Shown: piece by piece, positions 1-64,000 of the stretch | How positions within the stretch are numbered: the first letter of the stretch is position 1 | Layout: each line of letters begins with the position of its first letter | DNA from: an uncultured Candidatus Saccharibacteria bacterium | GTDB lineage: Bacteria; Patescibacteriota; UBA1384; DTJR01 | Assembly: GCA_964487045.1 (NCBI GenBank) | Contig: CAZAOT010000003.1 | Location: 72,983 to 136,982 of the forward strand | Direction of reading: 5' to 3' | Length of the DNA: 64,000 nt | The notes under the pieces: generated by a model | The model's database searches: none | What the model saw: only the letters and a program-made list of their open reading frames with translations | What the model was told of the DNA's origin: nothing | Program-made: the position numbers and the translations under genes

Positions 1-1011
1 ATTCAATTCCCCAAAAAATTTAAGCTCGTAAGGTATTTCAATCACAAAAGCGAGGAATAATTTTGTAAGTAAAATGAAAAAGATACCCCTGACAACCCCG
101 CGAAGCACTTTCTTGCGAATATTATCATTTCTTCTTGTTATCTCAGAGCGGACAAGAGCATTAAATCCATCTTTAGAGTTTAAGTTGTGCTCAAAATTGC
201 TAGTTCCGCGATGAATCGACTCGTAGATTATATTAAAAGCAGGCGAGGTCTTCTTGATATATTTATTAATCGGGGACTTCTTGTTGTAAATGATTTGCTT
301 TTCTACTTGCTCAAAATAACTTGGAAAATTCACTATAAACTCTTGACCTTCATTTTTCGGAACTTTCGGCCAAGACTTATAGTATCTAGAGAGGAGTTTA
401 TAGCGAAGCTGTTCCCAATCTTCTTTTACAATTACTTTTCTAATAGATATTTCGATTTGTATATCAACCAAATCCTCGGGCAATTCTTCGGAAAGATTAA
501 TATTTTGCGAATATATCTGCTTGCAGAAGGTCATATATTCATCTCTCTCGTCTGAATTGGAGAGCAGCTCTTCGATTTCGCAAGCAGCGAAGCTAACAAA
601 AAGGTCGGTAGAGGCTGTTTTAGAAAGATTGAGTTTGGCGTTTTCTCTAAAATAAGTATATTTGCGCAAGATACTGTCGATTTCTTCTGCTAAAGAGATC
701 GGTATAGTTTCGTTTTCGAAATATTTTGCCCAGACTAGCTCCTTGAGAAGAGCCAAGCCATTGCCTTGAGCGCCTAGATAGGTGCGTCTTTTGAGAATTC
801 GCTTTATCGCGTTTTTCAAAAATAAGTGCTCGTCTTGATATTCAATAGCATTTCGAAGTTTTTCGTAGTAAAAGGCCGCTTGGCCGACTGATTCATTTAC
901 TTTAATCTTTGCTTCTTGAGAGTCTTTATACTTAAGTGTCTTTTTTCCCTTGATGGCAGCTATAGTTTTTTGTAGATGGGCGTTCACCCCGTTAGAGAAA
1001 ATATTATTCAT
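1..1011 (-). CDS. hypothetical protein, C-terminal part outside window (at least 337 codons)
   Basis: The minus-strand frame is stop-free from 1011 to the window edge (hand translation MNNIFSNGVNAHLQKTIAAIKGKK...). ATG is at 1011-1009. It is absent from the ORF track because no stop lies in the window. There is a hydrophobic segment near the edge, no SD, and no family recognised. Confidence 0.5.
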   Translation of the reverse strand, partial: MNNIFSNGVNAHLQKTIAAIKGKKTLKYKDSQEAKIKVNESVGQAAFYYEKLRNAIEYQDEHLFLKNAIKRILKRRTYLGAQGNGLALLKELVWAKYFENETIPISLAEEIDSILRKYTYFRENAKLNLSKTASTDLFVSFAACEIEELLSNSDERDEYMTFCKQIYSQNINLSEELPEDLVDIQIEISIRKVIVKEDWEQLRYKLLSRYYKSWPKVPKNEGQEFIVNFPSYFEQVEKQIIYNKKSPINKYIKKTSPAFNIIYESIHRGTSNFEHNLNSKDGFNALVRSEITRRNDNIRKKVLRGVVRGIFFILLTKLFLAFVIEIPYELKFFGELN

Positions 1012-1203
1012 AAGTTTTTTTGATTTATTTATTTTGTATTATATTTGCTGACTTCTCTAACGGGGTTCATTGTTCTATTATTCGCCCCGTTAGAGATTGC
1101 GCAATCATTTTTCCTAACCTTTTGCTATCTTTATAAGATAGGCTTTATAATATGACTATTGGTTTGGTTTTTACGAAAGCTATGCTTTCTATCTCTAACG
1201 GGG
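985..1203. repeat. four copies of CCCCGTTAGAGA arranged as two inverted-repeat pairs in a divergent intergenic region
   Basis: Copies lie at 987-998 (fwd), 1054-1065 (rc), 1085-1096 (fwd) and 1192-1203 (rc). Pair 1 shares ACCCCGTTAGAGAA and pair 2 shares CCCCGTTAGAGAT. Confidence 0.85.
1122..1151 (+). promoter_or_regulatory. candidate sigma70-type promoter for 1211 gene (TTGCTA-18-TATAAT) with CTATCT/AGATAG palindrome in the spacer
   Basis: TTGCTA at 1122-1127 and TATAAT at 1146-1151, with the palindrome CTATCTTTATAAGATAG between the boxes. Confidence 0.45.
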
Positions 1204-1210
1204 TTAAATT

Positions 1211-1747
1211 ATGCTTATTCTATTAATTATTTTAGATTTATTTTGGTCGGGGGCAGCTTGGGTATATGACATGAGCAAACTCATAACACTCTCGCCCTTA
1301 ATTTGGCCGTTTGTGGCAGTCTGCCCGGTCTTTCCGCTTCTACTAGCCCTTGTTCTCCTGCAATTGTATCGCAAAAAATCCCCAAATCAATTTTTACTAG
1401 CTTTTGCGGCAGTTGGGAGTGTCATTTATGGATTGATAGCAATCCTGTTTTATCCAGTTGCAATGATATATCAAGGATTTTCTTGGAATGGTCTTGGGCA
1501 AATATTTTGGGTACTGGTTTATGGCGTGCAAGGAGCTTGGCTGATAAAAAAATACAAAATTAAAAAATTGCCTCTGTACACCTCTACTATTTTTTTTGGA
1601 GTGCAGATAATAGTGATAGATCTCTGGCAGAAAAGCTTTGGTTATTTCGATTTTTCAAATATTCCCTTTTTGATCTTAATTCTTGTAGTAATCTTAAGTT
1701 TTCTATTTTTTTCTATACTCCTTGATGTTTTAATGAGAAAGTGCTAA
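1211..1747 (+). CDS. small polytopic membrane protein (possibly DUF1405-like)
   Basis: 178-aa ORF with several hydrophobic helices. The family assignment is from memory only. Confidence 0.6.
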   Translation: MLILLIILDLFWSGAAWVYDMSKLITLSPLIWPFVAVCPVFPLLLALVLLQLYRKKSPNQFLLAFAAVGSVIYGLIAILFYPVAMIYQGFSWNGLGQIFWVLVYGVQGAWLIKKYKIKKLPLYTSTIFFGVQIIVIDLWQKSFGYFDFSNIPFLILILVVILSFLFFSILLDVLMRKC

Positions 1748-1787
1748 AATTCCCACAGCGATATTATTCTGATTGCGGAGGCCTACT

Positions 1788-2111
1788 ATGTCCGACCTTT
1801 CTGCTGTCGCTAGTCGTGTTGTTGGGGGTGTTCTTCTGACTCGGACTCCAGGCAATATCTTGCGCTGGGGGGCATTCCGGGTCGTAAATGCTACGACCAA
1901 CCCGGTTGGGTCGTTGCAGTTGGAGATTGAAGCAGTAGAGCCCCCTTTCAAGCAGTTTGAAGGGCGCTCGGTGGCGAAGGGGGTTTACGGCATGGGGCGG
2001 ATGTTCCGAAACCGAGGCAATCCGCCCAAGTATGACGGGAAGATAATTCGGCTGGAGGATCCTCTGCTGATCGCTGGCTATGATCCGGCGCCGATGATCT
2101 TTCTGATCTAG
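1788..2111 (+). CDS. hypothetical protein, GC-rich cassette 1
   Basis: ATG at 1788 follows GGAG (1777-1780). The track start at 1773 is TTG. Composition is GC-rich against the AT-rich flanks and a terminator follows. No family recognised. Confidence 0.6.
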   Translation: MSDLSAVASRVVGGVLLTRTPGNILRWGAFRVVNATTNPVGSLQLEIEAVEPPFKQFEGRSVAKGVYGMGRMFRNRGNPPKYDGKIIRLEDPLLIAGYDPAPMIFLI

Positions 2112-2134
2112 GGCAGCACCCGCTGACCTACAAA

Positions 2135-2173
2135 GGGGCATCCGCACTCACGTGTGGATGCCCCTTTCTCTTT
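2135..2173. terminator. intrinsic terminator between convergent genes
   Basis: 13-bp stem GGGGCATCCGCAC / GTGTGGATGCCCC with loop TCAC, followed by TTTCTCTTT. AAA upstream allows use from the other strand. Confidence 0.75.
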
Positions 2174-2185
2174 ATCTTCTAGTAT

Positions 2186-2509
2186 TTACTTCTTTGCGGC
2201 TTTTTTGACTTTGTCGTAGCCTTCTTCTAGCTCTGCCTGAATCTCTTTAGCTTGTTTAATGGTAATTTTCTTACCTTTTTCGTATGTTCCTACTACTTTC
2301 TTGACCGCGTCCTTGTAAGTGTCCTTGGTAAAATCTCCAGCTTTTTCAAGCTCAGCAGCGATTTTATCTTTCATTTCCTCTAGATAGTTAGCGATATCAG
2401 CTCGAGTCTCTTTGCCCGACTTTGGAGCAAACAAAATACCGGCGACTGCTCCGGCCAATGCGCCAACTGCTAGTCCTACTCCTACACCCTTCATCGTTTT
2501 CTTGTCCAT
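2186..2509 (-). CDS. YtxH-domain protein
   Basis: N-terminal Gly/Ala-rich helix GVGVGLAVGALAGAVAGILFAPKSGKETR followed by a K/E-rich helical tail, which is the typical YtxH architecture. Confidence 0.8.
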   Translation of the reverse strand: MDKKTMKGVGVGLAVGALAGAVAGILFAPKSGKETRADIANYLEEMKDKIAAELEKAGDFTKDTYKDAVKKVVGTYEKGKKITIKQAKEIQAELEEGYDKVKKAAKK

Positions 2510-2550
2510 CGTTTCCTTTCGTTAATTGATTTGATTATAGCACAATAGTC

Positions 2551-2583
2551 AAAGGCCGCCTCGTTTATGAAAACTCGGCGGCC
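2551..2583 (-). terminator. hairpin abutting stop of HD-domain gene
   Basis: Arms GGCCGCC (2554-2560) and GGCGGCC (2577-2583). On the minus strand only a short TTT tract follows. Confidence 0.5.
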
Positions 2584-3657
2584 CTAGGATTTGCCCCAAT
2601 CGAGATCGGGGTCTTCGAGGTCGAATGATCGTCCGCGGATGAATGGATAGATGCGGGTGATCGAGAGGTTGAGGTGCTCAATGGTTTCACGGCTGAGGAT
2701 TGGCTTGGGCTTGTTGCGAAGTGCCCCGAACAACCGATGGACTTCATAGTCATTCATCTGCAGCAGCAGAAGCGTTGGATTGGCGTCTTGGAAATGCTCA
2801 GAAGACGAGATGAACTCATAACAGCGTTCAAGCTCGCTGGCAAACGGCTTGCGATTAGCGTTGAGCGGTACGTAACAGTTAGCGTACATCCAATCGCGTA
2901 GTCGCCAGAATTCCTTGGCTTCGTCGCTCTTAGAGAAACTGATCCGACCTACCGATGCCGATTCCCTTACCAGGGCATTTGCGAAGTTGAGCAGCCTCTC
3001 TTCCTTGGTTCGTCCGAAGCACATCGCTTGATGGTCGGCCTCTTCGAAGCCTGCTCCGATCCGCAAACCATCCTCGATGTCAGAGAACATGTAGATTTTG
3101 TCTACGATGTTCACCAGGCGAAACTCCTGAGGAAGCCATATGTACTTCTGCCGAGAAGTGCCTGAGTGGTGGTAGATTCCAAGCAGAGTTTCATAGGCCA
3201 GGTCGAGACCTTTGCCCGAGTGTTCAATTCTCTGTAGGTTCAGGCAGGCGATAATGCGGTGGTCGATCGTCAAACCACACAGCTTCGAGATTGTCTCCTC
3301 TCCAAAATGACCGAAGGGTGCGTGGCCGGTGTCATGCCCTAGCCCAACCGCTTCTGTCAAGTACTCATTTAGCTTGAGGAACCAGGCTATGAGCTTAGCG
3401 AGACTTGCAACCTCCATGATGTGAAGCAGTCGATCATTACTGGTCGATTCTTCTCTTCCGATGAAGACTTGGGTCGTTCCATGCTTGCGAAACAGGGACT
3501 CGCTATTGCCGACCCAGTAAGCATCCTCAATGAAGCCTCGCTTACCGGTTGGTCTCCTTCGCCCTCCCTCTTTCTTTGGTCGTCGTCCGCGACTCATCTC
3601 TTCTTGGAACCGTAGGTGCGCCAAGCACCCACGATATCTCTTGTCGAGGTTTAACAC
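2584..3657 (-). CDS. dGTP triphosphohydrolase-like HD-domain protein, GC-rich cassette 2
   Basis: Motifs TTQVF, HIMEV and GLGHDTGHAPFGH match the dGTPase/SAMHD1-type HD signature. GTG start at 3657 lies 7 nt after GGAGGTG. Composition is GC-rich. Confidence 0.75.
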   Translation of the reverse strand: MLNLDKRYRGCLAHLRFQEEMSRGRRPKKEGGRRRPTGKRGFIEDAYWVGNSESLFRKHGTTQVFIGREESTSNDRLLHIMEVASLAKLIAWFLKLNEYLTEAVGLGHDTGHAPFGHFGEETISKLCGLTIDHRIIACLNLQRIEHSGKGLDLAYETLLGIYHHSGTSRQKYIWLPQEFRLVNIVDKIYMFSDIEDGLRIGAGFEEADHQAMCFGRTKEERLLNFANALVRESASVGRISFSKSDEAKEFWRLRDWMYANCYVPLNANRKPFASELERCYEFISSSEHFQDANPTLLLLQMNDYEVHRLFGALRNKPKPILSRETIEHLNLSITRIYPFIRGRSFDLEDPDLDWGKS

Positions 3658-3690
3658 TAGGACGCACCTCCTTATCGTGGGCTGCCTAGG

Positions 3691-3719
3691 ATTGTAGAGA
3701 ACTTATATTCTTAATTCAA
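3691..3719 (-). promoter_or_regulatory. sigma70-type promoter TTGAAT-17-TACAAT for cassette 2
   Basis: On the minus strand, TTGAAT is at 3719-3714 and TACAAT at 3696-3691, with a 17-nt spacer. Confidence 0.6.
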
Positions 3720-3728
3720 GACCAAGTA

Positions 3729-4154
3729 TTATGAAGCGTCTTCTTTCGTTTCAACGTATCTGCCAAGATCATCACGATCTTCAGCCTTGGCGCCCTTTGG
3801 CAATAGTTTTACTGAAATTTTAAATTTTCGAGTCGAGCCGTCTTGATCGGTGATCATGTCAGTTTTCTTTTCATTATAAAAATCCATCAACTCGACCGAG
3901 AGAATATCTCTTAGGGTCTTTATCTCATCCAGGTTTTCCCTAATGTCTTCGGCGAGCTTGGCATTTCCTTCTTGATTAAAAATTGCATCTCTGACTTCTT
4001 TGCGTTTTTTTGCAGCCGATTTTGCCTCCTCGGCAATTTGAGTGTAGGAGGCATCATTTTCAAGGGCGGAGCGAAGTAGCTCTTTAGCTTTTTTATTTTC
4101 TTCTTCTAGTTTTTCAATAATTCCGATTCTTTCTTTGATGACCGATAAATCCAT
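3729..4154 (-). CDS. hypothetical coiled-coil protein
   Basis: ATG at 4154 lies 5 nt after GGAGCGGAGG. The track start at 4208 falls inside the structured leader. The sequence is K/E-rich and helical. Confidence 0.65.
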   Translation of the reverse strand: MDLSVIKERIGIIEKLEEENKKAKELLRSALENDASYTQIAEEAKSAAKKRKEVRDAIFNQEGNAKLAEDIRENLDEIKTLRDILSVELMDFYNEKKTDMITDQDGSTRKFKISVKLLPKGAKAEDRDDLGRYVETKEDAS

Positions 4155-4290
4155 AATTGCCTCCGCTCCTTGTCCAGCCCTTCGCGAAGGGCTGGACCGG
4201 AAGTCCACCTGGAGCGAAATCTATTTGCAGATTTCTTAAATTAAGAATACTGCAAGAGATTATGCGAAGGTGGACACGCTTATTTTTTAC
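4155..4290 (-). promoter_or_regulatory. structured GC-rich 5' leader (member L3 of GGACTTCCGG...GGAGCGGAGG family)
   Basis: Extended -10 TGTTACAAT lies near 4298-4290. A long-range stem GTCCACCT/AGGTGGAC is present. A 12-bp palindromic hairpin GTCCAGCCCTTC/GAAGGGCTGGAC sits directly before the SD. Confidence 0.5.
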
Positions 4291-4326
4291 CTTAAGATTG
4301 TAACACTATTTTCTTTACGCCAAAAA

Positions 4327-4932
4327 TTATTTTTCTTTTTCTGGCTTTTCGTGTTCCTGATAGTCGATTGGTCTTGAAAGGTCGATTTCTTTCTTGTCTT
4401 CTTCGATCAACTTAATTACTTTTTCAATTAATTTTTTGGGATCATCGTCATAGACAATTTTGGGGTTTGGCCGACCGCATTCCTGAACTATCTCATTGAT
4501 TTCTTCGGCAATTCCCCCGGTACCAGTGAGGATTCCAATCGGTTTATGATCTTCAAAAGCAATCGTAAATTCGTTTAGAGTTCCGATTCTTCCACAGACC
4601 GTTATAACCGCATCAGCTGATCTGATCAGAAGAAGGTTTCTTCCTGAATAGCCAAAGCCGGTGTAAATAATGATATCGAACTCTTCAGTCGGTAATTTAT
4701 ATTTTTTAACATGTTCAAGCTCACTTGAAGCAGGTGAGATCCCGATCGAAAAACCTTCCTTAAGCGACTTACATCCCTTGGCAGCCCAGAGCGGTGCTCC
4801 AATTGTAGCTCCAGTTACCAGCACTCCTTCTTGACGAACGATCTCGCGACCTAGTTCTGTAGTCATCTCTTCAGCTTCCGGCGAGCAAGTTCCGGTTACT
4901 GCTGAACCTGATACACAAATTTTATACTTCAT
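4327..4932 (-). CDS. LOG/TIGR00725-like Rossmann-fold protein
   Basis: Pattern VSGSA...LVTGATIGAPLWAAKG...GYSGRNLLLIRSADAVITVCGRIGTLNEF is typical of the LOG / lysine-decarboxylase-like family. Confidence 0.65.
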   Translation of the reverse strand: MKYKICVSGSAVTGTCSPEAEEMTTELGREIVRQEGVLVTGATIGAPLWAAKGCKSLKEGFSIGISPASSELEHVKKYKLPTEEFDIIIYTGFGYSGRNLLLIRSADAVITVCGRIGTLNEFTIAFEDHKPIGILTGTGGIAEEINEIVQECGRPNPKIVYDDDPKKLIEKVIKLIEEDKKEIDLSRPIDYQEHEKPEKEK

Positions 4933-6298
4933 TGTTCTCCTTTGATTCGCCCGAAAATTCGATCGATTCAGAATTCTTGGGGATATCTATTTCAATATTC
5001 ATCGTTTCTTTAATTTTGGCCATTAAAGCCTCTTTAGCTTCAGGCTCGCCGTGAACTAGAACGATTTTCTTAACATTTTTAATCTGCGAGACCCACTCGA
5101 CAAGTTTTGGTTGGTCAGCATGCGCGGAGTATGATTGTATCGGGATGATTTTTGCTTTGGAGAAAATTTCACTGCCTCTTATTTTAACTTCCTTATCTCC
5201 GTCAAGCAATCTTCGCCCAAGAGTGCCTTTTACCTGATAACCGACGATCAAAAGCGTTGTATTTTCCTTTGGCAAAAATGCTTTTTCGTGCCATTGAATT
5301 CTACCGCCATTCGACATTCCTGAGCCAGCAATGATGATTTTGGTCGATTCGTCCTTATCTAACTTCATTGAATCTTCGCTTTCTTCAATCATCTTTAGAC
5401 CTTTAAACTCGAAGAAGTCGTCGCCTGATTTTAAAAGGGCCGTAGCTTCGGCATTATAATACTGAGGATATTTAGCGTAAACTTCAGTCGCCTTAATCGC
5501 CAGCGGACTATCAAGATAAACAGGTATAAATGGAATGCTTCCGCCTTCAACTAGGCCGTTTAGTTCATATAGGATCTCTTGAGTTCTTTCCATTGCAAAT
5601 GATGGCATTAGAATAGTTCCATTTTCGCTAATCGAGTCTTTGATAATCTTCGTGAGCTGCTCTTTACGTTTTTCCATCGGTTCATGTTCTCGATCGCCAT
5701 AGGTCGATTCCATAATTACTAAGTCTGCTGATTCAATAAATTCAGTTTTCTTAAGCAGGGGAACTGGAGGATTGCCGAGATCACCCGAAAAAATAATTGT
5801 TTTTCCTTCTGCCTGGATTTTGACAATTGCTGATCCAAGAATATGACCCGCATCATAAAATTCGACTTCCACGCCTTCAATAGGTGAGAATTTCTCGTGA
5901 TAATTTTTTTCTTCAATTAAGGCAACTGTTTTAGCGACATCATCTAGATCATATAATGGTTGTTTATTAACGTACTCGGCTTCATTTTCCATTAAGTGGC
6001 ATGAGTCTTCGAGGAAAATTTTGGCAAATTCTTGAGTTGGCCCAGTAGCATAAATTTTTCCGCCAAATCCCATTTTTACCAGGTGTGGTGTTCGACCAAT
6101 GTGGTCAATGTGAGAGTGGGTCATGATCATCGCACCGACGTCTGCTGGGTTATAGGGGAACTCCTGCCAGTTTAAGACTGTTTCATCGTCCCCACCTTGA
6201 AACAGACCGCAGTCGATAATCAGTTTGCCAGCGCTAGTTTCAAGTAGATAATTTGATCCTGTCACACCTTCGGTAGCTCCACAGAATGTAATTTTCAT
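4922..6298 (-). CDS. MBL-fold beta-CASP ribonuclease-like hydrolase
   Basis: HSHIDHIG metallo-beta-lactamase motif, and a length and C-terminal region consistent with a beta-CASP RNA-metabolising enzyme. Confidence 0.8.
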   Translation of the reverse strand: MKITFCGATEGVTGSNYLLETSAGKLIIDCGLFQGGDDETVLNWQEFPYNPADVGAMIMTHSHIDHIGRTPHLVKMGFGGKIYATGPTQEFAKIFLEDSCHLMENEAEYVNKQPLYDLDDVAKTVALIEEKNYHEKFSPIEGVEVEFYDAGHILGSAIVKIQAEGKTIIFSGDLGNPPVPLLKKTEFIESADLVIMESTYGDREHEPMEKRKEQLTKIIKDSISENGTILMPSFAMERTQEILYELNGLVEGGSIPFIPVYLDSPLAIKATEVYAKYPQYYNAEATALLKSGDDFFEFKGLKMIEESEDSMKLDKDESTKIIIAGSGMSNGGRIQWHEKAFLPKENTTLLIVGYQVKGTLGRRLLDGDKEVKIRGSEIFSKAKIIPIQSYSAHADQPKLVEWVSQIKNVKKIVLVHGEPEAKEALMAKIKETMNIEIDIPKNSESIEFSGESKENNEV

Positions 6299-6990
6299 TC
6301 GTTGCTCCCTGCTTTATCTTTTTCTTCTTCCGTCTCAATCCCTATGATCTTGAGCGCCGAGCTTGTTCCAATTCGAGTGGCGCCTGCTTCAATCATACCC
6401 TTAGCCTCTTCGAATGTATGGATTCCGCCCGATGCTTTGACCTTTACCTCGTCCCCCACAGAAGCACGCATCGTCTTAATATCATCGATGGTCGATGGTC
6501 TTGGGCCGTAGCCAGTCGATGATTTCACAAATGCTGCTCCTGCTTTCTCGGCTCTCTTGCATGCTTCGGTTAGCTCTTCTTCTGTTAGAAAGCCAACTTC
6601 CATAATAACTTTGAGGCCAATTGGCTGAATCGCTGTTGCGATTTCCCTGATTTCTTCTTCGATAAAATCAAATTTCTTCTCTTTAATTGCTCCAATGTTA
6701 ACAACCATATCAATCTCGGTTGCGCCATCTTCTACAGCGAGCTTGGCTTCGGCTACTTTAATTTCGGTTTTTGAAATACCAAATGGAAAGCCAATTACAC
6801 TAATTACTTCAATATCGGCTCCTTCGAGATATTCTTTTGCGGCTGCTACGCGGTAGGTAGTGACGCAAACACTATGAAAACCATATTCCTTAGCTTCAGA
6901 GCAAAGCTTTTTGATGTCTTCATTTGTAGCATCTGCTTTGACACAAGTGTGGTCAATATAAGAAACGATATTTTCTTTTGTAATATTCAT
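6295..6990 (-). CDS. deoC: deoxyribose-phosphate aldolase
   Basis: YIDHTCVK, VIGFPFG, EIDMVVNIG and FVKSSTGYG are DeoC class I aldolase motifs. Confidence 0.9.
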   Translation of the reverse strand: MNITKENIVSYIDHTCVKADATNEDIKKLCSEAKEYGFHSVCVTTYRVAAAKEYLEGADIEVISVIGFPFGISKTEIKVAEAKLAVEDGATEIDMVVNIGAIKEKKFDFIEEEIREIATAIQPIGLKVIMEVGFLTEEELTEACKRAEKAGAAFVKSSTGYGPRPSTIDDIKTMRASVGDEVKVKASGGIHTFEEAKGMIEAGATRIGTSSALKIIGIETEEEKDKAGSNE

Positions 6991-7130
6991 TAAATCTCCT
7001 CAAGTTTAGGTCCTTCGATTCCTGCCCCTCTACCTGACGCACTGCAATAACAGGACGGAGTCAGTTTTGCAGTAAGGAATGGTGTGGGGTGGTCAATATA
7101 TTTTCTAATTGATTGTTGATCTAGTTCCAT
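6990..7130 (-). CDS. upstream mini-ORF (46 codons): DeoC-like N-terminus (..YIDH) fused to conserved tail PTPFLTAKLTPSCYCSASGRGA
   Basis: ATG at 7130 lies 4 nt after AAGGAGGG. The ORF is in frame through the 68-nt element. Its TAA overlaps the deoC ATG as TAATG at 6992-6988. Confidence 0.45.
   Translation of the reverse strand: MELDQQSIRKYIDHPTPFLTAKLTPSCYCSASGRGAGIEGPKLEEI
7021..7088 (-). repeat. 68-nt conserved hairpin element, copy 1 (inverted relative to copy at 13990-14057)
   Basis: CCCACACCATTCCTTACTGCAAAACTGACTCCGTCCTGTTATTGCAGTGCGTCAGGTAGAGGGGCAGG. I counted 59 of 66 positions identical to copy 2. The stem is CTGCAAAAC/GTTATTGCAG. Confidence 0.85.
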
Positions 7131-7157
7131 TTTCCCTCCTTATAACGATACAAATGC

Positions 7158-7184
7158 ATTATAACATAATAACTTAAGTGTAAA
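7158..7184 (-). promoter_or_regulatory. candidate promoter for mini-ORF/deoC (TTTACA-15-TGTTATAAT extended -10)
   Basis: Minus-strand TATAAT is at 7163-7158, preceded by TGT, and TTTACA is at 7184-7179. Confidence 0.5.
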
Positions 7185-7185
7185 T

Positions 7186-7226
7186 GAAAAGAGAAAGGGC
7201 CGCCGTGTCGAATGACATGGCGGCCC
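7186..7226 (-). terminator. intrinsic terminator of cassette 3
   Basis: Arms GGGCCGCC (7197-7204) and GGCGGCCC (7219-7226), extendable to about 13 bp. TTTCTCTTTT follows on the minus strand. Confidence 0.8.
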
Positions 7227-7245
7227 TGGTTGTGCAGTGAGAGCT

Positions 7246-7968
7246 CTAGCTTGGTAGCTGAAGCGGAGTTAGATACTCAGCAGCTCTGGGAGTCGCCTTG
7301 ATGTCAGCTTTGTATCCATAGGTTCTCGCTGTCTCCAGATCCCAAGCGTAACTACCAGCGGGCTGAGTGGGCCTTGCGATGATTCGCGGGTCAAACCCTA
7401 TCTCATTTCCGGTCGTTGCCCAGTCGATATATGGGTTGATGTCAACTTCATACCGGAAAGGATCGGTCCGATCGCCGGCAGCAAGTGTAGCCAGCTCATC
7501 TAGACGATCGTCTGGCCAGTAAACCTTGCTTGTTGTCTGGCGGTTTTCGATCTCGACCCATTCATCGCCAACTGAGATGACTTCCGCTTCGTCGAAATGG
7601 ACAAATGCCTCTTGCGGAATCTCAATCTCCGGAAACATCAACTCCTCGGGACAGAGCTGTTCGAAGAAGGTCGTGCCAAGTAGCGTTATGCTGTCATCCC
7701 CACGTGGGATGACAAAGTAGGGCTGGTTTTCGTATGCGCCCCACTTCTGGCCAGGCCAGAGATAGCCAAGCGCCCAATCACCGTCTTTTTGCTGATAGAC
7801 GAGCCATGCCGCGCCGCTTCGAACTTCCCACGCTACTGAGCAAAAGTTGTGAAAAGCTGGTTCGGCTGGCCGCTCCGGTGATATCCTTAGCAGGAAAGAG
7901 CAGCACATGTCGGCTTTGTACATGAACGAGTCGATGATCCTTGGCCTAAACTGAAGCCGGTTTGGCAT
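7246..7968 (-). CDS. hypothetical protein, GC-rich cassette 3
   Basis: ATG at 7968 lies 6 nt after AAAGGAGG. The track start at 7992 is less well placed. 240 aa, no motif recognised. Confidence 0.6.
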   Translation of the reverse strand: MPNRLQFRPRIIDSFMYKADMCCSFLLRISPERPAEPAFHNFCSVAWEVRSGAAWLVYQQKDGDWALGYLWPGQKWGAYENQPYFVIPRGDDSITLLGTTFFEQLCPEELMFPEIEIPQEAFVHFDEAEVISVGDEWVEIENRQTTSKVYWPDDRLDELATLAAGDRTDPFRYEVDINPYIDWATTGNEIGFDPRIIARPTQPAGSYAWDLETARTYGYKADIKATPRAAEYLTPLQLPS

Positions 7969-8028
7969 GTCTGCCTCCTTTTGTTCTTTCAAATGCTACA
8001 GGGTTGCATAAAGCTTGCCACTTTGCAG

Positions 8029-8057
8029 ATAGTAAACGGGTCTTCTTATCTAGTCAA
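8029..8057 (-). promoter_or_regulatory. sigma70-type promoter TTGACT-17-TACTAT for cassette 3
   Basis: Minus-strand TTGACT is at 8057-8052 and TACTAT at 8034-8029. Confidence 0.6.
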
Positions 8058-8059
8058 GA

Positions 8060-8581
8060 TTATTTATAAATATAGATCTTCGGAGAAGTATTCTTTTTTA
8101 ATGGTTTGCGCCCTGTGAAATTAAAGGTTAGGGACACAACGGAAGCATTTCGCTTTAAATTTTTAAAAATAATAGGTTCAATCTTAGCTAAGAGTTTTTC
8201 AAGTAGATAGACATAAATCAAATCAGCTTTGTTTATTAGGTTTTCGTATTTTAATATATTGCCGTAATAAATTTTAATATTTTTGGTTTGATGGTGAAGC
8301 GCAACATTTAATTTGGCGAGTATGAAATAGAAAGGGGAGATTTCGATGCCGATACCTTTTGCTCCAAACTCTTTGGCAGCAATAATCAAGCTTCGCGCAT
8401 TGCCACAGCCGAGATCGATGACCACTTGTCCAGATTTTAAGTAGGCCATCTCAAAAGCCTTTTTAATAATTTTTTCTTTAGCGTAAACCGTCGGTGCACC
8501 TGAAAAGGCGGAGATTAACAGAGAAATTTGCCAAATAAGTGCGATCAAAGCTAGAGTGATAAATAATATAGAAATAGTCAT
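8060..8581 (-). CDS. class I SAM-dependent methyltransferase with N-terminal membrane anchor
   Basis: VIDLGCGNARSLIIAA is the motif I glycine loop. An N-terminal hydrophobic helix is present. Confidence 0.75.
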   Translation of the reverse strand: MTISILFITLALIALIWQISLLISAFSGAPTVYAKEKIIKKAFEMAYLKSGQVVIDLGCGNARSLIIAAKEFGAKGIGIEISPFYFILAKLNVALHHQTKNIKIYYGNILKYENLINKADLIYVYLLEKLLAKIEPIIFKNLKRNASVVSLTFNFTGRKPLKKNTSPKIYIYK

Positions 8582-8611
8582 ATTTATCTAAGATTAACAT
8601 TTTGTTTCATA

Positions 8612-8656
8612 AATAAAAAAGAAAGCCCGGGCGCTCCACTGGGGAGGGCTCGGGCT
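8612..8656 (-). terminator. intrinsic terminator of cassette 4
   Basis: Arms AGCCCGGGC (8624-8632) and GCTCGGGCT (8648-8656). TTTCTTTTTT follows on the minus strand. Confidence 0.8.
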
Positions 8657-8678
8657 TGATGAGGCGTGGTAGCGGGTG

Positions 8679-8939
8679 CTACCGGAGGTTTCGGCGCTGA
8701 TCCGCGGTGGGGTTCTTGCCCACGTTTGAGTTGCCGACCGTCCGCTTTCGCACGATCCAGTCGGCAAGGAGCACGAAGGCGCTGATCGTGGCAGTGATGG
8801 CAGTCATGTAGAGCGTCGGCTTGCTCTTAAACATGATGCCAAAAGCGATGAAAAGCGGGGTAGTGGGGAAGAGGAAGAATTTGAACAATCTCCTCTTTCC
8901 CTTGGTGAGAAAAGACTTCGGCTTGAGTGACTTCATCAT
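8679..8939 (-). CDS. small membrane protein (2 predicted TM), GC-rich cassette 4
   Basis: 86 aa with two hydrophobic stretches and basic termini. GC-rich, last gene before the terminator. Confidence 0.55.
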   Translation of the reverse strand: MMKSLKPKSFLTKGKRRLFKFFLFPTTPLFIAFGIMFKSKPTLYMTAITATISAFVLLADWIVRKRTVGNSNVGKNPTADQRRNLR

Positions 8940-8953
8940 AGTCCTCCCTGTTT

Positions 8954-9523
8954 CTAGCCCTTGCAGTCAGGGCATACGATCGTGATTTGGTTTCCTACGC
9001 CGGACCCTGTGTCCGGAATGAAGGGATCTCCACAGCGGAAGCAGTATCTGGGTTCACCTGCAACCAGCTTCTTGTCTGCATCCGAGCAGACCTTGCACTT
9101 GCGGGGATTCCAGAGGTTGCGTCTGCTTGGGGTATAAGCACCGCAATGTGGGCAGTAGAAGTGTGTCATTAGGCGTTGCCCAGTGCTCTTGGCGACAGGC
9201 GGGATCCAGCGCTTGATCGTGAAGCGCTGCTCCAAACCAGGGTGCAACTCTACCGTAGCGCCGTGGCCGCTGGTAGCTCGGACAGCAAAGCCGTTTTCCA
9301 GAAAGAGGTTCGCTATCTGCGCGAGTTCGCCCAGAGGTTCCTGGTTGAGGGCAGTTGCCAACTCAACATAGCATAGTTCTTCTGGAATGCTAGCGGCAGG
9401 CTGGTTGATTTCGACAGCGATACGAGCTTGCTGCTCCTCGGGTAGATTTGCCAATAAGGCAGTAATCCGCCCCTTGAGCGCGTCTGCTTCTTGGCTTGTA
9501 CTGGTGACTCGGGCGCGGATCAT
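8954..9523 (-). CDS. double zinc-ribbon protein, GC-rich cassette 4
   Basis: The C-terminal 70 aa carry four CxxC pairs (CPHC, CKVC, CFRC, CPDC). The N-terminal about 110 aa are unassigned. SD AGGGAG is upstream. Confidence 0.65.
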   Translation of the reverse strand: MIRARVTSTSQEADALKGRITALLANLPEEQQARIAVEINQPAASIPEELCYVELATALNQEPLGELAQIANLFLENGFAVRATSGHGATVELHPGLEQRFTIKRWIPPVAKSTGQRLMTHFYCPHCGAYTPSRRNLWNPRKCKVCSDADKKLVAGEPRYCFRCGDPFIPDTGSGVGNQITIVCPDCKG

Positions 9524-9571
9524 GGTTGCTCCCTATCCTTTTTGGTATGTAAAGGTTCGAACGAACGTTTG

Positions 9572-9600
9572 ATTATATTTGAATTACGTCCGAATGTCAA
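9572..9600 (-). promoter_or_regulatory. perfect consensus promoter TTGACA-17-TATAAT
   Basis: Minus-strand TTGACA is at 9600-9595 and TATAAT at 9577-9572, with a 17-nt spacer, upstream of the zinc-ribbon gene. Confidence 0.7.
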
Positions 9601-9613
9601 TAATTAAGTACAA

Positions 9614-9634
9614 GGGACGCCGGAGGGGCGTCCC
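9614..9634 (-). terminator. hairpin after 9638..9919 gene
   Basis: Arms GGGACGCC and GGCGTCCC. The downstream T tract is weak. Confidence 0.5.
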
Positions 9635-9637
9635 TGA

Positions 9638-9919
9638 TCAGAGCCAGCAGTCGTGGCGAGTGATGATATTTCCGTCATCGCCAATACTGCCAACTTTGCA
9701 TGTTCTTCCGAGACGGCGAAAGCCTCTCATTGCAGGAGCAAATGCGGCTGCACCTAACAATATATAGAAGCTGGTACCAGATATGCCCGAGATGGTAGCG
9801 AAAAGCCAGAACATCTTGGGGTAGCAGATCGCTACAGTCGTTGAAGTGTACGCAACCCCTTTGAGAAGGGGAGCGAGAACGATCGGTCGTGAAACTAATG
9901 ACAGAATTCGACTGATCAT
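9638..9919 (-). CDS. small membrane protein, GC-rich cassette 4
   Basis: 93 aa with hydrophobic helices. SD GGAAGGAG lies 6 nt before the ATG. Confidence 0.55.
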   Translation of the reverse strand: MISRILSLVSRPIVLAPLLKGVAYTSTTVAICYPKMFWLFATISGISGTSFYILLGAAAFAPAMRGFRRLGRTCKVGSIGDDGNIITRHDCWL

Positions 9920-9984
9920 GCGCTTCTCCTTCCGAGGGATATGGTTAAATTATCCTAAAACAAGTTTGTTTTCAACCTGATAGA

Positions 9985-10013
9985 TTGATTTTTTGTCTCA
10001 TTTGGGCTATAAT
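9985..10013 (+). promoter_or_regulatory. promoter TTGATT-17-TATAAT for tRNA-Lys
   Basis: TTGATT at 9985-9990 and TATAAT at 10008-10013. Confidence 0.65.
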
Positions 10014-10021
10014 AATAAGTG

Positions 10022-10041
10022 CCTGCCTGCCGGTAGGCAGG
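10022..10041. repeat. GC-rich palindromic hairpin CCTGCCTGCCGGTAGGCAGG
   Basis: Its reverse complement matches 18 nt at 12387-12404. Confidence 0.7.
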
Positions 10042-10074
10042 GCTTTCCGCCTGTTCTTTTCTGTTATAAAGTTT

Positions 10075-10149
10075 GGGCCTGTAGCTCAGTGGTAGAGCAG
10101 TTGCCTTTTAAGCAACGTGTCGTGGGTTCGATACCCACCAGGCCCTCCA
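10075..10149 (+). tRNA. tRNA-Lys (anticodon UUU), CCA encoded
   Basis: Hand-folded cloverleaf. Acceptor stem GGGCCTG/CAGGCCC, D stem GCTC/GAGC, anticodon stem GTTGC/GCAAC with loop CTTTTAA, T arm GTGGG-TTCGATA-CCCAC. 75 nt in total. Confidence 0.92.
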
Positions 10150-10161
10150 ATGAAAAAAAAT

Positions 10162-10187
10162 ATCCACCCGTGCGGTGGATGTTTTTG
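10162..10187 (+). terminator. intrinsic terminator after tRNA
   Basis: ATCCACC/GGTGGAT stem followed by GTTTTTG. Confidence 0.8.
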
Positions 10188-10341
10188 TTATTTGGAGTCA
10201 CTTAAGAGCGCGAAAGGCGTAGGCCGAGCTAAGGTCGAGAAAAAAAATCAGCAAAAATTGTCCAACATCTTGATTTTTTGAAAAATAAGTGAATAATGTA
10301 TTATTAATTTGGAATACGTACATTGAAAGAGGTAGGTAGCG

Positions 10342-10761
10342 ATGAGTAAGCGCATCCTGGTGGTTGATGATGAGCGCCACATCGTCCGTCTGGTTAAGCT
10401 CAACCTGGAACGCGCCGGCGGCTATGACGTCCTGACAGCGTACGACGGGATCGAGGCTCTGGGCAAAGTCAAGACCGAGAGCCCCGATATGGTGGTGCTC
10501 GACATCATGATGCCCCGGATGGACGGTTACGAAGTACTGCGTAACTTGCAAGCAGATCCCAGCTGCCAGAACATACCCGTGATCATGCTGACCGGCAAGG
10601 ACCAGGACGCCGACTTCTTCAAGGCCTGGGCCAGTGGGTTGAGGGCATATATGACAAAGCCCTTTGATCCCCAAGAATTGCTGACATTCATCCAACGGAT
10701 CTTCGAGGCCGATCAAATCGGGTATGGGGATGATACAGATGATTCGTGCTTTGAAGTGTAA
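10342..10761 (+). CDS. stand-alone response-regulator receiver (CheY-like), GC-rich cassette 5
   Basis: The acidic pocket and phospho-acceptor pattern ILVVDDE...DMVVLDIMMPRMDG...MLTGK...KPF is present. No output domain and no kinase nearby. Confidence 0.9.
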   Translation: MSKRILVVDDERHIVRLVKLNLERAGGYDVLTAYDGIEALGKVKTESPDMVVLDIMMPRMDGYEVLRNLQADPSCQNIPVIMLTGKDQDADFFKAWASGLRAYMTKPFDPQELLTFIQRIFEADQIGYGDDTDDSCFEV

Positions 10762-10785
10762 TGTAGCTTGCCCCTCTCGATTCCC

Positions 10786-10827
10786 ATGCCCGCATCTGCT
10801 CCGGAGGCTTTGCGGGCATTCTTTTTC
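10786..10827 (+). terminator. intrinsic terminator of cassette 5
   Basis: ATGCCCGCA/TGCGGGCAT stem followed by TCTTTTTC. Confidence 0.85.
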
Positions 10828-11003
10828 TAAATAGTTAACACCCATTTTATAAAGTCCAAACACAAATTTTTCAAAATTAGTTCAATCTGAGCCACAGGTG
10901 AAATTTCGCGTTCCACCCGCGAAATCCCCAGAAATAAAATTGCCCCGTTAGGGGCTATTTTAATTATTTAGAGATGTTTCCAGTCGTGTGATATATTAGT
11001 CCT

Positions 11004-11453
11004 ATGGTCAAATCTCATCCAAAAGTAGGTGTTGGCATTATCGTCATCAAGAAAGAAAATGGCAAAGATTTTGTAATGCTCCATCAGCGCAAAGGAAGAA
11101 ATGGGCTAGGCAAGGACTATTGGGGCAGTGGTGGAGGACACCTGGAATTGGGTGAATCGCTGGAGGCCGGTGCGCTTCGGGAGCTCAAAGAGGAAGCAGG
11201 AGGCAAACTGAAGGTAAAAAATGTGAGATTCTTAGGTGTGATTAACTTTACCGAAATGAATCCAAAACACTATGTCGATGTCAGTTTTGTAGCCGATTGG
11301 GTGTCCGGGGAACCAATTAACAATGCTCCCGAGGAAACAACCGACTGGAAGTGGTTTGCGCTGGATGAGCTACCAAGCCCGCTCTTTCCGCCAGTAGAGC
11401 ATTATCTGGAAGCGCTCGAGACAGGGCAAAGTTTTTTTGATTCGTCGTTTTAG
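11004..11453 (+). CDS. NUDIX hydrolase
   Basis: Nudix box GGGHLELGESLEAGALRELKEEAG. Confidence 0.9.
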   Translation: MVKSHPKVGVGIIVIKKENGKDFVMLHQRKGRNGLGKDYWGSGGGHLELGESLEAGALRELKEEAGGKLKVKNVRFLGVINFTEMNPKHYVDVSFVADWVSGEPINNAPEETTDWKWFALDELPSPLFPPVEHYLEALETGQSFFDSSF

Positions 11454-11466
11454 TTAAAGGTGCAAC

Positions 11467-12216
11467 ATGAAAATGCTTGAGTCAATTACAATCCGTCTAC
11501 CTCGAAAAGATCGAGATTTTGAGAATAAATTTCTTAACTTTTTGGGTCAATTTGGAATAAAAAAGGGCGATAAAATCACTTTTCAGCGTTCCAGTGATAA
11601 ATATCTTCCAAGAACTGCCTTTGAATTTAGCGATTGCCAGACTGCTGAAGCGATATTTTGTAGTTCGACAGAGCATAAGGTTAAGATTGCCAATACTACC
11701 GGTCAGGAGAAAAAGAGCCCTCTTGCATATACTCCAATCAAGCTAGGAGAATTTTTAGAACGCGTGAAGAATCTGAATTTTGAATTTGTGGATCATATTG
11801 GTTTTGACATTTTTTGGCCTAGGGGTGCTCATCCGGCAATTCAACAAGCCAGAGAGGTTTTATCCAAGGAGTGTTTGTATTATCTTTATCCAACAGGAGA
11901 AGACTGGGATTTTATTATTCCCGCCACTCCAGAAGAGATTGTTTCAAAAGCGTTAGATTACAAAGCCATTCGCAGGCCAAAATTCGAAATAGTCTCGCTC
12001 GACTATACTTCAACCCCGATTATCCAATTTGATATATCGGTTAAAGAAAATTTTGATCAAATTAAAGGTTTATTTCCTGAAGGTTATCCGGATAATTATT
12101 TGAAAAATGTTTGGGTTTATATAGAGAACCCCTACGAATTATTTATTTGTGTGGTAATTGGTCATCGCAACAAAGGCGACTGGTACCGATTTCTTAAAAA
12201 AGGACTAATCAAGTAG
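11467..12216 (+). CDS. hypothetical protein
   Basis: 249-aa ORF with backbone composition. No motif recognised. Confidence 0.6.
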   Translation: MKMLESITIRLPRKDRDFENKFLNFLGQFGIKKGDKITFQRSSDKYLPRTAFEFSDCQTAEAIFCSSTEHKVKIANTTGQEKKSPLAYTPIKLGEFLERVKNLNFEFVDHIGFDIFWPRGAHPAIQQAREVLSKECLYYLYPTGEDWDFIIPATPEEIVSKALDYKAIRRPKFEIVSLDYTSTPIIQFDISVKENFDQIKGLFPEGYPDNYLKNVWVYIENPYELFICVVIGHRNKGDWYRFLKKGLIK

Positions 12217-12386
12217 GACGACTCTGTTTTAAAAGTGAAGATTACGGAACTTTTTTTATAATAATTAGGATTGACTTTTTTGTAATAAACACAAGAATTG
12301 GGATATCATTAAGTTATTAGTAATAATAAAATATCCCAGTCACATTTCACCCTCTCGCAATATTCTTAATCTAAGAAATTTGCGAA

Positions 12387-12404
12387 CCTGCCTACCGGCA
12401 GGCA
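12387..12404. repeat. GC-rich palindromic hairpin CCTGCCTACCGGCAGGCA (inverted copy of 10022-10041)
   Basis: 18-nt match to the reverse complement of 10022-10041. Confidence 0.7.
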
Positions 12405-12422
12405 AGTAGGGATCAAAGTGAC

Positions 12423-12477
12423 GGGACTTCCGGAATTGCTTCCTGCCTTGGAGCGCAATTCTCGGAGCGGAGGAAAT
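12423..12477 (+). promoter_or_regulatory. SD-sequestering 5' leader L1 (GGGACTTCCGGAATTGC...GCAATTCTCGGAGCGGAGG)
   Basis: CCGGAATTGC pairs with GCAATTC-N-CGG, and the stem runs into the first GGAG of the SD. About 85% identical to leader L2 at 21435-21490. Confidence 0.55.
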
Positions 12478-12975
12478 ATGGCAAAGCCAACTAAATACGC
12501 AACTCTAATCTGTTTTGTGCTCATGATAGTCGCTGCGATATGCGCCTATATTGGTTATCGCAATCAATCAGCGATTGTTATTGTCCTAGGTCTATTGCCA
12601 ACGGTTATTTATGAAGTCTATCGAACAGAAGGCGAATCAACCCGTGCTTCAAGTTGGCTGATGTTGTTTGTGCTGGTAGCCGAAGCAATCTTAATTTTGT
12701 TTAAGATCAATTTTGATCTCGGGCAATATCTTGGACAATCTGATGCAATAATTGGTGGATCAGTAGTGCCACTTGGCGATATAAAGATTTTGGCTCCAGC
12801 AATTATGGCTCTACTCTCAGTAATTTTATTTACCCGAACAGCCGGAATATATACAAAGTGGTTATCGGTGATAATTTTTGCAGTATCTTTCGTGCTTATT
12901 TATGTTATTTCTCCCGAAGGGTTTTCGGGACTTATAAAATCTGCCATTAATCAGGTTATTTATTGGGGATTCTAA
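12478..12975 (+). CDS. small polytopic membrane protein
   Basis: ATG at 12478 lies 4 nt after GGAGCGGAGG. The track start at 12418 lies inside the leader. Five hydrophobic helices. Confidence 0.65.
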   Translation: MAKPTKYATLICFVLMIVAAICAYIGYRNQSAIVIVLGLLPTVIYEVYRTEGESTRASSWLMLFVLVAEAILILFKINFDLGQYLGQSDAIIGGSVVPLGDIKILAPAIMALLSVILFTRTAGIYTKWLSVIIFAVSFVLIYVISPEGFSGLIKSAINQVIYWGF

Positions 12976-13773
12976 TTATCTTACAGCGAAATAGTAACCC
13001 TTGTAGGAAAAATAATTGCCTCGAGGGCTTTGGGCCGGCTTGGATAGGTCTAGTTTTCCGTAAATTTTAAATTTATTGGCAATGGCAAAATGATATTCGG
13101 TAAGTGAATCAACCGCTGAACCATTTTCAATGAAAGTTCCTCCAGTTAGGCCGAATAAAAACAATGCTTTGATTCCACTCTCAATGCAGATGTTGTCAGT
13201 GCTGATAAATTTATAGTCTTCGTCTAATAACATTTTATAAGTCTTTGAGTCAGTCTTTTGCGGGCCAAGTTTGCCGGGTCTGTCCCAGTAGGTAATTAAT
13301 TTTGTTGCATCTTCAACCTGCATTTTTATTTCTGGAGATTTTCCGAGATACTCAATTTTATCTTCAACAATTTTTATTCCATATTTGATCGCCGGATAAT
13401 AACAGAAAGTGTAAATAGGTTTTTTCTTGTCGTGGATAGTGACAACGACTGAAAACATTTTCTTTCCTTCGGCATACAACTTAGTTCCATCTATTGGGTC
13501 TAGAGTCAAAACATATTTAGACGTTTTTGCAAATAAATGGGCGCTTGGAGTTTCTTCCTCGCCAATAAGCTCACACTCCTTTAGATCGCTTTGAATTAGG
13601 CGACTGAGAATGAACTCCTGCACCGCAAGATCGGCGGAGGTAACTATATCAACTTCGCTAAAACCGGTATTATGTTTCTGATTGGAAGTAAAACTGCTAC
13701 GCATCTTTAATGCTAATTCTCCTGCCTTGATAAAGTCTTGTTCAAATTTTTGAACTTCTTCTATTATATTCAT
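12976..13773 (-). CDS. inositol monophosphatase/FBPase-family phosphatase
   Basis: GEEE and LDPIDGTKLY metal-binding motifs. Confidence 0.75.
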   Translation of the reverse strand: MNIIEEVQKFEQDFIKAGELALKMRSSFTSNQKHNTGFSEVDIVTSADLAVQEFILSRLIQSDLKECELIGEEETPSAHLFAKTSKYVLTLDPIDGTKLYAEGKKMFSVVVTIHDKKKPIYTFCYYPAIKYGIKIVEDKIEYLGKSPEIKMQVEDATKLITYWDRPGKLGPQKTDSKTYKMLLDEDYKFISTDNICIESGIKALFLFGLTGGTFIENGSAVDSLTEYHFAIANKFKIYGKLDLSKPAQSPRGNYFSYKGYYFAVR

Positions 13774-13816
13774 AAGCCAATCATATCTAATCTAGATTGA
13801 GAGTAAAGATTGAAGA

Positions 13817-13845
13817 TTGACTAATCGGCGAAAATAGTGTATATT
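13817..13845 (+). promoter_or_regulatory. promoter TTGACT-17-TATATT for the typA leader
   Basis: TTGACT at 13817-13822 and TATATT at 13840-13845. A leader of about 108 nt with two hairpins follows. Confidence 0.6.
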
Positions 13846-13953
13846 CTATTGGTTGTAAACAGCCAAAGAAGGCTTTTTGATCTATTTCGCATAGCGAAGA
13901 GATCAACCCTTCCATAGCTCTTTGAGCGAAGGAGGGTATTCTTTTTAAAAATT

Positions 13954-14070
13954 ATGATTCGAAACGTTGCGATTATTGCTCATGTAGACCCCACACCGCT
14001 CCTTACTGCAAAACGGATTCCATCCTGTTATTGCAGTGCGTCAGGTCGAGGGGCGAGAGATGACAAATAA
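13954..14070 (+). CDS. upstream mini-ORF (38 codons): TypA-like N-terminus (MIRNVAIIAHVD) fused to conserved tail PTPLLTAKRIPSCYCSASGRGA
   Basis: In frame through the 68-nt element, with TAA at 14068-14070. The nearest GGAGG is 17 nt upstream, so translation is uncertain. Confidence 0.35.
   Translation: MIRNVAIIAHVDPTPLLTAKRIPSCYCSASGRGARDDK
13990..14057 (+). repeat. 68-nt conserved hairpin element, copy 2
   Basis: CCCACACCGCTCCTTACTGCAAAACGGATTCCATCCTGTTATTGCAGTGCGTCAGGTCGAGGGGCGAG. The stem is 14006-14014 paired with 14027-14036. Confidence 0.85.
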
Positions 14071-14081
14071 AATTTTGCCAA

Positions 14082-15902
14082 ATGGATATGAATAAAATTA
14101 GAAATGTAGCTATCATAGCTCATGTAGACCACGGAAAGACCACGCTTGTCGATGGTCTATTAAAGCAGTCCCATACTTTTCGTGACAACCAAGCCGAGAT
14201 GAATCAGACGCTCATTATGGACTCAAACGATCAGGAGAGAGAGCGCGGAATTACAATTTTGGCTAAAAATACCGCAGTAAATTACAAAGATACTAAAATT
14301 AATATTATTGATACTCCTGGCCACGCCGATTTCGGTGGGGAGGTGGAGCGAACGCTCAATATGGCAGATGGCGCGATCCTTGTAGTTGATGCTCAAGAAG
14401 GACCAATGCCTCAAACAAAGTTTGTTTTGAAAAAAGCGCTTGATTTAGGGCTAAAGATTATTGTAGTAATAAACAAAATTGATAAGAAAAATGCGCAAGT
14501 TGAAAGTGTTATAGAAAGAACTTCAGATCTATTTCTTGATTTAGCTTCTGATGAGTCACAGCTCGAATTTCCAATTTTGTTTTCAATTGCCAAGCAAGGT
14601 AAGGCTTGGAGCGAAATGCCACAGAATTTTGAAGAAGACGGTGATCTTTCGAAAATTTTTGAAGCAATTTTGCAGTATATTCCTGCGCCAAAAGTCGAAG
14701 AGGGTCCATTTCAGATGCTTGTATCGGCCTTGGATTGGGATAGCTATCAGGGAAAATACGCAATCGGAAAAATTTCAAGAGGAAAAGCGATGGCTGGTCT
14801 TCAGGTGAGTTTGGTAAATGAAGATGGCGTAAAAGAAAATACTCGAATTGATAAGATTTTTGTTAGCAGCGGTTTGGTCAAACAAGAAGTTAAGGAAGCC
14901 GTGTGTGGCGACATTGTTTCAATTACCGGAATTAAGAACGCTGGAATTGGCGAAACAATCGCTGATCAGACGAGTCCCGAGGCTCTGCCGGGCATAAGTA
15001 TAGAAGAGCCGACCCTTTCGATGGCAATTTCAGCCAATACTTCGCCATTTGCTGGCAAGGAAGGTAAGTTTGTTACTGGCCGACAAATTTTAGACAGAAT
15101 TAAAAAAGAACTAGAGACAAACGTTTCGCTAAAATTTAAACAGGGCGAGGAAGGCGAATATATTCTCTCTGGCCGAGGCGAACTTCACTTGTCCGTCTTT
15201 ATTGAAACTCTTCGTAGAGAAGGTTTTGAGCTTCAAGTTGGTAAGCCACAGGTTATTATCAAAGAGATTGATGGCATTAAGAGCGAACCACTTGAAGAAT
15301 TAACGGTTGATGTCGAAGATCAGTATGTAAATAACGTGATCGCCGAGGTTATAAGACGAAAAGGTGTTTTGCATCATCAGAACCCACTTCTTGATGGCAC
15401 GACCAGGCTTATTTTTGAAATTACAACGCGTGGAATGCTCGGTCTTAGAAGCCAACTAATGACTCTTTCGCGCGGAACAGCTGTCGCTAACTCGATATTT
15501 TTAAGATTTGAAAAAGTTATGAGCGAAATTCCAAGACTTCGAAACGGAGTTTTGATCGCTTCTGAAGATGGCAAGGCTGTAACTTATGGGCTTGATATAG
15601 CTCAGGGCCGAGGAATCACATTTATCGAGCCACAACAGCAAGTCTATAAAGGTATGATTATCGGGCTTAATTCAAAAGAGTCTGATATCGAAATCAATGT
15701 AGCCAAAGAGAAGCATTTGACCAATATTCGAGCTGCTTCTTCTGATATGACCACGGTTTTGACCCCAGCAACAATTTTGTCACTTGAACAATGTATTGAC
15801 TTTTTGGAAGATGACGAGCTTCTTGAGGTTACTCCAACGTCACTTCGACTTCGAAAGAAGATACTCGATCCAACGCAGCGAAATAGAGCTAGAATTCGCT
15901 AA
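14082..15902 (+). CDS. typA: translational GTPase TypA/BipA
   Basis: G1 motif AHVDHGKTT, then DTPGHADF and NKID. Length and C-terminal domains are typical of BipA. The start could also be the ATG at 14088. Confidence 0.95.
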   Translation: MDMNKIRNVAIIAHVDHGKTTLVDGLLKQSHTFRDNQAEMNQTLIMDSNDQERERGITILAKNTAVNYKDTKINIIDTPGHADFGGEVERTLNMADGAILVVDAQEGPMPQTKFVLKKALDLGLKIIVVINKIDKKNAQVESVIERTSDLFLDLASDESQLEFPILFSIAKQGKAWSEMPQNFEEDGDLSKIFEAILQYIPAPKVEEGPFQMLVSALDWDSYQGKYAIGKISRGKAMAGLQVSLVNEDGVKENTRIDKIFVSSGLVKQEVKEAVCGDIVSITGIKNAGIGETIADQTSPEALPGISIEEPTLSMAISANTSPFAGKEGKFVTGRQILDRIKKELETNVSLKFKQGEEGEYILSGRGELHLSVFIETLRREGFELQVGKPQVIIKEIDGIKSEPLEELTVDVEDQYVNNVIAEVIRRKGVLHHQNPLLDGTTRLIFEITTRGMLGLRSQLMTLSRGTAVANSIFLRFEKVMSEIPRLRNGVLIASEDGKAVTYGLDIAQGRGITFIEPQQQVYKGMIIGLNSKESDIEINVAKEKHLTNIRAASSDMTTVLTPATILSLEQCIDFLEDDELLEVTPTSLRLRKKILDPTQRNRARIR

Positions 15903-15917
15903 AACGCACTATCTCGA

Positions 15918-15946
15918 TTGACCTTTTTTGAAAAAATAGGTATAAT
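15918..15946 (+). promoter_or_regulatory. promoter TTGACC-17-TATAAT for cassette 6 operon
   Basis: TTGACC at 15918-15923 and TATAAT at 15941-15946. Confidence 0.65.
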
Positions 15947-15988
15947 TTTCTATTGCTCTTTAACAAACAGGGAAAACGAAAGGAAGAC

Positions 15989-16219
15989 ATGCCGACGTCA
16001 ATCGAGACTAAGGCGAGGAATATCGATAGACACTTGCCGGAGATGATGTGCTTGGCGCACTCGTCCGGCTTGCCTTCGATCATCCTTCCGTTTGGCACTT
16101 TTGACCAGCCAACTCAGGAGAAGCTGCGTGACCTAGTGGCCGAGTACGCCAAAGGCAAGGGCCACAAGACGCGCAAGTTCTTGCATCAGACGCGCCTCTA
16201 TCTCGAGGTGAGTATCTAA
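15989..16219 (+). CDS. hypothetical protein (76 aa), GC-rich cassette 6 gene 1
   Basis: ATG at 15989 after AAAGGAAG. GC-rich. No family recognised. Confidence 0.55.
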   Translation: MPTSIETKARNIDRHLPEMMCLAHSSGLPSIILPFGTFDQPTQEKLRDLVAEYAKGKGHKTRKFLHQTRLYLEVSI

Positions 16220-16226
16220 GGAGGGC

Positions 16227-16448
16227 ATGATGCCCAGGATAACCAGAACTGATTCGGCCGGCAATGCTTTGGAGATCGACGGCGCCAAGGTCGTCGCCGG
16301 GCCTTACGGCTCTCGGGCTGAGGTTGTTGTTGCGCACGCAGAGGTTGGGATGGAGTTGGCTTGTCGTTCGGGACGAATTTCAAGCGGGGTCTTTATTGAG
16401 CTCAATGGAAAGCACTATGCTGTCGAGGTCGCGACACAATTGATGTAA
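16227..16448 (+). CDS. hypothetical protein (73 aa), cassette 6 gene 2
   Basis: AAGGAGGG lies 2 nt before the ATG. There is a 7-nt gap to gene 1. Confidence 0.55.
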   Translation: MMPRITRTDSAGNALEIDGAKVVAGPYGSRAEVVVAHAEVGMELACRSGRISSGVFIELNGKHYAVEVATQLM

Positions 16449-16473
16449 GTTGGCCAAAATAGGGAGGCAGATT

Positions 16474-17739
16474 GTGGACAAAGAAGCGATCCAAGGCGCC
16501 CGCAGGGCGCTTCTGCTCAAGAAGCTTGAAGTAGCATCAACGACCAAGGAATGCACCCTTGCGTTCCAGGGTCTCAAGCTCTACAGAGATGACCTTTCGA
16601 TTGTCGCCACTCGTAAGAGAGCGATTGAGCTCGCAGCTTCGGCAGGCGACATGGATGAGGTTCGTCGCTTTCCGTATGATGTGGGTATCTTCTCTCTGGG
16701 AGATCAGGCTTCCGAGTTCTTTCGTAAGGCCATGCTGCTTTGCAGGCCTGAAGAAGTATACGACTTCACAGGCAACTTCGGCTATTACGCCGATGAAGTT
16801 GTTAGCTTCCTTGTCGAGGGGCTTACCGATCCGCTCAAGCTGACTCGACTAGCGATGCGACTCGGAGCGGAGGGTCTGCTTGAGCGCGGACAGGAAGTGA
16901 TCGCTCGGGCTGCTGAACTGGCTGCAAGCTGGGAAGTGTGCGGTTATGTCGGGACGATACACTATGCGCCGCTTCCGACAGGGTTTCTGACCATGGCCGT
17001 CCTTCTCGCTGAGGGGCAGAAGGGTTACGATGCTCCTCTCGAAGTTTGTGGGTGGATGAAGGCTTCGCTCAACGACCCGCTCGAATTCAGACAAGCAGCG
17101 GCTGTTGCCGAGCTGCTTGATGCGCCAAACAAGCGTATCAGGCGGGTAGCCGGAGAGCGGATCAGGCAGGCTTACCAGGAGAAACTGAGCGGCCAAGATG
17201 GCGACTTCTATATCCAAAGCGCCTGGAACGTCGTTTGCGATGCCCGCGATGCGCTTCCGGAACTGGCTGCAGAGCTGACCGCTGATCTCGTGGTGCGTCT
17301 GACAGATGCGGTACCAGCCTGTCAGGACTTTTCGGAGGCAAAGTCGCATCTTGAAGTCGCTTCCGCAATGGAGGACTTCGGGATCGATGGAGTCTACTGG
17401 CCGGCAGCCATGCGTGCGATGGAGCTGGCAGAGGGCTGTGATGATATCCTGGCGTTGGTGCGCCTTGGCATTCATGTCCAGGAGCTCACCGAGGCTGTCC
17501 TGGTAATGGCTGCAACCGAAGATGATATCATTGCAGTCATACAGCGCAACCCGAACTTCTCTGGTGAGTGGACGTTGCCTCTTTGCGAGCGGATCTTCGA
17601 CTATCGGCGCCAGAGGGCGCAGACGATCGAGGACTTCATGATTCTGCATCACCTGACCAAGGACCCGGTCAAACTGGCCGAGGTCGAGGATCGCATCCAG
17701 GAGCTCATCGCTCCATACCATACCGAGCCTGAGGAGTAA
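16474..17739 (+). CDS. hypothetical all-alpha protein (about 421 aa), cassette 6 gene 3
   Basis: GTG at 16474 lies 6 nt after GGGAGG and is in frame with the track start at 16450. The sequence is acidic and Leu/Ala-rich. A terminator follows. Confidence 0.65.
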   Translation: MDKEAIQGARRALLLKKLEVASTTKECTLAFQGLKLYRDDLSIVATRKRAIELAASAGDMDEVRRFPYDVGIFSLGDQASEFFRKAMLLCRPEEVYDFTGNFGYYADEVVSFLVEGLTDPLKLTRLAMRLGAEGLLERGQEVIARAAELAASWEVCGYVGTIHYAPLPTGFLTMAVLLAEGQKGYDAPLEVCGWMKASLNDPLEFRQAAAVAELLDAPNKRIRRVAGERIRQAYQEKLSGQDGDFYIQSAWNVVCDARDALPELAAELTADLVVRLTDAVPACQDFSEAKSHLEVASAMEDFGIDGVYWPAAMRAMELAEGCDDILALVRLGIHVQELTEAVLVMAATEDDIIAVIQRNPNFSGEWTLPLCERIFDYRRQRAQTIEDFMILHHLTKDPVKLAEVEDRIQELIAPYHTEPEE

Positions 17740-17763
17740 CTTCCCCTGGTTCATGGCTCTACA

Positions 17764-17800
17764 ACGGCTCCCGGCCTAGTGCTTGGGAGCCGTTTTCTTT
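17764..17800 (+). terminator. intrinsic terminator of cassette 6
   Basis: ACGGCTCCC/GGGAGCCGT stem followed by TTTTCTTT. Confidence 0.85.
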
Positions 17801-17852
17801 ACCCTATTACCTTGACAAATGATTCTGATCAGCTAGAATCATACTCGTCTAT

Positions 17853-18962
17853 ATGGATAATATTCTCGAGCCTCCCAGTACGCATAGGCGAGGCCTAAAA
17901 ATAAATAGAATACGACAAAGCGCTCCAAGCGCTTTTGCCGGTTTTGGATTAAAAATCCTCAATAATTTGGAAAACTTGCGTCTATCGATCAGGAAACTGA
18001 TCTTTTTTATTAGGGGTCATATTATTTCGTTTAAAGAATTTGCTAAATTGCACGGTGTTAACCGCTCGCTTGCTTATAAATTTGCGATTGTAGCGGCCAT
18101 TGCACTTCTTCCAGTTCTCTCTAAAGTCACAGCTGAAGATCAGGCTTATGAAGATGTAATTCACTATAGTCAGACAATTGACCCGGTTGAGTCTGCTCGA
18201 TTCGCAGTTTATTTTTCCGGCTATACTCCTGGGCTTTATATTGATGCCGACCAAGTTGCCCTAAATGCAGTTACTAATAACGAGTCATATACTCTGGAGC
18301 AGCAGTTAGCGGTGAATCAAGGTAAGGATTACGCGGTTGAGGGTCGTCAGGAACCGACATATGTTCTAAAATCAGGCGAAACGATTGCTGACGTTGCTTC
18401 TAAGTTTGACTTACATGTCGGAACTCTAGTTGATGCCAACGGACTTGATCCGGTGAATTTGAAGAATGTGAGACCAGGTACAACCTTGATGATTCCTTCA
18501 TCGGATACCAATACTTCAAATGACTGGCTGATTGCAATCAACAAAGATGAAGCTGAGAAGAAGCAAAAAGCGGCTGAGGAAGCAGCCAAAAAGAAAGCGG
18601 AACAGGCCAAGAAGGTAGCTTCAGCGAGCAACAATGTAACAGCTACTGGAACGGTTGCCGGAGCAACGACAAGAAGGCAGGTCAGTTCTGAAGTGACCGT
18701 TATCGGAACTTCTTATTCACAGTGTGTTCCTTGGGCGAGAGAAAATTCCGGAATTGCAATTCAAGGATATGCGGGCAATATTTCTGCTACTCAATCAGAG
18801 CCGAGGGTTGGGGGAGTAGCTCTTGATCGATTTTATGGCCATGCCTCGGTGGTAGTAGAGGTTGGCTCTGATTATATAGTTGTACATGAAGCCAACTGGA
18901 TCCATGGCAAGATTACCAAAAGAAAAGTTTCTAAAGATGCTATCCGCGGATACGTGTATTAG
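17853..18962 (+). CDS. LysM + CHAP-domain peptidoglycan hydrolase, membrane anchored
   Basis: LysM segment YVLKSGETIADVASKFDLHVGTLVDANG...LMIP. C-terminal CHAP-like segment QCVPWARE...GHASVV...HEANW. TTGACA-16-TAGAAT lies upstream at 17811-17838. Confidence 0.75.
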   Translation: MDNILEPPSTHRRGLKINRIRQSAPSAFAGFGLKILNNLENLRLSIRKLIFFIRGHIISFKEFAKLHGVNRSLAYKFAIVAAIALLPVLSKVTAEDQAYEDVIHYSQTIDPVESARFAVYFSGYTPGLYIDADQVALNAVTNNESYTLEQQLAVNQGKDYAVEGRQEPTYVLKSGETIADVASKFDLHVGTLVDANGLDPVNLKNVRPGTTLMIPSSDTNTSNDWLIAINKDEAEKKQKAAEEAAKKKAEQAKKVASASNNVTATGTVAGATTRRQVSSEVTVIGTSYSQCVPWARENSGIAIQGYAGNISATQSEPRVGGVALDRFYGHASVVVEVGSDYIVVHEANWIHGKITKRKVSKDAIRGYVY

Positions 18963-19009
18963 TAAGTTTTCAGTAAAAATTAAGAAATTACCTGGTATAA
19001 TCAAGCTCG

Positions 19010-20209
19010 ATGAAAAAAATTGCTTTAAGTTTACTTGCGATATTTGTATTATTTTCTTTTGTTGCAATTAAGCCAGTTCTAGCCGAGGATAGCCAAAATA
19101 CGATAAAGATCTATGAATTTTGGAGTAAATATTGTCCTCACTGCAAGGCCGAAAATGAATTTTTAACTAAGATTTCTAAGGAGAGAGGGGACTTTGAAGT
19201 AATTTCTTATGAAGTTACCTCAGATCAAGGTAGCGCAGCTTTATTTAAAAAATTCTCCGATGCGTGTGGTAACAAGGGCTATGGTGTCCCAGCGCTCTAT
19301 ATTGGAGATCGATCGGTAATAGGATTTGAGAGTGCCGAAACAACGGGTAAGGAGATCGTTACGGTGCTTGATTCATTTAAAGGCAAAGATTATCCAGATC
19401 CACTGAAAATTGTCGAGAGTGGGGGAGGCTTCAAGTCGGGGAGTGAGCTCTGCAGCAAAGAATCTATTGAGACAAAAAGAAAAATTCCGCTACTTGGCGA
19501 GGTGGATTTAGCTAAATTTTCTGCACCGGCTTTAGCGGTGGTTCTTGGAACGGTCGATGGATTTAACCCATGCGCAATGTGGGCGCTAGTGGCTCTGCTT
19601 ACTCTGCTCGTCTCGCTTGGTAGCCGAAAAAGGTTATTACTGGTCGGAGGTACTTTCCTAATCACCTCTTGGCTGATCACCTTCTTCTTCTTGTCGGCCT
19701 TTATGAATGCATTTACATTTGTAAAATTTGATTTAGCGATGAGGATTGTGATTGGGGTTGTAGCGATCTATACCTCATATCAATTATTTAAAAGTTATCA
19801 GAAAGAAACCGAAGAGTGTAAAGTTAATTCAGGCAAGGGAAGAATTTATAAACAGATAGAAAAGCTCTCTAGCTCCAAGGTGATCCCCTTCTTGATCTTT
19901 GGTGCGATCGCTCTTGCGCTGATGGTCAATGTCGTAGAATTTATGTGCTCGATCAATCTTCCGGTTGTTTTCACTAAAGTTCTCTCAATGGTGAATGTTA
20001 GTCCTCTGGGACGATATCTGTATATCGCTCTGTACGACGTTTTTTATATGCTCGACGATATCATCGTATTCTTGATCGCTCTTTTCTCGATGAAGGCTTT
20101 TACTGGATTTAATCAAAAATACACCCGTTTTACGAAATTAGTGGGTGCTATCGTGATGTTTATTTTGGCTGTGATGTTACTGTTCTTTCCGAGGCTATTG
20201 GCGTTTTAG
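19010..20209 (+). CDS. thioredoxin-fold (CPHC) domain fused to DsbD/CcdA-like membrane domain
   Basis: Signal peptide, then WSKYCPHCKAE, then six hydrophobic helices including FNPCAMW. Confidence 0.6.
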   Translation: MKKIALSLLAIFVLFSFVAIKPVLAEDSQNTIKIYEFWSKYCPHCKAENEFLTKISKERGDFEVISYEVTSDQGSAALFKKFSDACGNKGYGVPALYIGDRSVIGFESAETTGKEIVTVLDSFKGKDYPDPLKIVESGGGFKSGSELCSKESIETKRKIPLLGEVDLAKFSAPALAVVLGTVDGFNPCAMWALVALLTLLVSLGSRKRLLLVGGTFLITSWLITFFFLSAFMNAFTFVKFDLAMRIVIGVVAIYTSYQLFKSYQKETEECKVNSGKGRIYKQIEKLSSSKVIPFLIFGAIALALMVNVVEFMCSINLPVVFTKVLSMVNVSPLGRYLYIALYDVFYMLDDIIVFLIALFSMKAFTGFNQKYTRFTKLVGAIVMFILAVMLLFFPRLLAF

Positions 20210-20336
20210 TACTATCTTAAAAATTTTTATTTATTATTTTCAATTTTTAATTGATTGGCCCATTTAGCTATTGAAATATTTAAAATAAGTCAATAACTCA
20301 ATCAATAACAAATATAAAATATTAAATCTTAAATAA

Positions 20337-20368
20337 AGAGAAGCGCATGATGTGCTTCTCTTCTTCCC
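20337..20368 (+). terminator. GC-rich hairpin upstream of cassette 7
   Basis: AGAGAAGCGCA/TGTGCTTCTCT stem followed by TCTTCCC. It lies 130 nt after the previous stop. Confidence 0.5.
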
Positions 20369-20389
20369 GAAGTTGTTATCGTTCTAACA

Positions 20390-20418
20390 TTGACTTGTCT
20401 GCTGATTTTGTCTAATAT
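20390..20418 (+). promoter_or_regulatory. promoter TTGACT-17-TAATAT for cassette 7
   Basis: TTGACT at 20390-20395 and TAATAT at 20413-20418. Confidence 0.6.
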
Positions 20419-20476
20419 CTGCTTATCGGAGGCTTTGATCCTTCGGTATTTCTTCAAATCGGCAGGAGGGAGCGTC

Positions 20477-20851
20477 ATGCCGAGGGATTCGATTCTCTAC
20501 GAAAAAGCCAGGGCGAGGTGGGAGTATGCTTCACATCTTCCATCTCGCAGTACAGTCAGGCAGTATTCGCTCAAGTGTTTCGCATTAGTATACCCGGTCG
20601 AAGTTTTGCGGGAATACTGGCGTGTAGACGCGTTGTCGCGCCAGAGTCTAATGGTATCGTCTCACAGCTTTGCCCCTTCTCCCGCTGAACTTGCAGCCAT
20701 GGCAGAAGGGCGTGACCGTAATGAACGGCGCGCAAATCAAGCCAGGGCGAGACTCGAAAGGATGGCGACGGAGCACGGGGTGGACCTAGATGCGATGGCT
20801 GATGATATCGCATTCGTTTGGCACAACTGGAGTCTGCTTGAGCTCGAGTAG
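20477..20851 (+). CDS. hypothetical protein (124 aa), GC-rich cassette 7
   Basis: ATG at 20477 lies 6 nt after GGAGGGAG. The C-terminal half is Arg/Ala-rich. Confidence 0.55.
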   Translation: MPRDSILYEKARARWEYASHLPSRSTVRQYSLKCFALVYPVEVLREYWRVDALSRQSLMVSSHSFAPSPAELAAMAEGRDRNERRANQARARLERMATEHGVDLDAMADDIAFVWHNWSLLELE

Positions 20852-20870
20852 CTCAAACCAGTTGCGTCTC

Positions 20871-20902
20871 AAGGCGAGCGCTATGCGTTCGCCTTCATTT
20901 TT
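20871..20902 (+). terminator. intrinsic terminator of cassette 7
   Basis: AAGGCGAGCG/GCGTTCGCCTT stem followed by CATTTTT. Confidence 0.7.
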
Positions 20903-20918
20903 AGTAGATGATAAAAAG

Positions 20919-21434
20919 TTATATTCTTCTTCTGGAGCTTAGAATAACAATTACGATAATCGGTGCGAGGAGCCAAAGGGTATAATAATCTTTTAGGAAA
21001 TGAACGAAGTGAGTTTGGGAGATAATTTGTGCTTGTGAGGCATCTGGCATGTATTTAAAGATTGTGGCAGAGATTAAAATGCCAGTAATGACTGAATAGA
21101 AGAAGGTCTCGAGCGGTGCCATTAAGGAGTGATCTCTTCCTACTGAGATATCAGCTTTAGAGGCTACCAAGGATACTACGAGCAGAAATAATACTATTTT
21201 GATTGTTGCTGGCGATGCGTCAGAAGTGATCCAGGTATTAGCAACGGTGAGCTTGCCTTCAAAAAACTGCTTGATCGGGTCCGCCCATACCGAAACGATC
21301 ACCATTCCCATATAACAGGCTAGAAGAGCGGACATAATCTTGTCCCGCTGCATCATAAAACCATATAAAACGGTGATAGCAACAAATATACCTAAAAACA
21401 AATCCCAAGTTGGTACGGTTGACGCTACTTGAAT
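20919..21434 (-). CDS. small polytopic membrane protein; start uncertain (ATT 21434 after GGAGCGGAGG, or TTG 21476 as in track)
   Basis: Five hydrophobic helices. There is no ATG/GTG/TTG at SD distance. An in-frame ATT lies 5 nt after GGAGG. Confidence 0.6.
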   Translation of the reverse strand: MQVASTVPTWDLFLGIFVAITVLYGFMMQRDKIMSALLACYMGMVIVSVWADPIKQFFEGKLTVANTWITSDASPATIKIVLFLLVVSLVASKADISVGRDHSLMAPLETFFYSVITGILISATIFKYMPDASQAQIISQTHFVHFLKDYYTLWLLAPIIVIVILSSRRRI

Positions 21435-21590
21435 ATTCCCCTCCGCTCCGTGAATTGCGCTCTTCGTCGGAAGCAATTCCGGAAGCCCCGCATCAATTCA
21501 CGAAGCGAAACACGAATGAATAATTCGAGTGGAGCATTCGAGAATTCGGTGCTGGGGCATTTCATTATTTTCCCTAACAAAAACATTATA
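21435..21590 (-). promoter_or_regulatory. long structured 5' leader (L2) with SD-sequestering stem; riboswitch/attenuator candidate
   Basis: Extended -10 TGGTATAAT near 21592-21584. GCCCC...GGGGC closing stem and CGAATG/CATTCG hairpin. CGCTTCGTGAATTG pairs with CAATTCACGGAGCG, which overlaps the SD. Confidence 0.5.
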
Positions 21591-21620
21591 CCAAATTCTT
21601 ATATAACTTTTACAATAGTG

Positions 21621-23942
21621 CTATTTAGATTCAATAAATATTGGTGATTGAGTGATGTTTATTGATTTTGAATTGGCTTCTTTTATGTTGCCTAGCTTGT
21701 CGGTTATTGTAACTAGTCCGCTTAAAACGCTGGATAGATCGATATCTGTAGAACAAGTTCGATCTTCATATCTCCATGCTTTGTTGATCTCGTTGTGAGC
21801 ATCGCTGTCTGTTGGGTTTTTAACATTCCAATACGGTTCACACCAAGCAGAGTATTTTTTCTTACCATCGTTGTCGGTAATTTTTATGATAAATAACGGG
21901 TTAACTTCCTCGTGGTTATTTGCAGGTTTCTGGATAAATTCAATTTTTGAAGCATATTTTATATTATTAGCTAAGATCCTATATGCATCAAATGATAACT
22001 TTTTCTGATAACCGTTATTTTGAATCGAATATATACCTTTTAGGAGGTGGTGGCATAATGAATTCTGATTGTTGATTTCGTAATATCCTTCGGAATTTGT
22101 TTGAGATGGGCACGTTCTTTCTTGTATTGTGTCAGCAGAACTATTGCGATATCCATTCCATGATAATCCGCTTATCCCAAGCGATGAAATTGTTAAAAAT
22201 CTTTTAATTAGATCATCTGATTGAAAATTTTGCGAAAATGTCATCGAAAAACCAGTTGCTACACCATTATTATCATCGATATATTTACTATCGCTTGGAG
22301 ACCCGATTTCTGTAGCGAATATTGGCTTATTGCAATTATTTCTTCCTGAGCAAAGGGTGTCGTAAATTTCCATATTTTTCTGCGTTCTATCCCAATATTG
22401 TGTATAGCCCATGAATCTATTTGGATGAAGGTTGATATGAAATTCATGAGCATCGACAAAGTTATTGTATGAATTTTGTTTTAATACTTCGAAATATGAA
22501 AGGTTATTCATACTAGTCTTGTCCGGGTTCATAAATCCGGCGCTTACCACCCGACAGTCACTGCACATTTTTTTGACAACTGAGCGCAGGCCCTGGCTGA
22601 GATCATAAGCTACTCCTTCATAAATGACTTGCTCTCCCTCCAGGCTAGCTAGTATATTTCCTTGAGTATCTTTGTATGAGCCTGTAGTGATAAGCGAAAG
22701 TGCTTCTGCCGGTATGCCAAAGGCGCTGTCGGAATTAAAGTTGCCATCGGGTTCGTTCCATATTTGCCAATACTTGATGCTATCTTTATATAAATTAAGT
22801 CTAGGTAAAACCATTCCCTTAAAATAATGCTCTCTTACTAATGCCTCTAACTTATTCCAGTCGGCGTTTGCTGGTCGAGTGTTGATATTCCCGTTTGGAG
22901 AATACCCACTATATAGCCTAATATCTTGCCTAACCTTGTCGTAATGTGTATATTTTTGTCCTGAACTGTCCAGAATATCGCTACCCCTATCGGTTTGAAT
23001 TGTAATTCGAGGGAGGAAGTTTCCCATCAAAATCCGTCCATCTCGTTTAAAATTTTGGGCGGCAGCTAGGTCATTATTTCTTTCTGATCTTTTTTCGTCA
23101 AAGTTGATATATCTTAAAAAATTTACTTGTAGCTCTGAAATGTCGCTAGTGAAATTTGTTCCTTGGGTGTCAGTATTGAGTACGGGGGAAGGGTTGAACC
23201 CAATTAAATATTTACGATTTAAGTATGATTCAGATGCATCTGATATTTCTGTTATTTTTACATTTGGCGTAAAGAAATAAACCCAAACATTAGATGCGCT
23301 AGTCAGTCTCTGAGCGTTATATTCGTTTGCAATTGTAATCTTTTTAAAAACAATTGACTTATTTTCGCTAACTGCGCTGTAAATATTTGAAGAAATTGCT
23401 TTTTGATCAATAAGGGCATCTGCTGAGAAGATATTTCCACTGGATAATTTAAAGCTGGTTTTTTTAAGGAAATCCTGTTTTGTTTCTGGCTTAGAGGGAG
23501 AAACTATATGCCAACCAGGTCGATAGTTACTCTGAATATTAGATAGAGTTGTTTTATTTATCTTTGGAAAAGTCCGACCAGAATTTTTATTATATGTTAG
23601 ATATGAGAGTTTAGGATTTAGGCCAATATCTGAGATACAGGGCATCTCCTGAACTACGGCATAACCCTGGCAGTTATTTGATAGATAAGTCCACCCGGTG
23701 TTGTTAGTATTTGGATCGTTGTAAGTGTATATTAAAACGCCTGAATCAAGAACCTCTCTTTGCGTAATAGAATTTAGATCCTGCCCGTTTATCACGCTCC
23801 ACCCAGGTGGAATAGATACAGAGTTGGAGTCTGAATCAGCAAAGATATTGTTTTTTAACAAGAAATGAATCCCGATTAAAAGAATTAGGACGACAGAAGC
23901 CAATAAAACCGATTTCCTAAAAATTTTCTTTTTAACTATCAC
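21621..23942 (-). CDS. signal-anchored protein with putative glycoside-hydrolase (TIM-barrel, NEP motif) domain
   Basis: N-terminal anchor. YWQIWNEPDG resembles the acid/base motif of clan GH-A enzymes. The rest is unassigned. Confidence 0.5.
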   Translation of the reverse strand: MIVKKKIFRKSVLLASVVLILLIGIHFLLKNNIFADSDSNSVSIPPGWSVINGQDLNSITQREVLDSGVLIYTYNDPNTNNTGWTYLSNNCQGYAVVQEMPCISDIGLNPKLSYLTYNKNSGRTFPKINKTTLSNIQSNYRPGWHIVSPSKPETKQDFLKKTSFKLSSGNIFSADALIDQKAISSNIYSAVSENKSIVFKKITIANEYNAQRLTSASNVWVYFFTPNVKITEISDASESYLNRKYLIGFNPSPVLNTDTQGTNFTSDISELQVNFLRYINFDEKRSERNNDLAAAQNFKRDGRILMGNFLPRITIQTDRGSDILDSSGQKYTHYDKVRQDIRLYSGYSPNGNINTRPANADWNKLEALVREHYFKGMVLPRLNLYKDSIKYWQIWNEPDGNFNSDSAFGIPAEALSLITTGSYKDTQGNILASLEGEQVIYEGVAYDLSQGLRSVVKKMCSDCRVVSAGFMNPDKTSMNNLSYFEVLKQNSYNNFVDAHEFHINLHPNRFMGYTQYWDRTQKNMEIYDTLCSGRNNCNKPIFATEIGSPSDSKYIDDNNGVATGFSMTFSQNFQSDDLIKRFLTISSLGISGLSWNGYRNSSADTIQERTCPSQTNSEGYYEINNQNSLCHHLLKGIYSIQNNGYQKKLSFDAYRILANNIKYASKIEFIQKPANNHEEVNPLFIIKITDNDGKKKYSAWCEPYWNVKNPTDSDAHNEINKAWRYEDRTCSTDIDLSSVLSGLVTITDKLGNIKEANSKSINITQSPIFIESK

Positions 23943-23966
23943 TTATCTAATAGTAACAGACTAGAT

Positions 23967-24599
23967 TTATCTCTGCCACCAAGATGATTTCTTTTGTTTA
24001 TCGAGATCTTTGAGCTTTTGCCATAAATCTTTTTGTTCTTTAGTAAGACGCTCTGGGAAACGGATTCTAATAATTATAATTAAATCACCTTTCTGACCAT
24101 TTCTGGTTGCTCGTCCTTTTTCTTTGATTCGGTATTGTGTTCCGTCTTGAGTCCCAGGATGTATCTGGAGGGTGATTTTCTCGTCCCCTACTTGAAGGTC
24201 GAATTCATCTCCAAGTACAGCTTGGGCAGGAGAGATTTCAACTTCTGCTTGTACGGTAGCGAAAGCATTTGAAAAAAAGTCTCCGAAAATGTCGCCTAAG
24301 CCACCCATATTGCCAAAATTGAATTCAAAACCTTCACCGCCAAAGTCATAACCACCAGATTGATAACCACTAAATCCGCCTTGGCCGCCGCTACCAGAGA
24401 AGCCACTTTGGCCAAAACGATCATATTGGGCTCTTTTTTGGGGATCGGAAAGAACCTGGTATGCTTCGTTAATTTTTTTAAATTCGGCCTCATCGCCTCC
24501 TTTATCCGGATGATGCTTCAAAGCAAGCTTTCGATAAGCTTTTTTTATCTCGTCTGCGGAGGCGTTTTTGTCTATGCCGAGTAGTTTGTAGTAATCCAT
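23967..24599 (-). CDS. J-domain co-chaperone (short DnaJ/CbpA-like, no zinc finger)
   Basis: YYKLLGI...[14 protein letters not shown] is followed by a G/F-rich region. The Cys-rich domain is absent. Confidence 0.88.
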
Positions 24600-24708
24600 T
24601 TTTATATTATTTTTGGGTGTTAAAATTAATTAATCCGCATCTGCGGATAACCTACTGCCAAAGCTAATTTTACCTATTTAGGAGCGGGATGTAAAGAGGG
24701 CTTTACTT

Positions 24709-25512
24709 TTAGAACATATCTTCTTGACGGGTAGGGGTCTCGCTTAGCAACGCCTGAGCAGTTGAAGTTGCAGTGGCCTGAGCATTGGCCGCTACTGATC
24801 CAGAAACTGATGGCTGAGTGTTTAGAATCTCATTAGCAGCGGTATTTCCGGCATTATCGATAACATTTATGCTCCAGCCAGTATCCATAGGATAAAGCTT
24901 AGTCTGAGCAATTATTCCAGGATCGATGAGTTTAAATTTCTCAGTCTGAGTAAATTGCTCATAAGCTGCTGAGAATAGATTTAAGCTACCCGTTTGGTTT
25001 GTCTGACACTTAAGATCGGATGCAATGTCACGTCTAGCGATAAAACTTCTAGTTTTTTTAACCGAACCATAGGAATTAAGTTCAACTAACCAATAATAAT
25101 CCTTAGAAAAATCGTCGTTATAGAATAGGAAACCCTGAATATTCTGGCTTGTTAATTGTGCGCCGTAGAATGTAATAATCGTTCCACAATATTTTGCTCC
25201 ACCCTTTAAAGCTCTCTGCGCGTCTTCTAGGGCTAATTGATAATTTGTCTTGTAAGTATCGTCAATTTGAGTCTTCTCTTCGACAAAACTATCAATTTGC
25301 TGATAGCTTTTAGGCTGACTAGAATTCTGATTGCTTGCATTAGAAACGGAGGAGCTTGTCGCCGTTGCCGCCAGGCTGCCGGCTGCAGCAGGCAGAGCTT
25401 CAGAAGCAATATTAGAACTATTAACCTTGGACGTCGTATCTGATTTTTTAGTGCAGGCGCTCAAAGAAAGCGATATCACTACTACAGCAAAAACAAACAC
25501 AAATTTTTTCAT
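24709..25512 (-). CDS. lipoprotein, unknown function
   Basis: Lipobox LSLSAC, followed by a Ser/Ala-rich linker. Confidence 0.65.
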   Translation of the reverse strand: MKKFVFVFAVVVISLSLSACTKKSDTTSKVNSSNIASEALPAAAGSLAATATSSSVSNASNQNSSQPKSYQQIDSFVEEKTQIDDTYKTNYQLALEDAQRALKGGAKYCGTIITFYGAQLTSQNIQGFLFYNDDFSKDYYWLVELNSYGSVKKTRSFIARRDIASDLKCQTNQTGSLNLFSAAYEQFTQTEKFKLIDPGIIAQTKLYPMDTGWSINVIDNAGNTAANEILNTQPSVSGSVAANAQATATSTAQALLSETPTRQEDMF

Positions 25513-25613
25513 TATTTATATTCTACCAAAAGACCCCGGAACCTGCACACGGCCTGGAAGCGGCTACAACCAGCTCGATAATGCAGGATTCCGGGGTCTT
25601 TCTTTTAAAGAAC

Positions 25614-27512
25614 TTACTTTTCTTCTTTGGTTTCCTCAGTCTTTTCTTCTGCTTTGTCAGATTTTTCCTCTGACTCTTCAGCCTTCTCCTCTGCTTTTTC
25701 TTCAGGAGCAGCGGCTGAGTAAAGCTCTTGCCCAACCTTCTGGATAGTTTCAGAAAGTGCATCTGTTGCCGACTTGATCTTGTCGGACTCTTCGCCCTTC
25801 AAAGCTTCTTTAACTGCTTCAACTTTCTCTTCAACTTCCTTCTTGGTTTCGGCTTTGACTTTATCGCCAGCGTCTTTTAGGGCTTTTTCACTAGAATAGA
25901 CAAGTGTCTCGGCAGTATTTCTAGTTTCTATCTCTTCCCTTTTCTTTTTATCTTCCTCGGCGTGGGTTTCAGCATCTTTGCGCATTTTTTCTACTTCTTC
26001 TTCTGAGAGACCACTTGAAGCGGTAATGGTAATTTTTTGTTCTTTTCCGGTTGCCTTATCCTTGGCCTTAACGTTTAGGATTCCATTTGCGTCTATATCG
26101 AAGCTGACCTCAATTTGTGGTACACCACGAGGTGCTGGGGGAATGCCATCGAGAGTGAATCTTCCTAGAGTCCTATTGTCAGCAGCCATCTCTCTTTCAC
26201 CTTGAAGGACATGGATTTCTACTTGTGGTTGATTGTCAGCTGCAGTAGAAAAGACCTGGCTTTTCGATGTTGGGATGGTTGTATTTCTCTCAATAAGCTT
26301 AGTCATAACTGATCCTAGAGTCTCAATTCCAAGCGATAGAGGAGTGACATCTAGTAGGAGGATATCTTTAACTTCTCCTGCTAAGACTCCACCCTGAATG
26401 GCAGCACCGAGGGCAACTGCTTCGTCTGGGTCAACGCCCTTAGATGGTTCTTTGCCGAATATTTCCTTAACCTTGTCTTGAACTGCTGGCATTCTAGTCA
26501 TACCTCCGACCAAGATTACCTCATCGATATCCTTGGCTTCGACACCGGCATCTTTCATTGCTTTCTGGCAAGGTTTGGTGGTTTTTTCAATGAGGTCGCC
26601 AACTAGAGAAAGAAGCTTGGCTCTATTGATAGTCATGACCAAATGTTTTGGTCCAGAAGCGTCAGCGGTGATAAATGGAAGGTTTATTTCGGCTTCTTGC
26701 TTGCTTGAAAGCTCAATCTTGGCTTTTTCGGCTGCTTCTCTGATTCTTTGAAGTGATGCGGCATCAGCTGTTAGGTCGACACCTTGATCTTTTTTGAACT
26801 CATCAACAATGAAGTCCATAATCTTTTGGTCAAAGTCATCTCCTCCTAAGTGAGTGTCTCCGTTAGTTGCTTTGACTTCTAGGACATCGCCGCCAACTTC
26901 TAGAATAGTGATATCGAAAGTTCCGCCTCCAAGGTCGAAGACAGCTACTTTACCTTCTTGTTTCTTATCAAGTCCATATGCAAGAGCTGCAGCAGTTGGT
27001 TCGTTTATAATTCTCTTTACATCAAAACCAGCAATTTTACCTGCATCTTTGGTAGCTTGACGCTGAGAGTCATTGAAATAGGCCGGTACGGTGATAACTG
27101 CTTCTGTTACCGCCTCACCCAAGTAGTCCTCTGCGTCCTTTTTAATTTTTTGCAAAATAAAGGCTGAGACCTCCTGAGGTGAATAGTCCTTACCAGCAAT
27201 TTTTACTTCAACCGAATTGTTCTTGCCTTCTACGATTTCATAAGGCATTAATTTTTTGTCTCTTGTCACCTCTTCGTCGTCAAAACGTCGTCCGATCAAA
27301 CGCTTGACCGAAGACACGGTGTTTTTTGGGTTGGTAACTGCTTGGCGCTTAGCTAGTTGGCCAACCAGTCTTTCTCCCGACTTAGTTTCCGCGACCATAG
27401 AAGGAACCAGCTTCCCGCCTTCTGCTGATGGCATGAGCTTGGGCTTTCCGCCTTCGATAACAGCGGCAGCCGAGTTGGTCGTTCCGAGGTCGATTCCGAT
27501 TATTTTACCCAT
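25614..27512 (-). CDS. dnaK: molecular chaperone DnaK (Hsp70)
   Basis: [17 protein letters not shown] and the other Hsp70 signatures. ATG at 27512 follows AAAGGAAG. The track start at 27560 adds 16 unlikely residues. Confidence 0.97.
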
Positions 27513-27639
27513 ATTGCTTCCTTTCTTCGCTTTAGGATTAGGTTTGCGCTGCTTATGCAACCCACCTATAAATTTTTATTAACTAAAATAATTGTAAAGT
27601 AGACTTTACATTTTGTCAAGAGTCAGTTACTTAATAGGT

Positions 27640-28551
27640 TTAAATTCTTTCGAGTTCAATTGAACTAGCACCAGCTTTGATGGTAAGTTCAATTTTTTTA
27701 CTAGATGAGTCAAAATTGTCAGAAGTATAATCGTCACCCGACTTCTTTAGTCCAACTTCAGTGAAATTATTAGAGCTGGCACCAGATTTTGAGTTTACTT
27801 TAAGCCCAGAGGACTTTGGCACTTTGATTTTAAGAGAGCTTGCTCCAATATCAAACTGACCAGAAAGCTTATCTAGCTTATCGCCAAGCCTAATATTGTA
27901 TGAAGATACTCCGCTTTTTACGATCAGATTTTCCAGATTTACTTCTTGAAGTTCAAGATTTCCGTCGACCGCTCCAGTGTTTAGCTCGAGGGAGGTTCGC
28001 AATGACTTATTAAGGCTTAGTTGCCAATCATTTTTAATTCGATTAAAGAAGCTAATTCTATTTGATGAAGTGCTAAGCTCAATATTTTCTTCGCCATCAC
28101 TAATACTTCGATTAACGTCAACAGGAAAATTTCCATCGATAGTTCCACTGATCAGTTGATCGGAATCTCCATCAATGTTTAATTTTGCCGCTCCTGTTTT
28201 GATGGTTACCTTGGCGCTTTTGGACTGATCGGAGGCACTTTCATCAATATATTGGGTAGCTGAAGCTTGGTTGTAAGTAGATGAATTCTTATCAAAGGAG
28301 TAATTGCCGGAAGTAATGACCCAAGCAAGTCCAGCGATAATCATAATTACTACAACAATATTTAAGATGATTTGACCAATAGTTGAGAGGGATTTAGAGA
28401 TTATTGAGAGTCCGGCAACAATTAAGATAAGTGGCCAAAGCTTCCAGATACTAGCCCAAATTGTTGGACTCAAAACGCCATAATTTATAAGCAGGAAGAT
28501 CAGTCCTATGAAGATGACTATTAGGCCCCAAATTAATTTGCCTATGTTCAT
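27640..28551 (-). CDS. membrane protein with beta-rich C-terminal domain (LiaF/DUF4097 toastrack-like)
   Basis: Three N-terminal TM helices, then a repetitive Ser/Asn/Gly beta-strand region. It overlaps the PspC gene by 4 nt. Confidence 0.55.
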   Translation of the reverse strand: MNIGKLIWGLIVIFIGLIFLLINYGVLSPTIWASIWKLWPLILIVAGLSIISKSLSTIGQIILNIVVVIMIIAGLAWVITSGNYSFDKNSSTYNQASATQYIDESASDQSKSAKVTIKTGAAKLNIDGDSDQLISGTIDGNFPVDVNRSISDGEENIELSTSSNRISFFNRIKNDWQLSLNKSLRTSLELNTGAVDGNLELQEVNLENLIVKSGVSSYNIRLGDKLDKLSGQFDIGASSLKIKVPKSSGLKVNSKSGASSNNFTEVGLKKSGDDYTSDNFDSSSKKIELTIKAGASSIELERI

Positions 28552-29015
28552 TTCTTCTCCTTTTTTGATTTTTCTTCTATTTTTTTATTAGGTGACTTTG
28601 ACAAGATTGCGATTCCTACGGCGATGATAATTAGAGGCCAGAGTTTATCAAACCCCACGTGCCAGAAAGGAAAGAATTCTTGAAGAAGAAACGAAACACC
28701 AAGCAAGATGATAATTAATCCGCCCACTAGCCTAAAATTGTTTGTTCCCGAAGCTTCTTTGAGCTCGGAAGCCATTTTGTCGGCACCTGATTTAATATTT
28801 TCACCGACTTCTTTGGATCTTTTTTCTCCTTTTTCAGGAATTAGGATCCACATAACTAGGTAGACGACGACTCCGCTAGCACCAAATACGGCAAGCAAAA
28901 TAAAAATTAATCTAAATACTATCGGGTCGATCTCAAAATATTCACCAAGTCCGCCACAAACACCTCCAATTACTCGGTCAGTGCTTGATCGATAAAGTTT
29001 TTTATCTTCCTGCAT
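28548..29015 (-). CDS. PspC-domain membrane protein
   Basis: RVIGGVCGGLGEYFEIDPIVFRLIFIL is the PspC signature. Confidence 0.88.
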   Translation of the reverse strand: MQEDKKLYRSSTDRVIGGVCGGLGEYFEIDPIVFRLIFILLAVFGASGVVVYLVMWILIPEKGEKRSKEVGENIKSGADKMASELKEASGTNNFRLVGGLIIILLGVSFLLQEFFPFWHVGFDKLWPLIIIAVGIAILSKSPNKKIEEKSKKEKK

Positions 29016-29023
29016 ATTGTTCC

Positions 29024-29485
29024 TTATTTTTTGCCCGAGGATGTTATCACCTGGGCTGCTCTTATAATTTTATCGCCAATTTTATAGCCTGGCTTTTGAA
29101 TTCTTACAATTGATTCTTCTGGTAAATCAGATGGTTCGACAGCAATTGCCTCGTGGTTATTTGGGTCAAAGGCAGAGCCAATCTCGGGTGCTATCTTTAC
29201 AATATTCTGGTCCGATAGAGTCGTTTCAATTTGACCCACTATGATATCGACACCTTTAACCCACCCGTTTTCTTTGAGCTCTTCAGGGGTATGGTGGGTC
29301 ATCAAGGTCAGATTGTCGAGAAGTGGAATAATCTGCGAAAGCAAATCGATCTTGGCTTGGTCGGTCCAGTTTTTTTTATCAGACTCGGTTCTTTTTTTGT
29401 AATTTTCAAAATCAGCAGAGACTCTTAAGTAAAGCTTCTGAAAATCATCTTGTTTAATATCTTGAGATTTTTTTGTTTTTTCCAT
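29024..29485 (-). CDS. grpE: nucleotide exchange factor GrpE
   Basis: DFENYKKRTE motif, with size and position next to dnaK. Confidence 0.88.
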   Translation of the reverse strand: MEKTKKSQDIKQDDFQKLYLRVSADFENYKKRTESDKKNWTDQAKIDLLSQIIPLLDNLTLMTHHTPEELKENGWVKGVDIIVGQIETTLSDQNIVKIAPEIGSAFDPNNHEAIAVEPSDLPEESIVRIQKPGYKIGDKIIRAAQVITSSGKK

Positions 29486-29540
29486 GCTTATTACCTCGAC
29501 AGAAATACTAGCATATTAACAAAAAAAAGAAAGTTTCGAA

Positions 29541-30113
29541 CTAGAGAATTTGAAGATCGCCAGGAGTTACAATTGTGCCAGTTTGAGTAGTATCAGCCGC
29601 AGGTGTTTGTGTGGTAGTAGGCGATTCATATACAATAGATTCTTCTGCAACAGGTGTAGTGTAGCTGTCAGCACTGTTACCTGGTTCTGTAGAAGGTTCG
29701 CCCAAGTTGAGTTCGAATTCGGCGGTTTCATTTACTTGATCGTTTATAAAATTAACTTCGACAGGAGAGCCAGAAAGTTCATTGTTGGCCGAATAAAGAG
29801 TTACCCTATACTGCCCTTGAGGAATTTTTCTGATATACCACTCTACTGTGTTTAGTCCAGCTGTTTCGAAGGTAAAACTACGATTTTTAAAATAATAATT
29901 AGCTCCTCCATTTACAGGAGTAAATCTAATCGCGAAGGGGATGCTTCTGGCGTCTGGAACGGTGACGTTTAGTCCGACATGAGCGGTAGCGTAGCCGGGT
30001 AAGATAGTATCTGCTTGAATTTTTGACTGATAGGCAAAATAGCCCAAGGCTAGCACTCCGATCGCAAGTAAGCCGGCAATTGAAAGATTAGATATTTTCT
30101 TAATATTTTTCAT
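29541..30113 (-). CDS. signal-anchored secreted protein, Thr/Pro-rich C-terminus
   Basis: N-terminal anchor, a beta-rich domain, and a TTPVAEE...TTTQTPAADTTQT tail. Confidence 0.55.
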   Translation of the reverse strand: MKNIKKISNLSIAGLLAIGVLALGYFAYQSKIQADTILPGYATAHVGLNVTVPDARSIPFAIRFTPVNGGANYYFKNRSFTFETAGLNTVEWYIRKIPQGQYRVTLYSANNELSGSPVEVNFINDQVNETAEFELNLGEPSTEPGNSADSYTTPVAEESIVYESPTTTQTPAADTTQTGTIVTPGDLQIL

Positions 30114-30137
30114 AAATACTGCTTATAATTATAGTAA

Positions 30138-31556
30138 ATGAAAAAAGGTTTAGCGTCAAAGCTTAATCTATTGGCGCACCCTACTTATTTGTTGATCTTT
30201 TTGACTCTAGGGTTGATTGTCAGTGTAAATTTACCCTTATGGCTAATTTATTTATCTTTTTACCTCACTTTTATTGGCATTTTGTTGGTTCTATTTAAAA
30301 TTAAAAGTGGTGCTTGTTTAGTTTTTCTTGGTTTTGGAATTTTGATCGGAAGCTATCATTTATATAGTGTCGATCATCCCCTTCCAAGCGGTTGTGATGA
30401 TGCGAAAGTTCTTTCAAGGGCAAAGAAATTTAAGACAGGGTTTGTATATAAAATCAAGGGTTCTAAAGAAGTTCTTCTCTACAGCCAAAGCGATGATTTC
30501 AAGATCGCTGATAAAGTGCGAGTATGTTTTGGTAAGCCACTTTTACTCGAGGCAAGGGATCGCAGATATCTTCTATCTCAACTACATAGCCAAAACCTGA
30601 TGGATGCAAGTGAAATAAAGTTACTTGAGCCGGGCAAGGGGGTGAAGAATTATTTAGAACTTCTTAGCGATAAATTTGCAGGCGATGCTGCAAAACTTTT
30701 CTCGGGAGATCAGGGCACTTTAGCTTATGGTGTGATTTTTGGCGGCGGTGATTTTTCAAAAGAGCTCAAGAATGACTTTAAGCGAAGTGGCACAACTCAC
30801 ATCGTTGCAGTCTCGGGTTACAACGTATCGATTATCACTGCTTGGATGTTTGATTTTCTGCGCCAAATAAGTAAGAATTTTTCGGGAATATTTTCTGTCT
30901 TGGCGCTAGTGGGGTTTTATTTTATTACTGGCGGATCGGCTTCGGTTCTTCGCGCTTCGGTCATGGGAGTGATTATTCTTCTTACTAAATTTATAGGTCG
31001 CAAGGTTTCGCCTCTTCATTTATTAATGCTAGCGGCGAGTTTGATTTTAGCTTTTAATCCTTTTGCTCTTTATGATTGGGGATTTCAACTTTCCTTCTTG
31101 GCAACAGCCGGATTATTTTTTCTTGCACCTGCGATTGAAAGCTTGCTCTCTAGAGTAAAATTCAATAAAAGTTTAATTAAGACTTTTAGCGAAACGATCG
31201 GTGCACAAATTTTTGTCCTGCCGATACTTGTGGCAAATTTTGGTTCATTTTCTATCATCTCGCCACTTACTAATCTTTTGATCCTGCCCCTTATTCCCCT
31301 TTTAATGAGCTTAGTCTTTATTTCACTTATAGGTTTTACCCTCTATCATCCGCTGGGAATATTTTTATCTGGAATAACAAAAATATTATTAGCTTATGTA
31401 ATTTGGATCGTAAAATTAAGTTCACTGCTGCCGTTTGCGAGTCTTAATTATAAACTTGATCCCTTGATCGCTATTCCTTTTGGATATGGCATAATCATAC
31501 TATTAACTTATTACTTAAGAAGAAGATATCTTGTTAAATCAAAACAAAATATTTGA
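30138..31556 (+). CDS. comEC: ComEC/Rec2 DNA-uptake channel, membrane (competence) domain only
   Basis: GTTHIVAVSGYNVSI motif and multiple TM helices. The MBL domain is missing. Confidence 0.82.
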   Translation: MKKGLASKLNLLAHPTYLLIFLTLGLIVSVNLPLWLIYLSFYLTFIGILLVLFKIKSGACLVFLGFGILIGSYHLYSVDHPLPSGCDDAKVLSRAKKFKTGFVYKIKGSKEVLLYSQSDDFKIADKVRVCFGKPLLLEARDRRYLLSQLHSQNLMDASEIKLLEPGKGVKNYLELLSDKFAGDAAKLFSGDQGTLAYGVIFGGGDFSKELKNDFKRSGTTHIVAVSGYNVSIITAWMFDFLRQISKNFSGIFSVLALVGFYFITGGSASVLRASVMGVIILLTKFIGRKVSPLHLLMLAASLILAFNPFALYDWGFQLSFLATAGLFFLAPAIESLLSRVKFNKSLIKTFSETIGAQIFVLPILVANFGSFSIISPLTNLLILPLIPLLMSLVFISLIGFTLYHPLGIFLSGITKILLAYVIWIVKLSSLLPFASLNYKLDPLIAIPFGYGIIILLTYYLRRRYLVKSKQNI

Positions 31557-32394
31557 CTACCTGCTGCTAGCAGTTGTTTTAGTTGGTCTTTTTCTGTATT
31601 CGACAATATATCAAAATGCTCAAGCCAACATTGACCCTGCCTCAGCCAAAATTAGTTTTTTGGATGTCGGCCAAGCGGATTGCGCATTAGTTAATTTGCC
31701 AAATAATAAGCAAATTCTGATCGATGCAGGCAAATCGTCAGACGTTGTCTCGAAAATAAGATCGAGGATGCCGGCCTTTGATTCGGAGATAGAAGCGGTT
31801 TTCTTGAGTCATCCAGATAGTGACCATGTTGGAGGGTTTGTCTCGGTTCTTAATTCTTACAAAGTCGACAAAGTTTATCTGAACACCGATCAATCTGACT
31901 CTAAGACTTTTGACGCGATTTTAGCTGAAATGGATAAGCAAAAAATTTCTCACGAAGTGATCGGCTCTGGACGAGACGTGTATATAGAAGATCTGCGAAT
32001 CAAAACGCTTTGGCCTTCGGAAAATAGTGGTTCCTTAAGTGAAAATAATCGCTCCTTGGTGCTAAAGCTAATGATCAAATCGGGAGTCGCTCTTTTTACG
32101 GGAGATCTCGAGATAGAAGGGCAGAATAAATTAATGAGTGAATATAAGGAAGAAGATCTTTTGGCAGATTTGTATAAAGTTCCACATCACGGAGCCTCTG
32201 GAGCGTGGAATGAAAGCTTTGCCCAGAAGGTTAAACCCAAAAATGCTGTGATTTCGGTAGGTAATAATTCATATGGTCATCCTGGGCAAAGTACAATTAC
32301 GGGACTTGAGAAGATAGGAAGTAAGGTTTATCGCACAGATCAGCTAGGTACGATTGATTTTGTCCTAAGTGAAGCGGGATTTGTGTCAAAATAA
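31531..32394 (+). CDS. ComEC C-terminal MBL-fold domain encoded as separate ORF
   Basis: FLDVGQADC, HPDSDHVGG and VPHHGA motifs. It overlaps the previous ORF by 26 nt in the +1 frame. The start is a TTG. Confidence 0.78.
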   Translation: MLNQNKIFDYLLLAVVLVGLFLYSTIYQNAQANIDPASAKISFLDVGQADCALVNLPNNKQILIDAGKSSDVVSKIRSRMPAFDSEIEAVFLSHPDSDHVGGFVSVLNSYKVDKVYLNTDQSDSKTFDAILAEMDKQKISHEVIGSGRDVYIEDLRIKTLWPSENSGSLSENNRSLVLKLMIKSGVALFTGDLEIEGQNKLMSEYKEEDLLADLYKVPHHGASGAWNESFAQKVKPKNAVISVGNNSYGHPGQSTITGLEKIGSKVYRTDQLGTIDFVLSEAGFVSK

Positions 32395-32398
32395 TACT

Positions 32399-32436
32399 TA
32401 AAAAAGAGGAAAGCCCCCCGCCATGCGGCAGGGGGC
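32399..32436 (-). terminator. intrinsic terminator of cassette 8 (probably bidirectional)
   Basis: GCCCCCCGCC/GGCAGGGGGC stem. TTTCCTCTTTTTT follows on the minus strand. Confidence 0.8.
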
Positions 32437-32461
32437 CTTGTTTCCCGGTGCGATGAAAGTC

Positions 32462-32911
32462 TCACCAGCGTCCCCCCGGGTAGGGGTTGTTGGCGCGCTC
32501 GAAGTTCCGCTGAGCGCGCTCCAGGTCTCGGTAGCCGCTCGACAGGTAGCCGAGCCGCCGCCGCTCCGCTTCGATGGCGGAGATTTGGTTGTTGTACCCA
32601 CCCTGAGGCAGGTACCCGCCTTGGTAGCTGTAGCCACCCTGGGCGACGTAGCCGTTGCCGCAGCCATAGTTGCGCTGCTGGCAACCGCAGATAGTGCCGA
32701 TCGGCCTGATTTGGAAGCAGGCCGAACAGCGGACGAGCTGCGCCTGCGGGGCGAAGTAACCGCCACCGCAGGTGGGCATCGGCATCGGGCGATAGCCCGG
32801 GCCGCACCCACCACCGCTGCCACCGACCGAGAGGATCACGGTGATCCTGGGGCCGGCGCTCGCCGTCGAAACGGCGGCGATTACGACGAGAACGATTGGC
32901 ATCGTCCTCAT
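32462..32911 (-). CDS. secreted Gly/Cys/Tyr-rich low-complexity protein, GC-rich cassette 8
   Basis: ATG at 32911 yields the signal peptide MRTMPIVLVVIAAVSTASA. GGY repeats and 10 Cys. It was chosen over three overlapping ORFs because it has an SD, a promoter and a terminator. Confidence 0.55.
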   Translation of the reverse strand: MRTMPIVLVVIAAVSTASAGPRITVILSVGGSGGGCGPGYRPMPMPTCGGGYFAPQAQLVRCSACFQIRPIGTICGCQQRNYGCGNGYVAQGGYSYQGGYLPQGGYNNQISAIEAERRRLGYLSSGYRDLERAQRNFERANNPYPGGRW

Positions 32912-32956
32912 TTTGGACACCTCTTTCAAAGGTGCTGGAATTGACTGATTCGGGTA

Positions 32957-32985
32957 ACTATACCACAATTACCCGAGAAAGTCAA
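32957..32985 (-). promoter_or_regulatory. promoter TTGACT-17-TATAGT with CGGGTAA/TTACCCG inverted repeat spanning the -10
   Basis: Minus-strand TTGACT is at 32985-32980 and TATAGT at 32962-32957. The inverted repeat is CGGGTAATTGTGGTATAGTTACCCG. Confidence 0.6.
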
Positions 32986-32988
32986 GGT

Positions 32989-33348
32989 TCAGACCCTCAG
33001 CATCGCTCCCACGCTCAGCTCCATCTGAGTCTCGAGCCTATCAAGTGAGCAATATGCCCTCTGGATCGAAACCTCCCGAAGATCTCTCGGCTTTGCCAGG
33101 GAGATGACGTGTATCTCGCCGAGTTCATGCTCCTCAAGTGTATCAACAGCAGTTGTGTGACCTTCATTGCAGATAATCAGGTAAGGTCCTTCGCACTTGA
33201 GAGCGAAGATCTCCCGAATATCTCTTCCGTGGAATTCGTGAAGCAGGTATGTCAGCTCGAGGCGTTCAAGTACCGCCTTTACTTTTGAGCCGATCATCCG
33301 CTGATCCTCGACTGCCACGGCCGATACAACACAGATTTGCCTTTTCAA
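32989..33348 (-). CDS. hypothetical protein (119 aa), GC-rich cassette 8
   Basis: TTG at 33348 lies 7 nt after AAGGAGG. No motif recognised. Confidence 0.5.
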   Translation of the reverse strand: MKRQICVVSAVAVEDQRMIGSKVKAVLERLELTYLLHEFHGRDIREIFALKCEGPYLIICNEGHTTAVDTLEEHELGEIHVISLAKPRDLREVSIQRAYCSLDRLETQMELSVGAMLRV

Positions 33349-33362
33349 ACCCTTCGCCTCCT

Positions 33363-33391
33363 TTGCGAAAGATGTGGTTCTAAGATATAAT
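33363..33391 (+). promoter_or_regulatory. promoter TTGCGA-17-TATAAT for yebC-ruvC
   Basis: TTGCGA at 33363-33368 and TATAAT at 33386-33391. Confidence 0.55.
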
Positions 33392-33425
33392 CTAGTCCGA
33401 AATTAAGGAAAAGCAAGAGGTTTAT

Positions 33426-34139
33426 ATGTCGGGACATTCTAAATGGGCTTCAATCAAACACCAAAAGGCAGCCACTGATAAAAAACGAAGCAATGTTTTT
33501 ACAAAACTTGCCAATAACATTTCGGTTGCCGCCAGGGGTGGTGGCGATCCAGCAATGAACTATTCATTAAGGTTAGCTATCGAGAAGGCCAAAGGGGCTA
33601 ATATGCCCAAGGACAATATCGAGAGGGCAATCAAGAGAGGTACCGGTGAACTCGGTGGGGCTTCTATCAGTGAAGACTTATTTGAAATTTATGGCCCAGC
33701 GCAAACAGCAATCTTGGTTGAAACAATTACTGATAATAAAAATAGAACTTCGGCCGAAATAAAAGCAGTCATCAATAAAATGGGTGGTAAGCTAGCTAGT
33801 GCAAATGCAGTCTCATATATGTTTGATCGAAAGGGTGAAATAAAAGTAAGCATTGATGGTCAAGGTGAGGAAGATTTAGAGCTAAAAATTATTGAATCAG
33901 GCGCTGAAGATTATCAGCTCATCGATGACGGGTATTTGATCTATTGCAAACCAAACGAACTCAAGCAGGTTGCGGATATTCTGCTTGATCAAGGACTAAA
34001 AGTTGAATCATCAGAGTTGGTTTGGTTACCCAAAGAAACTATTTCTGTTCCAGAAGAAGATTCGGCTAAAGTAATTAGGTTGCTTGAGGCACTGGATGAT
34101 CTCGACGATGTTGCAAATGTAAGCTCGAATTTAGGTTAA
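33426..34139 (+). CDS. yebC: YebC/PmpR-family transcriptional regulator
   Basis: MSGHSKWASIKHQKAATDKKR is the hallmark N-terminus. Confidence 0.95.
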   Translation: MSGHSKWASIKHQKAATDKKRSNVFTKLANNISVAARGGGDPAMNYSLRLAIEKAKGANMPKDNIERAIKRGTGELGGASISEDLFEIYGPAQTAILVETITDNKNRTSAEIKAVINKMGGKLASANAVSYMFDRKGEIKVSIDGQGEEDLELKIIESGAEDYQLIDDGYLIYCKPNELKQVADILLDQGLKVESSELVWLPKETISVPEEDSAKVIRLLEALDDLDDVANVSSNLG

Positions 34140-34141
34140 TA

Positions 34142-34618
34142 ATGAAAATTATTGGTATTGATCCGGGTACGGGTCGGCTTGGCTGGGCGGTTGTAGAAAA
34201 AAATAATTCTAAAATTGAACTTTTAGATTGCAGTCTTGTCGAAACTAAAGCAAACACTCCGCTTGCAGATCGGCTGGAAAAAATTTATTTAGTTTTAAAC
34301 GAAGTTATCAAGAAATTCAAACCAGAAGAAATGGCTATCGAAGAACTATTCTTTGTTAAAAATGTAAAAACCGGTATATCTGTGGCACATGCCCGAGGGG
34401 TGGCGATGCTTGTGGCGCGTCTAGCCAAGATGGAAATTTTTGAATACAAACCAAATGAAATAAAACTCGGTATTTGTGGATACGGGCATGCCGACAAGAA
34501 ACAGATGTCAAAGATGGTTGAACTTCATATTAGAGGATGTAAGATAGAACAAGACGACACTGCCGATGCTGTTGCAATTGCTCTTTACCATTTGCAGTGC
34601 CAAAGATATAAAAAATAA
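34142..34618 (+). CDS. ruvC: crossover junction endodeoxyribonuclease RuvC
   Basis: IIGIDPGT...GWAV, EELFF and DTADAVAIAL catalytic-acid motifs. Confidence 0.9.
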   Translation: MKIIGIDPGTGRLGWAVVEKNNSKIELLDCSLVETKANTPLADRLEKIYLVLNEVIKKFKPEEMAIEELFFVKNVKTGISVAHARGVAMLVARLAKMEIFEYKPNEIKLGICGYGHADKKQMSKMVELHIRGCKIEQDDTADAVAIALYHLQCQRYKK

Positions 34619-34626
34619 GGAGGGGT

Positions 34627-35628
34627 ATGCCTCAGCTTAGACAAAATATCATTACTGGTGAATGGGTCGTTTTTGCTCCAGAGCGAGCTAAAAGACCGAC
34701 TGACTATGTTTCTATAAACAAGGAGAGGAAGCAGAAGAAAGAAGATTGCCCGTTTTGTATTGATTCAAAAAATAGTGAATACTCAAAGCAAAAAAAAGAG
34801 TTTGAGACAGATAATACCTATGTAATCACTAATAAATATCCTGTGTTTATTGAACAGCCTGAAGAGAAATCGGCTAAACTTTTCAGACTCGAGGATGAAT
34901 TCTACAAAATGAAAATTGCTCTTGGCGGTCATGATGTTGTGGTAGTTAAGAACCATGACGTTGATCTATGTGATTTTTCCAAGGATACTTTCGCCGATTT
35001 GCTTAGCACCTTTAAACACAGGGCTGAATATTTTAAGAAAAATGAGAACATTGAGTATGTAATGCCGATCTACAACCATGGCCCGGCTGCTGCTGCTTCA
35101 ATAGAGCATCCACACGCTCAAATTGTCGCTTCAGCAGTTGTACCGAACCAAGTTTTAAGGGAAATCCAGTATACTCAAAAGCATTTTGACGAACATAGCA
35201 AATGCGCATTTTGCGAGCTAGTCGCACACGAAATTGAGCAAAATACCCGGGTAGTGGTAGAAAATGAAGATTTCATCGCTTTTAACTTCTATGCTGCACG
35301 ATTCCCATTTGAGACTTGGATTTTACCGAAAAATCATCAGTGTAAATATGAAGACATAACTAAAGAGCAAATATCTTCTCTCGCCTCCTTATGCAAGGAT
35401 TTATTTGGCAAGATGGGTGTGGTACTAAATGATCCAGATCTTAACTTCTTTATTCACTCCGGTCCTCTTAAAGAAGAGAGTTTGAAATCATATCATTGGC
35501 ATATTGAGATTACTCCTCGACTTTCGACTTATGGTGGGTATGAGCTTGGCTCGGGAATGGTTATCGACATCATAACTCCAGAGCAATCAGCCGAGTTTTT
35601 ACGTCAGGGTAAGATAGAGAAAAACTGA
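34627..35628 (+). CDS. GalT-type (HIT superfamily) hexose-1-phosphate nucleotidyltransferase
   Basis: CPFC zinc motif and the active-site sequence HPHAQIVA. Confidence 0.78.
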   Translation: MPQLRQNIITGEWVVFAPERAKRPTDYVSINKERKQKKEDCPFCIDSKNSEYSKQKKEFETDNTYVITNKYPVFIEQPEEKSAKLFRLEDEFYKMKIALGGHDVVVVKNHDVDLCDFSKDTFADLLSTFKHRAEYFKKNENIEYVMPIYNHGPAAAASIEHPHAQIVASAVVPNQVLREIQYTQKHFDEHSKCAFCELVAHEIEQNTRVVVENEDFIAFNFYAARFPFETWILPKNHQCKYEDITKEQISSLASLCKDLFGKMGVVLNDPDLNFFIHSGPLKEESLKSYHWHIEITPRLSTYGGYELGSGMVIDIITPEQSAEFLRQGKIEKN

Positions 35629-35640
35629 ACTATTAAAACC

Positions 35641-35669
35641 TTGAATTTTTATTCTAGTTAGGGTATATT
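35641..35669 (+). promoter_or_regulatory. promoter TTGAAT-17-TATATT for glycosylation cluster
   Basis: TTGAAT at 35641-35646 and TATATT at 35664-35669. Confidence 0.55.
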
Positions 35670-35730
35670 AACAATCAATCAGGTTAAAGTATCAATTAAG
35701 AGACCTTCAGGTTGATTGTTGGGGTGTAAA

Positions 35731-36993
35731 ATGAAAGTGATGATTCTTCTTAAATTTCCTCTATATGGAGGCGGAAGCGGAACGTACACTAGGAAGCTCG
35801 CTGAGCTTCTGGCTAAAGAGAAGGGGTATCAAGTTGCGGTTGTTTCTCCTGATACTAGAACTATAAAAGGTTGCAAGCACTATCAGATTAAACCTGCTTT
35901 CAAAGCGGTATTCGAGGCTCACCCCGAGATGAAGCGAGCCAAAAAATATTCTCGGCTTTCTGGCAGTGAATTTTCGAGACAATATTCGGCCTACTTACGT
36001 GACATTACTAATGCGGTTGCTGATTTTAAACCAGATGTTATTCATGTTAATCACGCTTCATTTTTAACATGGATAGCTTCATTTATTCGCTCAATGTTTG
36101 GAATAGCGTTTGTAACCACTATACATGGGACTGGTGTGTATAATGCAACTATCGATCAAAGATATAGGCTCTTAACAAAACAAGCTCTTGAGAGATCTGA
36201 AAGCTTGATTGCTGTTTCTCCTCATACCAAAAAATGGTTCTTAAAAGTTTTTGGTAAGAGCTTGATCAAAAAAACAAGAATAGTTCCAAATAGTATTGTT
36301 TTGGATGAGTATATTAAGAAACCATCAGTCGTTAAAATTGAGAAAGAATATAATCTAAAGGGTAAAAAAGTGGTTCTCTTTGCGGGAAGGTTGACCTGGG
36401 AAAAAGGTGTCGAATACTTAATTCGAGCAGCAAAGACAATTAAAGGAAATGTTTATATAGTTGGTGGTGGACCCCATGAGAAAGCCCTGAAGAATCTAGT
36501 AAAGCTAACTGGTGTTAAGAACGTTCATTTTCTTGGGTATATCGGCAAAGACAAGTCAGATGTTTTAAAAGCTCTCTTCTATCGTGCCAATGTTTTAGTA
36601 TTACCTTCAGTGGTAGATGAATCTACTGGTTTGGTTTTGCTTGAGGCAATGGCTTGTAAAACACCCGTAGTTGCATCGGACAAAGGTGGAATTCCTATAG
36701 TTATCAAAAATGGACATAATGGTTTTTTGGTCAGAGCTAGAAGCTCAAAGGCAATATCTCAAGCCGTGAATAATATCCTAACCGATGACATACTGGAGCA
36801 GCGGTTAGGTGAAAATGCTCGCATCACTATCGAAAACAAATTTAGATGGAAGGTTATCTTGCCTCAATTTACTGCGATATACGAAAAAGCTGCTGATGTT
36901 ACACACAAACTACAGAATCAGAAATATAGAGCACTATTCGATAAAGAAGATATTATAAGAGAAAAGGAAGAATTGCAGAAGAAAATTGTTTAG
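35731..36993 (+). CDS. GT4-family glycosyltransferase
   Basis: GGSGTY N-terminus and the C-terminal motif ESTGLVLLEAMACKTPVVASDKGG (E-x7-E type). Confidence 0.85.
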   Translation: MKVMILLKFPLYGGGSGTYTRKLAELLAKEKGYQVAVVSPDTRTIKGCKHYQIKPAFKAVFEAHPEMKRAKKYSRLSGSEFSRQYSAYLRDITNAVADFKPDVIHVNHASFLTWIASFIRSMFGIAFVTTIHGTGVYNATIDQRYRLLTKQALERSESLIAVSPHTKKWFLKVFGKSLIKKTRIVPNSIVLDEYIKKPSVVKIEKEYNLKGKKVVLFAGRLTWEKGVEYLIRAAKTIKGNVYIVGGGPHEKALKNLVKLTGVKNVHFLGYIGKDKSDVLKALFYRANVLVLPSVVDESTGLVLLEAMACKTPVVASDKGGIPIVIKNGHNGFLVRARSSKAISQAVNNILTDDILEQRLGENARITIENKFRWKVILPQFTAIYEKAADVTHKLQNQKYRALFDKEDIIREKEELQKKIV

Positions 36994-37009
36994 GATATAG
37001 TTTTGATTG

Positions 37010-37681
37010 ATGAATAAATCACTCAAGCTTAATGGTATCGAAGATATTAATCTACTGGCGGTTTTGGGGCATTCGAATAAGTCGGCAAAAATTGACGATC
37101 CGATGACTTTTGATGCGAGAGTAAGGTGCCGCGCGGCTGGAGTTTTGTATAAAGAAAAGAAGGTTAAGCAAATTGCACTCCTTGGCGGGGGTAACGATAA
37201 GGTTATGAAAGTGGCCGAAGGAGAAAGAATGCGCAATTATCTTAAGGATTCTTTCGACATTCCCGATGATTTGATGACAACCGAAAGTGAAGGCGTTAAC
37301 ACCATTACGGATATTGTTTCAATCCTTTTGAATATAAAAAAAGAGAAGATCGATCCAGAAAAAGTTGTATTTGTAACCTCTGACTACAATTCAGTTAGGG
37401 TCAAAATGGTGCTCGAAATATTAGGCGCTGCTAAGATGGCCGTATTTTCCTCTGAGAGAATATTGCTCGAGTCAGGAGATTATTATTCTCATCAAGCCGG
37501 GGAATATATGGAAAGTAAAGAATATCAAAAACGTCTTTTATATGAATCATACTGGATTGCCAAGACTGTCTTTGATGCAAAATACACCGAACAGGCCAGG
37601 GAAATTCTTGAAATTAAAAAAAATCCGTTAGAACTATACAAAGATTTGCCACGACGAGAGATGGATAACATTGATACTTAG
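37010..37681 (+). CDS. DUF218 (YdcF/ElyC-like) domain protein
   Basis: The pattern RVRCRAAGVLYKEKKVKQIALLGGG is typical of DUF218. A TTG at 37007 is also possible. Confidence 0.5.
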   Translation: MNKSLKLNGIEDINLLAVLGHSNKSAKIDDPMTFDARVRCRAAGVLYKEKKVKQIALLGGGNDKVMKVAEGERMRNYLKDSFDIPDDLMTTESEGVNTITDIVSILLNIKKEKIDPEKVVFVTSDYNSVRVKMVLEILGAAKMAVFSSERILLESGDYYSHQAGEYMESKEYQKRLLYESYWIAKTVFDAKYTEQAREILEIKKNPLELYKDLPRREMDNIDT

Positions 37682-37689
37682 GAGGAATC

Positions 37690-39642
37690 TTGAACAAAGA
37701 ATATGAGGGTATTTCTCCTGAAATTGAAGAAGATGAAAGACGGGAGAGCCAAGCAGATGCACTCATTGTGTTTGGATTTGGAATTAAAGATCCAAACTGG
37801 ATGCAGAAACGCAAAGAAGCTGAAGAAGCCGGTGTTGATCCTGAAACAATTTCAGATCAGTCGGAGGGTTGGATGCTTTCTCTGGGCGCAAAAATGCGAG
37901 TGCAAGCAGCGGCAGAATTATATTTAAAGGGTGCGACTCGAGAAGTTATTTTTACAGGTGGAGCTACTAGAACTAAAGATGGTTTGCAGCAAACGGAAGC
38001 CCAGGTTATGGAAGATTATTTTCTGCATATCCTTCGAAAGCGAAAATTTGAACAATTAAAGGGCGATAGAGTGCAGCTTTCCGAAACGGAAAGACGTGAT
38101 ATTGATGTTGTCTCTACTGCTTATATTCAGGAAGCTAAAACCCATATTATTAAAGAGGATAAAGCCAGCAATACAATCGAAAATTTTTCCAGAACACTTG
38201 CGATGTTTGATAATAATCCTAATAAATATAAAAAAATCGCACTTCTTTCCAGTAAATTTCATATTGACCGGATTGGACAGCTTTCAGAACAATTTTTATT
38301 ACCTGCTGATGAAGAGTATGGTGCCGAAGAGGTAATGGCAGAATCGAGAAAAGGAAAGAGGCATGAAGCTTTATATACTGATGTGTTAAATGATTATCTC
38401 GAATCCGAGGAATATTATAATTTTACTCTGCGAGAGAACCAATGGAGGGGAGGTTTGAGGAAGGTACCTGAATATTTTCTTCCTCAAACTATTTTTGTAG
38501 ATATAGATCGATTTCGAGAAATACTTAGAAGCATGGCATTGCAGGATGAAGTATATGCAAATAAACTTTCTGAGCTTGGTATAAATCCGGATTCTCTAGA
38601 TGATCTTAGCGAAGAGCAGTTAAATGATATCAAGAATAAGATAGAGTCTATTGAAAGAATCCTACCTCCGCAGAGTTGGGCCGAAGTTAATCCCGAGCAA
38701 ATATTTGCTACACCGCCAGCTAGGTTTGAAAAGAGATCCGAGTATACTGATCCTCTTGAAAGAGCAAGGCATTTAGAAACATTGATTTTTAGTGATGTAG
38801 ATGGCACTTTGCGCGGCGAGGGAGCAAATGATCGCCTGGTAGGTGAATACATTAGGCTCGCCGAACGTTGTTCGGGTGAAATAATTTTAACTTCTAGTCG
38901 CTCGAGAGGAGATCTGGAGACGCTTAAGGATCTATACAGGATGAATGAACTTGCCCCGGTTATTTTTGAAAATGGCGCCGGTGTAGCTTTCGATAATAGG
39001 CTAGTTGATATTGGCATGCTAAAACAAATTGCATCTGAAGAGGGTTTTTCTCATGTTAATTTTGTATCAAGCGCAAATACGACAATAGTGGAATTTTCAC
39101 CGAGTCGGCAGAGTTTGAGGCCTGTTTTTGACGAAGTCGCTAAGGAGACGGGGTTGAAATATCATTATGTATTGGATTTACCTGCTCAGGATATAGCTGA
39201 GCTATATAATATCAGTCTCGAGCAAGCTGAGGATATTAAACAGCAAGTTCCTCGCGAGGAAAAATTATTCATGGAAAATATCGTTTTCGAGGAGTCTGCT
39301 TCGGAAGATGAGATCCAGGAATTTGCGCTAAAAGCAAAAGATAGAGGTCTTCACCTAACCAGGGCAAGGATAACTTGGCATTTGATGAGTTCTAATGTCA
39401 ATAAAGGCGAGGCAGTTAGATTTGTACAAAAGGTTTATAAGCATTTGAGTCAAAATTATCGCTTATCGGTAGCGGTTGGAGATGCTCCTAATGATTTTGA
39501 AATGTTTAAACAATGTGATGAGGCGTATTATGTCGGTGATGATAAGTACGTGGTAGAGGGGAGCCATGAGACAGAAAAGAAGAGGTCTGAAGGTGTAATA
39601 GAGTTAATTAGAAATAAATTTCTTAATATGAGGGAACAATGA
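37690..39642 (+). CDS. DUF218 domain fused to HAD-IIB sugar-phosphate phosphatase-like domain
   Basis: N-terminal part ALIVFGFG...RVQAAAELYLKG...IFTGG. C-terminal part FSDVDGTL...TSSR...VGDAPNDFEMF. TTG start lies 4 nt after GGAGG. Confidence 0.62.
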   Translation: MNKEYEGISPEIEEDERRESQADALIVFGFGIKDPNWMQKRKEAEEAGVDPETISDQSEGWMLSLGAKMRVQAAAELYLKGATREVIFTGGATRTKDGLQQTEAQVMEDYFLHILRKRKFEQLKGDRVQLSETERRDIDVVSTAYIQEAKTHIIKEDKASNTIENFSRTLAMFDNNPNKYKKIALLSSKFHIDRIGQLSEQFLLPADEEYGAEEVMAESRKGKRHEALYTDVLNDYLESEEYYNFTLRENQWRGGLRKVPEYFLPQTIFVDIDRFREILRSMALQDEVYANKLSELGINPDSLDDLSEEQLNDIKNKIESIERILPPQSWAEVNPEQIFATPPARFEKRSEYTDPLERARHLETLIFSDVDGTLRGEGANDRLVGEYIRLAERCSGEIILTSSRSRGDLETLKDLYRMNELAPVIFENGAGVAFDNRLVDIGMLKQIASEEGFSHVNFVSSANTTIVEFSPSRQSLRPVFDEVAKETGLKYHYVLDLPAQDIAELYNISLEQAEDIKQQVPREEKLFMENIVFEESASEDEIQEFALKAKDRGLHLTRARITWHLMSSNVNKGEAVRFVQKVYKHLSQNYRLSVAVGDAPNDFEMFKQCDEAYYVGDDKYVVEGSHETEKKRSEGVIELIRNKFLNMREQ

Positions 39643-40727
39643 AGATATTGATGGTAGCACCACTTCGTCGACCAATTGACCCAGATATAACTGCCTCGAG
39701 GCCGAGAGTTATATTGGATTTAATTGAGGGTCTGATAAAAGAGGGTCATGAGGTTTCAGTTCTTGGAACAGGCGACTCCGAAATTCCAAATGCTAAGTTG
39801 ATTCCATTAATTGATAAAGCGATTAATTTTATGCCCGCTTTTGAAAATCCTTTTTATGCAGAAACAGGCTTTTTGGTCAGATGTGCAAAAAAACTTGAGG
39901 AATTATCTGGTGAGTTCGATATTATCCACAATCATCAATTTCCGGAATTTATTAATTTATTAATTGAAGACAAATTAAAATGTCCAATGATAACAACGGT
40001 ACATGCTCAGATGACTCCGGAGATGGATGAAGCACTTGCCTGTTTTCCGGATTCTAATCTTGTAGCAATATCCGAATCTGCAAGTAGCTTGGCTAAAAAA
40101 GCGAAAATGTTAAAAGTCGTTTATAACGGAGTTGACACCAATCTTTATTCTTTTACTGAAGATAAAGAGGACTATCTACTTTGGATTGGAAGGCTTGCAA
40201 AATCAAAGGATGACAATGGTGAGTTTATTGATCCAAAAGGTGTTAAGTGGGCAATAAAATTGGCTGAGGCGACAGGTAGTCGACTAAAATTAGGCGGAAA
40301 TGTAGAAGATCAAGATTTCTATGATCAGGAAGTTAAGCCTCATCTGAACGATAAAATTGAATGGATCGGACCGATTTCCGCAGAGCAACCGCTATCAAAA
40401 GCTGAAGTAGCAGGCCTGATGCAAAAAGCTAAAGCATTTCTAATGACGATAAATTGGGAAGAGCCATTTGGATTAGTTATGGCAGAGTCGATGAGTTGTG
40501 GAACTCCTATTATTGCATTTAGGCGCGGGTCAGTACCTGAGATTATTGAAGATAGGAAAACGGGATTTATTGTGGAGCCTGAAAAAGGAGTTGATGGTCT
40601 AGTCGAAGCTTATGAAAAGATCAAGCAAATAAATCCAACTGATTGCAGAGATCTAGTGCTTAATAAATTCTCAATTCAAAAAATGGTTGAAAATTACGAG
40701 AAGGCATATATTGAACTTGTAAAATAA
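39639..40727 (+). CDS. GT4-family glycosyltransferase
   Basis: EEPFGLVMAESMSCGTPIIAFRRGSVPEII. Confidence 0.85.
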   Translation: MKILMVAPLRRPIDPDITASRPRVILDLIEGLIKEGHEVSVLGTGDSEIPNAKLIPLIDKAINFMPAFENPFYAETGFLVRCAKKLEELSGEFDIIHNHQFPEFINLLIEDKLKCPMITTVHAQMTPEMDEALACFPDSNLVAISESASSLAKKAKMLKVVYNGVDTNLYSFTEDKEDYLLWIGRLAKSKDDNGEFIDPKGVKWAIKLAEATGSRLKLGGNVEDQDFYDQEVKPHLNDKIEWIGPISAEQPLSKAEVAGLMQKAKAFLMTINWEEPFGLVMAESMSCGTPIIAFRRGSVPEIIEDRKTGFIVEPEKGVDGLVEAYEKIKQINPTDCRDLVLNKFSIQKMVENYEKAYIELVK

Positions 40728-40736
40728 AGAAAAAAT

Positions 40737-41807
40737 ATGAAAAAACCAAAAATAGTTTATTATACGACACCGTATGGATACGGGCATGTTGTAAGAGCGA
40801 ACGCAATTATACAGGCGATTGGAGGTCGTGCTGACGTACATTTGATAGCGGCGATTGATATTATTTTTGATCTAGCTAAAAATATTCATTTTCATAAAAT
40901 TGATGAAATTCCTGGCTCGGTAAGGTTTGATTGTCCAATATATTATGAAGATAAAGAGGGGAAAACTCCAAGTACAAGTTCGGGAAAGCATATTGAAGAA
41001 TTTCGAACTCATACGCGAAAATTCGTTGATCTTCTTTGTGATATTAATCCCGATCTAGTCATTATTGATGTAACTCCGGAATTTGCGATTTTTGCGAAGA
41101 TATTGGGTTTTGAAAGCGCCCAGGTTTTAATCACCGGCAAAAGAGATGATTTACGAAATAAAGTGTCTTTGTGCAGCGTTGATCATGTGATAGTTCCATA
41201 CCCGGAAAATTTTGTTGATTTGTCTTACTTACCTGCTGAAGCTCGAAAAAATATATTTTATAGTGGCGCTTTCTCTAGGTTTGATGGCAAGCGAATTATT
41301 TCAAAAGATGATGCAAAAAAGAAACTTGGAATTCCAAGTGATAAGAAATTAGTTGTTTGTGCTTTTGGCCGAGGCGATTTAGGGGGCAAGGTAGTCAAAA
41401 AGGTTGAAGAAATCGCAAAATCTAAAGAATTTGCCGACTGCCAGTTTAAAATATTCGGCAATATTCCGAACGTTGATGAATATCTTAATGCAGCTGATTT
41501 TGCGATTTCAGGTGCTGGAGATAATACAGTGATGGAAAATTGTTATTATCGGGTTCCGATGATAATGATTCCGCTTAAAAGGCGTTATGATGAGCAGGTT
41601 CTCAAAGCTGAAGCGCTAGAGAAAATAGGAGCGGGAAAAATTATTTTAGAGGATGAAATAGATAGCAAGTTACAAGATGAATTACGTCGACTGATATCAG
41701 ACGAGGGGTATCGTGAAGAAGCTGCCAAAGCTGAAGGAAAGTTTGTTGACGGCCATGGAGCTGAGAGACTTGCTGATGAAATAATACGGTGGACTAAGCT
41801 TAGCTAA
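40737..41807 (+). CDS. GT28/MurG-like (GT-B) glycosyltransferase
   Basis: The C-terminal sequence ADFAISGAGDNTVMENCYYRVPMIMIPL resembles the Glyco_tran_28_C motif. Confidence 0.55.
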   Translation: MKKPKIVYYTTPYGYGHVVRANAIIQAIGGRADVHLIAAIDIIFDLAKNIHFHKIDEIPGSVRFDCPIYYEDKEGKTPSTSSGKHIEEFRTHTRKFVDLLCDINPDLVIIDVTPEFAIFAKILGFESAQVLITGKRDDLRNKVSLCSVDHVIVPYPENFVDLSYLPAEARKNIFYSGAFSRFDGKRIISKDDAKKKLGIPSDKKLVVCAFGRGDLGGKVVKKVEEIAKSKEFADCQFKIFGNIPNVDEYLNAADFAISGAGDNTVMENCYYRVPMIMIPLKRRYDEQVLKAEALEKIGAGKIILEDEIDSKLQDELRRLISDEGYREEAAKAEGKFVDGHGAERLADEIIRWTKLS

Positions 41808-41810
41808 TAG

Positions 41811-41839
41811 TTGACTCTTGATTCAATTTGATGTATAGT
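41811..41839 (+). promoter_or_regulatory. internal promoter TTGACT-17-TATAGT before manC-like gene, followed by SD-sequestering hairpin
   Basis: TTGACT at 41811-41816 and TATAGT at 41834-41839. CCTCGGTTAAA pairs with TTTAACC..GAGG. Confidence 0.55.
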
Positions 41840-41901
41840 AATTGCCTCGGTTAAAGTATATGATATTATCATAAATAGTTATTTTAACCTTCGGAGGAAG
41901 T

Positions 41902-42996
41902 ATGAATTATGCCGTTATAATGGCTGGTGGATCTGGTACAAGACTTTGGCCCATGAGCCGAAAACAGAAGCCTAAACAGCTTCATAATTTAGTTTCTGAT
42001 AAAACCCTTATTCAAGAAACATATAATAGATTGCTTAAGGCGTTACCCGAGGAAAATATCTATGTTTCTACGACTAGTTCATATGTAGATGAGATTAGAA
42101 AGCAGCTTCCTAAAATTCCGCGAGAAAATTTTATTATTGAGCCTTCTTCTCGCAATACTGGACCAGCGCTCGCCTATTTGGCAAAAGTTATTGCGATGAA
42201 GGACCCGGAGGCTATTATTGCCACTATTGCTTCTGATCATATAGTTAAAAATATTGATGTTTTCGCCAATACTGTCAAAACGGCTTTTGAAGCAGCTAAA
42301 AAATTTCCTGATCATTTGATTGCGGTTGGGATTAATCCTACTAAACCAGATACCGGACTGGGTTATATCAAAATGGGCTCGATGAAGGTAGAGATTAACG
42401 ATGAGAAGGTTTTTGAAGTCGATACGTTTGTAGAAAAACCAGATCACAAAACAGCGGAAAAGTATTTACAGAGCTGGGAATATTTATGGAATGGTGCTTA
42501 TTATTTCTTCTCGGCCAAATCGATGCTCGGATGGATAAAGAAGTATCGTCCAGAGATGCTCAAGACAATCGAAGAGATCGGCGAGCTTATAGCGCAGGGT
42601 GCTAATGGTACTACGCAAACTAAGATTAAGTCCCTTTATGAGTCACTCGAAAATGAACAATTCGAGAACGCAATTATCGAGCAGGAAGATTTCACTAAAG
42701 TCTTAGTTATTCCTGCAGATCTTGGCTGGTCCGATATTGGCAACTGGGGAACTCTTCACGATGTATTAACTGAAACATATGGAAGTGAGATGATTTCGAG
42801 GGGTTATCATATAGATGTTGATTCGAAAGGTTGCTTGATTTATGGTGGTGAAAAAATGGTTGCTACCCTTGGACTAGAGAATATTATTGTTATTGATACT
42901 CCTGATGTAATGCTGATTGCAGACAAGAGAAGGGCTCAGGACGTTAAAAAGTTACTAGAAAAACTTAAAGACGAAGGTAAGCACTTATATTTGTAA
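41902..42996 (+). CDS. manC: mannose-1-phosphate guanylyltransferase-like sugar nucleotidyltransferase
   Basis: MAGGSGTRLWPMSR nucleotide-binding motif and ManC-like length, without the isomerase domain. Confidence 0.85.
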   Translation: MNYAVIMAGGSGTRLWPMSRKQKPKQLHNLVSDKTLIQETYNRLLKALPEENIYVSTTSSYVDEIRKQLPKIPRENFIIEPSSRNTGPALAYLAKVIAMKDPEAIIATIASDHIVKNIDVFANTVKTAFEAAKKFPDHLIAVGINPTKPDTGLGYIKMGSMKVEINDEKVFEVDTFVEKPDHKTAEKYLQSWEYLWNGAYYFFSAKSMLGWIKKYRPEMLKTIEEIGELIAQGANGTTQTKIKSLYESLENEQFENAIIEQEDFTKVLVIPADLGWSDIGNWGTLHDVLTETYGSEMISRGYHIDVDSKGCLIYGGEKMVATLGLENIIVIDTPDVMLIADKRRAQDVKKLLEKLKDEGKHLYL

Positions 42997-42997
42997 G

Positions 42998-43864
42998 ATG
43001 AAGATTCTTGTTCACCGAGTCCCGCTATGCGTAAAAAATGACAAGTTAGTTGAAAGCGGTGAATTGAACTCTCCAGAGTTTGATTTTAAGGGTCATTTTG
43101 CGAAAGAGACGATTGTCACTCTTGGTAGGTTTATGGTTTGCTACAAAGCCAAACCTTGGATGATTAATGATCTCATGATTATCGATGGTGACAAGGAGTA
43201 TGTAAAAAGTCCATCCGAGCTTGATGAGGAAGACTCAAATATTTTGAATTCTATTATTAATATTGCTATTGCGGAATTATCTAGTAATTCACAGATTAGC
43301 AAGATCGTCGTCGGAGCCAATATTAATCCCCTTCCTGAGAAAGAAGATCATGAATCGATCTGGCGTCTTCATGTGCATGTTTGTGGTTTGACAAAGGGTG
43401 AAGTCGAAAAAATGGAGATTTTAGACGAAGAAACAAATATTTATGAAGATGAAATAATCGAGCAATTTAAAAAAGAAATCGCCCAGCTCGATGGTTTTGA
43501 AGAATATGCCTATGGGGCAAGAAAAGATTTGGAAAATATAAAAGATGGTAATTTTATGGATGAAATTAAGTACATAGATATCAAGGTTAAAGAAATACTT
43601 TCTAAATTTGTAAGTAAATTTTCAGTAATTTCTTATTCTTTTTCTATAATAATAGAAGACGACCGGGCAAGTATGTACGTTTCCCCTAAGTCCAGAGATG
43701 GACGAGGGGTGCTTGAAGCAGTTGGAATTATACTTGATCGAGAAGAAAATCTTGAAATTGATAAAGATTTTATTGATGGAAGGAATAAATTTTTGAAAAG
43801 AGTGCAGGACAAACTAATTCAAATAGATGGCGCCAAAATTGGAAAGCTAAAATTGGAGGAATAA
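42998..43864 (+). CDS. hypothetical protein (possible HIT-like motif LHVHVCG)
   Basis: 288-aa ORF tightly packed in the cluster. The only cue is an H-phi-H-phi motif. Confidence 0.5.
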   Translation: MKILVHRVPLCVKNDKLVESGELNSPEFDFKGHFAKETIVTLGRFMVCYKAKPWMINDLMIIDGDKEYVKSPSELDEEDSNILNSIINIAIAELSSNSQISKIVVGANINPLPEKEDHESIWRLHVHVCGLTKGEVEKMEILDEETNIYEDEIIEQFKKEIAQLDGFEEYAYGARKDLENIKDGNFMDEIKYIDIKVKEILSKFVSKFSVISYSFSIIIEDDRASMYVSPKSRDGRGVLEAVGIILDREENLEIDKDFIDGRNKFLKRVQDKLIQIDGAKIGKLKLEE

Positions 43865-45756
43865 TGAAAAGCAGTGAAAATCTTATAAATATTGTTAAGA
43901 AACTTGGCCGAAGAGGAGAAGAAGTAATTCCAGTTGGCGAGGATCTTACTGACGTTTTTGGTAGGAGACTGAAATTCGAAGGGCAGGCAATTGATCTTGA
44001 GAAGAACCAGTTGAACAAGGCGGCGCAAGATTTGCTCAAAGAGCTTCAAACTGAGGGCTCGGAGATAGAGAAAGTTCTTAGAGGACAAGTAATGTGGTAT
44101 GACGTTCGGTCTTCGGTTTGGAAAGAGCATCCTGAACTTTCTGCTCTTATGGCACTTGCCTACGCTAAAGTCTTGATTGAAAGAACTGGAAAAACTACTG
44201 GTCATACGCTTAATATCGCGGTTGATTGTTACAAGAAGCATTATGAGTCAATGTCGGTGTTTGCGGATACAATTATTAGAACTGGAATCGTACGAGATGG
44301 TGGTGGCGTGATTTATTGGGGCGTTCAAAATGGAGGGTCTATTAGAAATGTTGCTCAGGCAGAGCGAGCATTTACTGGTGAAAATGGAAACTGGATTTTT
44401 GGAACAATGAGTCATAGAGCCGAGGATTATGTCGGTGCTAAATTTGGAATGCAGGGCAAGGTTTTTTGCGGTCCTGATCTAATGAATGATTTATATGGAA
44501 AAATAATTTCTGGAGACTTTCCTGAATTAATTGAGATAGCATCTCCTGAAGAATATGCTGTTACGGTTGGTGATTTAACTGCAAATAATATTGATATTGT
44601 TGAGGACTTGGTCAGAGCTAGAACTGGTACGAAAAAGCCGAAAGAAGAAATTCTTGCTGGTATGAAGGTTGGTATGAATATGTGCGGTAGCCCAGTTGGC
44701 AAAAACCTACTTGATATTCTCAAGGCGTTTGGAGCGGATGTAGTAGCTATGAATGATGTTTTGAATGAGAATTATTCAACTGCTAATATTGTTGACCCAA
44801 ATGAACATGAATCTGAAGCGATGGAGGATATGAAAGAAAAAGCTAAAGAAAATGGAAGAATCTATCTAGCGCTTGACCCAGACGGAGATAGGGGGACTGT
44901 GATTGCGCTTGATTCAAATGGTAAGCCAGAGTCGTTGACAGGTACTGAGCTACTTCTTCTGGCGACTGAGAATCTTGCTACTTATAATCCAAATAAACTA
45001 CAGGCGGACGTTATCTACGACATGAGAACTGGTATTTCAATCTCTATGCTCCAAGAAGCACTCACTAAAGCTGGATTTCCGATAAAGACTCTCGCGGCCG
45101 AACCTGGATATCCATTCTTTATGGAAATGATGGGAAATAACGAAGGGGCAGTTATAGCTGTTGAGAATACTAGCCATCAATTTCTTACGCCGATGACCAA
45201 TCCAATCTGGGGTGCACCAAAATATTATCCTGGGGTTCAAGGTGGAGACGATGGTGCAATCTTCTTGGTTTATATTCTCTCGCTTTGTCATGAAAAGTGG
45301 GAAGGAAGAAATCCGATTGAACAACTTGAGTTCTTGAGAGAGAAGTATAAAATGCCGAAAACTTTGATCCGGGAGTTCAAACCGACAGTGGATAAAAAAG
45401 ATGCTATGAGAAAATATGATCTTGCTGAGGCGATGTGCAACATTGTAAATGATGAGATCGATGGTAGTAAATATCAGATCGATACTATGAATAGTGGAGT
45501 AAGGTTAACCGATCATAGCAAGCAAGCGATGGTTCTTATCAGATACTCTAACACCGGTCCATCGTTTACCGCTTCAGGAGAAGCGGTGAGCAAGGAGGAT
45601 AGTGATTTCATGTTCTCTTTAGGTGGGGCGATTATGGCCAAAGCTGTCGCAAAAGTAAAAAAAGAAAAAGGTGACTTTGAATTTGACTTTGCTAACTATA
45701 GCGAATTCGGTAATATCGATGAAGCTAAGTACAATAAAATAATTAGCGAGGTATAA
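43864..45756 (+). CDS. alpha-D-phosphohexomutase family (PMM/PGM-like), long form
   Basis: GTMSHRAED (catalytic Ser-His) and the metal loop ALDPDGDRG. Confidence 0.78.
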   Translation: MKSSENLINIVKKLGRRGEEVIPVGEDLTDVFGRRLKFEGQAIDLEKNQLNKAAQDLLKELQTEGSEIEKVLRGQVMWYDVRSSVWKEHPELSALMALAYAKVLIERTGKTTGHTLNIAVDCYKKHYESMSVFADTIIRTGIVRDGGGVIYWGVQNGGSIRNVAQAERAFTGENGNWIFGTMSHRAEDYVGAKFGMQGKVFCGPDLMNDLYGKIISGDFPELIEIASPEEYAVTVGDLTANNIDIVEDLVRARTGTKKPKEEILAGMKVGMNMCGSPVGKNLLDILKAFGADVVAMNDVLNENYSTANIVDPNEHESEAMEDMKEKAKENGRIYLALDPDGDRGTVIALDSNGKPESLTGTELLLLATENLATYNPNKLQADVIYDMRTGISISMLQEALTKAGFPIKTLAAEPGYPFFMEMMGNNEGAVIAVENTSHQFLTPMTNPIWGAPKYYPGVQGGDDGAIFLVYILSLCHEKWEGRNPIEQLEFLREKYKMPKTLIREFKPTVDKKDAMRKYDLAEAMCNIVNDEIDGSKYQIDTMNSGVRLTDHSKQAMVLIRYSNTGPSFTASGEAVSKEDSDFMFSLGGAIMAKAVAKVKKEKGDFEFDFANYSEFGNIDEAKYNKIISEV

Positions 45757-45758
45757 CT

Positions 45759-46394
45759 GTGGGTAAGACGAAAGTATTTATAGATCTTGACGATACGTTG
45801 ATTGACACCGCTCAGATCAAGCATGATATTTTTGGCAAAATCGCTCTTATGGGTGTGCCTATGGCAGAAATAGCGTCAAGCTACAGCGAAGCGCGCAAAC
45901 AATTCGGCGCTGACTATCTTAAGCCTTTTGCTGAGTCATTTCAGGAATTTGGGATTGATGGCGAGATTTTGTACAATGGTCTGCAGCAAATGATTCTGCA
46001 ACATATGGATAAATATTTACTAGAAGATCGTCTTGTGTGGCTAGATCGGTTTCAGAGTGATCAATATGAAATGTACTTGCTCACTCACGGTAACCCTGAT
46101 ATTCAGGAGAGAAAGGTTCAGGGCCTTCATTTAGAAAATCTCTTTGAAGATAGAGTGATTTATGTGCAAGACAATAAGGCCGACTACATAAAGAAACTTC
46201 TAGGGCCTGGTGAGAAATTTATTTTGGTTGATGATAAAAAGGAAGTACTGGATGAAATTATCAATGAATACCCAGAACAAGCCGAAGTTTGGGAAGCAAC
46301 CAAAAGCGTAGACGATCAAGGCGAAATTACATACAATGATCCAGAAGGGTATTATAGTCCGCTTGATATTGCCCGAGAAGGAAAAAATTATTAA
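45759..46394 (+). CDS. HAD-superfamily hydrolase
   Basis: FIDLDDTLIDT motif I. GTG start. Confidence 0.75.
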   Translation: MGKTKVFIDLDDTLIDTAQIKHDIFGKIALMGVPMAEIASSYSEARKQFGADYLKPFAESFQEFGIDGEILYNGLQQMILQHMDKYLLEDRLVWLDRFQSDQYEMYLLTHGNPDIQERKVQGLHLENLFEDRVIYVQDNKADYIKKLLGPGEKFILVDDKKEVLDEIINEYPEQAEVWEATKSVDDQGEITYNDPEGYYSPLDIAREGKNY

Positions 46395-46406
46395 TAAGGA
46401 GTCTTT

Positions 46407-47330
46407 ATGGCAAAAATTTTAGTTACCGGTGGAGCTGGCTTTATTGGTTCGAACTTTTCCAATCTAATGAGTCAAAAAGGGCATGAAGTTGTTGCTTTTG
46501 ATAACCTTTCTCTTGGAAAAAAGGACAATCTTTCCGAAAAAGTAAAATTTGTTGAAGGTGACGTTAATAAAGAAGAAGATCTGCTTAGTGCTGGAGAAGA
46601 TTTTGATTATATTATTCATTTAGCTGCTTCCTCCTCTGCTCCAATGTTCGCCGAAAATATGTACTGGGCTTATCAGAATAATGTTTCGGGTCATGTCAGG
46701 GTCATGCAATATGCGAAAAAAATTGGTGTTAAGAAAATGTTGTTTGCCTCTACTTCTTCAATTTACGGCAACAATCCGACACCACTTACCGAAGACCAAG
46801 AAGTGATTCCTCCGAACCATTATTCGGTGACAAAGTTTGCTCAAGAAGGTGCTTCCCGTGTTTTTTCTAAAGCGGAGGGCTTAGAGATAATTGCTTTCAG
46901 ATTTATGTCGATTTACGGGTTAAACGAAGGTCACAAAACATATTTCGCTAATCTAGTTTCGCAATTTATTTGGTCAATGGCTAAAGACGAAGAGCCGGTT
47001 CTGTATGGTGATGGTACGCAGGAGAGGGATTTTACTAACGTAAAAGACGTTTGCCAGGGTATTGAAAAGGCGATGGAAACAGAAAAAAAATACGGATTTA
47101 CAATCTTCAATATCGGTACGCACAAGGCGATTAATCTATTGGAATTAGTTGAAATGATCAATAAGGCGCTTGGCAAAAATATTAAGCCGAAACTTATCCC
47201 GAATCCAGTTAAGGAAGGTTATGTGAAAAGCCAACTTGCCAGTATTGATAAGATATCAAGTGAACTTGGGTATGAACCGACGGTAGAACTCGAGGACGGA
47301 ATTAAAGAAATTGTTGATAACCTAAAGTAA
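46407..47330 (+). CDS. NAD-dependent sugar epimerase/dehydratase (SDR)
   Basis: VTGGAGFIGSN and YSVTK catalytic motif. Confidence 0.9.
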   Translation: MAKILVTGGAGFIGSNFSNLMSQKGHEVVAFDNLSLGKKDNLSEKVKFVEGDVNKEEDLLSAGEDFDYIIHLAASSSAPMFAENMYWAYQNNVSGHVRVMQYAKKIGVKKMLFASTSSIYGNNPTPLTEDQEVIPPNHYSVTKFAQEGASRVFSKAEGLEIIAFRFMSIYGLNEGHKTYFANLVSQFIWSMAKDEEPVLYGDGTQERDFTNVKDVCQGIEKAMETEKKYGFTIFNIGTHKAINLLELVEMINKALGKNIKPKLIPNPVKEGYVKSQLASIDKISSELGYEPTVELEDGIKEIVDNLK

Positions 47331-47387
47331 ACTTGTTTCGCACTAATAATTAGGTTAGAATTTAACTGAACAATAACAGGAGGGTTT

Positions 47388-48710
47388 TTGCGTAAAGGCA
47401 AAACAAGAGTTCTCTTTCTAGCTTTGGTTGGGGTTGTTGTTTTAGTAAGTCTTTTTGCAATTTTTAGGAAGCAGATCTTTGCTGACACCATCACGATGCC
47501 AAGCTGGATTGATAGCGCCACGGTAACTAAATATAATACCTGGACTGCAGGCCAGAAACTTTCTTTTGACAGATGTGCGTCGAATGGTGTTAATACTAAA
47601 TCCACCCTTACTCCTCAGGAGATCAATCAGTTCGGTTCGAGTTCGGTAGCTTTTAATATTAGACCAATCGTAAATGTATCTTCGAGTAGTCCTTACTGGC
47701 CATGGTATCAGAGTAGCTATAGGTTAATTGTCACACCTCTAAAATACGATCTTCAAGCCGATGGATCACGAACTCTGAAAATGAGGCTAACGCTTGGTAA
47801 TCCTGGCACTAGTCCTGTGATTGTTGCTAATCCAGAAGCTCGCTATTATTTCTGGTCTTTTAGCAACTCAGTTCCAAAAGTTGGCAATGTAATATTTACA
47901 AGGGGAGTTGATTATACCTATACATTGTTGCCTGGCGAATATGTGAGTCAAGATACGCTTGAACTCAGCGGAGTAAAGGATCCGGCTTACTGGGGAATCG
48001 AGTTCTCGAATATGAAATATACCTTATCTGGAACGACGCCAAATTTTGAGCAGCCAATTTGGGATCCAGTGGCGCAAAAAACTGATGCTACGCTTAGTTG
48101 TATAATCAATCCTCTTCCCTTAGCAGGGTTGGTTCCAGGCTCAATTCCGTCAGTAACTCCTTCGACAGAAGTTCCTGGTAGTAGAGCGGTTACCTTTAGA
48201 AGAGGATTTTCGACTTTTGGTAATAGTGGAATGACGAACGGCACAATGTTTAAAGACGCTGGATTATTTCTCTATGCTTTTGATGGACCAACTAATTCTT
48301 GGAAAATTTATCCTGGGGGACCGGAGATAAATACTGATTTAAAAAAAGGCTATTACGTTTATAATCCTAGTGCTGAGAAAACTATTAGGTTCGGTTTCGG
48401 TAATCCTACAGTGACTACTTTTGAGCTCACCAAGGGTTGGAATATGCTTTGGACTGCGATGGACAAAAGATTAAGCGATTTAAATTTATTTTATAACGGT
48501 CAGACTTTGTCCGCTCAAGATATGATTAATCTAAGGACGATTAGCAATAACATATTTATCATTCAGGATGATACTGCCACTACGGCTTGTACCTACTTTA
48601 AACTTCTGTCTAATACCGATACTCAAGCGACATGCTCTGGTGGATCTGCAGGACTCGGAAGTTCTAGCAAGATTCCAGGTGGTAAAGCATTCTGGATTTA
48701 TGTCAATTAA
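47388..48710 (+). CDS. signal-anchored secreted protein, unknown family, paralog A
   Basis: TTG lies 3 nt after GGAGGG. It shares the N-terminal PSWIDSATVTKYN block and a C-terminal module (LTKGWNMLW...CTYFKLL...KAFWIYV) of about 120 aa with the next gene. Confidence 0.7.
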   Translation: MRKGKTRVLFLALVGVVVLVSLFAIFRKQIFADTITMPSWIDSATVTKYNTWTAGQKLSFDRCASNGVNTKSTLTPQEINQFGSSSVAFNIRPIVNVSSSSPYWPWYQSSYRLIVTPLKYDLQADGSRTLKMRLTLGNPGTSPVIVANPEARYYFWSFSNSVPKVGNVIFTRGVDYTYTLLPGEYVSQDTLELSGVKDPAYWGIEFSNMKYTLSGTTPNFEQPIWDPVAQKTDATLSCIINPLPLAGLVPGSIPSVTPSTEVPGSRAVTFRRGFSTFGNSGMTNGTMFKDAGLFLYAFDGPTNSWKIYPGGPEINTDLKKGYYVYNPSAEKTIRFGFGNPTVTTFELTKGWNMLWTAMDKRLSDLNLFYNGQTLSAQDMINLRTISNNIFIIQDDTATTACTYFKLLSNTDTQATCSGGSAGLGSSSKIPGGKAFWIYVN

Positions 48711-48786
48711 TTTTTTTAAATTGTTTTTGATTGTTAAAAAAGTAAAATTGTAATAGTAGTTTGATTACTTATCATTAGGAGGATGT

Positions 48787-50217
48787 GTGAAGACAAAAAA
48801 TAACCAAAAGCTTAAATTAATAGTATTTTTGGTGCTAGTTATTGGTCTTGCAGCACTTGCAGGTTTCTATATATATAAAAGGACGGTATCTGCTGATACT
48901 ACTCTTCCTTCTTGGATAGATTCGGCTACAGCTACTAAATATAATAGCGTTTGGTCGACTGCTCAGAAACAGCAGTTTCTTGGTTGTATGTCGAATGGTT
49001 ATACTACCAAAAGCACTTTGACTGCCGCCGAACAGTCGCAGTTTGGTGCAAATTCGGTAGTATTTGAGGGTCAGGCAGCTCCTCCAAATGACCCTGCTTA
49101 TCAGATACCATTCTATCAAAGTAAATATCGAATAGTTGTAACTCCCCAAATGTATACAACTAATAATGGATCTACGAGTGCTAAATTTAAATTTAATGTT
49201 TCTAATCCTACTTCAAGCACCTACCCAATGAGAAAGACTTCGATCAGGTTAAGCTTTTGGCATGTCGAGCAATTCGACTATTATGTCGATGGAGTCACTC
49301 CGCATTATTGGGCTGCCGATCAGGTATTATATTTCCCGAATCAGGACAATCAATCATCGCTTGCGCCTGGCCAACAGATGACAATTGAATCAAACGTCTT
49401 AAATATGACTAATGAAAGTTTTTATACCGTTAGCTTTGCTACAGAGATGTATGGTGTTAATACCTCAACCGGGGCAATTACATGGACCGGAGGGGGAACG
49501 GCAAGCTCGGTAAATTGTATAGTAAACCCAATTCCTATTGCATCGCTTAGGACTATGGCTTTTGCCTCTGTCACGCCGACTCAAACTACAACAAGCACCG
49601 CCACTTCCACGGTGACAGCAAGTGCAACTAGGACGGTTGCGCCTCCAACTGTAACGCCAACTCCTTCGGTCACATCAACTACCGCGGGACCGGGAGACTC
49701 TACTTATAATTTTCCTCGTGGTTTTAGTGTATTTGGAGCTACAGCTAATTTCCCATCAAGTCGGTTTGCTGATAATGGGTTATATGTCTACAAGTTTGAT
49801 GGTGTCTCGAACAGCTGGGTATATTGGCCGGGTATGACTCAATTTAATTTAGAAACAGGCAAGGGTTATTATGCCTATGCTGCTTCAGCGAAGTCCGCAA
49901 GCCTTCCTCTAGCCGCTGTTCCTACGGGTACGTATTCGCTGACAAAGGGTTGGAATATGCTTTATAACATTGGGGATAAATCGCTTAGTTCATTGCAGCT
50001 TAGCTATAACGGGGTAACCAAGTCAGCCCAGGAGATGATAAATAGTGGCACGATCCATTCAAGAGTTTTTATTATTGATAACGATCAAGCTACTCAGGCT
50101 TGCAGCTACTTTAAGCTACTTGGGTCAACTAACTCTGTTGCTAATTGTAGCTCAAACACTTTAGCGGTAACGGCTACTTTAAATTCCGCCAAGGCCTTCT
50201 GGGTTTACGTATTCTGA
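48787..50217 (+). CDS. signal-anchored secreted protein, unknown family, paralog B with Thr/Ser/Pro linker
   Basis: GTG lies 4 nt after GGAGG. The linker is TPTQTTTSTATSTVTASATRTVAPPTVTPTPSVTSTT. Confidence 0.7.
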   Translation: MKTKNNQKLKLIVFLVLVIGLAALAGFYIYKRTVSADTTLPSWIDSATATKYNSVWSTAQKQQFLGCMSNGYTTKSTLTAAEQSQFGANSVVFEGQAAPPNDPAYQIPFYQSKYRIVVTPQMYTTNNGSTSAKFKFNVSNPTSSTYPMRKTSIRLSFWHVEQFDYYVDGVTPHYWAADQVLYFPNQDNQSSLAPGQQMTIESNVLNMTNESFYTVSFATEMYGVNTSTGAITWTGGGTASSVNCIVNPIPIASLRTMAFASVTPTQTTTSTATSTVTASATRTVAPPTVTPTPSVTSTTAGPGDSTYNFPRGFSVFGATANFPSSRFADNGLYVYKFDGVSNSWVYWPGMTQFNLETGKGYYAYAASAKSASLPLAAVPTGTYSLTKGWNMLYNIGDKSLSSLQLSYNGVTKSAQEMINSGTIHSRVFIIDNDQATQACSYFKLLGSTNSVANCSSNTLAVTATLNSAKAFWVYVF

Positions 50218-50259
50218 TCTATAGGTTGATAATTGTCAGTTTTGAGCTAAAATCTTTTC

Positions 50260-52026
50260 GTGGCTAAGAAAAAGAAGAAAACTACAAGGCAGCGCTCACC
50301 CTTATTGACACCAAGGGTTCGGCTATTGGTTATCTATGCGGTAATTGGTGTAATTTTTTTATCTTTAGCTGTCTGGCTAACCTGGCCTCTTAGTAAGTTC
50401 ATTAATTCTGCTATCATCTCCCAACCCGACTTTACTGACGGACCGTTTTTTATTTGGAATCTGTGGTGGGTGAAAAAAGCGATTTTGAATCTATCAAATC
50501 CATTCTTTAGTGATTTTGTATATTTTCCCTCGCGATCTAATCTTGCTCTTCATACCCTTACATTTACTTCAGGGATAATCTATTTGCCACTTAGTCTTTT
50601 TTTCAGGCCTCTTACTTCGTTGAATATAATTCAGCTCTTGTCTTTTATAGCGAGTGGGCTAGGGATTGTTTTATTTTCGAGTTATCTAACTAAACCAAAA
50701 TCAATATTGGAATATTTAAGCCTAGTGCCAGGGGCCATTATTTTCGCTTTCTCCCCTTTCGTTTTTTCTCACCTTCTGGCGGGACACTATAACTTAAGTA
50801 TGATTTGGCCGATTCCATTTGTCGCATATTTCTTGATAAGGACACTAGATGAGAAAAAATATACGCCGGCAATAGGCTTAGGGATATTTGCTTCAGCTCT
50901 CGCCTATCTTGACTTGCAACTGATATTCTTTGCTGGCATTGTATGTCTGCCGATTTTTTTCTCACACATGATTTTTAAGTGGAGAGAATTTTTTACCAAG
51001 CAATCGGTGCTCAGTTTGGCTCTAGCTGTTTTAGTTTTTGCAATTATTTTTGCTCTTCCATATGGATATCTGATGAGCGAATTCTGGGGGACGAAAGATG
51101 CATTTTCTACATATAATAATGGCGATATAAAGATTTTATTTGGTTTTAATCCACTAAATCCACTATTTAAATATCAAAATTACAAACTTCTTCTTTCATT
51201 GATTGGATCATATCGCGAAAACACAATTTCAATCGGTTTTACTGGTCTATTTGTAACTTTAGGAGGGTTTGCGTTGTTTGCGCGGCAACATTGGAAACAG
51301 AAATTTATTTATTTTTTCGTTCTTATCGTTGGAATAGCTTTATCGCTTGGCCCCAACCTTCAATATAACAATCATGTTTATGAGCATATTAGATTGCCCT
51401 ATTATTATCTTCAAAATCTACCATTCTTTAATCTAGGTTTAGTGCCGAGCCGATTTATTTTAATCGCTTATTTTGCTCTAGCTGTGCTTGTGAGTTTGAG
51501 CATGTTCTCTGTCGTAAGATTTTTTCAAAACAAAAAATTGTTTATTCCGGCCATCTGCTTACTTGTGATTGTTCCAATGTTTATTTTAGTCGAAAATTAT
51601 TCTGGCAAAATGATGATTGATCCACTTTATGATATCAAGCAGGTTCAAGAAATTGCACGAGAGGAAGGCGATTTTACTATCTTGCCTTATGAAGCCGGTC
51701 AAAGAGACGCGTATATTCAGGTTCTGCATCAAAAGAAAGTAGTGACGGGATTCTTGGGTAGGAGGATACATGATTATTATATGTCCAAGTATGGTAGCGT
51801 TTATCCAATAAACAAATTTTCTAGAGGACTCGCAGATGAGCTTAATCAATCTGACACTAAGCAATCAGTTGTTTCGGTATTCAGCGAATACAAGATAAGG
51901 TATATAGTTATTGAGAAAAATTTTAAGGATGATCAAGAGCTTGCGAAATTGAGGAGCTATTTAAAAAATATTCAGGCAGATTTGACTTATGAATCTAGCC
52001 AAGTGATGATTTACAAGGTTAATTAA
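50260..52026 (+). CDS. GT-C-fold-like polytopic membrane protein (PMT/ArnT/YfhO-type glycosyltransferase candidate)
   Basis: At least 10 hydrophobic helices followed by a soluble C-terminal domain of about 130 aa. Placement is by architecture only. Confidence 0.5.
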   Translation: MAKKKKKTTRQRSPLLTPRVRLLVIYAVIGVIFLSLAVWLTWPLSKFINSAIISQPDFTDGPFFIWNLWWVKKAILNLSNPFFSDFVYFPSRSNLALHTLTFTSGIIYLPLSLFFRPLTSLNIIQLLSFIASGLGIVLFSSYLTKPKSILEYLSLVPGAIIFAFSPFVFSHLLAGHYNLSMIWPIPFVAYFLIRTLDEKKYTPAIGLGIFASALAYLDLQLIFFAGIVCLPIFFSHMIFKWREFFTKQSVLSLALAVLVFAIIFALPYGYLMSEFWGTKDAFSTYNNGDIKILFGFNPLNPLFKYQNYKLLLSLIGSYRENTISIGFTGLFVTLGGFALFARQHWKQKFIYFFVLIVGIALSLGPNLQYNNHVYEHIRLPYYYLQNLPFFNLGLVPSRFILIAYFALAVLVSLSMFSVVRFFQNKKLFIPAICLLVIVPMFILVENYSGKMMIDPLYDIKQVQEIAREEGDFTILPYEAGQRDAYIQVLHQKKVVTGFLGRRIHDYYMSKYGSVYPINKFSRGLADELNQSDTKQSVVSVFSEYKIRYIVIEKNFKDDQELAKLRSYLKNIQADLTYESSQVMIYKVN

Positions 52027-52064
52027 AATTTGTAAATTGTAAATTAAGAGAATATATTGAATCA

Positions 52065-52928
52065 ATGAGCCATAAGTATTTGATTGGAGCTAGTTTAGGA
52101 TACTCTGGAATTGAAGCGATCACTTCCGATCAAAATTTTAATATACTGGAAAAGAAGTCCAATCCTTTCCCGGGCAAGTTAGGCAAGGATACAATAGTCG
52201 CAAAATTATCTAAAACCATTACTTCGCTTGCTGAATATCACAACTCTTTTGCGGTAGGGATAAGTTTGCCTGCGGTTTTCGATCAAAGTAATAAAAAAAT
52301 CATTTCTTCTCAAATCGAAGGACTTGAAGGTGTGGATATTTATAGTCTGCTCTCGCGAAAAATTGATAAGCCAATTTTTTTCTTCCGAAGAAACTTCTCG
52401 ATTATGCTTTCTGAGCAAGCTTTTGGCGCGGCTAAAGATCTTAAAAACGCAGTATTGGTTGAAATTGGTAGAGATATCTCATGCGCGCTTCTCATCGGCG
52501 GGAAGATCTACAAAGGATCAAATAACGCCGCTGGACTAATTGACGAAACAATAGTCGATATTACTAGGGAAAAGAGGAATGAAGGAGGGACATTCTCAAG
52601 TTTAATTTCCGGTGAGGGTATTGAATCATTAACCGGAAAATCTGTGTATGAAATTCTAAAAGATTCCAAGGACTCAAACTTAGTTAGCAAACAGATAATC
52701 AGAGACCTCAAAGAAACATTACTTACTGGTTTTATTAATGCTAAGCTTTTGCTGGACCCCGAAGCTTTTATAGTAAGTGGGGAAATATTACAAAATTACG
52801 CTTTATTTGAAGCCGCTTTTAAAGACCTTGGAGTAGAGGTAAAAAAAGGAGAAATTGGCTCATCGGCCCCGGCACTTGGTGGGGCAATTGCCCTGTATAA
52901 TAAAGTAAATAAGAAGGACGTTAAATGA
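52065..52928 (+). CDS. ROK-family/sugar-kinase-like protein
   Basis: ASKHA-fold-like pattern and size. The glycine motifs are degenerate. Confidence 0.5.
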   Translation: MSHKYLIGASLGYSGIEAITSDQNFNILEKKSNPFPGKLGKDTIVAKLSKTITSLAEYHNSFAVGISLPAVFDQSNKKIISSQIEGLEGVDIYSLLSRKIDKPIFFFRRNFSIMLSEQAFGAAKDLKNAVLVEIGRDISCALLIGGKIYKGSNNAAGLIDETIVDITREKRNEGGTFSSLISGEGIESLTGKSVYEILKDSKDSNLVSKQIIRDLKETLLTGFINAKLLLDPEAFIVSGEILQNYALFEAAFKDLGVEVKKGEIGSSAPALGGAIALYNKVNKKDVK

Positions 52929-53485
52929 TTGGATACGTTAAAGGAAAGATCATAGCTAAAAGCAGCAACTCATTAATACTAGAGAACCAGGGATTGGGTT
53001 ATAAAATAAACACTGGCAATTTTCCCAAGGGCGAGATCGGTCAAGAGGCGGAATTTTATTGTTATCACTATGTCAGAGAAGACATAAATGATTTATTCGG
53101 TTTTCAAAATTATGAATCGCTCGAATTCTTTGAGCTTTTACTAAGTGTTTCAGGAGTTGGGCCAAAGGTTGCACAAACGATACTTAATAATTTATCTAAA
53201 CAGAAAATAATTCAGGCAATCGATACTAATGATCTGAATTTATTTAAAAGTATTCCCGGAATTGGCACTAAAGTAGCCGCTAAAATCATAGTCGAACTCA
53301 AAAGTAAGCTTAGTAAGAATGATATAGATCTCAATTCGATTGAAAATGACGAGACGGTTGATGCTCTTTTGGCTCTTGGACTTAAAAAAGCAGAAATTCT
53401 TCCCGCTCTTAAAAATATACCACCAGATATGGATAGCGTTCAGGAAAAAGTTAAATTCGTTCTCAAGAATGTCTCCAAATCCTGA
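52925..53485 (+). CDS. ruvA: Holliday junction DNA helicase subunit RuvA
   Basis: MIGYVKGKI N-terminus and two HhH motifs (VSGVGPKVAQ, IPGIGTKVAAKI). Confidence 0.9.
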   Translation: MIGYVKGKIIAKSSNSLILENQGLGYKINTGNFPKGEIGQEAEFYCYHYVREDINDLFGFQNYESLEFFELLLSVSGVGPKVAQTILNNLSKQKIIQAIDTNDLNLFKSIPGIGTKVAAKIIVELKSKLSKNDIDLNSIENDETVDALLALGLKKAEILPALKNIPPDMDSVQEKVKFVLKNVSKS

Positions 53486-55463
53486 AATAGAGTTAAAAAA
53501 TATTTCTGGAATTGGACCTAAGTATCAACTAGCCTTAAATAAACTCGGTATTTTTAGCGTGCATGATTTGATCTATTTTTTGCCAAAAAGAATAATTGAT
53601 CTTACGAATATAACCCCAATTGATAAAGTTAAATCTTTAGTTGACAAAGAAGTGGTGATCGAGGCTAGGGTTAGAAGTGTTAACGTCGTTAGAACTAAAA
53701 TTAAAAAGATGTGGGTTGTCGAAGCGATTCTGGAAGATGAATCCTCGGCGATCCAGGCGATTTGGTTTAATCAGCCATATCTTTTTAAATTCCTCAAGCA
53801 AAATAAAGACTTAAAGATCTATAAAGCAACTGTTAATCTCTCTAGCAAGAAAATATTTTTAAATAATCCGGAAATTTATCCTAAAAAAGGTCTCTATCCA
53901 ATATATAGACAGACTAAGAATTTATCTTCCAGGATTATTAGCAGAATAATCAATAAAATTTTAATCGAAAGTCTTTTGAAAAAAGATCTCTTGCCAGCAC
54001 CTGTTCGCAAAAAAAATAATTTGCCAATATTGTTTGATGCTGCGAAACTCGTACACTTTCCTGGCAGTATTGCTGATTATAAATTAGGAAAATATCGTTT
54101 TTTGTTTGAAGAATTATTTCTGTTTATGTTAGTTAATCTAAAAATTAAGACAGAATTTGATAGCCAAAAGTCCCCAGTAATTAAAAGCTCTGGAGAGCTA
54201 AAAAAACTTTCTGAAAAACTTCCATTTAAACTTACTCAAGATCAAAATGAAACACTAGCAGATATTCTGGAAGATTTTAAGAAGAAACGTCCAATGAATA
54301 GAATAATTCAGGGAGATGTGGGCTCTGGGAAAACGGTGGTTGCGTTTTTGGCGGCGCTAGAGGCTGTATTGTCTGGTTTTCAAGTTGCGGTTCTGGCTCC
54401 TACTGAAATATTGGCGATGCAACACTTTGAAACGTTTCAATCTTTGGCTACAGGTCTTAATTTCAAAATTAATCTAAGTCTAGTTACATCCAAAACAAAA
54501 AAGATAGCCAGTAATGAAAATATAATTATAGGTACTCACTCGCTTTTTAATTATAAATTCAAAAATCTTGGTCTAATCATTATTGACGAACAGCAGCGAT
54601 TTGGGGTCGAGCAGCGTTCCCTATTGCTCGAGTCACATGGTTATATGCCACATTATTTAAGTTTGTCCGCTACGCCAATTCCAAGAACACTTGCCCACGT
54701 AGTTTTTGCTAATTGTGATTTGTCGGTAATTAAGGAAAAACCTAAGGGCCGCCAGAAAGTAGATAGTTTCTTGATTCCGGAAAACAAGAGGCAATCAGCG
54801 TACGAATTTGTAGATAAATTGTTAGCAAGGGGCCAACAAGCTTTTGTTATCTGTCCTTTAATTGTCGCTGACGGTCTATACGACGATAAGAAATCTGTGG
54901 AGTCAGAGATGCGTAATATTAAGAAGTCTATTCTCGGAAAAAGAAGGATCGCTTCGCTGCACGGCAAGATGAAAATAAAAGACAAGGAAAAAGTTATCCT
55001 AGACTTTAGACGAGGAGAAATAGATATATTGGTTTCCACGAGTGTAGTTGAGGTTGGAGTAGATATTCCAAAGGCTACTGCAATGATAATCGAAGATGCT
55101 CAAATGTTTGGACTTTCTCAACTCCATCAATTTAGAGGGAGGGTGGGTAGGTCGGATTTGAAGTCATATTGTTTTTTATTTGCAAAAATTGAAAATGAAA
55201 TTACCAAAAAACGCTTAAAAGCTTTTATCCAAAATGATGATGGATTCGAGCTATCAAGCTATGATTTAAAGCTAAGGGGTCCTGGATCAATGTTTGATAT
55301 AAGTCAATCAGGATTTTCAAATATTAATCCTTTATGGTTTGAGAATTCTAAATTACTTGATGAGTGCTCTAGGTCAGCCAAGGAAGTTTTAGATGAACTT
55401 GATAAATATCCTAATCTTAAAGAAGAAATTAATTCTAAAATATCAGTTACGCATCTTGACTAA
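53469..55463 (+). CDS. recG: ATP-dependent DNA helicase RecG
   Basis: Helicase motifs GDVGSGKT, DEQQRFGV and SATPIPRT, plus the wedge region. The ATG at 53469 is preferred to the track start at 53340, which lies inside ruvA. Confidence 0.9.
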   Translation: MSPNPEIELKNISGIGPKYQLALNKLGIFSVHDLIYFLPKRIIDLTNITPIDKVKSLVDKEVVIEARVRSVNVVRTKIKKMWVVEAILEDESSAIQAIWFNQPYLFKFLKQNKDLKIYKATVNLSSKKIFLNNPEIYPKKGLYPIYRQTKNLSSRIISRIINKILIESLLKKDLLPAPVRKKNNLPILFDAAKLVHFPGSIADYKLGKYRFLFEELFLFMLVNLKIKTEFDSQKSPVIKSSGELKKLSEKLPFKLTQDQNETLADILEDFKKKRPMNRIIQGDVGSGKTVVAFLAALEAVLSGFQVAVLAPTEILAMQHFETFQSLATGLNFKINLSLVTSKTKKIASNENIIIGTHSLFNYKFKNLGLIIIDEQQRFGVEQRSLLLESHGYMPHYLSLSATPIPRTLAHVVFANCDLSVIKEKPKGRQKVDSFLIPENKRQSAYEFVDKLLARGQQAFVICPLIVADGLYDDKKSVESEMRNIKKSILGKRRIASLHGKMKIKDKEKVILDFRRGEIDILVSTSVVEVGVDIPKATAMIIEDAQMFGLSQLHQFRGRVGRSDLKSYCFLFAKIENEITKKRLKAFIQNDDGFELSSYDLKLRGPGSMFDISQSGFSNINPLWFENSKLLDECSRSAKEVLDELDKYPNLKEEINSKISVTHLD

Positions 55464-55501
55464 CTTGAAACTAAGTAAGATTAGGCACATAATTTTAATA
55501 A

Positions 55502-55996
55502 ATGAGGTCTTCAAAAAAAGTAGGATCTGAGTTATCGAGAGTAAAACTTTATCTTTTAATTTTTCTTGGTCTAGCCATTATGTTTGGTAGTGGAATATTA
55601 TTTTGGCAGATTCAGAAACAGAACTCAGCTTCTTCGAATACCGAGAATTTAGCGTTAAAAAATCAAATAGATGATCTAAATAAAAGGATCGACGAGTTAA
55701 ATAAAACCATTTTAGAAGCAAAAAATGCTTCACCGATAGTGGAGACTCGCTCTTACACAAAATCTTCTGGTCAGGTAGCTGGCGAACAATCGAGTAGGGT
55801 TAATGGAAAAATAAATATAAATTCTGCCAGTAGCTCTGAGCTTGACTCCCTGCCTGGAATAGGCGCTTCTTATGCTGCGCGAATTATCGAATATCGTGAA
55901 TCAAATGGCGGATTTAAGTCAATTGATGAGATAAAAAATATTAAAGGTATCGGGGATAAGACTTTTGATAAATTAAAAGATCTAATTAGCGTTTGA
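55502..55996 (+). CDS. comEA: ComEA-type HhH DNA-binding competence protein
   Basis: N-terminal anchor and a C-terminal tandem HhH (LPGIGASYAARII...IKGIGDKTFDKL). Confidence 0.88.
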   Translation: MRSSKKVGSELSRVKLYLLIFLGLAIMFGSGILFWQIQKQNSASSNTENLALKNQIDDLNKRIDELNKTILEAKNASPIVETRSYTKSSGQVAGEQSSRVNGKININSASSSELDSLPGIGASYAARIIEYRESNGGFKSIDEIKNIKGIGDKTFDKLKDLISV

Positions 55997-56067
55997 TAGT
56001 GCCTTGGGGCTATAGCTAGAATGCCTTCTTTGATTTATAATGTGATAGTGATAAGTAAGGAGGGAAA

Positions 56068-59000
56068 ATTAGAAATAATTTTCTAGTTATTGTATTAGGT
56101 CTATCTTTTGTGGCATTTACTTCTTGTATTTCTGTTTCTCAAGCCGCAGCCGATGAAGATATAACAATTTCTTCAAATACTACCTGGGTTGCTGGGACAT
56201 ATACTTATAGAGATATCACTGTCACCAACAATGCAACATTAACTCTAGGTGGAACTTATACAACCGATACCAACGGTACGGGTGTAATTATTAATGCTAG
56301 GAGCGTTACTGTAAATTCAGGCTCTACAATCTCCGCTACCGGTCAGGGTTATGCTGCTAATGCTGGAATTGGTAAGGGAACGAATGTTAGTGCTTATGGC
56401 GGCGGCGGCAGCCACGCTAACAATGGTGGAAATCATGCTATTGGCTCTGGTGGTGGTACTACTTTATACGGCTCAACAACTGCTCCGACAACACTCGGCT
56501 CTGGCGGCGGAAATGGAGGAGCAGGTGGAGGGGCGATTCAGCTTAATTTATCTGGAAATTTATCTCTTGCTGGGAATATATACGCAAAAGGAAATAATGG
56601 TGGCACTAATACTGGTTCAGGTGCTGGCGGTTCAATTTATATAAGCGCTGTCGATTTATCTGGCGCTGGAAATATTAGTGTTAATGGGGGTAGCTCAGGA
56701 TCAGGTGGCGGCGGCGGTAGCGGCGGAAGAATTATGATTTATCACACAGGAACAAATTCTTTAACTGATGGTAACATTACAGCCGCTGGCGGAACTGGTT
56801 ACGCATCTGGCGGAGTTGGTTCTAAGCTGATCTATAACAAGACAACTAAAGACGTAACAATTGCTTCTGATATTACAATCGATTCGACAATGGGAATTGA
56901 TGAAAATGGAGACCCATCAACAGACGGAATATTTCACTTTAATGATTTAACTATTAATAATAATGCAAACCTATATTCAAAAGCTTATTACACTACTGAC
57001 ACAAACGGAACAGGTATTGAGCTAAGTTTGACTGGCGACTTGAATGTTGCCTCTGGGGCAAAAATTAATGGTATCGGTAAGGGTTATGCCTATCAGGCAG
57101 GGGACGGAAAGCCTACTGGAGTAAGCAATACTTATGGCGGAGGTGGAGCTCACGGGGGTAATGGTGGACGTGGCGATCCTGCTGGAAGCGGCGGAACAAA
57201 ATACGATTCAACCCTTTTTCCTGTAAAACCTGGGAGTGGAGGTTACACTACTCGTGGAGGTGCAGGAGGAAGTGCAGTTAAGATCACGGCAAGTGCGATA
57301 ACGGTAGATGGCTCGATCGACCAATCTGGCGCGGTTGTTGTGGCGAATGCTTCAAATAACGGTGGTGGTGGTGCTGGTGGATCGGTATATGTTGTTGCTG
57401 ACTCGCTTTCTGGTGCTGGTACGATCAAAGCTGATGGGACAAATGGTTATGGATATAGTGGCGGTGGCGGTGGAGGAAGGATTGCGATTTATGCTGACAC
57501 TTCCGGATTTAATACTAACAATATAACTGCAGCCAAGGGTATCAAGGGTGGATCTGGTCTTTCTGCTGATGGAGATGTCGGGACTATCTTTTTATACGAT
57601 ACTGCATCCGGAAATGTTTCAGCTTCAAGCGATGTAACTTTTAATGCGGATCAAGGTGTGAGTCGTGATGGTTCAGCTAGAACTGACGGAGTTTTTTATT
57701 TTAATAATTTGACTGTTACGAATAATGCTACTGTGACAATTGGTGGTTACTATACCGATGACACTAATGGTCGCGGAGTAACTATAAATCTCGATGGAAG
57801 CTTAACGATAGATTCTGGATCAACTGTAACAGCAAGCGGACAGGGATACACGGCTGGAGCTGGTCCGGGCAAGGGTTCGGGAGGTTCTTCTACTTCTGGA
57901 TCAGGTGGTAGCTATGGAGGTGTCGGCGGCCAGTCGTACAACAACAACTTAGCCCCAGCGGTTTACGGTACCACCGAAGCTAATTTTCCTTATAAACTTG
58001 GTTCAAGTGGCGGCGCTGGTGATCAGGTCACGGGCCCTGCAGGCGGAGGGGCGGTGACATTCCGTGTTCTGGGAAATATTGTAAATAACGGAACTATTTC
58101 TGCTGACGGCTCAGTTGCTAAGGCCAGTCCAATTCCGGGTTGGTACACTGGGGGTGGATCTGGAGGAAGCGTCTTTCTTGTTTGTAACACCCTATCTGGC
58201 AGTGGAACGATAACCGCTAAAGGTGGCAATGGTGCAGGAACTGATTATGGATCTGGTGGCGGTGGAGGAGGAAGAATATCAGTTGTTTATTCAACTAGTC
58301 AAAATATCGCACTAGGAAACTTCTCAGCATCAGGCGGCACTGGCGGTGGCGGAGTATCTAACCGAAATGGAGCAGAAGGATCTGTTAACATTACGCAGAA
58401 AGTGTTGCCTGCCGCTGAATTTACTTTAAAAAATCCTAATAATGATTCAACCCAATTCACTAACACAGAGAACGTAGAAATTGTGCCGACTGATGAGACT
58501 GTCGAAAAATATAAGGAAGCCGCGTCAGTAAATGAATTAGTCCCTGCGTTTTACGCCGACGGTTGGGCAAATATCACGGATGGTAAGGATGTTGGAGCTT
58601 CAGAGGGGGCAAAAACTGTTAGAGCATGGTTTAAAGATTCAAATGAATTAATCTCGAGCTCTGTGGGAAGCGCTACAATTACGCTTGATAAAACTCAACC
58701 AGATATTACGATCTCAAATAATAATCAGTCAGTTTCAAATGCTTCAACTACAGTTCAGCTTGATTTATCCGATAATACTTCCGGAATAGATTACCTATTG
58801 ATCAATGGTCAAAGAGTTGAGGTTAGTGCTCTATCCATTGTTTCCAGGGTTCAACCCTCAAGTATAAAAGCCTATGCTGATAATATTACTTACGAGGCAA
58901 CCGTCTCTCTTGCTGAAGGAGAAAATTCAATTCCAATTGTTGTATATGATAAAGCTGGCAATTCTACTCAAACTACATTTATCGCGACAAGGACGACCCC

Positions 59001-59367
59001 AGTTGTCCCTTCGCCTACGCCAACTCCAGTTAACTCCAGCTTGCCTTCTAGCTCGGCTACCTCGACAGCATCTTCATCCGGTGAATCTTCATCAAGCGTA
59101 ACTGCCAGTGGCTCATCTACAGATTCGTCTGAAACCACAGAAGCTGAAGCTGGTGAAGGACTTATGTCATCTTTAGCCGAAAACATACAATCAGCGACAG
59201 AAAAAATTGCTGATGCCCTCAACCCATTTTCAAATAAATCTAGCATTGATGAGTCTGAAAATTCTGGATTGGAAAAATCTCCTTATTCTTCTCTAAAAAT
59301 CATTATTCTCATCATTCTTATGTTAACTGTTATCTTTAGCTACTTTGTCTTGAAGAATAAAAAGTAG
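56068..59367 (+). CDS. giant Gly-rich beta-helix-like surface protein with C-terminal TM anchor; probable ATT start
   Basis: The frame is open from 56059. An ATT at 56068 lies 4 nt after AAGGAGGG and restores the signal peptide (I/M)RNNFLVIVLGLSFVAFTSCISVSQA. The GTG at 56110 (track) would truncate it. Three internal repeats, a Ser/Thr linker and a terminal TM helix are present. Confidence 0.75.
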   Translation: MRNNFLVIVLGLSFVAFTSCISVSQAAADEDITISSNTTWVAGTYTYRDITVTNNATLTLGGTYTTDTNGTGVIINARSVTVNSGSTISATGQGYAANAGIGKGTNVSAYGGGGSHANNGGNHAIGSGGGTTLYGSTTAPTTLGSGGGNGGAGGGAIQLNLSGNLSLAGNIYAKGNNGGTNTGSGAGGSIYISAVDLSGAGNISVNGGSSGSGGGGGSGGRIMIYHTGTNSLTDGNITAAGGTGYASGGVGSKLIYNKTTKDVTIASDITIDSTMGIDENGDPSTDGIFHFNDLTINNNANLYSKAYYTTDTNGTGIELSLTGDLNVASGAKINGIGKGYAYQAGDGKPTGVSNTYGGGGAHGGNGGRGDPAGSGGTKYDSTLFPVKPGSGGYTTRGGAGGSAVKITASAITVDGSIDQSGAVVVANASNNGGGGAGGSVYVVADSLSGAGTIKADGTNGYGYSGGGGGGRIAIYADTSGFNTNNITAAKGIKGGSGLSADGDVGTIFLYDTASGNVSASSDVTFNADQGVSRDGSARTDGVFYFNNLTVTNNATVTIGGYYTDDTNGRGVTINLDGSLTIDSGSTVTASGQGYTAGAGPGKGSGGSSTSGSGGSYGGVGGQSYNNNLAPAVYGTTEANFPYKLGSSGGAGDQVTGPAGGGAVTFRVLGNIVNNGTISADGSVAKASPIPGWYTGGGSGGSVFLVCNTLSGSGTITAKGGNGAGTDYGSGGGGGGRISVVYSTSQNIALGNFSASGGTGGGGVSNRNGAEGSVNITQKVLPAAEFTLKNPNNDSTQFTNTENVEIVPTDETVEKYKEAASVNELVPAFYADGWANITDGKDVGASEGAKTVRAWFKDSNELISSSVGSATITLDKTQPDITISNNNQSVSNASTTVQLDLSDNTSGIDYLLINGQRVEVSALSIVSRVQPSSIKAYADNITYEATVSLAEGENSIPIVVYDKAGNSTQTTFIATRTTPVVPSPTPTPVNSSLPSSSATSTASSSGESSSSVTASGSSTDSSETTEAEAGEGLMSSLAENIQSATEKIADALNPFSNKSSIDESENSGLEKSPYSSLKIIILIILMLTVIFSYFVLKNKK
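56152..58400 (+). repeat. three tandem coding repeats (about 230-260 codons each) inside the surface protein
   Basis: Units begin near 56152, 56851 and 57611. Each has the order ...NN(A)T(L/V)T..GG.YTTDTNG.GV...SG(S)T(I/V).A.GQGY...G.GKG...GGGG..., ending in runs of GGGG. Confidence 0.75.
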
Positions 59368-59431
59368 TTTTTCTTATTTATTTTACGCAATAATCTGCTA
59401 AAATTATATTTCTAATTGTTTAGGAGAATAT

Positions 59432-60631
59432 ATGGAAATATTAAGAAACATGTGGCGAAGAAAATTCAGAACACTTTTGACGATTTTCGGGATTGTTATA
59501 GGAATTTTTGCTTTTACGGTGATGGGATCGATGGCGCTCAAGCTAAACAAAATGATAGATGGTGGAAAAAAATACGTAACCGGGCAGATTACCATTTCTC
59601 CTAAGGGTTCCGCTGGATATGGCGCTGCAACAGGAACACTGCCAATAGATACTATTAACAAAATTTCTCAAATAGATGGTGTGGATAAAATTGCTCCAAT
59701 GGCTTCCCTGTTGGTAGAAGAGCCAGACTTAGACAATCCGTCGATGAATTTTGGTGAGCCACCAACTATTTATGGTGAGGATCTTGAGTCTGGGTTTAAA
59801 AATCGCAACTGGGCGAATATGTCAATGAAATCTGGAAAGATGCTTGATAATAGTTCATCTGACAATGAGATTGCGATTGGGATAACTATCGCAACTGACA
59901 AAAAGCTTAATGTGGGTGATTCATATACAATCAGAGGCCGTGAATTTAAAGTAATCGGAATTGTGGATAAGACCATGACGGGTCCAGATAGTTATGTATT
60001 TATGAATATAACTCCTGCCAGGGAAATGCTGATTGAGTCAAGCCCATTTATGAAATCTCTTTACCAGGGCGGAAGGCTAAAGATGGAAGATGTTAACTCG
60101 ATGGCGGGTGTTTCTTGGAAGGACGGTTATGACTCCGAAAAGGTAGCCAATGACATAAAGGATCAGTTTGGTAAGGACGTAAGTGTTATGTCGCCGGTTA
60201 AAATGGGTGAAATGATAGATAAAGCATCTAGCACAATGAATGCAATTATACTTGGGTCAGCAATGCTGGCACTTATAGTTGGGCTTTTCTCGATCGTCAA
60301 CACGATGGTAATGAGTATTTCAGAAAGAACTAAGGAAATTGGTATCAAGAAAGCGATGGGTGCTTCACCTGCTTCGATTGCCTGGGAATATACGATGGAG
60401 GCCGGAGTTATAGGTTTAGTTGGAGGAGCGATCGGCATGGGCTTCGGAGTACTGGCTGCGACACTAGTTAATAATAAAATGGCTGAAAAAGGCGCAGAGA
60501 TATTTCTACTCGAGTCAAACTTTCTAATCGCTGTTGTAGCATTTTCGTTCGTGATAGGAATAATCGCAGGTGTGATTCCAGCAATAAGAGCTTCTCGGTT
60601 AAAGGTTGTAGAAGCAATTAGAGAACTCTAA
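59432..60631 (+). CDS. ABC transporter permease, FtsX/MacB-type
   Basis: N-terminal TM helix, a large periplasmic domain, and the C-terminal FtsX 3-TM bundle with EIGIKKAMGA. Confidence 0.88.
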   Translation: MEILRNMWRRKFRTLLTIFGIVIGIFAFTVMGSMALKLNKMIDGGKKYVTGQITISPKGSAGYGAATGTLPIDTINKISQIDGVDKIAPMASLLVEEPDLDNPSMNFGEPPTIYGEDLESGFKNRNWANMSMKSGKMLDNSSSDNEIAIGITIATDKKLNVGDSYTIRGREFKVIGIVDKTMTGPDSYVFMNITPAREMLIESSPFMKSLYQGGRLKMEDVNSMAGVSWKDGYDSEKVANDIKDQFGKDVSVMSPVKMGEMIDKASSTMNAIILGSAMLALIVGLFSIVNTMVMSISERTKEIGIKKAMGASPASIAWEYTMEAGVIGLVGGAIGMGFGVLAATLVNNKMAEKGAEIFLLESNFLIAVVAFSFVIGIIAGVIPAIRASRLKVVEAIREL

Positions 60632-60643
60632 ATAAGGAATATT

Positions 60644-61327
60644 ATGAATAAAATAATTGTTCAAGCAAAAAAGATTGAAAAGACCTACAAGATGTCTAAA
60701 AAGAATATCGTTAAGGCCCTTGATGGGGTTGACCTGGAAGTTTTAGAAGGAGATTTTTCGGCAATAATTGGTCCTTCTGGCTGTGGCAAGTCAACATTGA
60801 TGCATATCCTAGGACTCCTCGATCGACCCGACTCTGGTTCTCTGATTATCGACGGAGTTGATATGACTAAGCTACCAGAGAAAAAAGCTTATAAAATGAG
60901 AGCTAAAAAAATAGGATTTATTTTTCAAGGATTTAATCTTATCCCTACTCTGACAGCTCTTGAAAATGTTGTCTTGGCCGGAAGATATGGTGGTCTGAGA
61001 AAACGAGAAAGAACTAGCCGAGCCAAGGAGCTTTTAAAGATGCTGGGCTTAGAAGGTAGAATGAACCATAAGCCCAATGAGCTTTCAGGTGGGCAGCAAC
61101 AGAGAGTAGCTATTGCTAGGGCGCTTATGAATGACCCTGCTATTATTCTGGCTGATGAGCCTACAGGCGAACTTGATACCAAGACGTCGTTAGAGATTAT
61201 GGATATTCTAAAAAAATTAAATAAAGAAAAAAATAAGACATTCGTGATTGTTACTCACAATATGGAAGTAGCTGAATCTTGCAAAAAAATCATACGCTTG
61301 AGGGACGGCAAGAACGTCAGCAAATAA
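60644..61327 (+). CDS. ABC transporter ATP-binding protein (MacB/LolD-like)
   Basis: Walker A GPSGCGKST, signature LSGGQQQRVAIARAL, Walker B ILADEPTG. Confidence 0.95.
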   Translation: MNKIIVQAKKIEKTYKMSKKNIVKALDGVDLEVLEGDFSAIIGPSGCGKSTLMHILGLLDRPDSGSLIIDGVDMTKLPEKKAYKMRAKKIGFIFQGFNLIPTLTALENVVLAGRYGGLRKRERTSRAKELLKMLGLEGRMNHKPNELSGGQQQRVAIARALMNDPAIILADEPTGELDTKTSLEIMDILKKLNKEKNKTFVIVTHNMEVAESCKKIIRLRDGKNVSK

Positions 61328-61338
61328 GGAAGAATAAT

Positions 61339-61686
61339 ATGATCGACCTACATAGTGCGATCCTCTACTCAAAAGATATAAAAAAGATAGTAGATTTCTA
61401 TCAAAATAAACTAGGTCTAGAGTTAGAATATAACGAAAATGATTATTTCGTGTCATTTATTTTTCCATCAGGCGGAAGGTTGGGCATTAGGCAGGAAAAG
61501 GGCGAGCGAGAAAAGGCTGGACACCAAACGGTCTTTTTGAGAGTTGAAAATATCGATGATTACTATAAAAAGATATCCCAAAGTGGGGAATACAATATCT
61601 ATCGTAAATTAGAAAAACATTCTTGGGGCAAAGCTTTCGCAATCCTTGATCCAGATCATAACAAAGTCGAATTTATCGAAAAATGA
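61339..61686 (+). CDS. VOC/glyoxalase-family protein
   Basis: ATG at 61339 after AAGGAAG. The beta-alpha-beta-beta-beta module pattern is present. The track start at 61279 overlaps the ABC gene. Confidence 0.7.
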   Translation: MIDLHSAILYSKDIKKIVDFYQNKLGLELEYNENDYFVSFIFPSGGRLGIRQEKGEREKAGHQTVFLRVENIDDYYKKISQSGEYNIYRKLEKHSWGKAFAILDPDHNKVEFIEK

Positions 61687-62501
61687 GAAAAATTTATAAT
61701 AAGCTCATTAGAGATAATATTCCTGAGATTATTGCATCAAATGGCTCTACCCCAAAAATCCACAAGCTCAAGAAGTCGGAGTTTATCAGTGCACTCAAAC
61801 TAAAGCTTAGAGAAGAAGTGGATGAGCTTTTAGAGGCTAAGGGTGCTAATGAGATTATGAATGAGCTTACTGATATTTCAGAGGTTCTTGATACTATCCT
61901 AAAACTTAACAACATTTCTAAAAATAAATTGTACGGCGAGCAAAAACGAAAGAATGCGAAGCGGGGTGCTTTTGGCAAGCGTTTATTTTTAGAGTATGTA
62001 GATGAAGAAGAGGATATAGAAATTATCGATGTTATTGATAAAAACGACGAAGTTATTAAGAGTGTGCCTACAAATGAAATATATAAAAATAAATTATCTC
62101 ATCGGATCGTGCATGTGTTGATTTTTGATGAAAAGGATAGGCTAGCCTGCCAGGTCAGGTCTAAAGATAAGAGTTTCTGCCCAGGATGTATTTCTACATC
62201 AGTTGGTGGACACGTCCAGTCAGGAGAGTTACCCGAAGACGCCGCAAAAAGAGAAATGAAAGAAGAAATTGGTAAGTCGGGGAAACTTGAATTTATGTTT
62301 TCCGAGTGGTTCGAAGGAAGGGGCATAAAAAAGCTTCTTTATGTTTTTAGATCGAAAGTGAAGCCGCCCTTCAAATTAAATCCTAGAGAGGTTGAGTCGA
62401 TGAAACATCTATCTTATGATGAGATAGGCAAATTTAAAAATACAAAGATTCACCCGGAATTAAAATTTATTATTAATTTTTTAAAAGATGCCAAAAGTTA
62501 G
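61683..62501 (+). CDS. MazG-like NTP pyrophosphohydrolase domain fused to NUDIX domain
   Basis: N-terminal KLIRDNIPEII...EEVDELLEA (MazG/PRA-PH-like). C-terminal Nudix box GGHVQSGELPEDAAKREMKEEIG. Confidence 0.72.
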   Translation: MRKIYNKLIRDNIPEIIASNGSTPKIHKLKKSEFISALKLKLREEVDELLEAKGANEIMNELTDISEVLDTILKLNNISKNKLYGEQKRKNAKRGAFGKRLFLEYVDEEEDIEIIDVIDKNDEVIKSVPTNEIYKNKLSHRIVHVLIFDEKDRLACQVRSKDKSFCPGCISTSVGGHVQSGELPEDAAKREMKEEIGKSGKLEFMFSEWFEGRGIKKLLYVFRSKVKPPFKLNPREVESMKHLSYDEIGKFKNTKIHPELKFIINFLKDAKS

Positions 62502-62910
62502 AATATGCTCAGCTTGTCTGCTTGGCGTGAATTGCCGATATAATGGTAAGTGCAAGCCTTGCGAAAAAGTGATTGGTCTGGCAAAAAAAGAAATCTTGAT
62601 TCCTGTCTGTCCGGAAATACTAGGAGGTCAACCAACTCCCAGGCCTAATGCTGAGATTAAGGACGGGAAAGATAAAGTGTTTGAGCCAGATGGAACTGAT
62701 GTAACTGAGTTTTTTGAAAAAGGAGCTGAGGAAGTTTTGAAGATAGCAAAGCTGTATAATCGCTGTGAAGCAATCTTAAAACAACGCAGCCCTTCGTGCG
62801 GATCGGGCCAATTGAAGCAGATGGATGGTTCGATAATTAAAGGAGATGGAATTACTACGAGACTGCTTAAAAAGAATGGGATAAAAGTAATTTCCGAGGA
62901 AGATTTATGA
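62488..62910 (+). CDS. DUF523 family protein
   Basis: SACLLGVNCRYNG and SPSCGS motifs. Confidence 0.75.
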   Translation: MPKVRICSACLLGVNCRYNGKCKPCEKVIGLAKKEILIPVCPEILGGQPTPRPNAEIKDGKDKVFEPDGTDVTEFFEKGAEEVLKIAKLYNRCEAILKQRSPSCGSGQLKQMDGSIIKGDGITTRLLKKNGIKVISEEDL

Positions 62911-63425
62911 AATTAATTTGCGAAATAACCAATAAGGAGGTTGGTGAGGTGAGTGAAGTTTCAAATAAACCTTGTCTTGATCGTCACGCGGCTAGGGCGA
63001 TACTTATAGATGAAGATAAGAAAGTTGCGATAATCGAAGCTAAAAATATTAAAATTCATAAAATTTTAGGCGGTGGAATAGAAGAGGGTGAGGACATTGA
63101 GCTAGCTTTAGAGCGTGAAATTATGGAAGAGTCAGGTTGTAAGGGCGAAGTTTTCGAAGAGGTGGGAACGATAATTGAGCATCGCACAAACAGAAACTTC
63201 AAACAAACCAATTATTGTTATCTTGCAAAATTAGTTGGTGAAAAAGGAACCCCGACATTCACCGATAAAGAAATTGAAGAAGGTTTTAAATTAGTTTGGA
63301 TTGATTTAGATGATGCCATTAAGCGTTTTGAGATGGATGATCCCGACCAGTATTCGGCTAAATTTCAGGGTTACCGCGACCGTATTTTTTTGCAGACAGC
63401 TAAGGAAATATTGGAAAAGCAATAA
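62907..63425 (+). CDS. NUDIX hydrolase
   Basis: Nudix box GGGIEEGEDIELALEREIMEESG. Confidence 0.85.
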   Translation: MKLICEITNKEVGEVSEVSNKPCLDRHAARAILIDEDKKVAIIEAKNIKIHKILGGGIEEGEDIELALEREIMEESGCKGEVFEEVGTIIEHRTNRNFKQTNYCYLAKLVGEKGTPTFTDKEIEEGFKLVWIDLDDAIKRFEMDDPDQYSAKFQGYRDRIFLQTAKEILEKQ

Positions 63426-64000
63426 TGAAGCTGATTATCGTTCGTCATGGTGAGACGCCGGATAATATAAATGATATTTCTCAAGGTCAAAGAGATACTA
63501 TTTTGACCGAAGAGGGGAGAAGACAGGCTGTAAAGCTTGGCGAAAGACTAAAAAATGAAAAAATTGATTTCATCTATTCGAGTGATCTTACTAGGACAAA
63601 ACAGACTCTTCAGGAAATTTTAAAATATCACGACTCCCCTGTTGTTTATGATCAGCTTCTTAGGGAGAGAGCAAATGGTCATTACGAAGGAGGGTCGCGA
63701 AAAATTTTTATTAAAGAAAGAGAAAATAGCGGAATGTCTAAACTCGAGTTTAAATCCCCTTCTGGTGAAAGTGTAAATGACATGCTTGAGAGGATAAAAA
63801 TATTTTGGCAGAGATTAGAAAAAGATCATAAGCAAGGAGAGTCGATACTTATCTGCTCGCATGCGCTTTGGATTAATACTTTTCTAGCTTTTATATTTGA
63901 TAAGGTTAGCGAAGAAGAGATTTTCAAACCCATTTCAAATTGTTCAGTTTCTATTGTAGAAGTATCGGGAAGTCCAAAATCGATTCTTTCTAATTGCGTA
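63425..64000 (+). CDS. histidine phosphatase (phosphoglycerate mutase-like) family protein, 3' end outside window
   Basis: The ATG overlaps the previous stop (TAATG). The catalytic motif is LIIVRHGETPDN. The frame is open to the window edge. Confidence 0.8.
   Translation, partial: MKLIIVRHGETPDNINDISQGQRDTILTEEGRRQAVKLGERLKNEKIDFIYSSDLTRTKQTLQEILKYHDSPVVYDQLLRERANGHYEGGSRKIFIKERENSGMSKLEFKSPSGESVNDMLERIKIFWQRLEKDHKQGESILICSHALWINTFLAFIFDKVSEEEIFKPISNCSVSIVEVSGSPKSILSNCV

Follow-up and report, generated by a model that had tools for sequence, protein, structure and literature searches.

Gene organization of the locus

The window, the whole 64-kb stretch of DNA that was analysed, carries three neighbouring genes on the minus strand: one at 9638–9919 encoding a hydrophobic protein of 93 residues, one at 8954–9523 encoding a predicted cytoplasmic protein of 189 residues and one at 8679–8939 encoding a membrane protein of 86 residues. 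The same open reading frames had been proposed in a preliminary description, and they can be taken as real genes because a related genome (L001) carries all three at the corresponding position, with tRNA-Lys and deoC on either side. All three align to their L001 orthologues with intact frames, and their ribosome-binding sites are kept. The genes are under selection: few non-synonymous differences separate the window from L001 and synonymous sites are saturated, with pN/pS values of 0.16/0.72 for the 189-residue protein, 0.31/0.77 for the 93-residue protein and 0.49/0.63 for the 86-residue protein.

The GC richness ascribed to the module is also confirmed, with a GC content of 0.50–0.56 and a GC3 of 0.50–0.79 (0.79 in the 86-residue gene), against a GC content of 0.41 and a median GC3 of 0.35 for the window. 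High GC is not peculiar to these genes, since ten of the 60 open reading frames of the window have a GC3 of at least 0.5. A tRNA-Lys(UUU) gene (10075–10149, plus strand), divergent from the 93-residue gene, marks a border of the locus that is conserved between the window and L001, and the module's neighbours in the window further include genes for a receiver domain, NUDIX, methyltransferase, DeoC and beta-CASP proteins. A GC-rich orphan gene encoding 240 residues (7246–7968, minus strand) directly follows the module in L001; in the window a low-GC methyltransferase gene (8060–8581) sits between the two. The AF2 model of the 240-residue protein (pLDDT 38.6) was unusable.

The grouping of the three genes into one module proved only partly correct. 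The 189- and 86-residue genes are indeed linked, but the 93-residue gene, upstream of the operon, forms a transcription unit with its own termination, occurs in two close relatives only and is absent upstream of the pair in the more distant contig L008. The conserved core is a two-gene operon, in which the zinc-ribbon gene is followed by that of the hairpin membrane protein.

Transcription signals

The operon has a sigma-70-type promoter, TTGACA-17-TATAAT (9572–9600, minus strand), already ascribed to the middle gene and now found to be the sole 12/12 match in the 64-kb window. With one mismatch tolerated, four sites were found in the window against 0.58 expected, a count that was reached in no shuffle. 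In L001 both hexamers and the 17-nucleotide spacing are identical and the spacer itself has diverged, with matches at 5 of its 17 bases, and the corresponding region of L008 reads TTGACA-17-TAAATT with a TG. Abutting the −10 hexamer is the element CAAACGTTCG (9562–9571, minus strand), which holds the palindrome AACGTT, is identical in L001 in the intergenic alignment and may represent a start-site region or an operator.

Directly 3′ of the stop codon of the 93-residue gene, and before the promoter, lies the GC-rich hairpin that had been noticed earlier (9613–9635, minus strand; nine pairs, −17.9 kcal/mol, z −3.5). It has no clear U tract and is absent from L001, where the alignment shows a gap; it is possibly a weak terminator or an insulator ahead of the promoter. 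The two-gene operon ends in an intrinsic terminator (8611–8657, minus strand) consisting of a stem at 8623–8657 and a U tract (−30.7 kcal/mol, z −4.6), the L001 counterpart of which is a hairpin and T run after the gene for the 81-residue orthologue of the membrane protein. No structured 5′ leader was detected, its fold being no better than that of shuffled sequence (z −0.19), and an Rfam search returned nothing besides the tRNA.

The zinc-ribbon protein

The 189-residue protein has an N-terminal domain (approximately residues 1–110) and ends in a basic double zinc ribbon. Its four CxxC pairs, recognized from the outset, are C124PHC127, C143KVC146, C161FRC164 and C184PDC187; all eight cysteines are invariant in the four members of the family, as are His121 and His126 and two inter-knuckle loops, KKL-x-A-x-EPR and PF-x-P-x-TGSGVG. 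The N-domain is net acidic (9 Lys/Arg and 13 Asp/Glu) and the C-domain is basic (12 Lys/Arg and 6 Asp/Glu). Identity to the distant members amounts to 51–52% in the C-domain and 31–32% in the N-domain. The window and L001 proteins are 76% identical, on a par with housekeeping neighbours; likewise, with pS saturated, the pN of 0.16 compares with 0.13 for DeoC, 0.16 for beta-CASP and 0.17 for HD.

The N-terminal domain of about 110 residues had been left unassigned. An AlphaFold model (pLDDT 75, computed from a shallow alignment) now predicts a MIF/tautomerase-like fold for it, followed by the double zinc ribbon, and the closest structural matches of this model are cis-CaaD, 4-OT, CHMI and MIF. 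At the level of family profiles the domain remains without a match: neither the Tautomerase nor the MIF family was among the Pfam and NCBIfam matches up to an E-value of 1, and a sequence-profile search of the PDB with the N-domain alone gave insignificant matches only (OSCP, E 0.9). The catalytic Pro1 is missing in all four members, the N-termini of which read M-I-R or M-I-G.

Pfam DZR was the best or near-best match of all four proteins (15.4–17.9 bits, E 0.004–0.025), below its gathering score of 27 bits. Homology of the zinc-ribbon protein to a known ribosomal or transcription-factor family, which had been named as a finding that would overturn the original reading, was looked for and not found; the best match was to an archaeal Zn-ribbon RNA-binding protein, with an E-value of 0.008 in the PDB profile search (0.13 with the C-domain alone) and an NCBIfam score of 10.1 bits where 61 are required.

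The small membrane proteins

The gene for the 86-residue protein starts 14–17 nucleotides past the stop codon of the zinc-ribbon gene, behind a GGAGG motif. Translation from the second ATG (8936) would yield 85 residues; this start has the better distance to GGAGG and is the one annotated in public contigs. Hydropathy and charge indicate a basic N-terminal tail, two cysteine-free transmembrane segments, an aspartate at the end of the second and an arginine-rich C-terminal tail. The conserved juxtamembrane motifs are R-x-x-F-K before the first segment and, after the second, A-D-aromatic, in some cases with one more residue, followed by an arginine cluster. The protein evolves fast: its positional homologue in L001 has 81 residues and 40% identity (pN 0.49). 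In L008 the positional homologue has 108 residues and is 31% identical over 55 residues (E ~0.02 in a tiny database), its probable homology resting on position, architecture and this weak match.

Of the two tiny membrane proteins originally described, the 86-residue one is well founded, with two hydrophobic segments and basic tails at both ends. Membrane status is likely but less certain for the 93-residue protein, because its hydrophobicity is moderate (maximum KD17 1.55; 1.93 in the L001 orthologue). The L001 orthologue of this protein is 58% identical without gaps, with its ribosome-binding site kept; the C-terminus TRHDCWL is invariant, as are Cys74, His89 and Cys91, and the tail contains RRLGRxCxVG. 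A similar RRxLGxxCxVG-like tail is shared by the two small membrane proteins and raised the question of paralogy, which is not demonstrated given an hhalign probability of 2% (E 0.022) and a BLASTP E-value of 0.28. Two IMG/VR matches to the back-translated TRHDCWL-stop pattern lacked an open reading frame and were due to chance.

Distribution and linkage of the gene pair

The family is very small. Word-indexed searches of 5.8 billion proteins, queried both by one sequence and by a profile, returned four 90% clusters in all, an exhaustive phmmer search of 1.84 billion representatives returned one true relative, a scan of GTDB genomes returned a Berkelbacteria contig only, and scans of JGI metagenomes with the protein and with a degenerate motif returned none. 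The earlier remark that nothing here could be assigned by motif holds: neither the four GC-rich proteins nor their orthologues scored above cut-off against any family of Pfam, NCBIfam, PADLOC or PHROGs, and in PADLOC the four proteins drew 0 families at E ≤ 1. No relative was present in IMG/VR, among the INPHARED phages, among the PLSDB plasmids or among the BFVD structures. The cassette is restricted to a few uncultivated bacteria of the candidate phyla radiation (CPR), of the Berkelbacteria type; no paper linking Berkelbacteria with zinc ribbons was found in the literature, and a full-text search found none containing both 'tautomerase superfamily' and 'zinc ribbon'.

The linkage of the genes in other genomes, on which the initial reading depended, was observed for the core pair: the zinc-ribbon and downstream membrane genes are adjacent in every contig that reaches the downstream gene, in three lineages. 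The spacing of 14–17 nucleotides and a downstream protein with two transmembrane segments and basic tails are common to the window, L001 and L008, and a further contig (L016) stops at the start codon of the downstream gene, with the same ribosome-binding site. Synteny between the window and L001 is stable despite saturated synonymous divergence. In a Candidatus Berkelbacteria metagenome-assembled genome the pair, with 40% identity, lies in a different neighbourhood; the pair is flanked by tRNA-Lys and deoC in the window and has YARHG and Band_7 genes as neighbours in L008. A tRNA-linked genomic island was considered and rejected: no integrase and no att-like direct repeats were found, and the module is situated 5′ of tRNA-Lys. 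The same applies to a location in a defence island or mobile element, since the neighbours in the window and in L008 (YARHG, Band_7) are of other kinds and include no integrase.

Discussion

We tentatively propose that the cassette encodes an oligomeric zinc-ribbon protein that is tethered to the membrane by a hairpin protein, as a lineage-restricted trait of CPR bacteria; this is a possibility that we favour without regarding it as probable. The two-gene operon would be strongly, and probably constitutively, transcribed from its consensus sigma-70 promoter through the 189-residue and 85/86-residue reading frames to the intrinsic terminator. The 189-residue protein may oligomerize through its MIF/tautomerase-like N-domain, which we regard as a scaffold and not as an enzyme because the catalytic Pro1 is missing, and each chain is predicted to bind two zinc ions through its four CxxC pairs. 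The co-translated hairpin protein, its basic tails presumably cytoplasmic, would hold the 189-residue protein at the cytoplasmic face of the membrane, where the net-basic zinc ribbons and their invariant loops could engage a conserved cellular ligand, either a nucleic acid or a conserved protein. The upstream 93-residue membrane protein would be a lineage-specific additional component. In favour of this model are the conserved linkage of the two genes in differing neighbourhoods, the promoter hexamers and terminator kept in both species, the housekeeping-level constraint on the zinc-ribbon protein, the higher conservation of its C-domain and the charge pattern of the two proteins. Against it stand the fast evolution of the membrane partner and its weak match to the L008 protein. 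Moreover, an accessory or mobile role, for instance that of a toxin–antitoxin system, would agree at least as well with the atypical GC content, the patchy occurrence and the relocation of the pair.

According to the toxin–antitoxin or abortive-infection reading, which was suggested in the preliminary description and which we consider rather unlikely, the hairpin protein, perhaps together with the 93-residue protein, damages or depolarizes the membrane and the soluble zinc-ribbon protein neutralizes it or represses the operon. The architecture would suit this role, a soluble gene being closely followed by a small gene for two transmembrane segments under one strong promoter, and the conserved, palindrome-bearing sequence beside the −10 hexamer could be the operator; an extremely patchy distribution, the atypical composition, the different neighbourhoods of the pair across lineages and the local gene flux seen in the presence or absence of the methyltransferase gene are also compatible with it. 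Nevertheless, positive evidence was found neither in PADLOC, PHROGs, Pfam and NCBIfam, which contain no matching toxin–antitoxin or defence family, nor in phage, plasmid and viral collections, from which relatives are absent, nor in the neighbourhood, where defence genes, mobility genes and att repeats were not found. Slow evolution also speaks against it: synteny is stable and the soluble protein is constrained at a housekeeping level across species with saturated dS, and the invariance of the zinc-ribbon loops suggests a conserved ligand within the cell and not a fast-evolving partner. That the cassette represents a new, CPR-specific system of this kind, in which a hitherto undescribed architecture, a Pro1-less MIF/tautomerase-like oligomerization domain joined to a double zinc ribbon, would keep one or two tiny hairpin proteins under control as soluble neutralizer of a membrane toxin or as an abortive-infection system, is distinctly unlikely.

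The basic charge of the zinc-ribbon domain, the conservation of CAAACGTTCG at the promoter and a weak resemblance to archaeal Zn-ribbon RNA-binding proteins (E 0.008–0.13) could instead indicate a self-regulating transcription or RNA-binding factor, the double zinc ribbon of which binds DNA or RNA, for instance its own promoter, with the membrane protein as co-expressed cargo. This is very unlikely, as the archaeal matches are driven by cysteines and fall far under the cut-offs (10 bits against 61 for NCBIfam PRK14890), no known DNA-binding domain was detected and the reading offers no explanation for the conserved association with a membrane protein. The eight invariant cysteines, His121 and His126 of the soluble protein, the invariant Cys74, His89 and Cys91 of the 93-residue protein and a weak MerC-like match of the L008 membrane protein (E 0.15) might suggest metal handling by a cysteine-rich cytoplasmic chaperone or sensor of zinc, copper or mercury acting with small membrane proteins, loosely as in MerP/MerT/MerE. 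We regard this as highly improbable: the CxxC pairs are spaced as is usual in structural zinc ribbons (DZR matches below threshold in all members), the transmembrane segments of the core membrane protein are free of cysteines, no metal transporter or regulator lies nearby and the MerC match falls short of significance. A tautomerase-superfamily enzyme with an appended zinc ribbon, which the top structural matches (cis-CaaD, 4-OT, CHMI and MIF) would favour, is scarcely credible given that the defining N-terminal proline is missing in all four members, that no tautomerase or MIF match exists in Pfam and that conservation is lower in the N-domain than in the other half of the protein.

The biology of CPR bacteria is mostly unknown, and their genomes are rich in orphan genes. 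If the proposed tethering of the zinc-ribbon protein by the hairpin protein is correct, the pair would represent both a new protein architecture, in which a double zinc ribbon is joined to a MIF-like scaffold, and a new small membrane-associated complex limited to one CPR branch. High expression is suggested by the conservation of the consensus promoter, and the cassette could therefore serve studies of CPR promoter biology and heterologous tests. As things stand, it is one of the very numerous orphan operons of such genomes that lack characterization and has no bearing on a long-standing open question.

Comparison with known systems

The zinc-ribbon protein resembles DZR (PF12773) and DZR_2 (PF18912) in having four CxxC pairs within about 65 residues, but its inter-knuckle loops and its N-terminal domain are peculiar to the family described here. 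Unlike MIF, 4-oxalocrotonate tautomerase, cis-CaaD and CHMI, it has no Pro1, no sequence match to them and a C-terminal zinc-ribbon extension. Local similarity to archaeal Zn-ribbon RNA-binding proteins with a role in translation (PDB entries 9fny and 6sw9; PRK14890) extends over HF-x-CP-x-CG ... kC-x-x-C, an apparent resemblance that is below any accepted homology threshold.

Zinc-binding anti-sigma factors (ZAS) combine a cytoplasmic zinc-binding module, with the motif H-x3-C-x2-C, and a membrane segment. The cassette likewise places a predicted cytoplasmic zinc-binding module alongside a membrane segment and has a histidine beside a CxxC pair (H121-x2-C124-x2-C127); it differs in its H-x2-C spacing and in that the membrane part is a separate protein, and a sigma-factor gene was absent from all of the loci inspected.

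In the CptB/CptA and GhoS/GhoT systems the soluble gene lies upstream and the toxins have two transmembrane segments. Both systems, CptB/CptA (YgfY/YgfX, type IV) and GhoS/GhoT (type V), are found in E. coli, and in each of them adjacent genes specify a small soluble protein and a small toxin of the inner membrane (PMC3827094). The module is similar to them in its adjacent, predictably co-transcribed genes for a small soluble and a small membrane protein. No relationship in sequence or fold to either system was detected, and in comparison with them the soluble partner of the module is larger, is predicted to bind zinc and is more conserved than its membrane partner.

Gene and operon organization

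The three minus-strand open reading frames proposed in the preliminary description are present exactly where it had placed them: a 93-aa gene (9638-9919), a 189-aa zinc-ribbon gene (8954-9523), the product of which carries all four of the predicted CxxC pairs (CPHC, CKVC, CFRC and CPDC) at its C-terminal end, and an 86-aa gene for a hairpin membrane protein (8679-8939), in which a second ATG at 8936 has better GGAGG spacing and is also the start called in public contigs. The consensus promoter attributed to the middle gene, following a hairpin, was likewise confirmed; TTGACA-17-TATAAT at 9600-9572 (-) is the sole perfect match within the 64-kb window, where four sites are found with one mismatch allowed against 0.58 expected. 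The hairpin, 3' of the 93-aa stop codon (9613-9635, minus strand; 9 bp), is GC-rich (-17.9 kcal/mol, z -3.5) and has no good U tract. The 86-aa gene is followed by a strong intrinsic terminator, its stem at 8623-8657 running into a U tract (minus strand; -30.7 kcal/mol, z -4.6). From these positions, the 93-aa gene and its hairpin form one unit, divergent from tRNA-Lys(UUU) (10075-10149, plus strand), and are separate from a bicistronic operon comprising the promoter, the 189-aa gene, a 14-17-nt gap with a ribosome-binding site, the 86-aa gene and the terminator. Folding of the 5' leader revealed no significant structure (z -0.19).

In L001, a public contig from a related species, both promoter hexamers are again perfect (12/12) and separated by 17 nt, of which just five match the window, while the ten bases 3' of the -10 element (CAAACGTTCG) are identical. 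Retained hexamers around a diverged spacer are what a functional promoter would be expected to show, and the conserved decamer may be a putative start-site or operator element. The more distant contig L008 has TTGACA-17-TAAATT, with TG preceding the -10 element.

Family size and genomic contexts

The zinc-ribbon family is extremely small, being confined to a handful of CPR contigs. When 5.8 billion proteins were searched with a word index, only the 189-aa protein itself and one 75%-identical protein were returned; exhaustive phmmer against 1.84 billion representatives added one further relative (P0003, 40% identity) and a profile search one more (P0007). Contigs L001-L003 represent a related species, whose housekeeping neighbours share 75-92% identity with the window's and whose synonymous sites are saturated; they display the order tRNA, 93, 190, 81 and 241 aa, DeoC, which is that of the window minus a methyltransferase. 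Contigs L008-L013 and L014, from a Candidatus Berkelbacteria MAG of Lac Pavin, encode a 188-aa zinc-ribbon homologue followed, after 17 nt with GGAGG, by a 108-aa protein with the architecture of the 86-aa protein (basic N-tail, two transmembrane segments, Asp ending the second, Arg cluster). There the pair is flanked on one side by a divergent Band_7 gene and on the other by a convergent one; in L008 it neighbours a divergent gene for a Band_7/SPFH membrane scaffold and a gene with a YARHG domain (1073-1834 (-), 68-1048 (+)). In L016, the contig carrying P0007, a downstream gene with the same ribosome-binding site is present only as far as its start codon, where the contig ends. The supposed linkage of all three genes therefore holds in part: the zinc-ribbon and hairpin genes, adjacent in both L001 and L008, constitute the conserved core, while the 93-aa gene, with no homologue upstream of the pair in L008, is an accessory found in two close relatives. 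A juxtamembrane tail pattern, RRxLGxxCxVG, is common to the 93-aa protein and the L008 protein (2687-3013) and hints that the 93-aa and hairpin families may be distant paralogues, the match not being statistically significant.

Compared with their L001 counterparts, the zinc-ribbon protein is 76% identical, the 93-aa protein 58%, the membrane hairpin 40% and the product of a nearby 240-aa gene 56%. The corresponding proportions of non-synonymous/synonymous differences (0.16/0.72, 0.31/0.77, 0.49/0.63 and 0.30/0.81) indicate that all four genes are coding and, set beside DeoC (0.13/0.80) and beta-CASP (0.16/0.85), show housekeeping-like constraint on the zinc-ribbon protein and fast evolution of the hairpin.

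The zinc-ribbon protein

As anticipated, none of the proteins could be assigned to a family in Pfam, NCBIfam, PADLOC or PHROGs; the Pfam double-zinc-ribbon model scores below threshold in all four zinc-ribbon members (15-18 bits, cut-off 27). PDB sequence-profile searches produced nothing but insignificant hits: an archaeal Zn-ribbon RNA-binding protein, at E 0.008 with the full-length query and 0.13 with just the C-domain, and OSCP, at E 0.9 with the N-domain. The N-terminal domain, previously described as unassigned, remains so in the libraries but was read as MIF-like in an AlphaFold2 model from a three-sequence alignment (pLDDT 74.8, pTM 0.71), with a predicted beta-alpha-beta-beta-alpha-beta-beta topology. 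Since it starts with M-I-R or M-I-G and is devoid of the catalytic Pro1 that defines the tautomerase family, this domain is possibly an oligomerization scaffold rather than an enzyme. It is net acidic (9 K/R, 13 D/E) and 31-32% identical to distant members, whereas the C-domain is net basic (12 K/R, 6 D/E) and best conserved (51-52%), with the invariant elements HF-x-CPHCG, KKL-x-A-x-EPR-x-C-x-RC, PF-x-P-x-TGSGVG and CP-x-C.

Neighbouring genes and origin of the cassette

The three module genes have a GC content of 0.50-0.56 and a GC3 of 0.50-0.79, against a window GC of 0.41 and median GC3 of 0.35. High GC3 is not peculiar to them, as 10 of the 60 ORFs in the window reach at least 0.5 (range 0.50-0.79), including the 240-aa gene (7246-7968), an HD-domain gene (2584-3657) and a receiver-domain gene (10342-10761). 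Gene composition in the window is bimodal, with GC-rich genes at 2584-3657, 7246-7968, 8679-9919, 10342-10761, 16450-17739, 20390-20851 and 32423-32944, several without a Pfam match. Because the HD, zinc-ribbon, hairpin and 240-aa orthologues in L001 are likewise GC-rich despite saturated synonymous sites, the atypical composition is old or being maintained. The CheY-like receiver gene (plus strand), standing alone just beyond the tRNA-Lys 3' end, is strongly GC-rich (GC3 0.71), with no histidine kinase annotated nearby; a 221-aa antisense ORF overlapping it (10198-10863) is probably spurious.

Inside the GC-rich stretch, a low-GC class I methyltransferase gene (8060-8581, minus strand; Methyltransf_31, E 1.4e-9; GC3 0.35) intervenes between the module and the 240-aa gene (minus strand), a GC-rich orphan forming a separate unit behind a terminator. 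The methyltransferase is missing at this position in L001, and in contig L015 a similar methyltransferase 3' end precedes a 240-aa homologue, a pattern of local gene gain or loss. The 240-aa protein, always encoded directly upstream of deoC, falls into three clusters among 5.8 billion proteins (its own and two relatives), without a family match or usable AlphaFold2 model (pLDDT 38.6); the third homologue lies between the methyltransferase end and deoC of L015, a contig too short to reveal whether a zinc-ribbon gene is close by. A 46-aa ORF (6990-7130, minus strand) abuts the deoC start, and its first 14 residues (MELDQQSIRKYIDH) are closer to the DeoC N-terminus of relatives than is the DeoC N-terminus of the window itself; the ORF seems to be a relic deoC 5' end that a rearrangement left behind.

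Mobility is suggested by the GC-rich pair in L008 (0.56 versus 0.44 in the flanks), by neighbourhoods that differ between lineages and by the local gene flux seen in the methyltransferase and relic deoC. On the other hand, no relative was found in IMG/VR, INPHARED phages, PLSDB plasmids or BFVD, no integrase, att-like repeat or defence gene was found near the module, and the module is situated 5' of tRNA-Lys, where tRNA-targeting elements do not insert. The cassette is therefore a long-standing accessory element that was acquired before the two close species diverged and has been under selection since.

Discussion

The operon is real and tidy, and is notable for its conserved consensus promoter. 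Its building blocks (double zinc ribbon, MIF-like fold and hairpin membrane protein) are of known kinds, while neither the family nor this combination has been described. It is nevertheless one among very many orphan CPR operons and makes no long-standing question testable.

With low confidence, we propose a membrane-tethered zinc-ribbon complex, extrapolating to oligomerization, zinc binding, docking and a ligand from the finding that the genes are real, under selection and conserved in their linkage, from the operon signals and from the predicted fold and charge pattern. A strong constitutive promoter would co-express both proteins; the soluble zinc-ribbon protein, binding two Zn per chain, would oligomerize via its MIF-like domain and dock on the hairpin protein at the latter's basic tails and conserved juxtamembrane surface. 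The basic, invariant loops of the zinc ribbons would bind a conserved ligand, which may be nucleic acid or a conserved protein. A self-regulating nucleic-acid-binding factor, a role in metal handling and a tautomerase-type enzyme are minor alternatives.

The main rival, already raised in the preliminary description as a resemblance to abortive-infection or toxin modules, is a toxin-like pair of a soluble protein and a small membrane toxin. We consider it unlikely: it agrees with the way the operon is built and with a distribution that is patchy and atypical in composition, but has no positive evidence, PADLOC match or nearby defence gene in its favour, and is harder to reconcile with a zinc-ribbon protein that has invariant loops and is constrained at housekeeping level. 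So read, the pair would resemble CptB/CptA and GhoS/GhoT, in each of which a soluble protein is paired with a small membrane toxin (PMC3827094).

Follow-up and report, generated by a model that had tools for sequence, protein, structure and literature searches.

Three 5′ leaders in the window (the whole 64-kb stretch of DNA that was analysed) share a hairpin module that lies directly before the start codons of unrelated genes and recurs, with compensatory base changes, elsewhere in the Patescibacteria. Our best explanation, which we judge to have about an even chance of being correct, is that the repeated sequences of L1, L2 and L3 are the ribosome-binding 3′ modules of structured 5′ leaders that form a lineage-specific family in the Patescibacteria (Saccharibacteria, Berkelbacteria and kin) and serve as a portable presenter of the ribosome-binding site or as a 5′ stabiliser. 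Such a leader would act in cis on the mRNA: the upstream sequence would be locked into two stable helical domains, and a strong Shine–Dalgarno (SD) sequence would be offered single-stranded right next to the end of a helix, a position that could let the SD/anti-SD duplex stack. The outcome would be robust translation initiation, protection of the 5′ region from RNase, or both, and the cassette would serve abundant housekeeping, chaperone and envelope proteins.

The family is absent from Rfam and apparently undescribed. The comparison with Rfam that the first-pass annotation had proposed brought no family to its gathering threshold for the leaders. With these thresholds, tRNA-Lys was the only match in the whole 64-kb window, and a search of the three leaders against Rfam 15 (4227 families) at E ≤ 10 gave nothing near threshold; the best score was that of ATPC (25 bits vs a gathering score of 45), and ROSE_2 reached 16 bits vs 65, on the opposite strand. 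A literature search on the motif in Saccharibacteria and Patescibacteria found no paper.

Architecture of the three leaders

The whole leader is 110–145 nt long and has two domains, the repeated sequence of L1–L3 being only its 3′ third. Domain I folds into a rod-like stem-loop that the GC-rich helix P1 closes; after 1–2 nt it is followed by hairpin P4, and the 3′ end of the leader then runs in the order P4, one nucleotide (C), GGAGG, spacer and start codon.

In L1, on the plus strand, domain I (12335..12425) has the P1 helix CCCaGUCAC/GUGACGGG, which closes a rod containing the hairpin GCAAUAUUCUUAAUCUAAGAAAUUUGC and an inserted GC hairpin, CCUGCCUACCGGCAGG. This architecture is common to L3 and 11 relatives; L1 domain I matches the type 1/3 profile with E = 6e-4 (nhmmer), and the L1 fold has z = -5.0. 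Hairpin P4 (12428..12467; -20.2 kcal/mol; 75.9 bits with the covariance model, CM) comprises an outer UUCCG/CGGAG, an inner GAAUUGC/GCAAUUC and an apical UUCC/GGAG helix, and the first GGAG of L1 lies within its 3′ strand. The SD GGAGG (12469–12473), a 4-nt spacer and the ATG (12478–12480) occupy 12469..12480 (+), where the gene for a 165-aa membrane protein begins (CDS 12478–12975, +).

In L2, on the minus strand, domain I (21486..21558) is type 2-like, with P1 GCCCCaGCA/UGCGGGG around the hairpin CACUCGAAUUAUUCAUUCGUG; it matches the type 2 profile with E = 1e-5 (nhmmer), and its fold is less clear (z = -2.3). P4 (21446..21484, -; 66.2 bits, CM; -15.2 kcal/mol) has arms about 95% identical to those of L1, though the two genes are unrelated. 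The initiation region (21432..21444, -) consists of the SD GGAGG (21444–21440), a 5-nt spacer and a non-AUG start, AUU (21434–21432), of a gene for a 171-aa membrane protein (CDS 21434–20919, -). Orthologues have AUC or AUA at this position, and codon-level conservation begins at that codon.

In L3, also on the minus strand, domain I (4203..4275) is of type 1 and comprises P1 GUCCACCU/AGGUGGAC, P2 AAUCU/AGAUU, P3 UUGCAG/CUGCAA and an apical UUCUUAA/UUAAGAA helix, with E = 2e-20 (nhmmer), a fold z of -6.2 and covariation support. The inner helix of P4 (4166..4202, -; -24.8 kcal/mol; 41.9 bits, CM) is swapped for GUCCAGCCCUU/AAGGGCUGGAC, while the outer UCC/GGA is retained. The SD GGAGG (4164–4160), a 5-nt spacer and the ATG (4154–4152) follow (4152..4164, -), and the gene encodes a 141-aa coiled-coil protein (CDS 4154–3729, -).

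The first-pass annotation had described three leaders with one module, and all three are present. It had placed L1 exactly (12423–12480, +) and the ends of L2 (21432, -) and L3 (4152, -) correctly; the upstream boundaries need slight correction, since GGGGCTTCC of L2 starts at 21489 rather than 21490 (-) and GGTGGAC of L3 at 4209 rather than 4212 (-). The helices that it had drawn, namely the outer CUUCCG/CGGAG, the inner GAAUUGC/GCAAUUC of L1 and L2, and a different perfect inner helix in L3, all occur in the minimum-free-energy (MFE) folds. It was also right that the downstream genes are unrelated: the L1 and L2 proteins compare with a BLASTP E of 0.19, and no Pfam or NCBIfam family was found for any of the three proteins.

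A CM built from relatives found exactly these three P4 copies in the 64-kb window (L1, L2 and L3 at 75.9, 66.2 and 41.9 bits; E 1e-19 to 7e-10, filters off), the next match being at 12 bits. Matches to GGAGCGGAGG with at most one mismatch numbered 11 in the window, vs 2.3 ± 1.4 expected. Four were exact, comprising the three leaders and position 16864; the latter was treated as a chance occurrence, lying inside a GC-rich ORF with a score of 12 bits and no start codon following. A composite pattern (the CTTCCGG..GGAGCGGAGG pair with a short AT-rich tail) had no match in 100 shuffles; in the window it matched L2 and L3, and missed L1 because of the tail.

Covariation of hairpin P4

The structure of P4 is conserved through compensatory change. 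In the alignment, 98.5% of cells are paired and 9 of the 16 pairs carry compensatory changes, a level of pairing and covariation that none of 500 shuffles reached; slid controls pair at 37–66%. The helix swap noticed in L3 is genuine and is repeated many times in the relatives. The base of P4 is a polypyrimidine/polypurine helix (CUUYC.../...GRAG), and this outer helix covaries as well, C-G being replaced by U-A in three copies and a C-G pair being added in L116. P4 also contains a near-invariant U·G pair (31 of 32 copies) and a UG/UA pair. The U·G pairs are strand-specific, which points to RNA of the sense strand and speaks against a DNA palindrome.

The hairpins are also palindromes at the level of DNA, and two sites described below (A and B) resemble recombination junctions. 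Nevertheless, we give next to no weight to an element acting as DNA, such as an operator palindrome or a recombination site, or to chance similarity. In DNA, and likewise on the other strand, the U·G pairs and bulges that are conserved would be mismatched; a 35-nt insertion in a hairpin loop (L072 and L121) leaves the RNA fold intact and would break operator spacing; the leader is placed downstream of promoter-like sites; and chance is excluded by CM E-values of 1e-9 to 1e-21.

Coding is likewise not the level of conservation. In all three cases the gene's reading frame stays open through the leader, and a leader-peptide reading was considered; however, there is no conserved frame, since single-nucleotide indels in the loop and after GGAGG make the frames of L1 and L2 differ. 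Leader conservation lies at the level of nucleotides and pairing.

Distribution and downstream genes

Our analysis revealed 32 distinct copies in about 323 kb of Patescibacteria DNA, from Saccharibacteria, Berkelbacteria and other Patescibacteria. The 29 copies beyond the window, which covary, bear out the idea of a dispersed RNA-level element of 5′ leaders, an idea that the absence of further copies and of covariation would have refuted. Every canonical module whose neighbourhood was read is sense to a gene, lies directly 5′ of its start codon and supplies that gene's only SD; the later copies L116b, L139, L140 and L141 are each directly 5′ of a start codon as well. The distance from GGAGG to the start is 2–8 nt, mostly 4–5, in all 28 copies measured, and the usual 4–5 nt recurs at four leaderless genes (the site B uORF and L140–L142). 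A pattern scan of genomes gave 115 matches, about 90% of them chance matches in GC-rich genomes, which were sorted by GC content and context; L129 and L136, from the metagenome scan, were rejected as chance matches, and viral contigs had no pattern match.

The genes that bear the leader have mostly housekeeping and stress functions. Their products are DnaK (twice), GroES, Hsp20, enolase, TIM, DeoC, FtsA (twice), bactofilin, H+-PPase, a P-type ATPase, ferredoxin, YkuD and a response regulator, besides numerous small membrane proteins. They range from chaperones through glycolysis and cell division to ion pumps, ferredoxin and unassigned membrane proteins, with no common pathway. Occurrence at orthologous loci is patchy: neither relative with an orthologue of the L1 gene (L116, L118) has the leader there; at the L2 gene, three of six genomes carry it, the leaderless ones having a plain AGGAGG at the same spacing; and dnaK has the canonical module in two of seven. 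Furthermore, the P4 arms differ among orthologous L2 leaders. This patchiness agrees with the earlier suggestion of a mobile 5′ UTR module, and the family may have evolved by helix swaps and by gain, loss and exchange between genes through recombination.

The same distribution might suggest a selfish palindromic repeat, dispersed in the manner of REP, ERIC, BOX or Correia/MITE elements, co-transcribed with genes and affecting expression as a by-product or after later co-option. The leaders are multi-copy, modular and mosaic as well as patchy; extra GC hairpins stand at fixed points of domain I (L1, L072, L121 and L127); domain I occurs outside leaders at L116:19943-19851 (upstream of the dnaK promoter), L124:14191-14267 and L131:7596-7665; and five family members cluster in 17 kb of the window, the other 42 kb carrying none. 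We regard this explanation as rather unlikely, because a selfish repeat would not readily account for the sense orientation and start-codon register of the canonical modules, their role as sole SD, the strand-specific U·G pairs, or compensatory change that keeps the structure across Saccharibacteria and Berkelbacteria. There are no conserved terminal inverted repeats (P1 differs between copies), no target-site duplication was visible in the flanking sequences read, and no transposase or RAYT-like gene was seen near the leaders.

A separate conserved inverted repeat was observed at the dnaK promoters of the window, L132 and L140.

Shine–Dalgarno accessibility and temperature

The first-pass annotation had called the module SD-sequestering. 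It is correct that the upstream GGAG is buried in the stem, its predicted unpaired probability being 0.1; the functional SD, GGAGG, lies 1 nt 3′ of the P4 helix and hence outside it. In unascertained copies, the upstream element is GAAG (L116, L139 and L140) or GGAA (L141). Where it is GAAG, a C-to-U change on the 5′ strand compensates for it, indicating that the upstream GGAG serves as one strand of the helix and is not conserved as an SD. In L124 the 16S 3′ end reads GGAUCACCUCCUUUCU, so that the anti-SD is canonical. A different hairpin, CRCAACA...UGUUGYG, ends 0–2 nt 5′ of the SD in L023 and L135; this alternative also adjoins the SD, suggesting that a hairpin abutting the SD is a recurring design.

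By prediction, the GGAGG is no less open than the SD of ordinary genes: its unpaired probability in the folding model is 0.75 in L1, 0.73 in L3 and 0.17 in L2, with a mean of 0.43 over 28 copies (range 0.03–0.77), vs 0.31 for eight ordinary genes of the window. Among the observations that count against the presenter reading are that SD accessibility is uneven among copies and low in L2, that orthologues without the leader apparently make do with a simple SD, and that domain I is also found where it is not a leader, in the L116 and L124 sites given above.

An RNA thermometer for heat-shock genes, one of the functions first suggested, is very improbable. The hairpin does lie in the ribosome-binding region, and four of the 32 copies precede chaperone genes (dnaK in L132 and L140, groES in L095 and hsp20 in L030), while the L2 gene adjoins grpE-dnaK-dnaJ in all relatives. 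However, the SD and start codon are outside the helix, and P4 (-15 to -25 kcal/mol at 37 °C) retains its fold essentially unchanged in silico at 80 °C, while SD accessibility rises little, from 0.40 at 20 °C to 0.46 at 45 °C. Most leader genes are not heat-shock genes, and the three dnaK promoters read have their own inverted repeat, which probably supplies heat-shock control.

Domain I and possible regulation

Domain I is the least conserved part of the leader. It occurs in at least four swappable types, with at least 4–5 unrelated apical designs, and only its helices and a few basal nucleotides are common, few conserved nucleotides being unpaired. Its pairing is nevertheless well supported: in types 1/3, 95.5% of cells are paired and 8 of 18 pairs are compensatory, which none of 500 shuffles equalled, and P1 covaries while its sequence varies among copies (GUGACGGG, UGCGGGG, AGGUGGAC, GGCGGAC and GAGGGAC). 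Predicted -10 boxes stand 19–55 nt before P1, so that only processing of the RNA would bring domain I to the very 5′ end. UAUUC is present in all domain I types, in differing structural contexts, and a search for a complementary partner found none consistently near the start codon. No K-turn, sarcin-ricin or attC signature was seen in the leaders by eye. An integron attC site, in which R''/R' core sites (RYYYAAC ... GTTRRRY) flank an imperfect hairpin within cassette arrays, was also considered and rejected: the ends are CCCGCC...GGCGGAC, there is no GTTRRRY, and the flanks are syntenic core genes such as dnaK, eno and tpiA.

The layout, with a P1-closed upstream domain beside a hairpin at the ribosome-binding site and strong covariation, would suit a metabolite or ion riboswitch with domain I as the aptamer. 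A ligand-responsive hairpin had been among the early suggestions, and we find it hardly credible, as the putative aptamer is the variable part, the downstream genes are heterogeneous, and Rfam gave no match at E ≤ 10.

A regulated translational operator is in our view rather unlikely. Here the SD would be occluded through an RNA-binding protein, a small RNA or a change of conformation, and stress and housekeeping genes would be co-regulated as a regulon. In this model, CUUCCG would move from the first CGGAG to CGGAGG, or CCUUCG after P1 would pair with CGGAGG. The tandem CGGAG-CGGAGG seen in the sequence does allow CUUCCG to pair in two registers, and the SD is paired with the P1 5′ strand in the MFE fold or ensemble of L002, L116, L118, L138 and L2 of the window; the presence of the leader on dnaK, groES, hsp20 and a dnaJ neighbour would suit such a regulon. 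In addition, the junction sequences GGRCUUYC and RARCGGAGG are conserved beyond what pairing needs while the helices vary, hinting at a sequence-specific partner and hence at regulation more than constitutive presentation. Most copies were gathered with an exact pattern, and the apparent conservation is inflated as a result. On the other hand, covariation backs only the register that leaves the SD free (CUUCCCG/CGGGAG and CUUUCG/CGAAG), our analysis brought up no candidate factor, and the genes span a broad range, with orthologues often lacking the leader. The candidate 5′ anti-SD, CCUUCG after P1, is perfect in only about 8 of 26 copies and is otherwise CCGUCG, CCGGCG or CCUAAA. A conserved 5′ anti-SD (CCUUCG, or CCUUCGCUC pairing with GAGCGGAGG) was accordingly not adopted, being perfect only in type 2 and a few others.

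Sites A and B and a broader reading

Two further sites in the window carry a domain I of the leader family. Site A (13988..14054, +; E = 2e-20, nhmmer) is a type-4 domain I without the P4/GGAGCGGAGG module; it aligns with the tpiA leader of L120 and lies between a duplicated N-terminal fragment of bipA (13955–13990) and the real bipA start (14082/14088). Site B (7024..7090, -; E = 5e-21, nhmmer), a second type-4 domain I, is 91% identical to site A, inverted, and lies between an N-terminal fragment of a foreign-type deoC (7129–7088) and the real deoC start (6990). N-terminal duplication upstream of an element of the leader family was found at sites A and B only; upstream of 28 canonical leaders there was none, the best matches (13–17 of 24 nt) being as in shuffles. 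At the two sites, it is unlikely that ribosomes bypass, or that splicing removes, the sequence between the duplicated GAC(CAC) codons, there being no stop after the take-off codon and a gap of about 140 nt. Upstream ORFs run through the type-4 element there, with a UAAUG overlap at deoC, and might drive coupled initiation.

A broader reading, which we hold tentatively as a possibility well short of even, is that the leaders, with their structured domain I and an SD abutted by a hairpin, are interchangeable expression cassettes specific to the Candidate Phyla Radiation (CPR). A putative RNA-binding factor or RNase would read them and so unite chaperones, glycolysis, cell division and envelope proteins in one post-transcriptional regulon, and the cassettes would recombine between genes and lineages. 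Recombining leaders would sometimes bring along the 5′ end of a gene, which would explain why the element at sites A and B stands between foreign and native copies of an N-terminus.

To our knowledge, almost nothing is known of gene regulation in the Patescibacteria (CPR), and our search brought up no publication on a regulatory RNA particular to this group. The leader, found with dnaK, groES, hsp20, eno, tpiA, ftsA and membrane protein genes, would mark genes that are probably co-controlled or highly expressed, and would supply the new genetic systems of Saccharibacteria with a portable expression element of natural origin. It would also provide a case study of 5′ UTR module swapping in reduced, naturally competent genomes. 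Since the structure model is precise, the claims about the leader are directly testable with reporters.

Comparison with known systems

The preferred reading, a portable presenter or stabiliser, has its closest functional parallel in the 5′ UTR of E. coli ompA, which is about 130 nt long, contains two stem-loops, the second immediately 5′ of an exposed SD, and acts in cis on mRNA stability and translation. The leader family resembles ompA-type stabilisers in its two-hairpin layout and portability, a likeness that may be one of function only. In contrast, ompA has the leader of a single gene, the present family serves dozens of unrelated genes per lineage, and there is no sequence similarity; furthermore, domain I seems to lie 15–50 nt from the likely 5′ end, whereas classic stabilisers stand at the extreme 5′ end. 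The Bacillus polypurine stabilisers of the STAB-SD type, such as those of cry3A and the phage SP82 leader, offer another likeness, as the polypurine, SD-like GGAGCGGAGG could contact the 16S 3′ end over more than the core SD. However, the upstream half of the tract in our leaders is paired and not conserved as GGAG, and the tract is a true ribosome-binding site, not a distant decoy.

ROSE and fourU thermometers likewise place a hairpin in the initiation region, and some copies of the leader stand before dnaK, groES and hsp20; however, thermometers have a marginally stable helix that melts at about 30–45 °C, whereas P4 is GC-rich and very stable, without weak or non-canonical melting pairs, and leaves both SD and AUG outside. 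ERIC/IRU, BOX, Correia/NEMIS and REP/BIME elements are co-transcribed dispersed palindromes that may carry optional insertions, are patchily distributed and can alter the fate of mRNA. The leader family shares with them multiple copies, modular imperfect palindromes, optional internal insertions and patchiness between genomes, and differs in its fixed orientation, its exact start-codon register, its own SD and its covarying terminal helix. Finally, the leader motifs in Rfam, both ribosomal-protein leaders and candidates from comparative genomics, are of the same general kind, namely covarying structured 5′ UTRs; they usually keep to one gene family, whereas the leader family described here does not.

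Copies of the module

A GC-rich module had been described in the first-pass annotation at three leaders of the window (L1, L2 and L3). L1 lies where it was placed, at 12423-12480 (+), and L2 and L3 are present with corrected starts, at 21489 instead of 21490 and at 4209 instead of 4212. The window has four exact matches to the motif GGAGCGGAGG, in L1, L2, L3 and at 16864 within a GC-rich ORF, and 11 matches with at most one mismatch (2.3 expected). A stricter composite pattern, combining the CTTCCGG..GGAGCGGAGG pair with a short AT-rich tail, was absent from shuffled sequence. The covariance model recovered only the three copies from the window (76, 66 and 42 bits), the next match scoring 12 bits. 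Protein comparison confirmed that the three downstream genes are unrelated to one another, and none of their products matched a Pfam or NCBIfam family.

The fourth exact match and the weak 12-bit likeness lie in a block at 16000-18000 with 55% GC, versus ~40% for the genome. The 429-aa ORF that it holds (16450-17739, +) matches no Pfam family, and a strong terminator (17763-17794) lies behind it. This block is probably foreign DNA, and its module match is probably due to chance.

Further copies were sought in relatives, whose contigs are denoted by L with three digits. When one genome per species was scanned with an exact pattern, the matches were mostly chance occurrences in GC-rich genomes, but seven copies proved genuine: five in MAGs of Saccharibacteria (CAZXAY01, three; CAZPNA01, two) and the others in a MAG of Berkelbacteria (PFQF01) and one of Patescibacteria. 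The stricter pattern added 17 copies from metagenomes, and a pattern scan of a viral collection gave none. Most copies were ascertained through exact patterns; the contigs fetched via L1 and L2 protein orthologues form a sample independent of motif ascertainment, and there the covariance model detected five more. In total, 32 distinct copies, the window's three included, were found within about 323 kb. GGAGG stands 2-8 nt, mostly 4-5, before the start codon in all 28 copies measured, and four later copies are likewise directly 5' of a start codon. The window comes from a Patescibacterium, and the best named relatives of its proteins belong to Berkelbacteria, Dojkabacteria and Uhrbacteria.

Architecture and covariation of the leader

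Folding of ~150 nt upstream of each start revealed an architecture common to L1 and L3 (z = -5.0 and -6.2), and the repeat originally noted is the 3' third of this larger structured leader. The order from 5' to 3' is a rod closed by helix P1 (together domain I), 1-2 nt, the hairpin P4, a C, GGAGG, 4-5 nt and the start codon. P1 is GC-rich in the folds of both L1 (CCCaGUCAC/GUGACGGG) and L3 (GUCCACCU/AGGUGGAC), and the rod carries the hairpin GCARUAUUCUUAAUYUAAGAAAUYUGC, in which the two leaders differ by one compensatory A-U to G-C change. L2 has the P4 of L1 (arms 95-96% identical) with an upstream domain of another type (type 2). Promoter-like sites were found 5' of domain I, which places the entire unit within the 5' UTR.

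At fixed points, the L1, L072, L121 and L127 leaders carry additional GC hairpins as insertions that leave the fold intact. The insert in domain I of L1 is a 16-nt GC-rich palindrome, CCTGCCTACCGGCAGG (12387-12402, +), which recurs inverted just past the tRNA-Lys promoter (10026-10041, +); with at most one mismatch it was observed four times, two overlapping, versus 0.09 expected. Similar GC hairpins (CCGCCUGC...GCGGGCAGG) are inserted in the L072, L121, L127 and L116 leaders, and this may be a tiny mobile palindrome. A 47-codon uORF (21565-21425, -) opens at ATG 21565, just 5' of the P1 5' strand of L2, spans the whole leader and ends at a UAG 6 nt into the main ORF; it is probably incidental, since the L139 orthologue lacks it.

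The suggestion of selection on structure was borne out by P4, which keeps its pairing through compensatory changes: over 32 copies, 98.5% of cells are paired, and both partners have changed in a compensatory manner at 9 of the 16 pairs. None of 500 shuffles was as good, and slid controls paired only 37-66%; the covariation was also computed on an 18-sequence subset. The inner helix varies (GAAUUGC/GCAAUUC, GAAUUUC/GAAAUUC, GUUUUGC/GCAAAAC, GAUUUUU/AAAAAUC) or is wholly replaced (GUCUCGCC/GGCGGAC, GUCCGC/GCGGAC, GAUCCUGAAUU/AAUUCAGGAUC, GUCGGC/GCCGAC, GUCAA/UUGAC). The outer helix, seemingly invariant in pattern-ascertained copies, covaries in unascertained ones: CUUUCGG...CGAAG (L116, L139), CUUUCUG...CAGAAG (L140), CUUCCCG...CGGGAG (L116) and CGGAA (L141). 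In domain I of types 1 and 3, 95.5% of cells are paired and 8 of 18 pairs are compensatory (0 of 500 shuffles). Furthermore, P4 contains a U·G pair that is almost invariant as well as a UG/UA pair, indicating that selection acts on the RNA of the sense strand. Chance resemblance and an element acting as DNA are both unlikely.

Shine-Dalgarno sequence and start codons

The module had been proposed to sequester the SD, possibly as an RNA thermometer. However, only the upstream GGAG is part of the P4 helix, and it is not kept SD-like in relatives. The 3' GGAGG is the SD, with the same spacing as in leaderless genes, which have AGGAGG and 4-5 nt (the uORF at site B, by deoC; L2 orthologues of L140-L142); the 16S 3' end in the L124 sequence is ...CACCUCCUUUCU. 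By partition function, the first GGAG has an unpaired probability of about 0.1, and GGAGG one of 0.43 on average (L1 0.75, L3 0.73, L2 0.17) versus 0.31 for eight ordinary GGAGG-led window genes. Predicted SD accessibility was nearly unchanged from 20 to 45 °C, and P4 (-15 to -25 kcal/mol) stayed folded at 80 °C in silico. All energetics are predictions; on these grounds neither sequestration nor a thermometer fits the module, and the latter is unlikely. A switch operated by a factor, which would draw on the two registers of CGGAG-CGGAGG, is one of two main rivals to the reading favoured below, and we consider it rather improbable. L1 and L2 do not share a frame, and a coding role for the leaders was rejected on that ground.

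The L2 membrane-protein gene starts with the Ile codon AUU (21434-21432, -), 4-5 nt 3' of GGAGG and exactly where codon-level conservation begins; its orthologues have AUC or AUA (L116:15485; L139, L140, L141, L142). Apparent Ile starts also occur in a small membrane protein (AUA/AUU, L128:2481) and a P-type ATPase (AUU, L135:1869). Such non-AUG starts may be common in the lineage, and gene callers mis-set them.

Genes and distribution

The leader precedes genes for chaperones (DnaK twice, GroES, Hsp20), metabolic enzymes (enolase, triose-phosphate isomerase, DeoC), FtsA (twice), bactofilin, H+-pyrophosphatase, P-type ATPase, ferredoxin, YkuD transpeptidase and a response regulator. DUF308 and DUF1761 proteins, and numerous small proteins of membrane or secreted type, are also among the downstream products. 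A ligand riboswitch is unlikely because the variable part is domain I and the gene set is heterogeneous.

The association between gene and leader is unstable across orthologues. In L116 and L118, the L1 orthologues lack the leader and show spacers of 13 nt and 67 nt; the L2 gene has it in the window, L116 and L139 and a plain SD in L140-L142; the canonical module precedes dnaK in L132 and L140 only, and deoC in L118 only. P4 variants are common to unrelated genes and genomes, yet differ between orthologous leaders, which points to module exchange rather than vertical descent and fits the idea of a dispersed, mobile 5' UTR module. The other main rival, a selfish palindromic repeat that has since been co-opted, might also spread in this patchy way; we consider it rather improbable too.

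The L2 gene adjoins grpE-dnaK-dnaJ in all relatives and dnaJ in the window. In the window, dnaJ (23967-24599) is separated from the L2 gene by a 773-aa ORF with no family match (21621-23942, -); because the two genes are adjacent in L116, L139, L140 and L142, this ORF is an insertion specific to the window genome. The window's own dnaK leader (27590-27510, -) lacks the canonical module; it ends ...GCGAAGAAAGGAAGCAAUAUG, resembling the L140 dnaK leader (...AGAAGCGGAGGCAAUAUG), and may be a degenerate relative. The dnaK promoters of four genomes have in common an inverted repeat between -35 and -10, TTGACAAAATGTAAAG-N4-CTTTACAAT (window 27612-27580, -; L132 about 2100, -; L140:11985-11955, -; L116:19800-19770, -). 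This repeat, a candidate operator for a heat-shock repressor, differs from the CIRCE consensus.

Profile searches showed that domain I also occurs without the P4/GGAGCGGAGG module, as upstream of the dnaK promoter in L116 (19943-19851). In L023 (4315-4246) and L135 (8113-8175) it is joined to an alternative hairpin, CRCAACA...UGUUGYG, that ends 0-2 nt 5' of the SD. This 3' module (L023:4246-4180, -; L135:8176-8225, +) reads CRCAACA-(AU-rich loop ending UUAAUGU)-GUUGYG; AAAGGA or GAGGG comes immediately after it, and then AUG. Its presence at two loci indicates that at least two RBS modules can replace one another, P4/GGAGCGGAGG being one of them. The recurrent design is a P1-closed domain, a hairpin and an SD abutting that hairpin.

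Site A, by bipA (13988-14054), and site B (7090-7024) are domains of type 4 and share homology with the L120 tpiA leader. These two 67-nt inverted copies are 91% identical, each within an upstream ORF (regions 13955-14090, +, and 7129-6988, -) whose first codons duplicate the N-terminus of the gene that follows. For bipA, the upstream copy MIRNVAIIAHVD differs from the real start MDMNKIRNVAIIAHVDH only synonymously; for deoC, the two are MELDQQSIRKYIDH and MNITKENIVSYIDH, the upstream fragment being of the type of the more distant relative L118 and the functional copy matching the closest relatives, L116 and L139. At both sites one frame continues through the element, and the deoC uORF stop overlaps the start (UAAUG). 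This arrangement is suggestive of recombination between lineages or of a leader cassette that is mobile.

Interpretation

Our analysis demonstrates a conserved, covarying, strand-specific two-domain 5' leader, modular and patchily distributed, that supplies the RBS of many unrelated Patescibacteria genes. The favoured reading, about as likely as not, is that it acts in cis as a cassette that presents the RBS and/or stabilises the mRNA: the helical domains would shield the 5' UTR and insulate it, while the SD would be exposed alongside a helix end. The leader matched no Rfam family, and no description of it was found in the literature searched. Structured 5' UTRs that act in cis are known as a general kind; among them this is a new family, unusual in its spread over many genes and its module swapping.

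Follow-up and report, generated by a model that had tools for sequence, protein, structure and literature searches.

Integrative elements that rebuild the target they enter are represented by prophage e14 or phage 21 at the 3′ end of icd and by tRNA-gene islands. Such elements are kilobases long, carry their own integrase, use one site each and usually occupy the 3′ end of the target. The Rickettsia palindromic elements, Correia, ERIC and REP/BIME are, by comparison, small palindromic repeats of bacteria; those of Rickettsia are in-frame insertions which become part of the protein and bring neither a replacement start codon nor a copy of the target. The locus described here, the 5′ end of typA in a 64,000-nucleotide stretch of DNA from an uncultured Candidatus Saccharibacteria bacterium (the window; contig CAZAOT010000003.1, positions 72,983 to 136,982), shares features with both. 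Probably a mobile cassette has been inserted here, the cassette being small, non-autonomous and able to restore its own target. The first part of the proposed cassette would be a structured hairpin of ∼70 nt, here called E, and the second 35–70 nt reproducing the target sequence just upstream of the insertion point, which in typA would amount to a spacer, a start codon and the first 12–14 codons, copied from the typA of another lineage. On this model the resident 5′ end (A′) has been shifted upstream while the cassette-borne 5′ end (A) has been joined in register to the gene body, and the interrupted target should still work, the cassette supplying a replacement for the piece that it cuts off.

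Anatomy of the typA and deoC loci

The features of the typA locus are the following.

13817..13845, plus strand: promoter-like site TTGACT-17-TATATT, matching 10 of 12 consensus positions, upstream of the displaced 5′ end
13954..13990, plus strand: A′, the displaced resident 5′ end of typA (ATG and the codons for IRNVAIIAHVD, then C)
13954..14070, plus strand: leader ORF of 38 aa, MIRNVAIIAHVD then PTPLLTAKRIPSCYCSASGRGARDDK and a stop codon, formed by A′ continuing through the hairpin
13988..14057, plus strand: E hairpin of ∼70 nt (covariance-model match, 78.5 bits)
13991..14130, plus strand: cassette of 140 nt (E, spacer and A), missing at the orthologous sites of relatives
14082..14130, plus strand: A, the cassette-borne replacement 5′ end, M[DM]NKIRNVAIIAHVD, in register with the gene body
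14082..15902, plus strand: ORF of the typA/bipA translational GTPase, 606 aa, identical to database protein P0001
Expected A–E junction of circles or tandem copies: end of A, GCTATCATAGCTCATGTAGAC; start of E, CCCACACC
Expected junction after excision: ATTATTGCTCATGTAGAC then CACGGAAAG

The two 5′ copies constitute a direct repeat (13957–13990 and 14097–14130) of 82% identity and a period of 140 nt, for which an equal score was obtained in 0 of 200 shuffles of the flanks. A first, sequence-only reading of this DNA had described eleven duplicated codons with six differences, all of them synonymous, and a final stretch of 13 nt, GCTCATGTAGACC, that is identical in both copies at a distance of 140 nt, and both descriptions proved correct. 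The exact ends of the cassette are ambiguous inside this 13-nt repeat, and the synonymous differences would separate an A–E junction from the A′–E junction. The insertion point lies directly after ..AC inside the conserved G1 motif, between AHVD and HGKTT, and deletion of exactly 140 nt would fuse A′ in frame with the typA body. It had likewise been recognized, and is evident in the sequence, that the frame opening at 13954 runs through the element to a TAA at 14068–14070 and that typA starts at 14082 or at an in-frame second ATG at 14088; the stop is 11 nt upstream of the former and 17 nt upstream of the latter. The antisense strand of E scores only 18 bits under the covariance model. The promoter-like site is presumed to be the resident typA promoter, no promoter-like site was found within the cassette and no terminator-like site in 13650–14250, and we infer that the resident promoter would still drive transcription of the cassette-bearing gene.

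The same layout was observed on the minus strand at deoC (7130–6949), where the period is also 140 nt.

7089..7130, minus strand: A′, the displaced resident 5′ end of deoC, MELDQQSIRKYIDH, contiguous with the resident promoter and a syntenic upstream gene
6990..7130, minus strand: leader ORF of 46 aa, whose TAA overlaps the deoC ATG (TAATG)
7021..7090, minus strand: E hairpin, second copy in the window (75.9 bits)
6949..7088, minus strand: cassette of 140 nt, consisting of E, a spacer with a GAGGAG ribosome-binding site, and A, MNITKENIVSYIDH
6295..6990, minus strand: ORF of deoC (deoxyribose-phosphate aldolase)

An independent Logan assembly (L066) is identical over the deoC copy (941 of 941 nt), and the deoC leader ORF is present on five contigs of independent assemblies. 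As a peptide query this leader matched only itself, so the conserved ‘peptide’ of E is not a recognized protein family. The element tails of typA and deoC differ in seven codons, four synonymously and three non-synonymously; the seven codons and the four synonymous changes had been counted correctly before, while the number of nucleotide differences is seven and not eight. GC skew tracks the strand of the genes and is uninformative on the direction of replication.

The hairpin family and its targets

E is a widespread small hairpin element of Patescibacteria found in conserved genes, tRNA genes and promoters. A search for further copies, as had been advised, brought the number of oriented copies to 56, spread over 46 loci from metagenomes or MAGs. 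The fold is a conserved imperfect hairpin: the outer stem (CCCC..GGGG) is followed by an internal loop and a stem of 10 bp in which one A is bulged, and the tip consists of a covarying 4-bp stem with a 3-nt loop. The outer boxes read ACCCC(A/G)C.. and ..G(Y)GGGGY, the outer stem CCCC(R)CA..UG(Y)GGGG forming the termini. In the alignment 90.9% of cells are paired and 17 of 21 pairs show compensatory changes, values matched in 0 of 500 shuffles; pairing falls to 29–43% when the partners are slid, and the long stem has compensatory changes also in copies retrieved without the search pattern. Single-sequence folding energies are unexceptional (z from −1.7 to +0.1). Across the 56 copies there are 65 stop codons in the forward frames as against 200 in the reverse frames. 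Since the pairs covary, two reading frames are used and copies occur in tRNA genes and promoters, the family settles that the constraint on E is nucleic acid structure rather than a peptide, a question which the two window copies on their own could not decide, as had been stated. Pairing of an internal-loop GTC with the GAC flank was considered and is unsupported, GTC being constant whatever the flank. The hexamer GACCAC reported at the insertion points is indeed present at both window copies but does not extend to the family, whose left junctions have only ..AC before CCC in common. A search of Rfam with the window, the element region and two loci gave no relevant match at the gathering score or at an E value ≤ 10, two pattern scans of viral contigs gave no match, and BLAST against phage and plasmid collections returned nothing beyond 32 nt of AT-rich sequence matched by chance. 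No description of E was found in the literature searched, including by stem sequences.

Besides typA and deoC, the A′–E–A layout is seen in lepA, uvrA, three NAD-epimerase genes and tsaD, the last with two independent cassettes, and outside protein genes in the tRNA D-loop, the tRNA T-loop, CTTGAC −35 boxes and DnaA boxes; E is also present in the origin region. Tandem and nested arrangements exist, L042 showing a pile-up of tandem copies along with a trail of tRNA fragments, and larger variants lie in the gapA and rpsT 5′UTRs, where the displaced ribosome-binding site forms a paired part of an extended stem. The 140-nt spacing had been expected to be conserved, which is the case at four independent sites but not elsewhere, other protein genes having periods of 104–143 nt (111 in uvrA); the recurrence of 140 nt at four independent sites is not accounted for by the cassette model.

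Across the family the flanking repeats are 4 to about 70 nt long, and most of the differences between them are synonymous. The short repeats (4–10 nt) at L044, TAAA(C), L008, CTAACT/CTAATT, and L055, AAATAGATTA, look more like ordinary target-site duplications. For the eight junction-adjacent codons of ten protein cases, 25 comparisons are identical, 39 synonymous and 10 non-synonymous, in line with the earlier proposal that both 5′ copies evolved as coding sequence. Identity increases toward the junction (0.81–0.86 in the last 6 nt versus ∼0.65 beyond), a suggestive gradient, though one that cannot be told apart from motif conservation. Independent insertion at one site is indicated for L047 and L058, whose A′ copies differ by TCT/AGC serine codons and further synonymous changes, as expected for related cassettes entering two different host genes. 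At one tRNA locus (L004) the acceptor strand of the displaced fragment is unpaired with the 5′ strand of the intact tRNA, and compensatory changes in the T-stem indicate that the fragment derives from a different tRNA; the import probably included the whole tRNA here, which fits recombination with a longer donor as well as a fixed cassette.

In nine of the ten protein cases the stop of the leader and the new start overlap (ATGA, TAATG, GTGA) or are ≤17 nt apart, and the period was 2 mod 3 in seven of the eight cases first measured, the later uvrA case (111) being in frame. This observed geometry would permit coupling, and a leader ORF that passes through a stop-poor hairpin to end at or near the new start suggests it, transcription and coupling themselves being inferred. 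Ribosomes starting on A′ would pass the hairpin, in which stop codons are few, and terminate at the new start, either overlapping it or a few nucleotides short of it, and typA would be translated by termination–reinitiation coupling.

Resident and foreign 5′ ends, and the proposed mobility of the cassette

The five closest TypA relatives (87–90% identity) have the N-terminus MIRNVAIIAHVD, which is the same as A′ at the protein level, and cassette-free sites are observed in relatives at three fetched typA loci (L060–L062) and three deoC loci (L063, L064 and L065). The last of these, from the same assembly as a typA relative, has the upstream gene in common with the window deoC (54% identity over 236 aa), together with the deoC promoter ATTATGTTATAATGCA and an A′-like N-terminus (10 of 14 residues). 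The native 5′ ends, promoter and upstream gene of the relatives match A′, and the insertion therefore consists of E, spacer and A. This shows A′ to be the resident copy; A, as far as sequence comparison can tell, would come from another lineage. The A and spacer of deoC resemble the native N-terminus and 5′UTR of other lineages, P0128 matching A at 13 of 14 residues and L064 having a 5′UTR like the spacer, and DeoC N-terminal types are patchy among relatives. A appears to be foreign but functional, synonymous differences prevailing near the junction (39 versus 10). The earlier preference for a 5′ end acquired from a related lineage over a fresh target-site duplication is upheld by the match of the relatives to A′, the empty sites and the likeness of A to other lineages. 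No recombination breakpoints are visible along typA and deoC against the relatives, the divergence of ∼22–25% being too high; the empty-site relatives are only about 75–80% identical at the nucleotide level, and the right-hand limit of the import is unmapped.

A MITE-like transposon that made a long target-site duplication of its flank, the copies diverging later, would explain the many copies of E, its terminal inverted repeats (formed by the outer stem) and the near-identical flanking repeats of 4–10 nt at L044, L008 and L055, and duplication on insertion would restore any target automatically. The upstream copy would in that case be unselected, which is at odds with the 39 synonymous versus 10 non-synonymous differences at the junctions. 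Moreover, A′ matches the N-terminus of relatives whereas A differs in length and 5′UTR, repeats of 4 to about 70 nt are unlike the fixed duplications made by transposases, and the L004 fragment with its compensatory T-stem changes derives from a different tRNA, so that we regard such a transposon as quite unlikely. Alternatively, E could be an immobile hairpin common in intergenic regions and 5′UTRs, next to which foreign DNA recombines through gene-body homology at one end and an illegitimate joint at the hairpin base at the other. The apparent import of a whole tRNA in L004, the lack of an enzyme gene nearby, the AC/C microhomology at junctions and the patchy DeoC N-terminal types speak for this. 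However, the same left joint in independent events (two different cassettes in tsaD, typA and lepA, and three times the tRNA D-loop), the consistent stop/start overlap geometry across cases and the tandem and nested copies are unexpected under illegitimate joining, and recombination at an immobile hairpin is on balance unlikely.

That deletion of one period restores the frame, that the codon before the element equals the codon at the end of A (GAC/GAC in typA, CAC/CAC in deoC) and that A′ retains the perfect motif sequence could mean that A′ is the working N-terminus and that the 140 nt are removed like an intron, or skipped by ribosomes bypassing from GAC to GAC. We hold this to be highly improbable: no Rfam ribozyme or intron match was obtained even at an E value ≤ 10, a separate start codon heads the downstream copy, in deoC together with a good ribosome-binding site, a stop codon after the would-be take-off codon is absent, the codons are mismatched in several cases (GAC versus GAT), and removal at the RNA level is senseless for copies in −35 boxes and DnaA boxes. 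Very doubtful, too, is a host cis-regulatory leader (attenuator or uORF) made of hairpin and mini-ORF and evolved in place for typA and deoC. Its 5′ location, its inferred co-transcription, a leader ORF that closes at the start codon in the manner of coupled or attenuated operons, and the larger variants in the gapA and rpsT 5′UTRs with a ribosome-binding site in the extended stem would suit such a role, but the element is missing from the orthologous sites of the closest relatives, recurs in tRNA genes, promoters and the origin region, and duplicates the N-terminus of the gene itself with foreign codon choices. With short repeats, and a window that is part of a metagenome-assembled genome, an assembly artefact by strain-variant collapse could be suspected, and the sequence-only reading had allowed for one; this is refuted for practical purposes by the independent assembly identical over 941 nt, and the layout is present in dozens of unrelated assemblies and twice on this contig.

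A mobile cassette restoring its target is the reading which we prefer. It would be inserted precisely at the equivalent position of homologous targets, the inferred mover probably being a trans-acting recombinase or transposase that recognizes the hairpin and the inferred intermediate perhaps small and circular or single-stranded, with Campbell-like integration. No integrase or transposase family recurred, among the matches listed, in 112 ORFs flanking E copies (≤3 kb); neither an enzyme nor a circular junction nor an excision product was observed, and an autonomous insertion sequence with E termini was absent from 327 kb of loci, a search that was not genome-wide. It is possible, if doubtful at present, that the cassettes belong to a previously unrecognized class of mobile DNA which integrates by a mechanism of its own: a hairpin-recognizing enzyme would place units of limited size, about 140 nt at most, beside ..AC where the site matches the 3′ segment of the cassette. 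The target copy carried by such an element would in effect program it, and the element could colonize essential genes, tRNAs and promoters without harm, and would drive the swapping of 5′ ends between lineages. If the cassette reading is right, an abundant selfish element of reduced Patescibacteria genomes can occupy the most conserved, essential sequences, because it carries a spare copy of the displaced piece and itself remains translatable, and translational coupling would here be a natural means of neutralizing an insertion. The odd short ORFs or apparent gene fragments upstream of core genes in Patescibacteria, mosaic N-termini such as that of DeoC and misplaced start-codon calls would then be explained, and an enzyme moving a unit of ∼100–140 nt with such positional precision could be of practical interest.

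Relation to known systems

Two candidate systems could be rejected. A diversity-generating retroelement is not indicated, since the typA differences fall on A in 3 of 6 instances in one orientation and in none in the other, and the 10 neighbouring ORFs that were scanned include no reverse transcriptase. With integron cassettes the present ones share a short, promoterless make-up based on an imperfect hairpin, and E resembles attC in its two paired boxes, its unpaired spacer, its bulged base and the variability of its tip, structure being conserved above sequence in the outer stem and tip. An identity with attC is nonetheless rejected: the AAC/GTT core of RYYYAAC/GTTRRRY is missing from the outer boxes of E. 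No IntI integrase, attI site or cassette array was found nearby, the copies being dispersed in conserved motifs of housekeeping genes, and in contrast to integron cassettes the hairpin is on the 5′ side of the cargo in the orientation of the gene. Matching codons around a non-coding gap in an ORF, with a hairpin at the start of the gap, recall the programmed translational bypass of T4 gene 60 and the mobile bypass elements of yeast mitochondria. The gap in T4 gene 60 is only about 50 nt long, however, where the present one would be 140 nt; the take-off codon here is not followed by a stop, the downstream part has its own ATG and non-coding targets are used as well.

Among small repeats, E resembles the Rickettsia and other palindromic elements as a small, non-autonomous, multi-copy imperfect palindrome that is poor in stop codons and resides in protein and RNA genes. 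Unlike in the Rickettsia elements, the period of 140 nt in typA and deoC is not a multiple of three and the leader stops before the gene, only uvrA (111) being in frame. The criteria for a MITE of being small, non-coding and multi-copy with terminal inverted repeats are met by E (56 copies), while that of an identical target-site duplication of fixed length is not. Hairpin elements derived from IS200/IS605 (PATEs) are comparable in several respects: the strict strand orientation of E fits a hairpin-dependent mobility, insertion is directly 3′ of a short motif (..AC), and the sequence-conserved stem has a bulged base. E has, however, one hairpin per unit instead of one at each end, IS200/IS605 elements make no duplication of the flank and carry no target copy, and neither TnpA (Y1 HUH) nor TnpB is among the top Pfam matches listed for the flanks of E.

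The target-rebuilding integrative elements differ from the cassettes, which are about 90–143 nt in size, carry no gene, integrase or kilobase cargo, and hit many different conserved motifs, mostly at 5′ ends. What the two have in common is that part of the target is displaced and lies next to a copy which the element brought and which is fused in register, that the site is empty in relatives, that most differences between the copies are synonymous or compensatory, and that repeated integration leaves a trail of tRNA fragments, as in L042.

The typA and deoC copies and their family

Each of the two window copies of E, a conserved imperfect hairpin of ~70 nt, separates a displaced 5' fragment of its target gene (A') from a second copy of that fragment (A) joined to the gene body. 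E, spacer and A together are termed the cassette, the distance between the A' and A repeats is the period, and A' with the read-through of E forms a leader ORF.

13988-14057, + strand, E copy in typA
13954-14070, + strand, typA leader ORF, encoding MIRNVAIIAHVD, then PTPLLTAKRIPSCYCSASGRGARDDK and a stop
14082 (second ATG at 14088), + strand, start of the long typA ORF, from ORF reading
7021-7090, - strand, E copy in deoC
7130-6990, - strand, deoC leader ORF, encoding MELDQQSIRKYIDH + PTPFLTAKLTPSCYCSASGRGAGIEGPKLEEI

The duplicated typA 5' end described in the sequence-only reading is confirmed: the repeat (13957-13990 / 14097-14130) shows 82% identity at a period of 140 nt, a score reached by no shuffled flank, its last 13 nt are identical, and the differences at six of the 11 shared codons are all (6/6) synonymous. 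The deoC copy, located before deoC on the minus strand, likewise has a period of exactly 140, and its leader ORF ends in a stop that overlaps the ATG of deoC. Between the two element tails there are 7 nt differences rather than the 8 counted earlier, and GACCAC, previously taken as the insertion point, is not a general target across the family, in which the left junction generally reads ..AC then CCC. An assembly error is excluded, as the leader ORF occurs on five contigs and an independent assembly agrees without a single difference across 941 nt.

A 23-nt core search of the species-representative collection found two genomes, both MAGs, one of Berkelbacteria and the other unclassified, while a gapped pattern search gave 57 metagenome loci (3 of them chance coding matches) and a profile search followed by a covariance model added more divergent copies; the family totals 56 copies at 46 loci. 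Covariance-model scores of 32-87 bits on the sense strand against 15-27 bits on the antisense strand indicate that E has a defined orientation. Its outer stem, 6-7 bp long, leads through a conserved internal loop into a 10-bp stem containing one bulged A, and then into a 4-bp stem capped by a 3-nt loop. Paired cells make up 90.9% and both sides have changed in 17 of the 21 pairs, values reached by 0/500 shuffles, and pairing falls to 29-43% when the partners are slid. That the long stem was invariant in the first alignment is an effect of the search pattern itself; the model-found copies carry compensatory changes there as well. Rfam holds nothing similar to E, the virus, phage and plasmid records searched gave 0 matches, and a literature search for the stem sequences found no mention.

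Read in the orientation of E, the layout is always A', E, spacer, A and the remainder of the target, with A' ending exactly at E and A repeating it in register.

Recurring targets of the layout, with periods
typA, deoC: 140 nt
lepA: IRNFCIVSHID, E, then IRNFVIIAHIDHGKST; 140 nt
tsaD: ILALETSCD, E, then ILALETSCDET, with two unrelated spacers; 140 nt (L047/L058), 143 nt (L051)
NAD-epimerase, three genes: at the GxxGxxG motif; 142 nt (L011), 116 nt (L016), 104 nt (L041)
uvrA (L022): IFVKGARE, E, then IFVKGAREHNLK; 111 nt
tRNA genes: D-loop, E oriented as the tRNA; T-loop or variable region, E opposite; 106-131 nt
-35 box: CTTGAC, E, hairpin, CTTGAC, then -10 box; promoter-type copies 103-108 nt, one at 90
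DnaA boxes
Ribosome-binding sites or start codons

One locus (L042) carries two tandem elements preceded by a trail of tRNA 3' fragments, and at L022 (6421-6648) two divergent copies ~90 nt apart flank the uvrA promoter region. Several contigs (L024 and L044 on one 24-kb contig, L021, L056, L008, L029) hold 2-3 copies per 5-10 kb; some genomes may therefore contain on the order of a hundred, against two in the 64-kb window.

Origin of the downstream copy

The five closest TypA proteins (87-90% identity, 602 aa) begin with MIRNVAIIAHVD exactly as in A', and at three loci of these relatives the site is uninterrupted (...GTAGAC/CACGGA...). Empty deoC sites occur in three relatives. One of these (L065), from the assembly that also supplied the typA relative L060, shares with the window an upstream gene (54% identity over 236 aa), the terminator, and the promoter ATTATGTTATAATGCA, and has an A'-like DeoC N-terminus (10/14 residues). 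The deoC spacer and A resemble the 5'UTR and native N-termini of other lineages: A matches the database protein P0128 at 13/14 residues, and the 5'UTR of L064 has TTGAGGTTTAGATGAATATTAC, resembling the spacer. Thus E, spacer and A constitute the insertion, and A, judged from these comparisons, is a genuine orthologous 5' end of outside origin, in support of the earlier proposal that it derives from a related lineage and that both copies evolved as coding sequence.

Among the DeoC relatives P0123-P0137, the N-terminus is of one of two types, M(D/N)ITKENI..YIDH or M(D/E)LD..SIRKYIDH, which are spread patchily relative to overall similarity, a pattern to be expected if 5' ends carried by cassettes are now and then fixed. 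L064 also carries, between deoC and an RNase J-like gene (1523-1891), a 23S-rRNA-intervening-sequence protein gene (PF05635) that is absent from the corresponding window position. Patches of 52-60% G+C occur in the window at 7200-8000, 8600-9800, 10400-10800 and 16000-18000, against ~37-42% for the genome; ORFs 7246-7992, 8954-9523 and 10198-10863 within such patches have no Pfam match, and the first has a syntenic homologue in L065 (54% identity), so it is not a recent island of the window lineage only. Glycine-rich internal repeats, direct repeats of the GGTGGCGGTGGAGG type, occur in a 1085-aa ORF at 56110-59367.

Expression of the interrupted gene

The sole good promoter-like site of the typA region (13817-13845) lies upstream of A', and no terminator-like site was found in that region. 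In 9/10 protein cases the leader stop overlaps the new start (ATGA, TAATG, GTGA) or falls <=17 nt from it, the typA gap being 11 or 17 nt. Of the eight protein cases first measured, seven had a period of 2 mod 3 and none a period of 0 mod 3; the uvrA copy, measured later, is in frame without a stop, and its translation could give an N-terminal duplication of 37 codons. Seven genes read E in one frame and three in a different one, so a peptide is not the conserved feature, and across the 56 copies stop codons are threefold rarer in forward than in reverse frames (65 versus 200). Together with the ribosome-binding-site pairing of the larger 5'UTR variants described below, these observations suggest that the insertion is neutralised by translational coupling: typA would be transcribed from upstream of A', the leader read through E and the gene translated by coupling, all of which is inferred.

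Larger E variants with additional hairpins (L001 2465-2640, L048, L032, L014, L012, L010, L033) lie in the 5'UTRs of gapA, rpsT and other genes. In these the outer stem continues into an extension where the displaced ribosome-binding site is base-paired, an upstream AAGGAGG-like sequence pairing with a 3'-side CTTCCT stretch, and a second GGAG(C)GGAGG precedes the start codon. Separately, in three typA relatives (L060, L061, L062) the start codon is immediately preceded by a small conserved hairpin and its T-run (CAGCC-GAAA-GGGGCTTTTTTT), a possible leader or attenuator of typA; the window hairpin at 13862-13881 (CAGCCAAAGAAGGCTTTTTG), ~75 nt upstream of A', resembles it.

Mobility and comparison with known systems

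Among the 112 ORFs flanking E copies there is no recurrent integrase, transposase or reverse-transcriptase family, which marks the unit as non-autonomous. In independent events the left joint occupies the same position, usually after AC, and A'/A identity climbs toward the junction from ~0.65 to 0.81-0.86. The 140-nt spacing noted earlier is exact at four independent sites, while other periods span 90-143 nt. Given different E subtypes and A lengths, the exact recurrence is unlikely by chance (~1e-3, a rough estimate) and may reflect a size limit.

We favour enzyme-mediated insertion at a precise position, the cassette matching the target in its 3' part, an inference that is the weakest part of the account; in a founding step, an E copy just upstream of a gene could capture the sequence on its own 3' side. 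Homology-anchored illegitimate recombination is retained as a rival, and the tRNA locus L004 fits it as well as it fits a fixed cassette: there the acceptor strand of A' and the 5' strand of the intact tRNA are unpaired with each other, and the import probably extended over the entire tRNA. A long target-site duplication is also retained, but A'/A differences are chiefly synonymous or compensatory, which argues against a decayed duplication. Over the eight junction-nearest codons of ten protein cases, 25 comparisons are identical, 39 synonymous and 10 non-synonymous, the last located in the variable extreme N-terminus, and in L004 A' and A differ by a compensatory T-stem change. Both copies bear a signature of purifying selection. 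The L047 and L058 versions of A' are distinguished by TCT/AGC serine codons, a change that is hard to reach neutrally and is expected with independent entry of related cassettes into two hosts.

The element fails defining tests for each of integrase-encoding islands, MITEs with fixed duplications, in-frame Rickettsia palindromic elements, diversity-generating retroelements, translational bypass, integron attC sites, IS200/IS605 ends and known ribozymes. The cassette is akin in logic to integrative elements that rebuild their target gene, and in form to small palindromic repeats. E cassettes combine known kinds, with a mechanism of mobility that is possibly new.
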